DNA of 64,000 nt from Rhodosorus marinus CCMP1338. Taxonomy: Eukaryota; Plantae; Rhodophyta. Shown here in pieces: positions 1-64,000 of the stretch. Both the position numbers and the translations under genes were made by a program. Positions within the stretch are counted from its first letter, which is position 1; each line of letters opens with the position of its first letter. The DNA lies in NCBI GenBank assembly GCA_029953675.1, contig JAMWBK010000012.1:248001-312000 (forward strand), in the 5' to 3' direction. The notes beneath the pieces were generated by a model. That model saw nothing but the letters and a program-made list of their open reading frames with translations, was not told the DNA's origin and ran no database searches.

Positions 1-730
1 CCTAATATAAATAAAGAATTCAAGAAATGGTTTGCTCTACGGGTTCAGTTATTTTCAACGAAATTCTAATCTCCGAGTTTTAAAATGGTTTTCTGGAGGG
101 CATTTGTCTAAATGAATGTCAAGGCTCCTTTAACCAGAGTGTGACGTTGTGTTTCGATTTTCTCCGATGAATGAAATTGACTATCGGGAACTGAAAACGG
201 AAACCCAGGGGGGAAAAAAACAAACTAGCTTCTTGGAGGCATTGCTCCGTATTGAATTTGTTTAGTGGGAGGCTGGAAGAAAAATACCCGCGAGTGGAAA
301 AAGAAATCTATGGGCGTCGAAGATAGCCGCGCACGCGCCTGCAACTCAAAGCAGCGTTCATACGCCATAGCATGCAACTTAATCGGACTCCAAATTAATG
401 GTAAGCGCTTCTTTTAGAGAAAACGTATTCCGAGAGTGACGCGCAACAACTCTAAAAGCCAACGACAACCATACGGAAGTGAGAACCCCGAGAACAAGCA
501 ATGACCAGAGGTACCAGGCGATGAGCTATAGCCGAAGAAGCGCGCATGCCTTGGGGGGAGACAAAGCCCCCGCAGATTTCACCTCTTTTCGACGTCTCAC
601 ACTGGCAGTGGCAAATCCACTGCGCTCTCCCGCAGCCGGTAAAAAACCACCGCTCGGGGGTTTAGAAACAGCAAGATCAACGTACGCCTTCTCGTGGCAG
701 TCACGGTGTTGCGACTCCAATTCTAGGAGC
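1..730 (-). mobile_element. Degenerate 3' fragment of RLE non-LTR family A plus downstream flank; left arm of an old inverted duplication
   Basis: ORF 526-786 reads YVDLAVSKP...RRRKEVKSAGALS, matching family A (1458-2090). The reverse complement of 1-310 aligns by eye with 1350-1457, 2145-2290 and 2470-2525. Confidence 0.8.
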
Positions 731-1049
731 AGCTCAGCCCCCGCAAGAGGTGCTTGAGGATTTTGAACCTTGTCATACTTTTTCACTCCTTTTTAACACT
801 TTTTTCCACTTTTTCCCCGCTTTTTCTTACTTTTGGTTACTACACTTTTGCTTTTACACGTTTGCTCACTTTTCACGCCTTTTTGCTAAAGCTTACTTTT
901 CCCCACACGTTTTCACTCGTGTTGGTTGCACTGAAAGTTCTTACAGAGCTATAGAGAGCCGTGGAGGCGTACACACCGGCCTTTTACTCAGGCAACCCCT
1001 CTCTGATCATAGAGTGGCTAGCATATCATTAGTGTTGTGACAAGGGCCC

Positions 1050-1420
1050 CAACCCCGCATATTTTAACTCTTTGCGACGTCTCATACTGGCAGCGGCATA
1101 TCACATATCCATCAACGGCGCCCTCGCGCAGTCGGCAAAGTCGGCCTGAGGATTAGGAACAGCAAGATTAACGTACGTCACTGGTGACCACGAGGTCGTC
1201 AGCCACTCGGCGTTCATCATTTTCGTAGTCTGCGCCAGTTAGGGGGCTTCTCAAGTTCAATTTAGAGCCTTTCTCAGTTTCTTACTGTGGCGTATGCTTT
1301 GAGTTGTAAGTAAAGTCCAGTTGTTGGAGGCGCGCCATCTTCAGCGTCAGCCATAGCCTTTTTTTTTTTCCCCCTCGGGGGGTGTTTTTCTTCCAGTCCC
1401 CGACTAAACAAATTCAATTT
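1050..1420. mobile_element. Older family A fragment with an inverted 5' piece (1050-1240 minus, 1280-1420 plus)
   Basis: 1050-1240 is the reverse complement of the RLE-coding segment. 1280-1420 carries the 3' UTR motif (..tttttcttccagtccccgactaaacaaattcaat). Confidence 0.65.
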
Positions 1421-1460
1421 AGAGCAATGCCTCTAACTTTGTTTTTTTCTTCCCCTGTTG

Positions 1461-2145
1461 CCCCCTTGGCCGTACGAGATGGGTTCGTCGTGCCCTCTCT
1501 GCTCTCAGACTGAAGACAACGCAGATTTTGGCGCCCACCTGCTCGCTAGTTGCCCGGCGGTGAAAGGTGCTCGAACCCGCCGCCACACACGGATCTTGAA
1601 CCTGTTATACGGGGAACTTCGGCCTATAGTCCGGCAAGCCGGTCTGGAAATCGAACGTGAGAAACCTTTACCCGTCGCGGACTTTCAAAATGATGAACGC
1701 CGTGTAGCCGACCTGGTGATCACCTGTGACGACAGCCGCCGTACCACATACGTTGATCTTGCTGTTCCTAACCCTCAAGCTAGTCGTTATCTCCCGGCTG
1801 CGGGGGAGCGCCGTGGATCTGCCGCCGCCAGCATGAGACGCCGCAAAGAGATCAAATACGCGGGGGCTTTGTCTTCCCCTGGTGTTCGTGCTTCGGCACT
1901 AGCACATCGCTTGGTACCCCTGATCATTGAGTGCTTTGGGTTCATGGACTCTGTTGGTTCTCGCTGGCTTCGGGAGTTGTTCCGCGAACGCCCTGACCGT
2001 CTTCAATCGTTGTTTACCCGCTTAAGTTTCCTGCTGTGGCGCATGAATGCCGCTTTGATGTTGGAGGCGCGAGTACTTCGCCGCGCTTAGTCTTTTTTTC
2101 CCCTCGGGGTTTTTTTTTTCAGCCTCCGATTAAACCATTCGTTCG
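1461..2145 (+). mobile_element. Young 5'-truncated family A copy (zinc knuckle + RLE, 3' UTR, (ATTC/GTTC) tail)
   Basis: ORF 1458-2090: CPLC..HLLASC, RH, RRVADLV..YVDLAV..KEIKY..PLIIECFG. The protein differs from 18371-19000 at one residue (G/R). Confidence 0.92.
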
Positions 2146-2998
2146 TTCCCGTTTTCAGTTCCAGGTAATCAATTTCATTCATCAGAGAAAATTGGGACAC
2201 AACGTCACACCCGTTTTAAAGGAGCCTTTACATTCGTTTAGAGCAATATTCTCCAAAAAACTATCCTAAAACTCTGTAAATAAGAATTTCCTTTATTTTT
2301 TGGAGACTGGAAATTCGTTTCACTAAATTCTTTGCACCCGAATTTATTGTTAATTATGAAATATCTTAGAGAATGACGCCACATACGCTTAAACACCCAG
2401 ATCTATACGGTCATTGCCTCTACATCAGTCCATGGTTCTTAATTATTGCATTGCAGGATCGTATAAGCTGAAAACAACTGAACCCGTAGAGCAAACCGTT
2501 TCTTGATTCTTTTATTTATATTAGGTTAGAACTATGTCGTCTACAATCTAATTTTCCAGGTGAACGTTCCTTTTCAATAAGATCCATAGCATGATCTGAG
2601 ATATTTGGGAATACTTGGGGATGGATTAGTCAAAATTATGGACGTTCAAATCTGGTAAGCAGAAGTTTTGATAGGTGGAGAGGCGAGCGAAAAAAGAGAC
2701 GGAAAGATTGAGGAAGATGAAAATCTCTGGAGGATTTGTCGTTTTACTGTGGCGACACTCGGCTAGTCTCCACGATCTCCCAACTCATCGATATACTGTG
2801 CCGGAAGGGTACTAATATGCAGCAGTTGCTCGGCTCGAACAGCCAGTGACCGAGTTGTTACAGGTGGATTAGAAAACTCCCAACGACCGCGTATCTCCTT
2901 CAGTTGAAGTGGATTGCAGTGGAAGAGAGTTTAGCAAGGTGAGCTGTGGTAGTTTCTGAGCGGCGAAGGAGCCTCGGGTTGTCGACCAACGCCAAAAC

Positions 2999-4930
2999 AT
3001 GATTCGACTGAGTAGTTTATTCTGTGCCCTGGCTTTGGGGGCTGTTTTCTCCACTTTAAGTGCTGCGGAAAAGATAACCTCCATAATCACTTTCGATTTT
3101 GACGTGAGAGGAGATGGTCGGACGCCGACGTTCTTGTCTTATATATTTCCTTTGGAAAACCGCAGTTTTGGGCTCGTTGGTACTAGTGGGTTCATGGGAA
3201 GGGGCTGCGAATACTATGAGCTCAACAGAGAATACAGGATGTCCCGGCCCAGAAAAGTTTTGTCCCCTAGCGACGCTCAATGCCAGGTTGCTACACGCAC
3301 AATGAACGGGGACATAGTCATAGCCGGTACCAGGTCGTATATTGGAGAAACTGCGGGTGTGCAAAGATATGACTCGAACCTGGACTTAGTATGGGATCAC
3401 GGTTTTTACTTAGTAGAGGATGACTTTCCCACCGGGGTGATTGAGCTCAGTGACGGGTCAATTGTTGTTGCCGAAAAAAACATTCGCAAGTTGGATGCAG
3501 ACGGGAACCGTCTCTGGAGCAAATTTTTCGCACCGGGACAGGGCTATTCAGAACGGGGAGGTGGCATTGTCGAAGTGGAGCACCTTAGTATCATATCTTC
3601 TATGAACAGCGGTGGAGATATCTGGGTCCACAAAATAGCGAAATTCGGGAGGCTATTATGGAGAAAGAAACTGAGCACCGCAGGGAGTTTGTGCTACCAG
3701 GAAAGGAACGCCGCACCCGTGTACGGAGCCGTTGGAAACTACTTTGTTGGTTGTACTACGAACCTACATAGTCGCGGACCTGAGAACTATCGGGTCCACA
3801 AACTAAGCCCAAGGGGGCAGGTCCTTTGGAAGAAGACAATTACGGAGATCTCGAGTACTATCATGTACTCGATGCTCGCGGATGAGGATGGAGGGGTGGT
3901 GCTCGGCGGTTCGAATATCATAAAGCTGGATGCGCGCGGAAACATTGAGTGGGAAATGAGTAGCCAATATATAACAGGACCGATGCAAAGAACTCCTTAC
4001 GGATATGCTTTCCGGGTACAAGACGGATTTCAAGAAATCGTACCGAATATCAAACCTTCCGATACATACACACCTTCCGGCTCCATCGTGTCGCTGAAGT
4101 CAAGCATAGCTGGTTTGTTCCTGTCAAAGGACTCATCAAGCCAGCAGGTGTACGCCGAGTCAAGGGTTGCACGCTTCGCTGCCCAGTGGGTGGTGATTGG
4201 AGAACTCGCCCCGGCGGGTTCCTTTTTCTCACTGAGATCAGCAGTGAATGGAAGAATGGCGAATCTTCTCAACCAGGGCACTAAAGTTGTTCTTAAAGCA
4301 TCCAAGAAGTACAGCCCCCGTTCCGAGGTACTACCCAGTGACAGCTTTCGGCTGAGGAATTTGGGCGCTGGAGAGGTGGCAGTCCAATCGGGGGACCAAA
4401 TGCTAGGCTACCTAAGACCGGAAGAGGGTGTTGGAGGAGGAAGGATAATTGCGTCCAGATCACGTCAACCAGATAGGAATATGAAAGTTTCCCTTATCTC
4501 TGGCCCAATTCCTTTGTCTGGGAGCAAAGTCATCTTGCGATGGAGCAGGAAAAATCTCCTATTGGAGACGATTGCGGGATCCCAGGTGCGGGCGGAGAAG
4601 AAGATTTTGCCATCAAAAATTAAAGCCTTCCTCTTCAAAGTTGTGCATTTGGGGAATGGAAGGGTGGAACTTCAGTCAGCCCTTACAGGACAGAAGCTAG
4701 AAGCTAATATTAGGACTGGTAGGGTGGCTGCCTGGAAGGTAGATAGTTTGCCGTCTGATAATGCAGAATTCTTCATGGACATTGGGAAGAACGGCTACAT
4801 AAGCCTCACTTCCGCTGCTCCGACGTTGAGGAAGTTCTGCCTGTTTGTAGATAGCGGCGGATGGATTGTCGCCAATCGAGTACGTAGGGGCAGCCAGTAT
4901 TGTGAGATACTCGCCGCTTCCACGAGGTGA
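2999..4930 (+). CDS. Secreted protein, 643 aa: N-terminal beta-propeller repeats plus C-terminal fascin/beta-trefoil-like repeats
   Basis: Uninterrupted ORF with a hydrophobic signal peptide (MIRLSSLFCALALGAVFSTLSA). Repeated xKLDxxGNxxW motifs (IRKLDADGNRLWSK, HKLSPRGQVLWKK, IKLDARGNIEWE). Fascin-like motifs (FSLRSAVNGR, FKVVHLGNGRVELQS). Confidence 0.8.
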   Translation: MIRLSSLFCALALGAVFSTLSAAEKITSIITFDFDVRGDGRTPTFLSYIFPLENRSFGLVGTSGFMGRGCEYYELNREYRMSRPRKVLSPSDAQCQVATRTMNGDIVIAGTRSYIGETAGVQRYDSNLDLVWDHGFYLVEDDFPTGVIELSDGSIVVAEKNIRKLDADGNRLWSKFFAPGQGYSERGGGIVEVEHLSIISSMNSGGDIWVHKIAKFGRLLWRKKLSTAGSLCYQERNAAPVYGAVGNYFVGCTTNLHSRGPENYRVHKLSPRGQVLWKKTITEISSTIMYSMLADEDGGVVLGGSNIIKLDARGNIEWEMSSQYITGPMQRTPYGYAFRVQDGFQEIVPNIKPSDTYTPSGSIVSLKSSIAGLFLSKDSSSQQVYAESRVARFAAQWVVIGELAPAGSFFSLRSAVNGRMANLLNQGTKVVLKASKKYSPRSEVLPSDSFRLRNLGAGEVAVQSGDQMLGYLRPEEGVGGGRIIASRSRQPDRNMKVSLISGPIPLSGSKVILRWSRKNLLLETIAGSQVRAEKKILPSKIKAFLFKVVHLGNGRVELQSALTGQKLEANIRTGRVAAWKVDSLPSDNAEFFMDIGKNGYISLTSAAPTLRKFCLFVDSGGWIVANRVRRGSQYCEILAASTR

Positions 4931-5469
4931 TATCAAACATTCTGCACCATCCTGATGAGACTGTCTAGATTGAAATAATGATAGAGAGGTCTAAACAAAG
5001 TACGACTTTGCGCAGCGCAGCTCGCTCGTAACAGTGTTTCCAATAATTCGCCGACTAAGGCCTCTAATTCGATCACTATGATGGTGGTGAATTCACGTAG
5101 GCCGAGACAGTTACGCTTGTTTGAACTTGCTTGAAACCAGAGCTTCCCATCAGGAAACGCTGCCAGAGACCGACGCTAGTCCACCAGGTTCGTCTCTAAG
5201 CAAACAGCGGTCAATACACACATCCCTCCTTTGCAATCCTCATCACGACGTGCATCCAATTGCACAAAGATCCATATCAGTCAAGACCTAGGTCTATTGG
5301 CCCGTGCGAAATTCTCAACGTGCTTCGCGGAGATCGAGGGATTTTCTCAATCCTGGCATCCTCGCCCACCCTCTTGGGTGGTTAATCTTAGGACATGCAC
5401 CGTGCTGCCTGGGGCCGACTTGTCGCGGCGCAGATGGTCTCATCTCCCACGCAGCCTTTATTCGCCAGC

Positions 5470-6280
5470 TACCTACCGTACCGCAACCGCGTACCTATTT
5501 GAGCATTCCGCTGCCACAGAATCCAGTTCATCTGCGCTCCTACGCTGTAGAGATGTTCTTCTCGATCATGTAGGTGCTTAGTCGCTGCCTGAAGGAATTC
5601 CACCGCCGCCTTACCCAGCCTTCCGTACGTCTCTAGCACGAAAGGGACGAAAATCACATCTCGTGAATCAGCCGCCAACACCTCAGCATATTGTTGCCTC
5701 TTATCCTGGCTTTATTAGCATAGCCTACAGCGCTACGCAAACCGTGGAAAGGAACTAAGAACTAGGTAGGGAAGCGTGCAAAACCTCTTATCCTGCTCTG
5801 GTTTTCCAGCAGCAAACCCACTGTTCCAACACGTCTGTCGTAATAGTCGCCTCTGCAGCGGCGATGCAACCGTCACATCGACAGCATACCCACGACCACT
5901 GGTCGGATGCCGTCCAACTATGTCCGGCTGAATCCCAGAACCCGCAAAAAATCCTTTAGGCTCCACGCTAATCTTTGTGAGTGACCACAGGTTCAGCCAC
6001 CGGCTCAGCTCTTCCTTCAGCTCATTATGTCGTTCAGTTCTCATCCCTGACGAGGTCAGGCAATGGTGCAGCCGCTGGATTCCACGAACGTCGTGTGGTC
6101 GCCCGCATACAGCACAGGTAAACGCCCGGCCTAGTGCAGGTAAAGGTAATCCCAAGAGCATTCAAATGCTCCGCATAATTTCTGAGCGCTTTAGCTTCCT
6201 AGGGCCAGTTGTGGGGAAGTCACGCGGCCACACCCCGCTCCCAGATCCAGCTGCCGACCCAGGATTCGTGCTCGATCAAT
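5470..6280 (-). mobile_element. Degenerate RLE non-LTR family C-like 3' fragment, interrupted by a family B mini-insertion
   Basis: RARILGSAAGSGSGVW..LLGLP..CAVC..HHC..RH..QPDIV..VDVTV..FVPFVLETYG, colinear with 40924-41961. Confidence 0.85.
5708..5783 (-). mobile_element. 76-bp extreme 5'-truncated family B insertion with 11-12 bp TSD
   Basis: Family B 3' terminus (..gcgctgtaggctatgctaataaagcc) flanked by CCTCTTATCCT at 5697-5707 and 5784-5794. Confidence 0.9.
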
Positions 6281-6285
6281 GCCTT

Positions 6286-6890
6286 CTAACGTCCGATCCC
6301 CGCTGGTTTCTCAAAAGCATGTCGGTGACGCTCCAGTGAGAGTGGTTTTTGTATGGAACCGAGCATCTGGCGCTGCGTCCGATACCAGGAGATCTGCCAT
6401 GCACCGAAGGGGGGTGGTTGCGGGGGTGTTCGAGGCAGTGACGATTCGACCTGGACCGTGTTGCCAACTCTTGTCAAGTGTTCGCTGAGGATGTATTTCA
6501 GGCGCCCGTATCTCCTCGTGCAATGACCTCGCAGCAGTCTACAGGGCCCAGAAAATGGTACCCACATCCGTTGATACGGCTCGCACAACCTTGGCAGAAG
6601 GCAGGGCGATTGCAGTGACAAGGGGCCTGTCGCAGACCCAGGTAGTTGCGAACCGCGGACCGGAACTGGAAGGCGTCCAGTCGTTGGCCCGGTGACTAGG
6701 GCAGAGTGGTTAGCCATAGGTGGGATAGATGACCTCCCACCGAGGTCGGTACCGGACACAGGGCAAGTGACAGCGAGATCCACATATGCGTCTGGCGGCT
6801 GCATCCGATACCAGGAGATCTGCGATGCAACGTGGAAGGGTGGTTGCGGAGGGTGTTCGAGGCATTCGGTGCAGTAGCAATATCCGTTCG
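6286..6890 (-). mobile_element. Two degenerate family B RLE-region fragments
   Basis: Frames contain RLKYILSEHL, CMADLLVSD and YVDLAVTCP, as in family B. Confidence 0.7.
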
Positions 6891-7769
6891 GGTCATCTTC
6901 GCGCTAAAGGTGGATTAGGAAGAGCCCCGTGGGAAGGTTAAATAGTCCACTCTTGCTAGCGCGAAGATCACGTCTAAACCTCCACAGGTAGTTCTGCCCC
7001 GGACTTCTGTTTCGGCATATGAGAGAGAATCTGTCCCTTGTGGCAGACCCCAGATTACGCACTGGGTATCCCCACAGGTCGGAGGGACCAAACGGGTAGA
7101 GTTGCCGTCTTCATCCTTCCGGGATACTACAGTGGCGGGTACTGGTTTCTGTCTGCCCCCTGGAAAACCGATAAGACCACTGAGCTATTCTTTCATTCAC
7201 CAATGTAGCACAATATAAAACTGTCCTGTCACTCACCAATTAGGTTTCGTGCCAGCTTGTAGCGTTTGCTCCAACAACCGAGTTTACCCGTCTGGATGCC
7301 AAGAAAAGCAAGATAGGCTGGGCTAAGGAGTACACGGAGCGGGATAAATACTACATTCTATATATGGATTTACTAGCATAGTTGAAGCGCTACGCAGGGC
7401 GTGAAAGGGTAGATGAAGCTAAAGGGGAAGGCGTGCAAAAAAAACCATCGTCCCTGGAGAGGAAACAACGTACGAACATTATTATCTTTACGAATGGCAT
7501 GGATCGCCAAACGAGTCGTACCCAGCCAGAGTCCACGGTTCAGATCCACTCACACGAGAGTTCACGGGTCCGCGTTTGCGTTGGGGATGTCTTCTTTGAG
7601 GAAATCTTGTACGGCTTGGCCAAGGCGTCCAAGCCTTTCGACCGCGAATGGTAGAAATTGGAAATCATTCTGATCGCCAATGATATCGCGACATCTGGCT
7701 CGTTTACTAAGAACGGGGAACAAAAGGTGAACCAAAGCGGCGGTAGCGAGCCTTGGCTAGCCTGCTGCT

Positions 7770-7930
7770 GGCATATCGACATAAAGCGACACTGAAACGG
7801 CGTAGAGGGGCAAGATACCCGGGTCTATGCCCGGTGAAACATTTGCGAGACCACTCCCAGCTTGACATCTCAACAGAAGGCTGAACCGCCTCTAGCGCAA
7901 TTAGACCTAACCGATGAAGAGCCTTCCTTC
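7770..7930 (-). mobile_element. Degenerate family B 3' fragment
   Basis: EWSRKCFTGH..YLAPLRRFSVALCRY matches the family B C-terminus. Confidence 0.6.
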
Positions 7931-8133
7931 TTTCTGATACATCCCGCGGGCCTTGATGACGTCTTGTCCCTGGCATTAGCTTTGGGGACAGGCATTTGAG
8001 GAGCGCGTCTGCGCCGAGTACTAGCAGTAGCAAACCAAGACGCGCTTACAGTGCACCCAGACCGAGAACCCGATAAACAAATAATCTCTACGACCAACAA
8101 AACAATCGACACCTGTCTCCAAATGAGGCTCTG

Positions 8134-8438
8134 TTTCACGTCTCCAACAGCCAACTGGGTATTACTCAAATTATTGAATATTTCGAGTTTTATTCCCCCC
8201 TAGTTACTCCCAAATTAGGTAATATATCCCAATTCTATCTTGTTCTTCTCTATATCTCCTTCTCTTCTCTCCAGCTAACCTGGGAAATATCGAGTTTGCC
8301 CATCGTACTTATACTCTTGCTCCATCGGGATGTGCAATAACTATTAAGCTCAAAAGGGTGTTGCACCTCCAGAGATTTTGGCACAGCCCGAGCATAATTT
8401 TGCATAGCCGGACATTGCTGGAAGGTGGAGACGTCACA
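8134..8438 (-). repeat. 3' LTR (TG...AA termini)
   Basis: Direct repeat of 13064-13368. Imperfect terminal inverted repeat TGTGACGTCTCC / GGAGACGTGAAA. Confidence 0.95.
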
Positions 8439-11400
8439 TCCCTCCCACCGAAGAAGAAGCGCGGGGTCGGGCAGATTCAGCAGCACGATGAAAGTTCATG
8501 TAGTAGCGAATTTGCCTTTTTGTAGCAGAGGTTTGTGGCAACTGGTGAGCTGCAATCCATCGAGCATCAGCTACTGTTTCCCCCTCGAAGTATACCATAT
8601 ATTCGCTGGTTCCCTCTGGTTTCATCCGATGACCAAGTACGGATGCGATTTCGCCTCCAGTCGCTGCTTCAGCTACCAACTCGGGTATGTCGGGTTGTAC
8701 GTTGTCGGGAGAACCGACAAATTTCCTCAGCAGGGAAACGTGGAACGTTGGATGTACCTTCATTTCGGTTGGTAACTGCAGGGTATAAGCGACATTGTTC
8801 ACCTTACGCTGGATTCTGAAGGGTCCGATGTATTGAGGTCTGAACGGTTTGGGATCTCGTAGCGGCAAGTTCGTGGTTGATAAGAGCACCATTTCGTCAG
8901 GGAAAAACTCAGGGTCACGCCTTCCCGCGTCGTAGCGGATTTTCTGTACTTGCTTTGCGTACAACATGTTGTTCCTTGCTGCCATGTATTGATCCTGCTG
9001 ATGTCGTAAAAGAACTTCGGCTGCCTCAGGTAAGGGAGAAACGATAGCCTCCTCTGCACGTGGTACTATTAATGTTCCCGGTAGCTCAGGGTTTCGTCCG
9101 TACAGAAGTTCGAAGGGCGAATACTTAGTAGATTCCGAGATTTGCGTGTTGTAGACCAACTCCGCCATGGAAAGATCTGCGGCCCATGTAGTTCGGGTAC
9201 TGTTGCATCGGAGGTATGTCTCCAACGTCTGATTGACTCGCTCCGTTTGTCCGTCCGTTTGCGGGTGATAGGCTGTACTCAAATTCGTTCTGACCTTAAG
9301 TATACCCATCAGTCGTTGCCAGAATAGGCTGGTGAACTTAGAATCCCGGTCTGAAATTATAGTTCGGGGTAATCCCGCGAACCGTACCCAGTGTTCGAAG
9401 AATAATTCTGCCGTTTTCGCCGCATCTGCGTCCGTCCGGGTTGGTATAAATTTCGAATATTTTGTGAACCGATCGACAATTACTAGGATTGCATCAGCTC
9501 CCGATGTAGTCATGGGAAGACTAACGATGAAATCCATAGTGATGTCCTGCAACTTTGTTTCTGGTACAGGTAGCGGCTGTAGAAATCCTTGTGATGCCCG
9601 GAGTGGTTTCTGCTTTTGGCAGATTTCGCACTTTCCAACCATTGATTGAACGTCATCCCTCATTGTACGCCACTAATAACGTCTCTTCAAAAGGTTGACT
9701 GTTTTATGGAGACCGAAATGTCCTCCCGTGGGTTCCTCATGATATCGCCGTAGTAAGTCCGGTACGAATTTCAGGGGCACACATACTCGATTGTGCCTGA
9801 AGAATATGTCTTGCTTCTTCCGGAACCCTTGTTCCACATATTTGTTAGCTTCCAGATGAATTGCTTCGAAGTCAGGGTCCTGTGCGTAGGCTTCCGACCA
9901 GTTTTCATAAGGTAGAACGCTGTACATCGCCAACTGGTTGATTGCTCCCCGGCTGAGTGGGTCCGCAATATTTTCCGCCCCTTTCTTGTATTCGATATTG
10001 AAGGAAAACGGCATTAAGCGATTCACGTATCTCGCTTGTCTCTTGTAAGCTCCTTTTGCGAATGTAGGAAACGCAAAGGGTTATGGTCGGTGCGAAGCCC
10101 AAATCGTTGGCCCTCGACGTACGTCCGCCAATGTAATACCGCTAGGGTTAACGCGTAGAGTTCCCGTTCATAAGTGGAATACTTCTCCTCCGTAGTGGTG
10201 AACCGCTGTGAGAAGTACGCAATTGGATGTTCTCCATCTTCAAAGGTTTGCAATAACACAGCCCCTACTCCCTTGTTACTGGCATCAGTACAAATTGTGA
10301 AGGTTTTTGTAAAATCCGGATTTCGTAGTACTGGCTGCTGCATCAATTTCTCCCGCAGGGTGTCAAATGCTTTCTGCTGCTCCGGTCCCCACAGAAATTC
10401 TACATTCTTCCTCGTGAGGTTGGTCAGGGGTGCTGCTACCAGGCTGAATCGTGGCACATAGTTACGGAGATAGCCCGTAAAACCCAAGAAGGACCTGACA
10501 TCGTGCACATTTTCTGGAACTTGCCAATTTTTAAGGGCGGCTACCTTGCTAGGATCCGGCCGTCGTCTCCCACTCCCAACCAGATGACCCAAATATTTCG
10601 TTTCCGGTACATCGAAGACGCACTTTGACCGCTTTGTATAGAGTTGGTGGTTTCTCAGCTTCGAGAAGACGATGTCTAGATGTCTTTTGTGGTCTTCCTT
10701 ATTCGCCGAGTAGATAATAATGTCGTCAAAGAAGATCATGACGAAAACGTTTAACTCGTTGAAGAAAATACTGTTCAATAGTCGAGTAAACACAGCAGGA
10801 GCATTTGTCAGTCCAAACGGCATCACTAACCACTCGTAAAGACCAAATGGCGTCGTGAACGCTGTTTTTGGAATGTCCTTCTTCTCCACGCGTAGTTGCC
10901 AGTAACCACTCCTCAAATCGATCACACTGAGATATGTGGCTTTGCCGAGAGCATCTAGACAATCGTCTATTCTTGGCGGGCTGGTCTTGTTGAGGATGGT
11001 TGCCTGGTTCAGTTTGCGGTAATCGATGCACAATCGCCGCCCACCATCTTTTTTTTCCACAAAAAGACAGGGTGAAGCAAAAGGCGACGAGCTAGGTCGA
11101 ACGAGGGTTTTGCTCAGCAAATCTTGTAGTTGAGTTTTCAGATCCTTCTGATCTGCAAGACTCATTCGGTATGGTCTTTGGGATGTTGGTTCAGTTCCCG
11201 GTTTCAGATCAATTGTAAAGTTGACGTTTCGCCAAGGGGCCAGGTTCTTAATGTCTTCCACAAAAACGTCAGCGTATTTATCCGTAATAAATTCCTCCAG
11301 ATCTTTCGCCTCTTCCAGTCGTTTTTGTGTAAATTTCGTTATATTTTTGATTTCGGGTTCCTCCGTATAATTTTCAGGTTCTGGGTGGTCAGGTTGTTCA

Positions 11401-12032
11401 GGTTCTACTTCAGGGTTTTGTTCAGGTTCTTCTTCACTGTAATTCACCGGGTTTTCAGGGTTGTGTTGAGGCTGAGTGACAAATTCTTCAGCTTCTTCTG
11501 GTTGATTTTCTGGTTCTTCAGGATTTTCTGGTTCTTCGGGATTTTCTGGTTCTTCGGGATTTTCTGGTTCTTCGGGATTTTCTGGTTCTTCGGGATTTTC
11601 TGGTTCTTCGGGATTTTCTGGTTCTTCAGGATTTTCTGGGTTATTTCCTTCGTTGGGGTTCAGTGTCAGCGTCTGGTTTGATAGATCGAGTTGCGCCTTA
11701 TATTTGTGGAGGAAATCACTTCCCAGATACCCTGGGCTTGTGGCGTCTTCTACAACGTAAGGTCGCCAGTTGAAGCTGTGACCGCCCAGTTGTAAGGTTA
11801 CCTTGGCTTCGCCCAAGATACTTATGGATGTGCCTGGCGAGGCCGTGTCCAATTTCCCGTGTTGGGTTGAGATAATTGGAGCAGCATCTGGAATACCTCT
11901 CAAAACAGAATGACTGCTGCCGGTATCAACTAAGAGAGAAATCTCTCGACCGTTGATCCGCCCAACTAGTGTCATATCTGCCGTCAATGGGATCGAGACG
12001 CCTGGATCGGCAACAGTGTCGGCGTGTGTCAC
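8434..12032 (-). pseudogene. pol: Pol (protease, RT, RNase H, integrase, chromodomain) with a 1-nt deletion near 10040 and an in-frame TAG at 9673-9675
   Basis: LVDTGSS protease; FFDDII RT; TDASNKGVGAVL and TDHNPL RNase H; H..GH..C..C zinc motif; MDFIV, SDRD and GQTERVN integrase; YIGPFRI GPY/F motif; EYMVYFEG..ARW chromodomain. Confidence 0.93.
11505..11640 (-). repeat. 18-bp coding tandem repeat (EEPENP)x7 between protease and RT
   Basis: Seven units of ttttctggttcttc(a/g)gga in the pol frame. Confidence 0.95.
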
Positions 12033-23654: not shown

Positions 23655-24200
23655 AATATGTACCGCGAACTTCGGCCTATGATACGGGAAACGTTGTCGG
23701 GAATTGAACGTGAGAAGCCCCTGCCTGTCGCAGACTACCAAAGTGATAATCGCCGCGTGGCTGACCTCGTGTCACCTGTGACGAAAGCCGCCGTACGACG
23801 TACGTTGATCTTGCTGTTCCTAATCCTCAGCGCCTCGTCGTTATTTGTCGGCTAGCGGGAGAGCGCCGCGGATTTGCCGCTGCCAGTATGAGACGTCGCA
23901 AAGAGTTGAAATATTTGGGGGCTTTGTCTTCCCCAGGCATTCGTGCTTCGGCTCTAGCTCATTGTCTGCTACCTCTGGTCATTGAGTGTTTTGGATTTAT
24001 GGATTCCGTTGGTTCTCGTTGGCTTCGGGAATTGTTCCGCGAACGCCCTGACCTTCTGTTCTCGTTTACCCGTTCTAAGTTTCTTGATGTGGCGTATGAA
24101 CGCTGTTTTGACGTCCGAGGGGCGCGACCTTCGCCGCGCATAGATTTTTTTCCCCCCCTCGGGCTTTTTTCTTTAAGTCTCCGATTAAACAAATTCATTC
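23655..24200 (+). mobile_element. Degenerate family A 3' fragment
   Basis: EREKPLPVADYQ..RRVADLV and LVIECFGFMDSVG; tail aaattcattcagattcag. Confidence 0.85.
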
Positions 24201-24739
24201 AGATTCAGAGTCGTACTACTGTAAGTTTAGCGGTGACAGTCATTCCAACGACGATCATGGCGCTGCCCCTTGCTTCGATGGCAGCGATGTCAATAATCGG
24301 GAGACAGAAAGCCGCTATGGCAATACCTTCTTTGGCAGTATGCTAGCGGAGACTTTTACCACTATCATCAACCAAACCAGTCAGAAAACCGTAAGGCTTA
24401 CCGTATATGCAGTCAATCTCCGCACGCTGGCCGTCGAGATGACGACGATTTTACAAAAGCACCTTAAAATCGACGTAGGGCGTAAAGCTAGCTTGGCATT
24501 AGGTACAGAAGCGTCAAGCCCTTTGGTAATAGTTATTGGCCACCTTGGTTGTCCGCACTCCGCGGCAATTCTGGTGCTTACTTGGTGGATAAATGTATCT
24601 CGTGTCGGAGAGATATGACCTGACCGAGTGTCACCAGCGCACTGCCTAACCCTGCTTAGTGAAACCATCAGCGAGAAGCGAGGCCTAACAGAACCCGTCC
24701 TTTAATTCTTAATTAGGGGAGAAACAAATTCATTAATTC

Positions 24740-25972
24740 ATTAGAGGAGGAACATGCGTGTTCGTTTAGACATTGCACTGATGTGTCTATAGTTCGTTTG
24801 AGTGGTCATGGTTCCCACCCGGCCAATAGGGTACCTGGTTACCTCGGTAGGATTCTTTCAGATACCTTCGTACGTGGCGTAAAACTATTTAGGGGAGGAG
24901 GGGAGAAACACGCGTGTTGGTTCGATCTTGCACTTGTGGGTTAATAGTTGGTGTGAAGGGTAATCGTTCCTACCTGGCCAGGAGGGTAAGAAAGAAGTTT
25001 ACAGAAGCCGGTTATCTAAAACCCAAGTAGAGAGGAAGCATACTTGTTGTGTTAGACCTTGCACTGATGGGTTTATAATTATGTGAATGGTGATCGTCCC
25101 TACCTGGTCAGGAGGGGACGCAGAACCCGGTTGCGTCGAAAACCTAATTGGAGGAGAAACATACATACTGATTTAGAACTTGCACTGATGCGTTTATAGT
25201 TGGTGTGACTGGTAATCGTCCCTACCTGGCCAGGAGGGCAAGAAAGAGGTTTACACATCCCGTAGTGCAGATGCTAGTTATAGGAGAAACATGCGCGTTG
25301 GCTTAGATATTGCACTGATGGGTTTACAGTTGGTGTGAATGGTAATTGTCCCTACCTGGCCAAGAGGACACCTGGTAACAACAATACACGTACAGACAGC
25401 TTCTTCCGGGTCGAATCCCTAGTTAGAGGAGAATTATGCGTTGGTTTAGACGTTGCACTGATGGGTTTATTAGATGAAGATGTGAATGGTAATGGTCCCT
25501 ACCTGAGGACGAGGGCAAACGGACAACGCGGAAGCGTGGCTTATACAGGACAAGCCGTCGAAACACTCGAAATCTGAGCACCCTGGGCGACAGAACCCGG
25601 TTGCGTCGAGAACCTAATTAGAGGAGAAACATATGTATTGATTTAGAATTTGCACTGATGCGTTTATAGTTGGTGTGAATGGTAATCATCCCTACCTGGC
25701 CAGAAGGGCAAGAAAGAGGTTTACACATCCCGTAGTGCAGATGCTAGTTATAGGAGAAACATGCGCGTTGGCTTAGATATATCACTGATGGGTTTACAGT
25801 TGGTGTGAATGGTAATTGTCCCTACCTGGCCAAGAGGACACCTGGTAACAACAATACACGTACAGACAGCTTCTTCCGGGTCGAATCCCTAGTTAGAGGA
25901 GAATTATGCGTTGGTTTAGACGTTGCACTGATGGGTTTATTAGATGAAGATGTGAATGGTAATGGTCCCTAC
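24740..25972 (-). repeat. Array of nine homologous ~80-nt introns or intron relics separated by micro-exons; includes a 470-bp duplication
   Basis: Conserved GTAGGGA..ATTACCA.TCACACCAACT.TAAAC.CATCAGTGCAA..TCTAA..TTTCTCCT.TAA(C/T)TAG units. Confidence 0.85.
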
Positions 25973-28402
25973 CTGAGGACGAGGGCAAACGGACAACGCG
26001 GAAGCGTGGCTTATACAGGACAAGCCGTTGAAGCACTCAAAATCTGAGCACTCTCGGCAAATACATTCTCCCTCACCATTCACGACAAGCTCCTACAGTT
26101 GAGACGGACGGACGAGTTGTGAGGTGGGTACAGAGGCGCAATGGCTTGAAATGGTTTCCTACATTCGTCGGTGGGCAAGAAACACTCGCAACATCCGTTC
26201 CGCAGATGCCATTGTAGATACATTTCCCTTCCGTGGGTGCGCACTCACACGTGCATGTGTCAGCGTCCGGGTCTAGAGTCTACTCCAAAGTTGATGAGTC
26301 GGGTGTTTAGCCATTGAACTATTGGTTTGTGTGGATGATTCTGGATTTTACCTCTCCGGTAGCGCAGGTAGCTACGAAATCACTGATTTCGTTGCAGGTT
26401 TGACTATCACTGTTGAAGCATTGCGAGTTTGAGCACTTTCGGCAAGTACACTCTCCCTTATCATTCACGGCAACTTCCTGAGGATTAGCACAGGGAGAGA
26501 GGTGTGAGAGACGAGTTGTGAGGTGGGTACAGAGGCGCAATGGCTTGAAATGGTTTCCTACATTCGTCGGTGGGCAAGAAACACTCGCAACATCCGTTCC
26601 GCAGATACCATTGTAGATACATTTCCCTTCCGTGGGTGCGCACTCACACGTGCATGTGTCAGCGTCCGGGTCTAGAGTCTACTCCAAAGTTGATGAGTCG
26701 GGTGTTTAGCCATTGAACTATTGGTTTGTGTGGATGATTCTGGATTTTACCTCTCCGGTAGCGCAGGTAGCTACGAAATCACTGATTTCGTTGCAAGTTT
26801 GACTATCACTGTTGAAGCATTGCGAGTTTGAGCACTTTCGGCAAGTACACTCTCCCTTATCATTCACGGCAACTTCCTGAGGATTGGAACAGGGAGAGAG
26901 GTGTGAGAGACGAGTTGTGAGGTGGGTACGGAGGCGCAATGGCTTGAAATGGTTTCCTACATTCGTCGGTGGGCAAGAAACACTCGCAACATCCGTTCCG
27001 CAGATACCATTGTAGATACATTTCCCTTCCGTGGGTGCGCACTCACACGTGCATGTGTCAGCGTCCGGGTCTAGAGTCTACTCCAAAGTTGATGAGTCGG
27101 GTGTTTAGCCATTGAACTATTGGTTTGTGTGGATGATTCTGGATTTTACCTCTCCGGTAGCGCAGGTAGCTACGAAATCACTAATTTCGTCGCAGGTTTG
27201 ACTATCACTGTTGAAGCATTGCGAGTTTGAGCACTTTCGGCAAGTACACTCTCCCTTATCATTCACGGCAACTTCCTGAGGATTGGAACAGGGAGAGAGG
27301 TGTGAGAGACGAGTTGTGAGGTGGGTACAGAGGCGCAATGGCTTGAAATGGTTTCCTACATTCGTCGGTGGGCAAGAAACACTCGCAACATCCGTTCCGC
27401 AGATACTATTATGGACACATTTCCCTTCCGTGGGTGCGCACTCACACGTGCATGTGTCAGCGTCCGGGTCTAGAGTCTACTCCAAAGTTGATGAGTCGGG
27501 TGTTTAGCCATTGAAGTATTGGTTTGTGTGGATGATTCTGGATTTTACCTCTCCGGCAGCGCAGGTAGCTACGAAATCACTAATTTCGGCGCAGGTTTGA
27601 CTATCACTGTTGAAGCATTGCGAGTTTGAGCACTTTCGGCAAGTACACTCTCCCTTATCATTCACGGCAACTTCCTGGGGATTGGAACAGGGAGAGAGGT
27701 GTGAGGAGGTTGGAAGGGATAGCTGAGATAATTTCCTTCTAACCAAACCTCCGTTGGACGACAGTTCAGTGCCGCCGATGAGGCTGGACTCCCGATGGTA
27801 AGGCAGTCAGAACCAATCCTGCAAGTGTCAGAGGGGCACGCCGGTGTGCACTCGAGTTCGACAGTGCACGCGAATTGAAACGCTTTCCCGGGTCTCAATT
27901 GTCGACAATTGAAATCTGAGGCCAGCCATCCTCGCCTTAGCGAGTTGGACTGATTTATCCCGAATACGGCGTATCCGACGACCTCAAAATCGCTATCACA
28001 ACACGAAGCCGTGTCAATCGATGCGATCCTTGTAGGGCAAGTGTCTATCCTTGCCTTTGTAACCGTTTCTCCGTCTCGGAAGTCCCTCCTCTTCGTGAAT
28101 CTCTTCGTGCTGAATGGAATCGAATCGCCCTTGACCCAGATTCCCGTTCTCAGTTTGACGATCGTGAACGGATCATGCGCATTAAAATTCATCCGAAAGC
28201 AAGTGCTCTTTGTTGGCCTCATGCGTTGGACGGCCTCCAGAGTTGCATTGCCCATCACGTTCCCTGCGAAATCTCTCAGAGTGAAGGTCCGAATCTGCAC
28301 ATCAAAGCTCTTAAACGCCTCCTCACCAGCACACGTGCCGGTTCCGGGAGCCCCCAGAACTGCCACCAGCAACAAACACCATACTAGGCCGATTTTACTC
28401 AT
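25108..28402 (-). CDS. 16-exon secreted Cys-rich protein (~704 aa): N-terminal conserved domain plus tandem Cys-rich micro-exon modules
   Basis: Exons 28402-27749, 27674-27549, 27476-27360, 27275-27150, 27077-26961, 26876-26751, 26678-26562, 26477-26352, 26279-26163, 26092-25973, 25888-25826, 25743-25696, 25613-25503, 25418-25356, 25273-25226 and 25143-25108 (TGA). All introns are GT-AG, 70-84 nt and phase 0, and the joined frame stays open. Confidence 0.8.
26163..27674 (-). repeat. 399-bp tandem repeat x4 (126-nt exon, 72-nt intron, 117-nt exon, 84-nt intron)
   Basis: Near-identical units with exact 399-bp period. Confidence 0.95.
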
Positions 28403-28899
28403 CTCGCCCCTCTGTATATAAAGTAATCAGCTGAAAAATATCCTTTCTGCCTTGAACGACCTGCAGCTCCAAACCCTCAAGTCAAACACCTCTACCGCCT
28501 CCCTTAGACGACCTCCAGCTCCACTCGTCCAAGTCAAACACCTCTCCCTTCTCACTCCCACCCCCCAACAGTCAGCTACTCCTCCAGCAGAGTTTCCAAT
28601 GTATTCAGAGCTTCCATCGTCAGAGGCTTCTTCAAGCAGTCACATATTAATTCATTTTCTCGTCCTTTCAACGAAGGTAAATGATAAACCCTAGAATTTT
28701 TGAGTCCAGTGGCTTGCTGCACGGTTTTGTGTCCACAGCGCTCCCACAAGAGATATTTTCATCACGTTTATTCAGATATATTCTAATGCATCATTGCGCT
28801 TATCGACTTCTACAATACTCACAAGGAGGCTGGTCTCCTTATTGAATTGAGTCTCAACGTTCCGCCGTATTAAGCCCTGTACAGCTCTCAAGGTTTGTA

Positions 28900-29275
28900 T
28901 GCTAGTAGTGCCCATCTCACTGCTGCCGCAGGCCGCCGGGGGGCAGCCGCTCCGGCCCTTCGTCGAGCGAAGGAACGACGGTATGCTGAGAGGCGCGCCA
29001 TCCGCTCCTGGGTTTACACGCTTCCCTACCTAGTTCTTAGTTCCTTCTCACGCCTTGCGTAGCGTGTTAGGAAATGTTTCACTGAGCATCCTGTTGAATA
29101 CTTGGAACTTTTGCGGCGTTTAAGCGTCTCTCTGTGGCGATATTCGAGCGGCATGCTTGCCGAGGCGCCATCGGCCCCTGCGTTTGTACGCTTCCCTACC
29201 TAGTTCTTAGGTCCTTTTCACGGTTTTCGTAGCGCTTTAGACTATGCTAATAAAGCCAATAAAAACCAGTACTGG
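28900..29275 (+). mobile_element. Concatenated family B 3' fragments
   Basis: Repeated cacgcttccctacctagttcttag termini; final tail gctaataaagccaataaaaacc. Confidence 0.85.
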
Positions 29276-30849
29276 TCGAGTACCACCAGTTTCAACACAT
29301 TGTTTACTTGGACTGAACCGCGTTTATTCAGAGACAGCCAAAAAAAAACCGATGGAAAAAAAGGAACCACATAAGGCCAATATCCGGCCTTGTGTGGACC
29401 GACATCAAAGCAGTACACTACACCAGGAAAACTCAAACCGGTAAAAAACGAGCGCGAGCCGGGCCCGTTGGGGCAAGTGTGAGACCTCCGTTAATAATAC
29501 TCAATGAATATATATTTTATTCAGGGATATTTTAATGCATTTGTGAAATAATTTCAAAGTGTTTAGACACAACGGTTTTTTGTTTCTTTTGGAGGGGCAC
29601 AATGTGAGTCCCAACGGCTTTTTTTTTTTTGGTGAGTAGTGAGTTTTTGAGGCAGACGACGGATTTTATCAATTGTTGTCATGTGCACTCCGATAAACGT
29701 TATCCGATAAATTTTGTAGGTGGATATTTTATTGAAAAATAATATAAAATTAAAGGAATTATGATGGAAATTTGTTCGCAAGAACAGATCCGATTGCACG
29801 CCAGTTAAATCGTCCGACAAATCTCGGATATTCAATCAATGTTAGTCTGCAATCAATCATTTTCTGTCTACGCATTGAATCATGATTACTTCTTGGTATA
29901 TAACGAGCTCAGGCGGGTTACGGCGTGTGCGCACGCAGCAAATCAACAAATACAAAAGGAATCCACTAAACTCAAAGCATTTAATGGAGAAGAGATACCA
30001 GGCGATGAGCTGCAGACGAGGCACGAATGTCCGAGGAAGACGAAGCCACTGTACTTTTCGCTTCTCGAGAGTTTCCCTGCTTTGGAACATGCCAGTGTCT
30101 TCCTATCGTCTTTTGCGGAACCTACATTTTTTAAAACCATATTTTTTTATGTGTCCCCATTGCGTACGTATCGGTTCCGAATAGGTTTCTTTTGGCTTCT
30201 AACGTATCATCGTCGTTATCTTCGTCGATATGTGGATTGGATTCAGCGGGTGTGTGTGTGTGTCCAGAAGGGGGGCCATTGCTTTTTTCGCTAGTATTGA
30301 ATGAATGAATTTGTATAGAAACTAATGTTGTCATCTCCGCCCATAAAAAACGTCCGATTACGTCCGATAAATATCGGACGGTCCGATGAAGATTTGTCGG
30401 ACCTGTAAGTTAGTAATAATAGAGCTTATCCACCGTGGACTCTGTCTGATATGAGTTTATCAGACCTGAGTAGAAATTAAGCAACGGGTTTCGTCCGATA
30501 AATGGTCTGATAATGACCGATTGCGTCCGATATATTTCACCGCTTTTTTCATATTTTTCGGAATAGTCGTTTGCCCACTCGACAGAGGTTTGATTTATGG
30601 ACAAAATGATCCTCTTTTATGTCTTGTTTCTTGGAACAGGAGGTGTAGACTTTGTTGGAGAACAAGGTGTGTATGAGTGTTCACTATTCTCGCGTTGCAT
30701 ACTTTGTCTCTAGGGTCGTGTACCCTTGGTAGGCAATTGGAAAGTATACTGGTAATTGTGAAAACGACACCAAATTCGAGGTTTTTGAGGTACTTAACGG
30801 TAATACCAGTTTACTGGTGTGCGCCTTGTGATACTCTGCACTGTGGCAA

Positions 30850-31090
30850 TACTGTCGCCAAAGTCACAGCTCCTACCCGCTCCAGAACTTCCAACCACAG
30901 ATGTTGAGTTGTGGAACAGGACATCAAGTGCGACTGCATCCGATCGCCCCGAGATCTCACAATCTCAGAGCATACCTTGCATTTCCACCGGTCCTGCTTC
31001 ACTCTCTGTCCACCCTCCACTACAAACACCCTCACTTGGCGGAAGAAGTTCCACTCTGCACTCTTCTTCCTCCCCCTGTGCCACGAACTG
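30850..31090 (-). pseudogene. BED zinc-finger relic (hAT-like transposase N-terminus)
   Basis: RGRKKSAEWNFF..RWKCKVCSEIVRSRGDRMQSHLMSC. Confidence 0.7.
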
Positions 31091-31289
31091 GTCAAACCTC
31101 GGATAGGGCTTCGGAGAACTATCACCCACTACAAAGATGACGACAGATTGACTGAGATAAACGGCGTTATCGATATTGTCACCGCTTGAGGGCATGTCCA
31201 ATTTGACCTCGTCGGAATGTTTACATGCGGGCACTTGTTCACCGGACTTTGATGAAGTAGCTCGACTGCCGTGGTCCGTATTTCATGTC

Positions 31290-31560
31290 AGTGTTCAACA
31301 TGATTGATTGATTCGACATTGTGAAAGCGATTTTGAGCTCTTAGGATACGCTCTGGTTCAAGTCATGCAGCCAGGCTCGATGCCTAGGCAAGCATGGTTG
31401 AGCGCATTGTTCAATTGCCTTGAGGTGGACGAGAACAAACCGTTCCAATAAGCCTGCACCGTGGAAACCCAATGTGCGGTCTCACCGGTCTGCCCCTCTG
31501 AGACATGCAGGATCGGTTCTGAGTGCTTCCCGACCGCAAACGCAAAGTCAGAACTGAATC
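31290..31560 (+). pseudogene. Decayed paralogue of exon 1 of the 25108-28402 gene
   Basis: CESDFELLGYAL..AWLSALFNC..NKPFQ*ACTVE..CPSETCRIGSEC..GPAE|gtatgt aligns with CDSDFEVVGYAV..GWLASDFNC..GKAFQFACTVE..CPSDTCRIGSDC..RPTE|gtttgg, with the same donor position. Confidence 0.75.
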
Positions 31561-32744
31561 GCGGTCCAGCAGAGGTATGTCTTGGCTCAGACCACCCCAC
31601 TGCCACTCTCCTAGTTCGTAACAACTCCTGCCGTATCTTAATCCGTAGTAAGTTGTTATGAGTGATTCAGCGCAATGTGGTTGCCAAGAAAGCTCACCCT
31701 CGTAGTGTTTCGACAGTGAGCGATGCATCGAAGGTGCCAATTTCGAATTTGGTTGCCCTTCTGGCCAGGTAACCACTACAACCATCCACTCCAAACAGAG
31801 ATCCATCAGTCCGATGGCCAAGCGTACGCACCGTCCTTCTTTACGTAGACTGTAGACCGCAAGGCTGAGCTCTGCGCGTGTGAATGCTCAGTCACTGCCG
31901 AGCGATGTATCTTTGAAGGCATCTGCAGAAACGCCTCTAGTGTTATCTGCCCGCTGAGAACCGTAAGCAAAAAGATATGTAACGCTCGCGCTCTCCAATC
32001 TCTTAGCGCCTCCTTCATTTACCTCAATTCCCAGGAACTCGCAGTGAATGATGATGGTGAATGTCATTGCCGAGAGTGTTCAAGCTCGCAGTGCCTCTAT
32101 GAAGAGCGATGCGTAGAAGGTGTCGAGTACGAAGCGGTGTTGGCCAGGTACGACTTTGAACATCTGCAACGAAAAGAGATCCATCACTACACTGCCTAAA
32201 TGTACGAATCATCATCCTGTGAGTAGTTCGTAAATGGCGACAGTGTTCTCTGCCCATGCGAAGCTTGCTCCAGCTCGGAGTACTTAGCAGACGGCCAATC
32301 CGTCGACGCTGAAAAATTCGGGGCTGATTCTTTTCTGCCATATACCCGAGGTAGCGAACATAATCAGCCACACAGGCCACGAATACAGCAGCCCAATTGC
32401 TGAACGTACGCACAACCCTCCCTCTTTCAATAGATTGTAGATCCGGACAATCCGTTCTGCACGTGTGGGTGCATTGCATTTATCGGCTCAGAACCCCCCT
32501 TGCCTACGGGGCTATGCTCCCTCGATGGGGATTGTGTTTTGATGCTCTGGCGGAGTAAGAAAACGACATGGCACTGCACTGAAACTTTGCAAGTTCTTAG
32601 CAGCTCCTTCTTTCTCTCAATCTCCAGCCTGATTCACAAGGAGATGTTGAAGTGAACGATGCGGGAAAATGTACGTGCGGGCGAACTAAGGGGACTCCGG
32701 TCAGACGCTAAAAAATCAGCCGAAGGGAGGAAAAACCCCCTCTA

Positions 32745-33420
32745 AGTGTCTCTCTGTGGCGATATTCTAGCAGCATGCTTGCCGAGGCGCGCCATCGGCG
32801 CCTGGGTTTTCAGATTTCCCTACCTAGTTCTTAGTTCCTTTTCACGCCTTGCGTAGCGCTTCAGGCTAATAAAGCCAATAAAACCAGTAAAAACCAGTAA
32901 AACCACCATCCTATCGTACGACAAGCCGGTCTTGAAATTGAACGTGAGAAGCCCCTGCCTGTCGCAGACTACCAAAATGATGAACGCCGTGTGGCTGACC
33001 TCGTGGTCACCAGTGATGATAGCCGCTGTACGATGTACGTTGATCTTGCTGTTCCTAATCCTCAGGCTAGTCGCTATTTGCCAGCTGCGGGAGAGCGCCA
33101 CGGATTTGCCGCTGCCAGTAGGAGACGTCGAAAAGAGTTGAAATATGCGGGGGCTTTGTCTTCCCCAGGCACTCGTGCTTCGGCTCTGGGTCATCCCCTG
33201 GTACCTCTGGTCATTGAGTGCTTTTGGTTTATGGATTCCGTTGGTTCTCGCTGGCTTCAGGAATTGTTCAGTGAACGCCCTGACCGTCTGTCCTTGTTGT
33301 TTACGCGATTAATTTCGCTGTGGTCTATGAACGCTGCTTTGATGTTGGAGGCACGAGATCTTCGCCTCGCTTTTCTCCTCTCGGGGTATTTCTTTTAGTC
33401 TCGGATTAAACGAATGCGTT
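32745..33420 (+). mobile_element. Family B 3' fragment (32745-32910) followed directly by a family A 3' fragment (32915-33420)
   Basis: B terminus with (AGTAAAACC) tail, then ORF 32991-33398 family A RLE. Confidence 0.85.
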
Positions 33421-34385
33421 CAATTGTCCACTGAGCGTACCGAAACATGAGATTTCCAACCAAGGCTGAGAATAGAAACTATTTTACAGCGTAAGCGGAG
33501 AGAACATCCAATGAAGGAATCGACTAGAATAGCTTTTACTCTATTTATATATTATACATCCAATAAGAGCTCGATCTGAGAAAAAAAGCCGTTGGAACTA
33601 CTCTTTCTGTATATAATTCGTTCTGGATCGGTGGTCGTTTTCAGATGCTGAATATTTGAAAGTTGTTTTCGAAAGGGCAAGTTGAGGTGATGGAGTTTGA
33701 AACCGAGAAGCCCGTGATCGCCCGGGAGGTGATAATACATATACACCCGGCCATCTTCCCGTTGCAGAAGAAGGACACCACTATAGCGGTGGTCAACGAC
33801 GGGATTCCGTTGCCTAACGCCGATGATTCCGACGACTGCATCCGAGTACGTCGAAACCAAAGCCGGAAGACCCACCTCTGTGGAAGAACCGACGATTTCG
33901 CTCTGGTGTGGAAGAATTACCCGAACAACTTGCACGCTTCACATCTGCGAAGGTGGAATCTGGGGCACCTAAACAACCATTGGCTAGTCCGTGCAAGGAG
34001 CGTTGGAGAGTTTCAGTAGCGGAGGAATTCTGCAATCACTCAACGCTTATAATACGTCTACGAACGCTGTTTTGGAGCCCCGCGTGGATCTTCGTTGCGC
34101 TTAGTCTTTTCTTTTCCCTCAGGTTTTTTTCTAGAGTCTCCGATTAGGCAAATTCGTTCACATAGCGCGTGGACATTGGTGGAGAGACTGCGAAACTTCT
34201 ACGCAACAAATTTCTGTCTTAAACCAAGCAGCATACACAGATGGCACGTGGGGGTGAGCCCGGAAGGAAGTTCATGACAATAAGTAAATTTCCTGAAAAC
34301 GAACTGAAAACGGACATGTCTTGATGCCAACACAAGCCCGAGTCGGAATTCCGGAAACTCAGCTTGGAGCAAACATTTCATGGAA

Positions 34386-34436
34386 GACAGAGAGCCTGAG
34401 CTAAAAGAGCTCAGGCTCTCTGTCGTGTTATGCTAG
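34386..34436 (+). mobile_element. Candidate Helitron 3' terminus
   Basis: Perfect 17-bp stem GACAGAGAGCCTGAGCT-AAAAG-AGCTCAGGCTCTCTGTC, 8 nt later CTAG, followed by T. Confidence 0.5.
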
Positions 34437-35219
34437 TAAAGTCCAGCTAAAAGAGAAAATCTTATTTCTTATGGAATGAGTACTAAATCAATAGTACCCT
34501 CATTTGAAAAGCGAGACAGAGTCAAGAATTGTGATTGGTGATCCAATGCTTATGAAGAAAATAAAGGATTTTGATTGGACAATTGATGAGATAATTTGAT
34601 GAATTGTGTGAATACTTAATGCGCGGAGACTCGCGTAAAGAAGATGATTGGAATTGGGTCACAATATGTAAATGTATTGGATAAGAGTCCGTGCAAAGCG
34701 AGAAAAGTTCCGGAAAGCGCTATATCTTTGTTTCCTTTTAGAGAGTTCAGTTGAAATCGGGGAATTTCGAGGCTGGCTGAGAGCCGCGAAAGGAGACAAA
34801 ACCATGGAAGCAACCGAATTACTCGACAAGCAGGGTTATGCCGTATGGAAGTCAACGATTGGGAGTTGAAGTTTGCGGGTAAGCCGAGACAAGTATTCGG
34901 TAAGGGGGAGTGTTGGAACTCCATATGTGATCTAGGTACTTCATACTAGGCTTCGATTAGAACCAGCTACTCCTATACCTAGCACTACATGTGTAGGGTA
35001 TATAAAATGCTAGCCATTCCATGAGTAGGGTCAGAGGGGTTGTTTGAGTAACAGGTCCCATAGTCAACAGGATGATGAATGGCACGAAGACGAGACCAGC
35101 AGATCATCATGGTGCGAAAAACGTTGTAATGCGCCTCCAAGAGTCTCTGTTAGCTCTGTCAGAACTTCCAGTTCCAACCATACTCAGAATAAAAACTATT
35201 ATGCGGAGTATCGAACAGA

Positions 35220-35590
35220 CTATCCAATGGAGATTCGACTTTGATGTTTTTTACTTAATATCCAGTTGTGTTTTGTGCAGTAAATGTCCGCTATGAGAAG
35301 AACAGCCGTTGGGGCAACTCTCCCTGGATAAAATGCGTTGTGCCGCGGTCGTTTTCAATCGGACTAGGGCGATTGTCTTCAGAGACTGCGGCATGGCTAC
35401 AATCTATCTATCCAATGGAGGATTCAACTTGGATATTGTTGGTGGAAGTAAATACTTTATATCCAATAAGTGACCGCTATGAGAAGAAAAGCCGTTGGGA
35501 CAACTCTCCCAGGATAAAGTGCGTTGTGCAGCGGGGGTCGTTTTCAATGGGAGTCCAACGATTGTCTTCAGAGGCTGCGCCATGGGTATA
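35220..35590. repeat. Diverged tandem duplication, period ~187 bp
   Basis: ctatccaatgga..ccgctatgagaagaa.agccgttggg.caactctccc.ggataaa.tgcgttgtgc..ggtcgttttcaat occurs twice. Confidence 0.75.
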
Positions 35591-35720
35591 TAGCGTAGTG
35601 GTCTGTAAACAGGGGGGGATGGTGGAGGAGGAACTGGCTGAAGGATAGCAGCACTTGCTGATTCGATCGTGACTTTCTTGTTCGTGAACGAAGTGTTGGG
35701 GAGGGAAGGGATTGTGTGAG

Positions 35721-36311
35721 ATGATGAGAGTTGTCGCGTTAGCTGTGTTTAGCCTGGCTCTGCTGGGTATGGCGAGGTCCGCAAGAGTAACATGCGCTGC
35801 TTCGCCGGCGTTCGCGAGATTTGAATATGCAGACGCTGACTTCCTTTTTACAGCGCCTTTGAAATCGACGAACGGAACGGAGTATGGAACTGTCACTTTG
35901 GCCGTGAATGTGAGGCAAAACGTGAACTGTTTTGCGGCGACATTTCGAACGCGGACAGCAGCGATCGGTCTCCTGAGGCTCAGGGTAGGAATTTTCGGGG
36001 CATTGGAGGACGCTCCTACTGGCAAAGACAGGTTCACGAGGAGAAAGCGAGTTGCCAAGGTCGGAGAAGCGGTGACAGTTACTAAGGCCGGCTTGAACAT
36101 CTGTCCATCAAGTATCATAGTGGACGATCCTTTTCTTTGCTGTCAACGGCCCAATTTGGACTTATACGCAACTGCCCTGATCAGCACGGGTTCCAAGGTT
36201 CTGCGAGTGTATATGAGAAGCGCAGACGCAGATCCGTCATGCAGAACGCCGAACCCGGGAAAGCCGTTCCGACAGGTCTGCACTCTACCTGTTACCTGCT
36301 TGCAGAACTGA
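35721..36311 (+). CDS. Secreted single-domain protein (196 aa), paralogue of the exon-1 domain of the 25108-28402 gene
   Basis: Signal peptide MMRVVALAVFSLALLGMARSA; shared TC..F..F, G..TL, CF, LR.GI, RFT.R, VTKA...CP, CC, CR...PGK.F...CT...C pattern. Confidence 0.82.
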   Translation: MMRVVALAVFSLALLGMARSARVTCAASPAFARFEYADADFLFTAPLKSTNGTEYGTVTLAVNVRQNVNCFAATFRTRTAAIGLLRLRVGIFGALEDAPTGKDRFTRRKRVAKVGEAVTVTKAGLNICPSSIIVDDPFLCCQRPNLDLYATALISTGSKVLRVYMRSADADPSCRTPNPGKPFRQVCTLPVTCLQN

Positions 36312-36659
36312 GCTAGTGCTTCTAATTACATAGTTCATTTCGTCGATACGGCATTCAGTTTACTCCGCAAGCCGAATGCACTTTGAGAGGTTCTTTTTCA
36401 GAAATAGTAAAAGATTTTCTCGTTCATTCAAGTTTTGTTTACCTCGAAAGTTCAACGGCTTGTCAGTGAGTTTGAGCCCAACCATCTATATATCCGTTTA
36501 TCTTCCTTTCCATCTCTCAGAGCTTCCCGTCCTGATCAATGAAAAAAATCCACGACTTGCATTGGTGTTCTTAGCTCATTAGTGAACGAAGTAAAAATGT
36601 CAAAGCTAACCTTCGCATACAAAAAGCCTTGGTTCTACACACGTGCCTGAAAGACATTC

Positions 36660-37295
36660 TGAGCGAACACTTGACAAGAGTTGGCTCGTGGTCGAGATCG
36701 ACTCGGCACTGCCTCGAATATCCTCCGCAAACACCGCTCCTCGTTGCATAGCAGATCTCCTGGTATCGGACGCAGCCCCCAGACGCTCAGCATGTGCGGT
36801 TAGTGGGACCTAAAGCGCTACGCAAGGCGTGAAAAGGAACTAAGAACTAGGTAGAGAAGCGTTCAAACCCATGTCGACGCTCAGCATATGTTGACCTCGC
36901 GATTACATGCCCAGTGGCGAGCGCCCATCTCACGGCTGCCGCCCGCCGCCGAGGGGCAGCCGCTTCGGCTCTTCGACGAGTGAAGGAACGACGGTATGCT
37001 GAGAGCATGGCCAGTCTGCCCTACGCCGAGGGTCACTCCCACCGGTTCCAGCCTTTCATTGTGGAAAGCTTTGGTCATTTGGATAAGTCGGGTTTAGAGT
37101 AGTTGCGGAAATGTTTCGCTGAGCATCCTACTGAGTACTTGGCGCCTTTACGGCGCTTCAGTGCCGCCCTGTGGCGATATTCTAGCAGCATGTTTGCCGA
37201 GGCGCGCCATCGGCGCCTGAGTTTGCACGCTTCCCTCCCTAGTTCTTAGTTTCTTTTCACGCCTTGCGTAGCGCTTCAGCCAGTCCAGTAAAGCC
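36660..37295 (+). mobile_element. Family B 3' fragment containing a nested antisense B mini-insertion (about 36794-36875)
   Basis: Nested B terminus flanked by GACGCTCAGCAT at 36782-36793 and 36876-36887. Confidence 0.8.
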
Positions 37296-37304
37296 CTATG
37301 CTAG

Positions 37305-39420
37305 TAGGCGTCGAGGATTGGGGTTTTGTTTCTTTTTCGGTCGCGAGCGTGTTCGTTTACGGGAAGCGCTTCCTCCGGTACGCCTTCCCCTCGATTTTCC
37401 GCGGGGCGTCGTTTGCATTTGCAACTACTTCTGTCTTCCGGGTGGGTGTGTTGCGGGGCCTTTCCTATTTGGGTTGGGTTTGGTCGATTATTCTCTCGGT
37501 GCGGTTTCATATTGGTGGTGCAACGTTTCCTTTGCGCATTCCCTCAGGATGGTACGGATATCTCCGCGCTCGACGGAGCCTCCTCCCAAGGAGGCACTGC
37601 CAGGTGGGGGACTCCGTGTTCGCCTCAGCTGCGGCACCTTTTCTGCCGAGGTTGACTTGGAAGGCGCTTCCGGCACCCAGGCGCGTGCACTTATCTCCGC
37701 TGTCACCAGCCTGATCACGGCTGCGAGTGATCGTGGAGTGCTCCCTCAGCTCACCCAGAAGCTAGGTGGGCTGGAATCGGGATTGCTGGCCAGGTCAAAT
37801 TCAAATTCGGACGAGAATTTGAATTGCGCCAGAGTGGCAGCGTTGGCTGAAGGCAGTCAACATCAGGTCAATCAACATGAACCTGTCCCGGGACAGGCGA
37901 GGGCTGTTGCTTCTGCGCGGGACAGTACGACGTTGGGGAGCGGCAGGCCGGGCCAAAACGCGCTTCAGCGCTCGGGGACTCGAGGCAATGGTGGTGGTGA
38001 CTGTGCGGCAACCGGTGTGGAGGAGACTGCAGCTGTGGACTTCCCTCTCTTGGACCAGCCCTCAGGTGGTCACCAGCTCCCGGCTACTGCGGGGGCACGT
38101 GGTGGCCGCAAGGGGGGCGCTTCGTACGCCTCAGTCTTGCGGCAGGGCACCACTGCCACACGTACGGCGGCTAAGCTCCGTTTCCTACCATCTCGCGAGC
38201 CTCAGGATGGACCTGTGGAGACCACTCTCCAATTTCTGTGGGTGCGAAATGTCCGGCCCCAGACTACACGAGGCCAGGTTCCGTCTATGCGAGACTTCCG
38301 GGACACTTTTGCGGAATCGTTAGGGTGCAGCTGGGGTGATTTCTTCTTCGCAAACTATGAGGGCCGCGATGTGCTGTTTTTGGTCTCCGAAACCGCCGCC
38401 AAGTACCTGGAGGCCTTGCTGGCGAAGCCTACCGAGCAGTGGCCTGAGACCGCCCGGTGGCTGCGCTGCAACCCGCAGGTGGTTTTGCACTTCGATTTTG
38501 ACCGTTTCTCGGGCAATTTCCTGTCTCCGGGAGAAACGGCAGGGCTCTCTGAGCATGAGAGCAGCGTGAAGGCGGCAGCGATCCATTGGCTACGGATTCA
38601 GCGCCTTGAGAGGATCTTGTTGGAGAGCTTCCGGTCGGGCCCTCGTCACCTGCGCATGGCGGTGTCCAGCTTCTTCGATCTGGAGAGGCGACTTGTGCTG
38701 ACTTCGCGCTACAAGACAGAGCTGCAGCGGTTGGGGATTTTGGAGGGCTCTGCTTCCAGCACCACTTCCAGCGAGAGTGGTGAGGCAGGGGAGCAGACTG
38801 AGGGCATGGCGGTGGAGGACGCCCAGGTTACTTTGCTGAAGCCCGCGGGATCCGTTCCGCGAGCCTCGCGGAGTGGGCGGCTCACGAATTTGGTGCGGAT
38901 AGGAGGTAAGAGAGCGAGGACCGACTCCCCCGGGTCTAAGGGGGAGAAGCACGATTAGCGCTCCAGGCACGGCTGCGAGGTCGCAGCCTATAGATCTACA
39001 GTCTTATGTCCTGAAGAAGGGCGGAGACTGGGGCATTTGGCGTACGCGTTTTCGGAGTTGGCTCCGGAGGTGGATTTCTTTGGAAGAAGGTTGGCTTCCC
39101 CTCCGTGGGGGCATTCCCCCAGTCGTCCTCCCTCGTGGAGACCTTCTAGTAGCTGAAACCATTCTCGATTTCATCTTCACGAGCCTGGCTCGTAACATTC
39201 GGGACACAGTCATTTGGGTTTTTCTGGGGGTCATGCCGCGCCTGATTCTGGCCCCCATTCACACATCGGAGCGCAGATGGCGAGTACGAGACCGACTGGC
39301 CCTGTTCTTGAAGGGAGACTTCGAAGTACTACAGCGCAGCTATTTGGCGTCGGCAGCACCATCCGCCCGTCGGACTCGGCATGGCACAGTGTCGCCCGTG
39401 CCGGCTCGAGTACAGAAATT
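37305..39420 (+). mobile_element. 5' half of a family B element: 5' UTR, ORF1 and start of ORF2
   Basis: 39255-39418 matches the 5' ends of the B copies at 58710-58881 and 45300-45454 (RWRVRDRLALFLK.DFEVLQRSYL). Confidence 0.85.
37549..38958 (+). CDS. Family B ORF1 (~469 aa), no recognisable CCHC knuckle, possible RRM-like segment
   Basis: Open frame from ATG (MVRISPRSTE) to TAG, upstream of the RT/RLE frame; basic C-terminal NLS-like IGGKRARTDSP. Confidence 0.65.
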   Translation: MVRISPRSTEPPPKEALPGGGLRVRLSCGTFSAEVDLEGASGTQARALISAVTSLITAASDRGVLPQLTQKLGGLESGLLARSNSNSDENLNCARVAALAEGSQHQVNQHEPVPGQARAVASARDSTTLGSGRPGQNALQRSGTRGNGGGDCAATGVEETAAVDFPLLDQPSGGHQLPATAGARGGRKGGASYASVLRQGTTATRTAAKLRFLPSREPQDGPVETTLQFLWVRNVRPQTTRGQVPSMRDFRDTFAESLGCSWGDFFFANYEGRDVLFLVSETAAKYLEALLAKPTEQWPETARWLRCNPQVVLHFDFDRFSGNFLSPGETAGLSEHESSVKAAAIHWLRIQRLERILLESFRSGPRHLRMAVSSFFDLERRLVLTSRYKTELQRLGILEGSASSTTSSESGEAGEQTEGMAVEDAQVTLLKPAGSVPRASRSGRLTNLVRIGGKRARTDSPGSKGEKHD

Positions 39421-41961
39421 GCACACGCACTGCAATCTTTGCTCGCTCTGAATACCGAAACACTAAAGCGGCGGTGGGATTCAAGAAAAGCGGCCGACGA
39501 GGGCCTCATGTCGATCGTGGCACGTCTTCCTCAGGGCAAGAGCCCAGGTCCTAGCGGTCTCCGAGCGGAACACCTCCAAGGTGCAACTCAACAGACGCAA
39601 GTGGCGTTGATTCGTGTATTGCGACAACTGGCGACCGCTCCTGAGAAATTTTCCCCGGCTCTGACCCGCGCCCTTCGCAGTAGTCGACTCCTGCCGTTCA
39701 CGAAGCCTAACAAGGGTTCAGTGCCGCAGGAGCATCCCGGAGTTCGCCCTATCGGAGTACCAGAAGTTTTGCGCAAGGTAGCAACGCAATGGACTCTTCA
39801 CGCGGTTATGGACAGGGTGCGTGAGCTGCTGGTGCCCTTACAACTGGGTATCGGAGTAAGTGGCGGGTGCGAACGCTCACTTCACGCGATCCAGGCCCAT
39901 TTGTCATGCGAACCCGATTCGGTGGTCCTTCGCCTAGACCTTGAGAATGCCTTTAATCGCATCGACGGACGCCTTGCCAAGCAACTGGTGGACGAACACT
40001 TGCCGGAGCTTGCACCAGCGTATAGACTTGGCTATGGAAGCGACAACGCGGACTCACCGACGCTCTGTGGCTGGCGATCTTCCCCTGGACAGAACGAAAC
40101 CGACACCTCTCGCCTGACTCTCCAAGCAACTACAGGAGTCCAACAGGGAGATCCACTGGGGCCGGTGCTACATGCACTATCCCTGGCGCCCTTTCTAAGA
40201 GCGTTGCGTGCTAAGTTCCCCAACGAAACGATTGTTGCTATCCACGACGATATCACGATTGTCGGGTCGCTACAAGCCGTGAAGGCGTCCCTGGCATGGG
40301 CAAAAACTGTGCTCCCCTCTCTTGGAGCACGCCTGCAACTCGGCAAGTGCACTGTGTACGGGCGAACACTGACTACCACGCGAGTGGTCAACCATGAGAT
40401 TCCTGGAGTGCAAGTGACCAGAGACGGAGTCACCATCCACTCGATACCGATAGGCAGCCGAGAATATATCGAACAGGAGTGCCGGGGGTTGCACAATAAG
40501 CATGAGAAACTCTTTGAGGAAATTGCCAAGCTCCCACAACCGGAGCTTACGACGCAAATTGCCCTCTTCAGGTTCTGTGCAGAAACGCGACTAGACTATG
40601 TGCTACGATGCCTCGCATACGAGTTTGGAAGAAATCTGGCACGCGAGGCGGACGTGATGACCAGATATCACCTTGAAATTCTATTCGGAGGCCTCGCTAC
40701 GACAGCTGTAGAGGACGATGAGTACGCAGAGCTGATCTCGGACCAAATCGCTCTGCCCTGCCGCTGGGGAGGTTTGGGTTTCGCTACTCGAAAGCGCGTC
40801 CAACCCATCGCGTTTTACTCGTCATGAAGAAACACCTTCCGGAACAATGAAGATGAATGGCCATACCTGACTGAACTAGAGCGGGAGGTTACGGCAGAAC
40901 GCTCACCAGACACATACGAGCCGATGGATCAACGATGGTCGACTGCACAGCTGGCGGACCAGATCTGTGCATCGTCGCGAGCAATACAACGGAGGCTCGG
41001 ACCAGAAACCCCGCCGCGGATCTTGGCACTGACTACCCTGCAACAACCGCGAGAAACATCTCTTCGAAGCGCCCCGGGCGAGACTGCAGCTTGGAATAAT
41101 GGTTCAATAGAACAAACCCTCTCTCGAGAGGCACACCATTGTGCATTCCAAAAGCTGGTCACCAACCCACGAATCTCCCCTGAAAACCGAGCTCGAATAC
41201 GGTCTGCCGCGGGATCCGGGTCGGGAGTCTGGCTACGTGAAATACCAACGCTGACACCGAAAAAATTGAGTGCGGTTGAGATTCAGGTAAACGTTCGACA
41301 ACTGCTGGGTCTGCCAATTCCGGGATTGCGCACCACCGAGAAGTGCACTAGTTGCCGGAGTAAACACGGAAGGACTGGGGTACAACGGTTTCATCACTGC
41401 CCAACATCAACTGGACTGTGGCAACGTAGGCATGACGAAATCTGCAGAGAGCTGGCACGGTGGCTAAGGCGATGGAACTTCATGGACGTAGAGCAAGAAC
41501 CTGAGGGGTACTTCGAGAACTACGGACTGCGACCTGATATCGTTGCTAGGCATCCGAGGACCAAACAAAGGTATGCGCTGGATGTAACGGTGGTGTCACC
41601 ATTACAGGGAAAATATTTGCGGCGGAGCCAAGATGATAGCGGATACGCGGCGAGAGCTGCGGAGAAGTGGAAAATCGCTCACTACAAAGAAGCGATGGTG
41701 ATGGAGAAACCGGATGATAAGTTCATCCCGATAGCGATAGAGACGTTTGGGCGTACGGGGCAAATGGCACAAGAGTTCCTCCGCGACAGCTGCAAACACC
41801 TACTGCACAGGAGTGAGGAGCTGAGAGACGTGAGATCCCAGATAAACCGGCAACTATGGCGAGGTAACGCAGAGATAGCATTAGGCGCTTTGCGCGTGGA
41901 CCAGCTGGAGAATCCGCTGGTGCCTGTTTTTTCTTTTGAACGTAGCATGAGACCCCGGTAG
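39421..41961 (+). mobile_element. 5'-truncated family C element: RT, zinc knuckle and RLE in one frame with a single TGA (40825-40827, W position)
   Basis: KSPGPSGLR, RPIGVPE, QLGIGVSGGCE, LDLENAFN, GVQQGDPLGP, AIHDD, CTSC..HHC, RH, LRPDIV..LDVTV..K..Y..PIAIETFG. Confidence 0.92.
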
Positions 41962-42152
41962 CGGGGTTCCAGTAAGTTTCTCCCTATATAGGATTAGACG
42001 TAGTGTTGCGCTGCAGTAGGCAGCTGCCCAGTAAAGCTTACGGTTACCCCTTGCTCTTGCGTAGCCAGACCTCTCCCTGGCTTACTTCGTTGCAACCAGG
42101 CCCTGATGGTTTCGTTCGGTCCGGCTGCAAACCGTGCGCCAACATATATGCA

Positions 42153-42357
42153 AGCAAATGTACGGAGTTAATAGTTACCTATATCGTTTATTAGATTCAA
42201 TACTACCCTTGTTTTAGCCTCTGAGGGCTACCAGAGCAGGACTACCAGTCATCCATCACTCCAACTGGCTTTCACCGTCTTCGACCCAAAACCTAAAAGG
42301 CGAGCAAATATACTGAGTTAATAGCTATCTATATCGTTTATTAGATTCAATACTACC
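42153..42357. repeat. 55-bp direct repeat (period 150) downstream of family C
   Basis: agcaaat.tac.gagttaatag.ta.ctatatcgtttattagattcaatactacc at 42153-42207 and 42303-42357. Confidence 0.8.
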
Positions 42358-42639
42358 ATTGGTTTTATGAAAACAATGATTCTTCACCGACTTCGTAAAT
42401 TGAGGTGATGTAAATTGACTGAGATATGGATTGATTACTTTCGTTTTTTTTTGAAGCGCGATATTCATTTTATCGCTGGTTATATATCGTTTATCAGATT
42501 CGATAACCACGTTTTGTTTTTCTATAAAACTTTTTCTTGACGGGGATTCGTCTGTTGCGGTGATATAAACTTGCTGATGACGTCCTGACTGATTACTAAT
42601 AAAGCCAGTATCATGCTTACTGACAGGAGTTGACATTAC

Positions 42640-45600
42640 TGGATTTATTGGCATGGCCTGAAGCGCTACGTCAAGGCGTGAAAAGGAACTAAGAACTAGG
42701 TAGGGAAGCGTGCAAACCCAGGCGCCAATGGCGCGCCTCGGCAAGCATGCTACTCGAATATCGCCACAGAGAGACAATTGAACGCCGCAAAAAGTTCCAA
42801 GTATTCAACAGGATTCCGAGTAAAACATTTCCGCAACCACTCCAAACCCGACTTCTCCACGTTACCAAAGCTTTCCAAAATGAAAGGGGCTGGAACCAGT
42901 GGGGGCGACCCTCAGCGCGAGGCAGACTGGCCATACTCTCAGCATACTGTCGTTCCTTCACTCGGCGAAGGGCTGCTCCTCGGCGGCGGGCGGCAGCCGT
43001 GAGATGGACGCTTGCCACAGGGCATGCAATCGCGAGGTCAACATATGCTGAGCGTCTGGCGGCAGCATCGGAGAGCGGGGCGGCGCCATGTCCGAGACCG
43101 ATCTGGGCAGTTCCGATTCCACCTCAACCGCATGCCCTACCCGAGTCAAACATGTACTGAGAATGTACTTGAAGCGAGTGTGACGCCTCGTACGAAGACC
43201 TCTCAACAGTCCGCATGAACCTAAGAAGTGGTAACCACAAGCATTGATCCGACTCTCACATCCCTGACAGAAAGACGGCCGATTAGAGTGCCACGGAGCT
43301 TGTGGCAAATCCACATCGATCAGTGCAGCAGAGCGGAATTGAAAGGCATCGAGACGGTGACCCAGTGACGAAGGCAGCGTGGTTAACCACAAGTGCGACA
43401 GGTTGCCTCCCATGCCACAGAGGCGAGCGGCGGTGGTAGGCGGTGTGAGGGGAGAGTTGAGCAAGATTCCCTGAGCGGCACTGTGTTGGCCCCAGGTGAG
43501 GCTATGTTGAATCACATCAGTGCGCGAGCTCCAGAATCGGCTCAGACCCGGGTAATCTGGAACGGGTGACCCCGGGCTGGCTTCCCCCTCGTCTGCGAGG
43601 ACTCTGTAGATGGGAGTGTCCTCGATCGCCTCAGTACGTCCCCATAACAGATCTCTCCAGGAGCGGAACTTGGATCGATTCTCGTCCGGCACGGCGTTGT
43701 ACTTACTGAACGCCTGTTGCAGAGCATCATAGATACTCAAAAGCGGTGGCGGAAGGGTCGCGGGGTTTTCGCTAGTCAGTGCGCTAACCAAAAGGCAGGC
43801 ACTTCGCTTCCGAAAACTCACCAAGCTGCGAAGCGCGGTAGCCCAGGAGGCGACGCCGCAGCCGAGCATACGAGTCGACGGTCGGCCACTCCAAATCCAC
43901 CTAATCGCAACGGTAGGGAAATCTGGGCACGAAATAGGTCCCTGTCAGGAGCCGCTGCAACATCCAGGGGTTCATCCAAAAGCGTTACCCAGTGCTTCAG
44001 CATCGCCGCGTCCGCCTTGGCTGCCATCCACAAGCCCCAATGTGGTGGAAGGCTTCGCAGCCAGTAATTCAGCCGGGGCCCGGCACAAAAGCCGGAAAGC
44101 AGGCATGCAGATTGTAGCATGCTGTGCGGTATGCGCTCAATGGCGTCAGTGAGCTGCATATGGCGCGCTAAAACTCGTTCGCAGGAGTCTTGCACGAAGT
44201 TGTCACTCCCCAAACCGACGCCATGGTGCTCGAGCCCGTCACGTTCACCAAAGACTCGGAGACTAGAGGGCAGGGAGCCCGTCGAAACTTCACGCGGGGC
44301 GACAAAACGGTATTTTTCGGGTTGCACTATCAGATCTACTCCACGTGCTATTGCTAAGATCTGGGTCAATCCCCTAGCCAAGATCTCATTGGTGGCCAGC
44401 AACGTCACGTCGTCGTGGTAGGCGCAGATTCGAAGATCCGGCGCCTCAGCCGCCAGTCGCAAGAGCACGAGCTGCAACGCACAGGCGTGAATTACAGGTC
44501 CGCAAAGATCACCCTGTTGATCACGCCAGTACGTGCTGTAAAAACAGAGCCCTTCGTTGTCAAGTAAGCGAGGCTCCCCCCTCCGCGGATAGGAACGGCC
44601 ACGCCTCAGGGAATACCCTTCGAATCACCTCCAAAGCATGCGTCCACGAGACGCTGTTGAACGCCTTACGGAAGTCAACCACCAAAACGCTCCAATCCGG
44701 CCTCCTGGCTCGCTTGAGCTCGATCGCATGAGTGATCAGTTCGCAACCCCCGGAAAATTCCACCCCTAGCTACCAAGGCGCCATAAAAACGGTGACTCGC
44801 TGGCGTAGGCGCTGGCATAGCCACCTCCCGGCGAGAATCCGTAGACTCTCGACCATGCCGATCGGCCGGAGACGCGGGTGTGCAGGCTCGTGGTCGGGTT
44901 TCGTTAGCAAGCAAAGCTGTGCCCGTCGCAGATGCTCCCAAGGGGCAGACGCACCCCTTGCACCCTGGGACAGCGTATTCAAGATCTTCACCAGGGCGCT
45001 CTGGCCCGGGTTGCTCAGAGCCTGCAGCAATTACAAACGGGAGGGTCCAGAGCAGCGTGCACGACGGGAGGTCCGGAGCAACTCCTTCAGATCAGACTCA
45101 CGGAGCGTCAGGTCGTTGCGAAACCTAGCCAACTCTGGACGGTCCAAAAGTGCCTCGAATTCGGGGAGCAAGTCCACGTCGGACGACCAGAAAAAAGCCG
45201 ACACAGTCTGGTCGAGGCTCTCGTCGTAGGGGAGGACAGGCGCCTGGCCCTCCAAGACCCGTGCCGCTCGACTCAGGTCGCCAACCGCCACCAATTTCTG
45301 CACCCGAGTCGCCATGGGCGAGGCTGGTACAGTCCGAGCCCGACGGACAGAGTGCCCCGATAACGCCAAGTAGCTTTGCTGCAACACCTCAAATTCCCCC
45401 TTCAGGAACATGGCCAGTCGTTCTCGGACGCGCCATCTGCGCTCCGATGTATGAGTCCGTAGTGCTTCTGGCGCTTTACTGGGGCGCTTTACTGGGGCGC
45501 TTTACTGGGCTTTAATCTCTGGCTTTATTAGCATAGCCTACAGCGCTACGCAAACCGTCAAAAGGAACTAAGAACTAGGTAGGGAAGCGTGCAAACCCAG

Positions 45601-48340
45601 GCACCGATGGCGCGCCTCGGCAAGCATACTGCTCGAATATCGCCACAGAGAGACACTTAAGCGCCGCAAAAGTTCCAAGTATTCAACAGGATGCTCAGTG
45701 AAGCATTTCCGCAACCACTCCAAACCCGACTTCTGGCATAGCCTGAAGCGCTACGCAAGGCGTGAAAAGGAACTAAGAACTGGCTTTATTAGCATAGCAT
45801 ACAGTGCTACGCAAACCGTGAAAAGGAACTAGGAAGTAGGTAGGGAAGCGTGCAAACCCAGGCGCCGATGGCGCACCTCGCCAAGTATGCTGCTCGAATA
45901 TCGCCACAGAGAGACACTTAAGCGCCGCAAAACTAAGAACTAGGGAGGGAAGCGTGCAAACCCAGGCGCCGATGGCGCGCCTCGGCAAGCATGTTGCTAG
46001 AAAATCGCCACAGGTCTGCACTCAAACGCCGTAAAGGCGCCAAGTACTCAGTAGGATGCTCACCGAAACATTTCCGCAACCACTCTAAACCCGATTTATC
46101 CACATGACCAAAGCTTACCACAATGAAAGGCTGGAACCGGTGGGAGCGACCCTCGGTGTAGGGCAGACTGGCCATGCTCTCAGCATACCGTCGTTCCTTC
46201 ACTCGTCGAAGAGCCGAAGCGGCTGCCCCTCGGCGGCGGGCGGCAGCCGTGAGATGGGCGCTCGCCACAGGGCATGTAATCGCAAGGTCAACATATGCTG
46301 AGCGTCGGGCGGCAGGGTCTGAGACAAGAAGATCTGCGATACAGCGGGCCGGCGCCGTGTCCGAGACCGACCTGGGTAGTTCCGATTCCACCTCAACCGT
46401 ATGCCCTACCCGAGTTAAACATTCGCTTAGGATGTACTTGAGACGAGTGTGGCGCAACGTGCGGAGACCTGGCAACAGTCCGCATGAACCCAAGAAGTGG
46501 TAGCCACAAGCGTCAATCCGGCCCTCACATCCCTGACAGAAAGACGGTCGATTAGAGTGCCACGGGGCTTGTGGCAAACCTAAGTAGATCTTTACTGGCT
46601 TTATTAGCAGAGCCTACAGCGCTACGCAAACCGTGAAAAGTAACTAAGAACTAGGTAGGGAAGCGTGCAAACCCAGGCGCCGATGGCGCGCTCGGCAAGC
46701 ATGCTACTCGAATATCGCCACAGAGAGACACTTAAACGCCGCAAAAGTTCCAAGTATTCAACAGGATGCTCAGTGAAACATTTCCGCAACCACTCCAAAC
46801 CCGACTTCTCCACGTGACCAAAGCTTTCCACAATGAAAGGCTGGAACCGGAGGGAGCGACCCTCAGCGCGAAGCAGACTGGCCATACTCTCAGCATACCG
46901 TCGCTCCTTCACGCGCCGAAGGGCCGAAACAGCTGCTCCCCGGCGGCGGGCGGCAGCCGTGAGATGGGCGCTTGATACAGGGCATGTAATCGCGAGGTCA
47001 ACATATACTGAGCGTCTGGCGGCAGCATCGGAGACAAGGAGATTTGCGATACAGCGGGGCGATGCCCTGTCCGAGACCGATCTGGGTAGTTCCGATTCCA
47101 CCTCAACCGTATGCCCTACCCGAGTCAGACATTCGCTGAGAATGTACTTGAAGCGAGTGTGACGCCTCGTACGAAGACCTCTCAACAGTCCGCATGAACC
47201 TAAGAAGTGGTAACCACAAGCATTGATCCGACTCTCACATCCCTGACAGAAAGACGGCCGATTAGAGTGCCACGGAGCTTGTGGCAAATCCACATCGATC
47301 AGTGCAGCAGAGCGGAATTGAAAGGCATCGAGACGGTGACCCAGTGATGACGGCAGGGTCGTTAACCACAAATGTGATAGATGGCCTCCCATGCTGCGGA
47401 GGCGAGCGGCGGTGGTAGGCGGTGTGAATGGAGAGTTGAGCAAGATTGCGTGAGCGGCACTGTGTTGGCCCCAGGTGAGGCTATGTTGTATCGCATCAGT
47501 GCGCGAGCTCCACAATCGGCTCAGACCCGGGGCTAGCTTCCCCCTCGTCGGCGAGTACTCTGTCGATGGCAGAGTCCTCGAGGGCCTCAGTTCGTCCCCA
47601 TAACAGCTCCTTCCAGGAGCGAAATCTGGATCGGCTCTCGTCCGGCACGGCGTTACACTTACTGAACGCCTGATGCCGAGCATCATAGATACTCAAAAGC
47701 GGGGGCGGAAGGGTCACGGGGTCTTCGCTAGTCAGTGCTCTAGCCAAAAGACAAGCATTTCGCATCCGAAAACTCACCAAGGTGCGAAGCGCGGTAGCCC
47801 AGGAGGCGACCGCCGCTGCCGAGCATACGAGTCCACGGTCGCCACTCCAAATCCGCCTGATCGTAAAGGTAAGGCAATCTGGCCACGAAAGATCTTTACT
47901 AGCATAGCCTGAAGCACTACGCAGGGTGTGAAAGGGAATTAGAAACTAAGCAGCAAAGCGTACAAACACAGGAGGCGAAGGCGCGCCTATGCGAGCATGC
48001 TGCTAGAATACCGCAGAGAGCGACACTTATTCGGCGTAGGAGTCCTAGACATTCAGCAGGATGGTCGGTAAAACATCTCCGCTGTCACTCCAACACTCCA
48101 AGCTGGAATTTTTCAGATGCCCGAAGGTTTCCACGGTGACAGGCTGGAACCTGTGAGAACAACCCCTTGCCCAGCGAAAACTGGCCATGCTCTCAGCATA
48201 CCATCGTTCCTTCAGTAGGCGAAGTGCAGAAGCCGCTGCCGCCCCGGTGAAGAGCGGCAGAGGGGAGATAGGATCTTGACACAGGGAAAATGACAACCAG
48301 GTCCACATATGCTGAGCGTCTGGCGGCGGGGGTCTGGTAC
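42640..48340 (-). mobile_element. Head-to-tail array of seven 5'-truncated family B copies
   Basis: Units approx. 42640-45454, 45471-45733, 45735-45780, 45781-45930, 45931-46588, 46590-47893 and 47895-48340, all on the minus strand. Confidence 0.9.
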
Positions 48341-48956
48341 CAGGAGATTAGTTATGCAAGGGGGTAGGGAAGGGTGACCGACGATGACCGGGGCAGTTCC
48401 CGTTCAACCACAGCCGCGTGGCCAACCCTGGATCAGGATCTACTTCAGGGAGATGTGACGGTTCGTACGATGACCTCTCAATGGTCTACACGAGCCGAGG
48501 AAATGATAACCGTCAATACGGCTCTCACAGCCTTGGCAGAAGTAGGGGCGATCTCAGTGCCAAGGGGCATGTGGCAAACCCAGGTAGATCTCTGCGGCGC
48601 AAAATTTCAGGCTTTCATTGAGGAAAATTTTGGTCACCTTAAGAGTCAAGCTTGGAGTGGCTTCGCAAACGTCTCCGTCGAGTGTTTGTCTTCCTAAACC
48701 GCTAAGGGTTGCTTTATGGCAATCTTGTAGCGGTATTCTAGCTGAAGCTCGCACCGGACTCTTCGGCGTTCTTAGTCTGTATTACGCGCAGCGTACCGCT
48801 TAAGGTTTGGTTTGTAAAACCAAACCAAACCAATGGGGTAGTTCGAGAGATCCTTTATGGATCCTTCGCCATGCACCGCCAAGATCATCGTGTCGACGGC
48901 AGCTTTCACGGCAGGTGATATGGTCATTTAATATTCACAGATGGAAAAGAGATCTT

Positions 48957-51900
48957 CTACAAACACAGAGGGTACGTGCTCACCACTCGGACGTTGGTAG
49001 GACAGGTATCCGTCAGCAGCACCGCCTGAGCGGTTCCATCACCTTCCTCTGGGGTTCCATTAAACGTGACTATGGCTTTTGCGGCATTGATTGCCATTGA
49101 AACTGCGTTGTTGTACTCCCAGTCTGTGTCGTCTCGGTACTTCTCCCACTCCCATTCGAGCCTGATCTGCTCGGGGCGTCGTCCTTCTAGTGGGTGCTCA
49201 AAACTGATCCTGCACGCCTTGGTGTGTGATCCGTCCTGCGAAACGTACCCCTTCACGAGCTCTACCGAAACAGAGTACGACTTACATTTGTTCGTTGCTG
49301 CTCCTGCCGATCTGTCGGCGTCTGGTGGAGAAGTCGTTGGTGTCGGAGTGGCCATTGCCTTCCCGACAGTAGAAGCGCACATGATCGGTTCCGATAACGA
49401 GGAAATCGGCAGGATATTAAAATCTTTTGCTGGCACATAGTGCCCCGTGTAGTACACCCGTACGTTGTCCACGGTCTGTAGAATGCCAGCGTCGGTTTGA
49501 ATCTGGTAGTTGCTGAACGGGCTTATCCTCAGGATCTTACTAGGATCGCCCATGTCTGCCCTTACTGAGATGTTCGTCGACTTCATCCAGGCAAGGACGC
49601 TGACCTGGTCATCTGCAGGAGCCTCTCCCGTGTAGATGAATCGAAGGTCTCGGTCCGCGTGCGTAAATTTCTTCGTCAGGTAAGGATGCTCAGCGTCAGT
49701 GCTCGTCGGATTCTCCATCGCACGAACGACTCCGGCGGAGGCCTGGTGTTGAATATCAACCCGTACGCCTCCTTCCGCAGGTGCACCGTCCATTACGACA
49801 AAGATGCTGTCCATGCTGACCAGCGGGAAGAACATCCCGGCACTAAGACCCGGGCCCTTGTTGAAACTCGGCTCGGTAGGATCCATGCAGAAGCTGAGAA
49901 TGCCAGTCTTCTTGAAATCGGCCCATCGATCAGCCCCTACAGACTCCTCGTCCAAGTCAATTGGACCCCAGTACGACCTCCAGTCAACCAGCTGATTGTT
50001 GGAGTAGGTGTTTGTGTGCCAGTAGGCAAGCGCGTTCTTCAGCTCCAGAACGGCATCTGCTGCACACTTGAAGAACATGTTGTCCGAGGCCTTCATGATT
50101 GACGTCTCCCATCTACAGCTCGCAAACGAGAGGGCAGAAAGGCTGCTATTTGTCGCTCCCATCATGAGGTAGCTCCTGGCATTGAGCACGAGACCCAGGT
50201 TCTTCGAGAACTGCTCGACCAACATGTTGTAAGTCTCCTGATGTACGTTGAGTACGGCGAGCGACGCGGGGTTGGTGGCATTCTGTTGAAGCTCCGTGAG
50301 AGTGTTCTGGGCGATGTTGTCCAAGTAGAGTTTCTTCGCAGTAACCCGGTTATAGTACACAACGAGGGCGCTATAGACCGCGAGCAGATCATTGCGCTGG
50401 TTGACCCACATCTGAAGCGTGTCAAAGCTGCGGAAGAAATTTTGGGCCTGTCCCGGGCACGCTGCCTTCATCGCATTGACTTTGCTAGTCACCTCGCTCC
50501 TGGCCATATTGATTCTCGCTGTCTTGTAGTCGTCAGCTGTCTGGTTCATCTTCTGGTAGATAACCAGTGCATCTGCATAGTTATCCGCATGGTAGATCCC
50601 TTGAAGAGCGCTCTGGAGCCCTCCTTGATAGCCGTCCACGGTCGTCTCGTCGTTAGAGATCAGTTTCATACTCGACGCGTAGGGATCCCAGTCTGAGGAC
50701 TGTCCCGGTCCTGGAACGAGTTTTGCGATGTTGTTCATGAATGCTGGAATGTTAGAGAACTTGTTGTCGACCGCCAGGTTGATACCGTCGAAGAACTTTC
50801 CCCCGTCGCTGATAAACTGGGACGCCTCGCCGACCAGTTTGGTCGCTGCAAACCCAAGGTCGGCAACGCCCGTGACGAAGGAGACAAAGTTCATCACGTT
50901 CTTGAACATCACAATCTTCTGAGCTTCCTCCCAACAGTGGTTCAGCTCCTCCTGGTCCTCGTTCAGCGCGTATTTCGTCATTTGGATCTTCAGGGCGACA
51001 TCATCCAAGGTCTGATTCATTTTCGCAAGGCTCTTGTAGATCTGTCCCTGTAGTGTCGTCTGCTGCTCAACTCCGACCAACGAGCTCTTGGTGGCATTGA
51101 GCAATATCTTCTCCGACGTCTCCCTGTCGTTCACCTGCTTGGCATACTCCTCGTAGTATCCCTCGACCACCTCGGCAAAATCTCGAAACTCTGCGAGGTC
51201 ATCGAGCTGCTGGTCGAAGCTCGCCACCGATACTTGACCAAGGGGCGATCCGCTCGGTGAGCTCACTTGGTTGATGCTCCTGATCAGAGTCCACGCCTTG
51301 TTCACGTATGAGGCGTAGAGCTTCTGGGTCGTGTGGTCGGCGGTAAGGTTCATCATCAACTGGGCGCTGTACATCATGTCGCTCACCGATTGGAGAATCA
51401 AGTTGTAGGTGTTCTGAGCGCCAGCATCGTCGTCAATGAACGCCAGCGAGCTTAGCATGTTCGCAGAGAGCTCCAGTCCGAAACCGAGGTACTCCACTGG
51501 TGCGGGGAAATCTTGGTATGCCCAATCGTGTGGTTTCTCGTAATGGTTCGCATCCCCCGGATTTCCTGTAGAATTGACCGTCGCGCGGATGAACGTCGCC
51601 CTCTGGTACCCAAACGTCGTCCCGTTGACTCCGGTGGGGCCCTGGAGGCCAGGAGTCCCAACTGGTTTCACGGCGTACATGCCTTTGTAGAACATCGTGA
51701 ACGGTTCGGCCTTAGAGTACGTCGTACATAGCGCATTGGGGTCGTTGATTGCACCGGCTCCACCGTCACCGCCTGGACCTCCTACTCCCACCGCTCCAAA
51801 CTTGCTGGTGGATAGAATCAGACCCTTGACTGTGTCATTATCTATCGGCTTGTTACCCGCTCCGTTCGCTGAATTGGAATACACAGAGACCCATCCAGGG

Positions 51901-52763
51901 GCTGCGCCCTTGCCACCGGGTCCTCCAGGACCTCCCGGACCTCCTGGTCCAGGCTCGCCAGCCTGGTACAGATTACAGCGTTCGTAGTGCCCAAACGGCC
52001 CTTTACAGTATTTGCAGCAGTTTGGATCTTTGGATGTACCGAAGCTCGTTCTATGGAATGCGCAGCTTACTCCTGCAGCTCCCACACCGCCGATCTGTCC
52101 GGGTCCACCTTTGCCACCGATCGACCCGGCGCTCCCATCGTTCATGATAGTGAAATCGTACCCTCCAGAGTGAAGCGAGGTGAGGTTGAGGTGTTTGGTG
52201 ATCATAATCAAATTACCACCAGAGTTTCCATCCGTTCCGGTACCTCCTGGAGCGCCACCAATACCAGAGGCTCCTTGACGCCCGGAGAAACGCGGCTGGG
52301 GGCCCGGTGTCGGCTTCGCAGATGGCACCGCCGGAGGAGGGACATCAACCGGCGTGCCACTCATGTCCAAAGAGAAGGATCCATCGGTCTGGATATCGAT
52401 GATCGATGCAAGGAGGTACAGTGATGTGCCCCTAATGTTTGCGCTGACCCCCGCCTTTCCCTTGATCATAATATAGAACCCGTAGATCTCAACTAATTTG
52501 CTGCCTCCGAATAACGCCGTAGTGTCCGTCTCATTCTGAGAAAAGTCGAGCATATAAAAGTACGGCGTGTAGATCGTCAGCGTGTTCTGTGATTCCGTTT
52601 TAACCAGTTCTTGCCTCTCATCCACGGCCATAGCACATATTTCATCAGATAACCCCCACCCAACACATGCTTCATTCACCGCACCATCTTTGTGCGCTCT
52701 TGCGTACAGGCATACCCACATGGATGCCACTGCCGCCCACAAAACACTCTTGTAAATCTTCAT
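48957..52763 (-). CDS. Secreted 1268-aa protein: Gly-rich/collagen-like N-terminus, long helical core with hydrophobic hairpin, beta-rich C-terminus (toxin-like)
   Basis: Uninterrupted ORF with signal peptide; GxxGxxG blocks; heptad-like helices around VMNFVSFVTGVADLGFAATKL; ISPFSNYQI..VDNVRVYYTG near the C-terminus. Confidence 0.88.
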   Translation of the reverse strand: MKIYKSVLWAAVASMWVCLYARAHKDGAVNEACVGWGLSDEICAMAVDERQELVKTESQNTLTIYTPYFYMLDFSQNETDTTALFGGSKLVEIYGFYIMIKGKAGVSANIRGTSLYLLASIIDIQTDGSFSLDMSGTPVDVPPPAVPSAKPTPGPQPRFSGRQGASGIGGAPGGTGTDGNSGGNLIMITKHLNLTSLHSGGYDFTIMNDGSAGSIGGKGGPGQIGGVGAAGVSCAFHRTSFGTSKDPNCCKYCKGPFGHYERCNLYQAGEPGPGGPGGPGGPGGKGAAPGWVSVYSNSANGAGNKPIDNDTVKGLILSTSKFGAVGVGGPGGDGGAGAINDPNALCTTYSKAEPFTMFYKGMYAVKPVGTPGLQGPTGVNGTTFGYQRATFIRATVNSTGNPGDANHYEKPHDWAYQDFPAPVEYLGFGLELSANMLSSLAFIDDDAGAQNTYNLILQSVSDMMYSAQLMMNLTADHTTQKLYASYVNKAWTLIRSINQVSSPSGSPLGQVSVASFDQQLDDLAEFRDFAEVVEGYYEEYAKQVNDRETSEKILLNATKSSLVGVEQQTTLQGQIYKSLAKMNQTLDDVALKIQMTKYALNEDQEELNHCWEEAQKIVMFKNVMNFVSFVTGVADLGFAATKLVGEASQFISDGGKFFDGINLAVDNKFSNIPAFMNNIAKLVPGPGQSSDWDPYASSMKLISNDETTVDGYQGGLQSALQGIYHADNYADALVIYQKMNQTADDYKTARINMARSEVTSKVNAMKAACPGQAQNFFRSFDTLQMWVNQRNDLLAVYSALVVYYNRVTAKKLYLDNIAQNTLTELQQNATNPASLAVLNVHQETYNMLVEQFSKNLGLVLNARSYLMMGATNSSLSALSFASCRWETSIMKASDNMFFKCAADAVLELKNALAYWHTNTYSNNQLVDWRSYWGPIDLDEESVGADRWADFKKTGILSFCMDPTEPSFNKGPGLSAGMFFPLVSMDSIFVVMDGAPAEGGVRVDIQHQASAGVVRAMENPTSTDAEHPYLTKKFTHADRDLRFIYTGEAPADDQVSVLAWMKSTNISVRADMGDPSKILRISPFSNYQIQTDAGILQTVDNVRVYYTGHYVPAKDFNILPISSLSEPIMCASTVGKAMATPTPTTSPPDADRSAGAATNKCKSYSVSVELVKGYVSQDGSHTKACRISFEHPLEGRRPEQIRLEWEWEKYRDDTDWEYNNAVSMAINAAKAIVTFNGTPEEGDGTAQAVLLTDTCPTNVRVVSTYPLCL

Positions 52764-54364
52764 CTTGTTTTATGCTTAGTTAAAAATTCCTCTCGGCTAC
52801 TCCACTACCCTCGACCTACCTACCGAGCTGGACCTTCATATACCCTCCATCGGCGGTCTATCTCCACAGCTAACCTCACACACATGCTCGGCTTTACTAC
52901 CAAAGTTGTGAGCGTGACCTAACTCTGAACAAAACCTTTCTCTCACTTTTTTTTTGGTTTTCTCTTTTCACTGGCGGATTGAAGATCTGCTATAAGCGGT
53001 TGTCCGCTAGGCGGCGGCTACTGAGGCTACTCTGAACGTAACTGGTACGTCTCTATGTGAGGGTCTGAGTATCAGATTACGCCTCGCGACGTATCGGTCA
53101 ATTTTGAGAAGAAAAAGTAGAAATAATATATATATACGGCAGAACCAGGGAACGAGCTTTTAGTCTCTTTCAGCCCGTAGCATCGCTGATTCGCAACCCA
53201 TTCCTGGAATTCCCACCTCCTTCACAGCGGGCAGGTTTTTTCACTCCGACTACTCCCTCCTCACACTTCTAAACCCAAACGTTGCAAAGAAAACCTCAAC
53301 TTTCTTCACTCCATGTCAGCATCACGTGTGTTGAGCTCTGATGTCGTTAGCATCCCACCACATCCTACTCAGCACCACGAGACGACCCAGAAAAGACCAC
53401 ATATACGGTATACTCAACCGGAAAAGTCCAGATTACCCAGATATCCTTCGAATCGCACTCATAAGCAGCTGTAATGGCCACGATTCCCTAGAATTACGAG
53501 TACGAATCGCTAACTCACATATTCATTTTGATAAAGTTTGGAAAGATCTTGTGGAGAAAACTAAATATAGAAATGCTAATGCATTTGAACAAGGAAGTAA
53601 TTTTTTGTTCTAGGGAAATCCATTGGGGTTTCTAAGGCGTGGCAAGAGAAGACTATTTATAGCTCCGAGAACAAAAAACGAATATCGATCGAGTTAACCG
53701 ATTTTGAGAATAAAATACGGTAAAGGTTTTCTAAAAGTATATATTTTACTCCCTTTTTTAGATCATACCGTCTAATTGGTTTTCAAAGAAAGAGCAGTAT
53801 AGTTGATTGGACATAGATACTGTTTCTATAAAACAGAATCGAGCGTATTTTTCAGTCGCAAGGGAAACCTGTTGTTTTGCTATCATTGGAGGGGTTCACT
53901 CAAGCCTCGATTCGGAGCTGGAAATGAAGGTGCCCCTGTCAGACCCAATTTGTAGGCTCTTCTCTCAAAATATCAGTCAATATATGAGCGGTTCGACTGA
54001 CAAATAATCAATATGTGCTGGAGATCGGATTTTTTTGCCTTGAGACCGTATTGAAATACTTCTTCTTCCCCGGTTTTGTGTCCTTGGCGTCGATTTCTCG
54101 GAAAAGTGTCCGTAGGATTTCATCTCACGCGGAGATATCAGTCAATATACCCGTATCAGATGAGAAACAATCAATATTGTTCAATATTGTTATTATATTA
54201 CATTATATTTGGATATCGGAGTTTTTGCCCTGAGACCCACCCGCCATTTGATGCGTACTTGTTGTCTACAGGTTTTCCCTGTTTTTGAGTGAACTGTTTT
54301 CGAAACCTCCAGCCGCGGGGTACCCCCCCCAATTCCTTGCACTAACATCTCCGGCATAGTCTCT

Positions 54365-55420
54365 ACTGAATGAATTTGTTTAATCGGAGACCTTCAGTCC
54401 CTGATTAAACGTGAAGAAAGAACCACGAGGGGAAGAAAAAAACTAAGCTCGGCGAGGATCGCGCGCCTCCAACATCAGAGCAGCGCTAGTACACCACAAC
54501 AAGAAACCTAAACGGGTAAGCAACGAGGACAGACGGTCAGGGCGTTCGTGGATCGCGTCCCGAAACCACGAGAACCAACGGAACCCAGAAACCCAAAGCA
54601 CTCAATGAGGCAGAGGTACCAGGCCCACGGCGCTCTCCCGCAGCCGGCAAATATCGACGAGCCTGAGGACTACGAACAGCAAGATCAGCGAACGTCGTAC
54701 GGCTCTCTACTAGGGCCTTCGTAATTTTCTACCTGACTGAGTTTCATCTACTCTACTCTCTCAATTACTACTCGAGCGAAACCTATTTGTAGCCTAGGAA
54801 TGGATCACTAGTTGACCCTCACCTAGCCCAGGTATAAGCCGTTAGGCCTACCCGAACTACAATCGGTAGGGATACGACGTGCTTGCCCTAGATTAATGTT
54901 GCATTGGCATTACTTCTGCACGTATTATTGAGGCTAGGCGTCCGCTTAGGGTCACCCCAAGCGATAAATACCCACTTGATTCCACTCAAGAAAAAGCGTT
55001 GTCTACCATGAATTTGCTAGCCACTCTTTCCAACTCAGAAACGAGGTATCAAGCCGATGTCATGGAAGCTGACAGTGGAATCCTTAAAATAACGAGTATG
55101 AGACGTCGCAGGAGGCCTGAAAAATGCTGGGGGGCTTTGTCTTTCCCAAGCATTCGTGCTTCGGCACTAGTTCATCGCCTGGTACCCTCCGGTCATTGAG
55201 TGTGTTTTCGGGTTTATGGATTACCGCTATTTCTCGGTGGCTTCGGAAATTTTTCCGCGTAACGCCCTGAACGTCTGGCCTCGGTGTTTACCCGTTTAAG
55301 TTTCTTGCTGTGGAGTATAAACGCTGCTTTGATGTTGGAGGCGCGTGATCTTCGCCGCGCTTAGTCTTTTTTTCCGCTCAGGGTTTTTTCCCTCAGTCTC
55401 CAATCACGCAAATTCATTCA
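54365..55420. mobile_element. Degenerate family A 3' fragments (54365-54700 minus, 55090-55420 plus)
   Basis: 3' UTR and (ATTC) tail motifs; gcgcgtgatcttcgccgcgcttagtc terminus. Confidence 0.75.
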
Positions 55421-55657
55421 AAATAGCAAAATTACAAAAGAAGCAGAAACCCAACAGAATCAGCTTTTATTTAATACATATAAGCCATATCCAAAACTAG
55501 TTTCGTAAATGTAATATTACATAGTAATATAATGGAATAAAAATTCTGCACTAGTTTTTCTCTCTTTTAGAGCGGTTTCGACGACCTTCTTGTAAAGAAA
55601 TCTCACGAACAAATTTTTTTTGCCCTCCACTTTCCGAAAGACTCCAAAGGTAAGACT

Positions 55658-55809
55658 CAAGGCTGATATCGCTCGTACCGAGAATTCGGTACTTTGAAGA
55701 AACCTAATCAAGGCTGATATCGCTCGTACTGAGAATTCGGTACTTTGAAGAAACCTAATCAAGGCTTCACCTAAAGTCCAATCAAGACTGATATCGCTCG
55801 TACCGAGAA
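55658..55809. repeat. 51-bp tandem repeat x2 plus a partial third copy
   Basis: caaggctgatatcgctcgtac(c/t)gagaattcggtactttgaagaaacctaat. Confidence 0.9.
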
Positions 55810-55914
55810 GGTGCAAGGTGCCCCCCGTGTATGACTATACATCTTGACTTCACAATCGCTGGACTTTTGATTGGTTTGGAATTTTCCATTTCAAACCTTT
55901 TAAGTGGACTGGAC

Positions 55915-58885
55915 TTTACTGCACTTTACTAGCATAGCCTGAAGCTACGCAAGGCGTGAAGACGAACTAATAACTAGGGAGGGAAGTATGCAACCCCAGG
56001 CGCCGATGGCGCGCCTCGGAAAGCAGGACTTTACTAGCATAGCCTGAAGCGCTACGCAAGACGTGAAGATGAACTAATAACTAGGGAGGGAAGCATGCAA
56101 CCCCAGGCGCCGATGGCGCGCCTCGGAAAGCATGTCGCTGGAATATCGCCAAAGGGAGACACTTAAACGCCTCAAGACCGCCAAATATTCAGTAGGATGC
56201 TCAGCAAAACATTTCCGCAACCACTCTAAACCCGACTTATCCACGTGACCAAAGCTTTCCACAATGAATGGCTGGAACCGGTGAGAGCAACCCTCAGCGC
56301 AAGGCAGACTGGCCATGCTCTCAGCATACCGTCGTTCCTTAACTCTTCGAAGGACTGAAGCCGCGGCCCCCCGGCGGCGGGAGGCTGCGGTGAGGTGGGC
56401 GCTGGCCACGGGGCAGGTGATCGCAAGGTCCACATATGTTGAGCGTCTGGCAGCAGCGTCGGAGACGAGGAGATCGGCTATACAACGGGGCGGTGCGGAG
56501 TCCGAGATTGATCTGGGCACTTCCGACTCAACCTCAACCGTATGCCCTATCCGAGTCAAAAATTCGCTGAGGATGTACTTGAGGCGAGTGTGACGCCTCG
56601 TACGGAGACCTCTCAACAGTCCGCAGGAACCCAGGAAGTGGTAGCCACAAGCGTCAATCCGGCTCTCACATCCCTGACAGAAAGACGGCCGATTAGAGTG
56701 CCACGGAGCCTGTGGCAAACCGAGATAGATCCGTTAGGCAGAACGGAACTGGAAAGCATCGAGACGATGACTCAATGACGACGGTAGAGTGGTTAACCAC
56801 AAGTGCGAGAGGTGGCCTCCCATGCCGCGGAGACGAGCGGCAGTGGTAGGCGGCGTGAGAGGAGAATTGAGCATGACTGTGTGAGCGGCACTGTGTTGGC
56901 CCCAGGTAAGGCTATGTTGAATCACATCAGTGCGGGAGCTCCACAATCGGCTCAAACCCGGGTAGTCTGCAACAGGTGACCCGGGGCTAGCCTCTCCGTC
57001 ATCGGCAAGAACTCGGTCGAGGGGAGAATCCTCAATCGCTTCAGCTCGTCCCCATGACAGCTCCCTCCAGGAACGAAAGCGGGACCGATTTGCGTCCGGC
57101 ACGGCGTTGCACCTCCTGAACGCGTGTTAAAGACCATCATAAATTGTCAAAAGCGGGGGCGGCAGGGTCACTGGATCCTCGTTGGTCAAAGCTCGAGCCA
57201 AGAGGCAGGCACTTCGCATCTGGAAGGTCACCAACGTTCGCAGCGCGGTAGCCCAGGAGGCAACCGCCGCTGGCGAGCATACCAGCCCACGGTCTGCGAC
57301 GCCGAATCCCCCTAATCGCAACGGTAGAGCGATCTGTGCACGAATCAAGTCCCTGTCGGGAGCAGCTTCAAGATCGAGGGGCTCATCCAAGAGCGTTCCC
57401 CAGTGTTGCAGGGTCATTTCGTCGGCTTTAGCGGCGATCCACGAGCCCCAAGCTGGAGGCAGGCTGCGCAACCAGTAGTTGAGTCTGGGACCGGCACAAA
57501 AGCGGGAAAGCAAGCAGGCCGATTGCAGCATGCTGTCGGGTAGGTGCTCAATGGCGTCGGTGAGTTGCTTGTGCCGTGCCAAAACTCGCTCGCAGGATGC
57601 TTGGACAAAGTTGTCAGTCCCCAATCCGACGCCTTGGTGTTCGAACCCTTCACGTTCGCTGATTAGTCGCAGAGTGGGTGGCAGAGAGGCCAGCGACACG
57701 TCCCTCGGGGGGAGAAAGCGACATTTTTCTGTTTCCACAGTCAAACCGACGCGACGTGCAATCGCTTCGATCTCGGTCAGCCCCCTAGCCAGGGTGTCAG
57801 GGGTGCCCAGCAATGTTACGTCATCGTGGTACGCGCAGATTCGAAGATCCGAGACCTCAGTCGAAAGACGTAAAAGTACGAGCTGTAGGGCACAGGCATG
57901 AAGAAGAGGTCCGCAAGGGTCGCCTTGTTGGACGCCAGTATGTGCTTGAAAAACAGTGCCCTCCGTTGTCAAGTAGGGGAGGCTCTCCCGTCCGTAAATA
58001 CCCGATAGAAACGGCCACGCCTCCGGAAAAACCCGTCGGAGCACCGCTAGCGCATGCGTCCGCGACACGCTGTTGAATGCGTTCCGGAAATCAACCACCA
58101 AGACTCCCCACTCCGGCCTACTGGCGCGTTCTAGCTCGATCCTATGCGTGATCAGTTCGCAACCCCCAGAAAATCCCACCCCTACTTGCAAGGGCGCCAT
58201 GAAAGCTGTGACTCGCTGGCGAAGGCGCTGGCATAGCCATCTCCCGGCTAACTTCCGTAGGCTCTCCACCATCCCGATCGGCCGGAGACGCGGGTGGGCC
58301 GGCTGGTGGTCAGGTTTCGTGAGCAAGCAAAGCTGTGCCTGCCGGAGATGTTCCCATGGCGCAGACGCACCCGATACGCCCTGGAACAACTTTTTAAGAA
58401 TCCTCAGAAGCGCGCTCTGGCCAGGCTGGCTCAGGGCCTGCAATAGCTCTGTTCTTAGTCCGGAGGGTCCGGGACAGCGTCCCCGACGCGAGGTACGAAG
58501 CAAATCCTCCAGGTCAGACTCACTGAGCGTCAGATCGATGCGAAACCTGGCCAACTCCGGACGGTCCAAGAATACCTCGAATTCAGGGGACAAGTCCACG
58601 TCGGACTCAGGGAACAAAGACGACCACACCGTCTGGGCGAGACTATCATCGTAGGGGAGGACAGGCGCCTGGCCCTCCAAAACCCGCGCCGCTCGACTTA
58701 AATCGCCCACTGCTACCAGTTTCTGTACTCGAGCCGGCACGGGCGACACTGTGCCATGCCGAGTCCGACGGGCGGATGGTGCTGACGATGCCAAATAGCT
58801 GCGCTGTAGTACTTCGAAGTCTCGCTTCAAGAACAGGGCCAATCGGTCTCGTACTCGCCATCTGCGCTCCGATGTGTGAATAGGC
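55915..58885 (-). mobile_element. Longest family B ORF2 copy (56027-58885; RT + zinc knuckle + RLE, two in-frame stops) with a short B fragment head-to-tail (55915-56025)
   Basis: RCPGPSGLR, QVGVGFSGGCE, VDFRNAFN, GVQQGDPCGP, AYHDDV, CQGC..HFLGSC, RH, CIADLL..YVDLAI..KERRY..PFIVESFG. ORFs 57127-58842, 56734-57102 and 56074-56718 share one frame. Confidence 0.93.
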
Positions 58886-59643
58886 CTTTACCTTGAGGCG
58901 TAATTTTTGGCCATCTCCCAAACTTCAGGCTCGAAGTGGCTTCGCAAGTGTTCTACTGACCATCCTGCCCAGTATCTTCTACTCCTACGTCGGTGCAGTG
59001 TCGCTTAGTGGCGATACTGCCAGCAACATGCTTGCCCTCGCCCTGGGTTTTGCACCGTTTTGTTCCTCGTACGTAGGCTTGAAGTTGACGGTATCAAGTT
59101 CGCATTAAGCACTGTGTATTGCTCATGGCTATGTTTGTAAACCCACCAACCTACATCTACCTCCCAGAATCCAAACCTCAACCACCGCCAAGGTCGTCGA
59201 TATGTAAATGAGAATCGATGTGAGTAGGAGCTAATGGTAGCCCCTTTCGTTAACGAATTTGTTTAAAATTATATTTTTAAGTAGACTTGTCACAAACGAA
59301 TTGTAGCAGTTTTTTAATATAGCATTCGATGAATTCAATCAGAGAATAAAGATGAGAACCCCAATATTACTAATATTATTAGCTAGTCAGTCATTACCGG
59401 GTTTGTACCGTCTGGGACAACTTGTCCCGGAGTAAAGTAGGACACTGTAGCAAAGGAGCTGGAATCGTCATGTTCCTTGTTGAAGAATAGCCGGATTAAC
59501 CCGGGCGCTACGACTAGTGGATCGGGTTGCCAGGTCTTCCCTAATCTAGCCTAGTTTGATTGTTCTTGCATATCCTTAGCACTACGTTTGGTAGCTGAAG
59601 TAAACTCGAGAAACGCATCCTTACCCATGGTACTGATAGGCAC

Positions 59644-60180
59644 TTGACGCACCTGCCACCCCGTCGCAAGCAAGTCGCGGCGATTGAGACGGGCAACGCG
59701 AAGCCGGAGTTTAAGGGGTATTACCGCCTATCTCCTCTGGAACAGAATGAACTCACTAGACAGTTGGAAGATCTAATCCAAAAGGGGTTTATAACCCTTT
59801 CCAATGGTCAGCGATGGACACCGTTTCCAATTGCTAAGAAGAAAACAAGCCGTCTCCCCATATGGGTAGATTACCGAGCGCTGAACCGAGTCGCAGAACG
59901 GCTGAAATTACCGCTACCAAAAATTGACGATTTTTTTTTTTTTGGACCTGATGAGCTGGGGCTTCTATTGGACCTGCGGCGTGGGTATTGGCAACTCCAG
60001 ACGCGCGAAGAGGATGAACTGAAAACGGCGTTCATTTCTGAGTTTAGAGATTATCAGTGGCGCGTGGCACTGTTTGGTGCTCCGATCAAGCGTATTCCTT
60101 CAGTGAGTAAGCAAATCAACTCCCTGCGGAGTGCCCGTGTGTGCGCCGAGCTCCATGGGTGGTCGGCCCACCTTGCGTAG
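59644..60180 (+). pseudogene. Old Ty3/gypsy RT relic
   Basis: YRLSPLEQNEL..QLEDLIQKGFI..VDYRALN..PLPKIDD..LDLRRGYWQL..KTAF. Confidence 0.8.
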
Positions 60181-61546
60181 GAGGCGGTTAAGTACCCGTT
60201 TGGATTTCTTTCACCCACTTGGGAGTCAGATTCCTGTATTTTCCCCTGTTTAGAGCAAGGCAGTATACGGGATATGGCCAACTCTTATCAAGGGGGAAGT
60301 GTAGAGCCAAAACTGCATGGGACTCGATGAATTCTATCAAGTGATCCGTTTTTTTAGAGCCTAACTACCCTGAGATGAAGAGCGTACAAGATTGTCTTTG
60401 TGGCGTCGTAAGAGCAAAATCCATAACGAAGGGGAATCTCTCATGCGGGCACTCGACCACGATACGAAAAAGAGGGGGCCCCGAAGTACCCTCTTCTAGA
60501 ATAAGTCAGATCAAGTCATTTTGCCACCAAAAATAAGCTGTTGGAGAAAAGGTCCAAACCAAGATCAATCGGTTTTCCCGCAATAATCGTATTGGGAAGA
60601 AGTGGGGACACTTTCCCATCAGCGCAGACGAAGGAATCGCCAGACAGAACGGCCGCTTTCCTAGTTCAATTAAAAGAAGCTACCGCCTTCCAACCCCCAC
60701 TCCTCAGTTTGTTGAACAAGGCTAACATGACTGCTGTCACCCGGCTAACGAGATATTTAATGGCCAACTCTTGTCAAGCGGGAAACGTCCGGGGAAAATG
60801 CATGGGATTTGATCAAATCCATCAAGCGCGTACAGATTATCGTTGTAAGAGGAGAAGAACAACGAAGGGAGCATGGCCAGCCTCCCTTCCGCTGAGGTCA
60901 GGGCTCAATGTTTCAACCTTTCGTTGTGGAGGCTTAGTCAACTTGAAAAGTCAAGCTTGAAGTGGTTTTGAATGCTCACGGCGACCAAAGCTTTCCGCAA
61001 TGAAAGACCGAAAATTTTACCCTCTGCCCTCAGCGGAGGGCGGAGGCTGACCGTGCTCTCGGCGTGCTGTCCCGTTCGAGTGTAGGTGCTGCCTGGTAGG
61101 CATTACCTCATAGTTCAACTACTCGATAGGATTTTCTGCCTCCCTTGTCCGCCAACCCAGGTTCTTTTCACGAGTAAGGAATAGTCTCAATGATCACCAA
61201 CGGCTTCTAACTGACGCCGGAGAACCGGTGACTTTTCGGAACTTTAGCGTCAAGGTGGTACAAACTAGGAACGAGGAACGAAAGCGTACAAGTCAAAGCG
61301 GCGGTAGCCAGCCACGAAATTGTAAACAAATATGAAATGGTAAGGAGGCTCTTGTATTTTCCTTAAGAGCCCGCTGCGAGAGTTAAGCAGAAGAAGGAAA
61401 GCCTAGCGGCAGAACTCTTTGTCTACTAGATTGTGCGGTTCCGCCTCCACAAATCCATCTGCTAGCGCAGAAACCTAGAAGAATCTGATCAGTTCCCAGA
61501 GACACCAACCCTCAGCGACGCCGTGGTCAAAGCACCTGCATCTTGT

Positions 61547-62935
61547 TTACTGCTGTGCCGCAGAAATACGCATCTTCGTGAGAAATGAATGCACATAGGC
61601 CGGCGTAGATTTATAGAGCATCGAACCCAGCGGCTCATTCAGGCCCAACCGGTACAAGAACTTCGGAATTGCCATCAACAGATCCGCAACGAACGGTTTC
61701 ACTGTCTCGGTATGGCATGAAGCCTCGATGCCATTCACCACGATTGTTCCGTCCAGCGTGTGCGGGCTGTACACTCCCGACCGGCGAACGCTGGAGAGTA
61801 CTCCTATGCGCGACTTTCCGAGACCGGTGATGGTCAACTGGTCTCCAACCTTGACCTTCTTGGCCGCGACGAGCGCATCAGCGACGAGGACGTAGTGAGA
61901 ACCCGAGACCTCAATCACGTGACCGCTTTCTGTTTCGATTCTGATGAAATCTGCGTCCTGGGCAGGGTCCTTGTGTCCAAACGCGTAGACGTCGCTGAAA
62001 TCGCCACCGGCAACCATAACTTTGTCACCCGCCTCCAGGAATCTCATAGGTTTTTCAGTGCCGTCAGCTATCAACACGGTGGCATCCCCCGGGAAGCACA
62101 CGGGTAATGAAGTCGGGGTTGGAGTGGGCGTGGCACTGGGTGATACAGCTGGTGACGAAGAATTCTCCGCAGGTGTATCAGTCGGTATGCCGGTCGGTGC
62201 ATCAGTAGGAGCTTCAGTGGGAGCCTCAGTAAGAGCTTCAGAGGGGGCCACAGTAGGAGCTTCGGTGGAGACCTCAGTAGGTGTTTCGGCGTGATACTCA
62301 GTAGGAACTCCAGTGGGAGCCACAGTAGAAGCTTCGGTGGGGATCTCAGTAGGAGCTTCGGTGGGAGGCTCAGTAAGAGCTTCGGTGGGAGGCACAGTAG
62401 GAGCTATGGAAGGGATCGCAGTCGGAACTTCGGAGGGGGCCGCCGTAGGAGCTTCGGTGGGGGTCTCAGTAGCAGCTCCGGTGGGGACCTCAATAGCAGT
62501 TCCGGCGGGGACCTCAGTAGAAACTTGAGTAGGGGCCTCAGTAGGAGCCTTACTCGCAGTTTCCGTTGGTGCTGGAGGTGCCGTGGGAAACCCAGTTTGT
62601 CTCGCTTCACAGTCTCGCTCAGAATCCCTAATGATATCAATGACCAGTGGAGGAAGGCACCTGTCCAATTCCTCAAAAAAACAATCCAAAACCTGGAAGA
62701 GCTCGTCGCAACAGACCATGGCATCGCCTACATCGCCGTCCCCGCCCACGATCTCAGTGGCGCACCGCTGAGAAAGCAGTCCAAGACATTGCTCAACCAG
62801 CTCCTCACAATCAACCTGCCTCAACGCACTCACTACTCGCTTGAAATTGACACCATCTGGCGCACCATTCACACTCCCCAACACCAAAGCGCCTACCAAC
62901 AACCACTTCCAGCTAAAAAACAGCCGAAAATTCAT
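61547..62935 (-). CDS. Secreted Hedgehog-like Hint-domain protein (462 aa): Cys-rich N-domain, PT/EAPT-repeat stalk, Hint domain
   Basis: Signal peptide from MNFRLFFSWKWLLVGALVLG; Hint starts CFPGDATV (Cys at 62098-62096), with IEVSGSHYV and VYSPHTLDGTIVVNGIEASCH motifs and a hydrophobic tail. Confidence 0.88.
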   Translation of the reverse strand: MNFRLFFSWKWLLVGALVLGSVNGAPDGVNFKRVVSALRQVDCEELVEQCLGLLSQRCATEIVGGDGDVGDAMVCCDELFQVLDCFFEELDRCLPPLVIDIIRDSERDCEARQTGFPTAPPAPTETASKAPTEAPTQVSTEVPAGTAIEVPTGAATETPTEAPTAAPSEVPTAIPSIAPTVPPTEALTEPPTEAPTEIPTEASTVAPTGVPTEYHAETPTEVSTEAPTVAPSEALTEAPTEAPTDAPTGIPTDTPAENSSSPAVSPSATPTPTPTSLPVCFPGDATVLIADGTEKPMRFLEAGDKVMVAGGDFSDVYAFGHKDPAQDADFIRIETESGHVIEVSGSHYVLVADALVAAKKVKVGDQLTITGLGKSRIGVLSSVRRSGVYSPHTLDGTIVVNGIEASCHTETVKPFVADLLMAIPKFLYRLGLNEPLGSMLYKSTPAYVHSFLTKMRISAAQQ

Positions 62936-64000
62936 CCTAGGATGGCAAACCCAAATTTTTTTCAACAGAAACAAAACAACTTTCAGCCAGCCCACAGTTG
63001 CTCTCTCTTTCCCTCTTCCTCTCCATTACATACGTCCTCATCTCCCTCCCCGGTCGTCGATCACCCTCCCAACCCCCAACACCCCACCTGCTACTTATAT
63101 ACACCTACGCGAACCGCATCCTCAACAAGAAGAGAAAAAGACATTCAGCACTTGAAGGGTCCATTTTATTCCTTTGCTATATAAAACATACCGCATTTGA
63201 CCGTTCACCCTCCCAAACTGGGACGTTGAGACTGACTATTTCCAATTCGTGAAAAAGTCTAATAATTACGGAAGTCTTTCATATTATGAATTTTGCCCGT
63301 TGCTAAGAAAGTAAATATTAGATGATTTGTGCAGCATACATTGAAGATCGCTAATTACTTCCTTTTTATGATTTCTTAAAACTCAGTTTATGTTTGTTTT
63401 TGTTCCATCTCCTTAATTTATTTATTATTTGGATCTAATAAAGCTGATTATTATAATAACTAGTAATGATTCGAGGCATTCCTTGATTATTTGTAAGAAA
63501 ACAAGTCCGTTCGGACAGTATTGATGAAAAAAGTAGAATATTTCTTTGTTTGTGCCCTTAGCGAAACTACATGTGTGCTTGCATTACCGACGCGCGACTA
63601 GAATCAGGGCAAGGGTGGACCGGCCGAAGCCCGGGTGTGAAGAGCCACAACGAGTCACAACGGGAAAAGGTAATATTTTGAACTGGAGGGGAGGTGGCGA
63701 ATAAGAAGACGGGCAGAGAAACGCCCAACACGTCGCTGCGGACGAGCACCCCCTGAAAAGTACTCTTGGAGAATCGTGATTAGGACGCATTCTATCCCAC
63801 TCCTAGCCTTCTATACATGGATTGCAAATTACTGCCCGCATAAAGAGATGTCACCACGAGTAAAACTATTAAACTAGCCTGTTAGAGTTATGCTAGACCA
63901 CCGGTCAGCCGAGAGCAGTTAAGAAGCGACCGTCAGCGAAGCACTTCCCGAGACACTTCCAGCCGAGAACTTCCGCCCTACCCAAGCGTTCCACTACGAA

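Follow-up and report, generated by a model that had tools for sequence, protein, structure and literature searches.

Tandemly duplicated exon–intron modules probably account for a repeat array in a predicted secreted cysteine-rich protein gene of the red alga Rhodosorus marinus

The repeat array found in a 64-kb window, the whole stretch of Rhodosorus marinus DNA analysed here, probably represents tandemly duplicated exon–intron modules of an ordinary spliceosomal intron, multiplied by nested duplications with breakpoints inside exons. The array makes up the 3′ third of the gene NDN08_004874 (Table 1). This reading is carried by the gene model, the tandem duplications, an exon of chimeric origin, recent copies whose introns and exons have diverged to the same extent, and an intron family that is confined to the array in the DNA examined; from these we infer the recombination mechanism and the order of events.

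Our own model of NDN08_004874 is identical to the annotated protein (P0001) as far as exon E111, and the annotated C-terminal peptides map to 25399-24861. The public gene model was produced by BRAKER2 with RNA-seq hints (PMC10250338). The gene contains 15-17 introns, every one of them in phase 0, which are A-rich and G-poor relative to the exons, and its open frame shows a regular cysteine pattern. The model thus predicts a secreted cysteine-rich protein composed of a signal peptide, a β-sandwich domain and six-cysteine modules, with one module per phase-0 exon. Most of this 704-728-aa protein is encoded by exons of 111-654 nt, and four to six symmetric exons measure 39-63 nt. Since the protein model has a signal peptide and lacks a membrane anchor, the product is a "surface" protein only by assumption. 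No meaningful open reading frame lies on the plus strand across the array, and the idea of a second gene there was dropped.

The AlphaFold2 model of the N-domain (pLDDT 73) gave only generic β-sandwich matches, none of them in the PDB with E < 0.01, and the exon 1 product is 54% identical to the cDNA product P0004. No Pfam family was matched by the NDN08_004874 product up to an E of 0.1, or by five other family members at an E of 10. The source names "pherophorin" and "DOMON" for the N-domain were not reproduced. The protein family is tiny and lineage-restricted, with 35 representatives.

Table 1. Positions of the array, its host gene and nearby paralogues within the window
Feature	Coordinates	Strand	Description
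Gene NDN08_004874 (KAJ8901012.1), R. marinus	24858..28402	-	start codon to annotated stop
Exon 1	27749..28402	-	signal peptide and ~190-aa β-sandwich N-domain (AlphaFold2 model)
Four tandem 399-nt units	26093..27674	-	98-99% identical; A exon 126 nt, intron 72 nt, B exon 117 nt, intron 84 nt (last unit 70 nt); phase 0
470-nt tandem duplication	25121..26058	-	two copies, 96% identical; both breakpoints inside exons
E120	25973..26092	-	full A-type six-Cys exon, ELVVNGEGECIC...CPRPQ
I1	25889..25972	-	84 nt, GTAGGGA...TAACTAG
E63, first copy	25826..25888	-	micro-exon, GFDPEEAVCTCIVVTRCPLGQ; B-type head and CPxGQ tail
I2	25744..25825	-	82 nt
E48, first copy	25696..25743	-	micro-exon, HLHYGMCKPLSCPSGQ
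I3	25614..25695	-	82 nt
E111	25503..25613	-	chimeric exon at 470-nt duplication junction
I4	25419..25502	-	84 nt; identical to I1
E63, second copy	25356..25418	-	identical to first copy
I5	25274..25355	-	82 nt; 97.6% identical to I2
E48, second copy	25226..25273	-	one nonsynonymous difference from first
I6	25144..25225	-	82 nt; 91.5% identical to I3; ends CAATTAG
E40	25104..25143	-	40 nt; in-frame TGA at 25110-25108
I7	25016..25103	-	88 nt; family acceptor TTAG changed to TTGG, new TTTTAG 7 nt downstream
Module-8 exon	24974..25015	-	42 nt, ITGFCKLLSYPPGQ; same type as E48 (35/48, gapped)
I8	24885..24973	-	89 nt, GTAGGAA...AAATAG; TCTAA lost
Decayed E63-type exon	24819..24884	-	annotated terminal codons FYATYEGI, stop 24860-24858
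Unit 9 (I9)	24737..24818	-	decayed intron copy, GTGGGA...TAATGAA; 3′ UTR or downstream DNA
Tenth-unit fragment	24709..24735	-	intron 3′ end, then exon-head remnant
Decayed paralogue	31320..32700	+	5′-truncated; alternating A/B exons, phase-0 introns
Paralogue P0061	35721..36311	+	N-domain only, 196 aa

The original prediction described nine related units of about 80 nt on the minus strand, and all of them are present between 25972 and 24737 as GT..AG units of ~82 nt, together with a fragment of a tenth. An nhmmer profile of the intron recovered exactly nine copies (E 1e-18 to 1e-25) plus the small tenth 3′-end fragment (24735-24711), and two core motifs, both confined to the array, have 9 and 8 occurrences in the window, where shuffles lead one to expect 0.13 and 0.00. 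The predicted donors were likewise recovered at the upper coordinates of the units in Table 1, reading GTAGG(G/A)A in I1-I8, which end in TAG after a TTTCTCCTC-type tract, and GTGGGA in I9, where no AG stands at the position of the family-consensus acceptor. In seven units the predicted TCTAA branch candidate stands 28-30 nt before the 3′ end; in I7 the distance is 37 nt, and I8 has lost the motif, so that a branch-site-like motif is recognised from sequence in 8 of the 9 units. Two details had to be amended: the ending TAA(C/T)TAG, claimed for six intact units, holds for five of them and fails in I6, and the count of six intact units leaves out units 7 and 8, which also carry usable acceptors (TTTTAG at 25016 and AAATAG at 24885) and are spliced in the public annotation.

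The identification of the units as spliceosomal introns, and of the spacers as in-frame cysteine-containing micro-exons of a modular, predicted secreted protein, is supported: the phase-0 model is coherent, the public annotation agrees with it, and exon junctions in homologue cDNA coincide with it. Removal of the introns leaves an open spliced product in which the cysteine pattern is retained and whose junctions match homologous cDNA modules; in the polyadenylated cDNA of one homologue (L001), the module junctions coincide with the modelled intron positions. In transcripts 6960/6961 of another homologue, the intron whose GT follows CPPGQ and the next, GTAGGGA, intron are both removed. These homologues suggest that NDN08_004874 itself is spliced at the array GT-AG sites. 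On the combinatorial exon skipping that the original prediction held possible, the transcript evidence comes from a homologue: its three isoforms differ solely by intron retention, with no exon skipping, and intron retention is the chief mode reported in the red alga Galdieria (PMC5880011).

The predicted spacer lengths of 120, 63, 48, 111, 63 and 48 nt were reproduced exactly, all in phase 0 and with the peptides as claimed. The exons are related to the larger modules of the same gene: E120 matches the A exon of the 399-nt units at 81% over its nucleotides 4-66, E48 corresponds to the final ~47 nt of a B-type exon (27/38 nt), and E111 joins an E40-type head (22/23 nt) to an E120 tail (80/86 nt). 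In the second copy of E63, the public annotation uses an internal acceptor at 25400/25399, and the public gene model probably contains an error. In E40, a CCCC run at 25117-25114 stands against CCC in the sister exons, and subtracting one C restores an in-frame VFDATGFCVPPDQ; the frame problem is either a homopolymer error of the assembly, which would make the model an 8-intron one of ~728 aa, or a genuine frameshift of recent date that the predictor bypassed, which would leave a product of 704 aa.

These irregularities bear on a reading in which the tail of micro-exons is decaying and for the most part without function, the working protein ending at the full six-cysteine modules. The micro-exons carry 1-3 cysteines each, compared with 6 in the full modules, and micro-modules of this kind are absent from every other family member; moreover, the frame of E40 is broken as assembled, the odd internal acceptor of the annotation scrambles the cysteine pattern, and the substitutions in recent copies look neutral. 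However, six (probably eight) consecutive phase-0 exons keep intact splice sites, while unit 9 has lost both. In addition, the lost acceptor before the module-8 exon is compensated by the new one 7 nt downstream together with a 2-nt deletion, and this acceptor rescue with frame restoration points to selection on translation. A non-functional tail is therefore considered very unlikely.

The observation that introns are more alike than exons of different types was borne out, also after removal of the 470-nt duplication. By gapped identity, the array introns are 68-82% alike, and the exons reach 43-54% when their types differ and 62-73% when they are of one type; once the duplication is left out, full-length identity between introns from different modules is 78-83%. 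The likeness extends along the whole intron (68-84% by quarter) and into the exons, which share their last ~18 nt (66%) and mostly their first ~9 nt, the 18 nt preceding that shared end being at the random level (27%). The repeat is in this sense an ~82-nt intron with the last ~18 nt of the preceding exon (CPxGQ) and the first ~9 nt of the following one (xFD/xLD). A generic similarity of splice signals was considered and rejected: the other introns of NDN08_004874 (72, 74 and 84 nt) do not align with the array family past the first ~15 nt, showing that the resemblance does not reflect a consensus common to introns throughout the genome. When exons of the same type are compared, the contrast with the introns disappears for E48 and the module-8 exon (73%; their introns I3 and I8, 72%), and E63 and its same-type relic are 62% identical (their introns, 74%).

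This contrast could suggest concerted evolution, in which conversion homogenises introns and exon ends, and selection diversifies the exon middles to give a variable secreted or surface protein. Consistent with this, identity is 78-82% between introns that belong to different exon types and 43-54% between the exons, and conservation ends sharply ~18 nt upstream of the donor. The surroundings are transposon-rich with decayed paralogues adjoining, which is typical of fast-evolving families. In addition, the adjacent functional introns I1-I3 (80-82%) are marginally more alike than introns that share an exon type (72-76%); gene conversion could produce such a pattern, though the gap is within sampling error for 82 nt.

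The recent duplicates argue otherwise. The copies of the 470-nt duplication differ at 9/248 intron positions (3.6%) and 7/220 exon positions (3.2%; 5 nonsynonymous, 2 synonymous), and the 399-nt units at 4/156 (2.6%) and 10/243 (4.1%; 6 nonsynonymous, 4 synonymous); these counts come from two sets of recent duplicates and are small. In the recent copies, introns and exons have thus diverged to the same degree, with no sign of exon acceleration or intron protection, and the ratios of 5:2 and 6:4 fit neutrality or mild constraint, so that the diversifying selection with intron homogenisation offered by the original prediction is not supported. I3 and I6 already differ at 7/82 sites, indicating that no homogenisation has acted since their duplication. 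Furthermore, the same-type E48 and module-8 exons are conserved as well as their introns, and the exon differences are mainly length changes and chimeras rather than substitutions. Concerted evolution with diversifying selection is thus judged unlikely. The marks of tandem module duplication are all found, namely head-to-tail copies of exon plus intron, like divergence of both, and the junction fragment E111.

Conservation along the whole intron, together with a short core, CCATCA(G/C)T, that recurs in paralogue introns at the same position, might instead point to a functional element within the intron, such as a small RNA, a regulatory site, or sequences that pair to make splicing regulated or mutually exclusive. 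However, RNAalifold found no covariation and only two invariant pairs among the array introns, giving no consensus structure. Single-sequence folds of both strands behaved like shuffles (z-scores -0.3 to +1.8, six of seven positive, none stabler than the shuffles), and Rfam returned no match at an E of 1 or below. These three analyses gave no sign of a structured RNA (snoRNA, miRNA and similar). The decayed I9, which lies beyond the coding region, is about as conserved as the spliced copies, and this fits shared ancestry rather than constraint. An intronic functional element is accordingly regarded as extremely improbable.

The original prediction also offered an introner-like unit. In the corresponding reading, the CPxGQ tail plus intron would be a cassette, mobile or recombinogenic, that gives rise to new introns by inserting into coding sequence; I2, for one, would have cut a once unbroken B-type exon into E63 and E48. 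Taken together, E63 (B head) and E48 (B tail) are approximately colinear with one B exon of 117 nt, PLGQ and I2 lying between them; the conserved unit takes in exon sequence on both sides of the intron; and R. marinus is intron-rich among red algae, with 24,821 introns in 8,392 genes (PMC10250338). However, the same colinearity would arise from an internal deletion and a 5′ truncation of two duplicated B modules. Beyond the array, the nhmmer profile found no copy in the rest of the window or at two distant-paralogue loci on other contigs (L004 and L005, 41 kb); with the 64 kb of the window, this covers ~105 kb of a 31-Mb genome. In the JGI contig collection, which includes Rhodosorus transcriptomes, pattern scans gave a single chance match in an unrelated metagenome. 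An inverted-repeat search detected no terminal inverted repeats bounding the unit, and no target-site duplications were seen, the flanks of the unit being homologous exon ends rather than duplicated target sites. In the literature searched, introners have not been reported from red algae.

The array intron does have relatives outside the array. It is weakly but specifically related to paralogue introns that follow CPxGQ-ending exons, with scores that beat 300/300, 299/300 and 297/300 decoys, and shows no relation to paralogue introns at other positions. The closest of these relatives, 31769-31848 and 32351-32433, lie in the decayed paralogue, an unannotated pseudogene close by. The paralogue at 35.7 kb has neither cysteine-rich modules nor introns for comparison, and modules are also absent from the L005 relative. 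Distant relatives in phase 0 after CPxGQ in paralogues are what vertical descent would be expected to leave. The confinement of the copies to the array in the ~105 kb searched, the same-position relatives in paralogues and the lack of conserved RNA structure argue against an introner, and a mobile intron-creating cassette is considered highly improbable. The more specific proposal, that the CPxGQ tail with its ~82-nt intron is an intragenic intron-creating cassette and that I2 is a recent gain through copy-and-insert or template switching from a neighbouring module, is distinctly unlikely; if it were true and unrelated genes elsewhere in the genome also carried copies, red algae would have their first introner-like family. 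In a weaker form, the proposal would hold that, with eight near-identical phase-0 introns, any donor may be joined to any downstream acceptor to give in-frame secreted isoforms.

Under the preferred reading of tandemly duplicated modules, tandem duplications nested one within another would have enlarged the array. They would have arisen through unequal or illegitimate recombination that broke inside exons, and the frame-preserving junctions would have survived. Each duplication would have copied the same intron and joined it to a different exon remnant. The nine introns would thus derive from one ancestral intron, amplified fairly recently and then left to drift, and the exons would go back to different sources (an A-type head, a B-type head or a B-type tail) and carry in-frame indels in the inter-cysteine loop; what appear as spacers would be the central parts of module exons that are short, truncated or chimeric. 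Introns would be more alike than exons because one recently amplified intron is being compared with exons of mixed origin. The divergence between exon types is attributed to chimeric origin and loop indels, which are directly shown for E111 alone. Even the alignable exon parts between types (43-54%) are more diverged than the introns, and this is not predicted by plain co-duplication. The lower identity of E63 and its relic than of their introns likewise weighs against the preferred reading.

Tandem duplication of exon–intron modules is known from EGF-like repeat proteins, the 54-bp exons of collagen, and the super-repeats of titin and nebulin. The array resembles such modular extracellular proteins in having one module per symmetric exon, introns copied along with exons, near-identical recent copies and unequal recombination. 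It differs in that several junctions of NDN08_004874 fall inside exons, leading to very short chimeric exons of 39-63 nt; in that animal EGF modules are classically phase 1-1, in contrast to the phase-0 introns here; and in that the host is a unicellular red alga with a tiny, lineage-restricted family.

Introners, which unrelated genes of Micromonas, pelagophytes, dinoflagellates and fungi carry in copy numbers of hundreds to thousands, likewise form families of near-identical short introns with complete splice signals. However, introners are dispersed, while in the DNA examined the array family sits in one tandem array of one gene, with relatives at the same position in paralogues. In conotoxin genes, conserved introns and signal regions surround a hypervariable cysteine-rich exon, and the mature peptide is under positive selection. 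The flanking or non-coding parts are thus more alike than the cysteine-rich coding part in both cases, but the conotoxin contrast is between paralogous genes and that of NDN08_004874 lies within one gene, with no exon acceleration in recent copies. Dscam-type clusters contain mutually exclusive exons with conserved intronic selector sequences, and the array shares with them tandem, alternative-looking exons that each lie beside conserved intronic sequence. Unlike these clusters, the array showed no docking/selector complementarity or conserved pairing, its exons differ in length and type, and its short introns favour intron-definition splicing.

The exons of the Schistosoma MEG genes are short and symmetric (3-81 bp; bioRxiv 10.1101/2023.06.21.545858). 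The 39-63-nt exons here share this property, as well as the secreted nature predicted for the product, and any skip would keep the frame. However, MEGs have long introns, of up to 5 kb, that do not form a repeat family, in contrast to the near-identical ~82-nt array introns. Splicing variation is documented for MEGs, while NDN08_004874 is only partly micro-exonic and the homologue isoforms showed no exon skipping.

The array is therefore an instructive but ordinary case. NDN08_004874 offers a datable example of a modular cysteine-rich gene that is both growing and decaying, with duplications of three ages, a chimeric exon at a duplication junction, and a lost acceptor rescued by a new, frame-restoring one. 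Introns that are more conserved than exons can stem from duplication history rather than from selection, which calls for caution in genome scans, and searches for introners need to separate tandem intragenic copies from dispersed ones.

The nine-unit array that the original prediction described, which lies at the 3′ end of the gene NDN08_004874, was confirmed by motif counts, a profile HMM and spliced translation. The related units start with GTAGG(G/A)A (the last one with GTGGGA), and of their two core motifs the 64-kb window has 9 and 8 copies, all inside the array, versus 0.13 and 0 expected. When the units were turned into a profile HMM, it recovered exactly these nine in the window, with E values of 1e-18 to 1e-25, plus a short 3′-end fragment of a tenth. 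The six upstream units (82–84 nt each) alternate with spacers of 120, 63, 48, 111, 63 and 48 nt, whose splicing yields an open frame and the peptides originally predicted. Most units carry TCTAA 28–30 nt from their 3′ end, and they are G-poor and A-rich (G 11–17%, A about 33%) compared with the spacers (G 27%, A 15%). The predicted ending TAA(C/T)TAG holds for the upstream units other than unit 6, which ends CAATTAG. Past unit 9 lie a duplicated intron 3′-end fragment, GTTTCTCCCCTAATTAAG, and an exon-head remnant, GGACGGGTTCTGT, and the ancestral array was therefore once longer than nine units.

The spliced product of this gene is NCBI protein KAJ8901012.1 from Rhodosorus marinus, a unicellular red alga. 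The CCMP1338 genome (31.2 Mb, 8,392 genes, 24,821 introns) was assembled from Nanopore reads with Pilon polishing by short reads, and annotated by BRAKER2 with RNA-seq (PMC10250338). Exon 1, of 654 nt, codes for a signal peptide and a domain of ~190 aa (the N-domain), which is predicted to be a beta-sandwich in a structure model (pLDDT 73) and for which no Pfam or PDB relative was found. Between exon 1 and the array lie four tandem 399-nt units that are 98–99% identical. In each of them a 126-nt A exon and a 117-nt B exon, both with six Cys, are followed by introns of 72 and 84 nt respectively; introns are phase 0 throughout the gene. This is a very small protein family (35 representatives in a set of 1.84 billion proteins), and runs of short modules are absent from every other member.

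The reading of units as introns and spacers as micro-exons is supported by four indirect lines of evidence. The frame and the cysteine pattern are kept across all predicted junctions, the public gene model also splices array sites, and a polyadenylated homologue cDNA (L001, product P0004) has module junctions exactly at the intron positions placed in NDN08_004874. In transcripts 6960, 6961 and 6962 of another homologue, an 81-nt intron is either removed or retained after ...CCTCCTGGCCAG, at a GTAAC donor equivalent to the array donors, and so is the next intron, which starts GTAGGGA. Skipping of any exon would preserve the reading frame, which had raised the possibility of variable isoforms, but the analysis turned up no sign of skipping; the isoforms of this homologue differ by intron retention. 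Intron definition, the mode by which short introns are recognised, makes retention likelier than skipping. Intron retention is the main form of alternative splicing reported in the red alga Galdieria (PMC5880011).

A frameshift problem is probable at the 3′ end of the array. If canonical acceptors are used, the seventh exon (E40) is 40 nt long and contains an in-frame TGA, and the protein as assembled would therefore stop there, at 704 aa. The public model evades this TGA by an internal acceptor in the second E63 (array exons are named by their length in nt), so that three exons, about 44 codons, are read out of frame with their Cys pattern destroyed before the frame returns for ...PPDQ, ITGFCKLLSYPPGQ and FYATYEGI*. 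The 40-nt exon has CCCC versus CCC in its sister exons, and removal of one C gives a 39-nt in-frame exon (VFDATGFCVPPDQ) that continues naturally into the annotated C-terminus. In module 8, TTGG has replaced the family acceptor TTAG, and a new AG lies 7 nt downstream; combined with a 2-nt deletion, it yields a 42-nt exon in frame, an apparent compensatory rescue suggesting that selection has acted on translation through this region. The extra C would then stem either from a mutation that is very recent or from a homopolymer error of the Nanopore-based assembly. Whichever its origin, splicing probably removes eight of the nine units; in the last one both splice sites are gone.

The original prediction also held that the introns are more alike than the exons. 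A 470-nt duplication explains three near-identical pairs among the units I1–I9 (I1 = I4; I2 and I5, 97.6%; I3 and I6, 91.5%) and was set aside in the comparisons. Even so, introns of different modules share 70–83% identity ungapped, or 68–82% with gaps as mismatches (z 9–15), versus 43–54% for exons of different types (z 0.7–5.8); exons of the same type share 62–73%. The exception is E48 and the module-8 exon, at 73%, with introns at 72%. The intron likeness spans the full length, beyond the splice signals (68–84% quarter by quarter), whereas exon conservation lies mostly in a tail of ~18 nt (66%) and, for most exons, also in a ~9-nt head, G[T/G][T/A]T[T/C]CGAC; identity in the 18 nt preceding this tail is 27%, the random level. 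The contrast is therefore real.

Both breakpoints of the 470-nt duplication lie within exons. E111 is a junction fragment, whose first 23 nt match the head of E40 (22/23) and whose remainder matches E120 from nt 34 (80/86). E120 is a full A-type exon: over nt 4–66 it shares 81% identity with the A exon found in the 399-nt units. The E63 head matches the B exon head (xxDPxxxxCTC), and E48 corresponds to the final ~47 nt of that exon; the E48 and E63 types recur as older copies in modules 8 and 9. Each exon type is thus a different remnant or fusion of full modules and has stayed joined to a copy of one and the same intron. Diversifying selection with intron homogenisation had been proposed instead, but the recent duplicates exhibit neither exon-specific acceleration nor intron protection: the 470-nt pair differs at 9/248 intron and 7/220 exon positions (nonsyn:syn 5:2), and the 399-nt units at 4/156 and 10/243 (6:4). 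Nested tandem duplication of exon–intron modules, with junctions within exons, would best explain the array.

The likeness of the other NDN08_004874 introns to the array family ends after the first ~15 nt, so the resemblance within the family is not general to R. marinus introns. An introner, the other proposed origin, is disfavoured: the intron profile found no copies elsewhere in the window and none in a further 41 kb, taken from two other R. marinus contigs, pattern scans of the JGI collection (including Rhodosorus transcriptomes) gave one chance match only, no terminal inverted repeats bound the unit, and its relatives follow CPxGQ-ending exons. One borderline profile match revealed a decayed paralogue that lacks annotation. 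Tested against shuffled decoys, the array profile beat 300/300, 299/300 and 297/300 of them for three introns following CPxGQ-ending exons (two in this pseudogene, one in a homologue's transcript) and scored nothing on introns at other positions. This specificity makes the family look like a vertically inherited inter-module intron, amplified locally. A core, (G/A)A(T/C)CCATCA(G/C)T, recurs after CPxGQ-ending exons across paralogues with otherwise diverged introns and could be an intronic splicing signal. A structured RNA was also considered and rejected, with no conserved structure, covariation or Rfam match, and folding no better than shuffles on either strand.

Features in and around NDN08_004874 (window positions unless a locus is named)
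Feature	Position	Strand	Description
NDN08_004874 start	28402	-	
Nine-unit array	25972-24737	-	
Internal acceptor	25400/25399	-	public model
Seventh exon	25143-25104	-	
CCCC run	25117-25114	-	
In-frame TGA	25110-25108	-	
Acceptor change and exon of module 8	25023-24974	-	
Tenth-unit fragment	24735-24711		
Fragments past unit 9	24735-24688	-	
Decayed paralogue	31320-32700	+	5′-truncated; C-terminal half of N-domain, then alternating A/B exons; phase-0 introns 72-83 nt; in-frame stops near 31449 and 31704; cut off by transposon end at about 32700
Borderline profile match	31769-31848	+	
Core motif sites	31800-31811, 32178-32189; L002 ~900-910; array introns		
P0061 and P0065 regions	35477-41961; L004 9778-13884		
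Retroelement copies	1458-2090, 18371-20239, 20776-21252, 23888-24346, 32991-33398, 37264-47686, 56074-58842		
Terminal motif ctaagaactaggtagggaagcg	about 29040, 29220, 32820, 36840, 37240		recurring
Retrotransposon	8434-12817	-	putative gag, then protease-RT-RNase H, then integrase ORFs; polyprotein with PENPEE repeat run
Hint gene	61547-62995	-	signal-peptide-like start; long Pro/Thr/Ala/Glu-rich repeat region; C-terminal Hint (hedgehog/intein-type) module, Pfam E 1.6e-28
1268-aa ORF	48957-52763	-	intron-less; signal-peptide-like start; Gly/Pro-rich collagen-like stretch; no significant Pfam family

The surroundings contain many full or partial copies of a retroelement family that has an RVT_1 reverse transcriptase and whose C-terminal ORF (...CPLCSQ/CQGCE...YVDLA...) is conserved, and a further retrotransposon that by eye looks Ty3/gypsy-like. 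Two short paralogues having the N-domain only, P0061 and P0065, lie on different contigs with similar upstream DNA, and each has the same reverse-transcriptase-bearing retroelement within about 1 kb downstream in the same orientation, pointing to either joint duplication or a gene travelling with the element.

Within what could be tested, diversifying selection with homogenisation, an introner and a variable-isoform system are each unsupported. In the favoured reading, the array grew by nested tandem duplication within a rapidly changing gene that codes for a secreted cysteine-rich protein and sits in a transposon-rich region.
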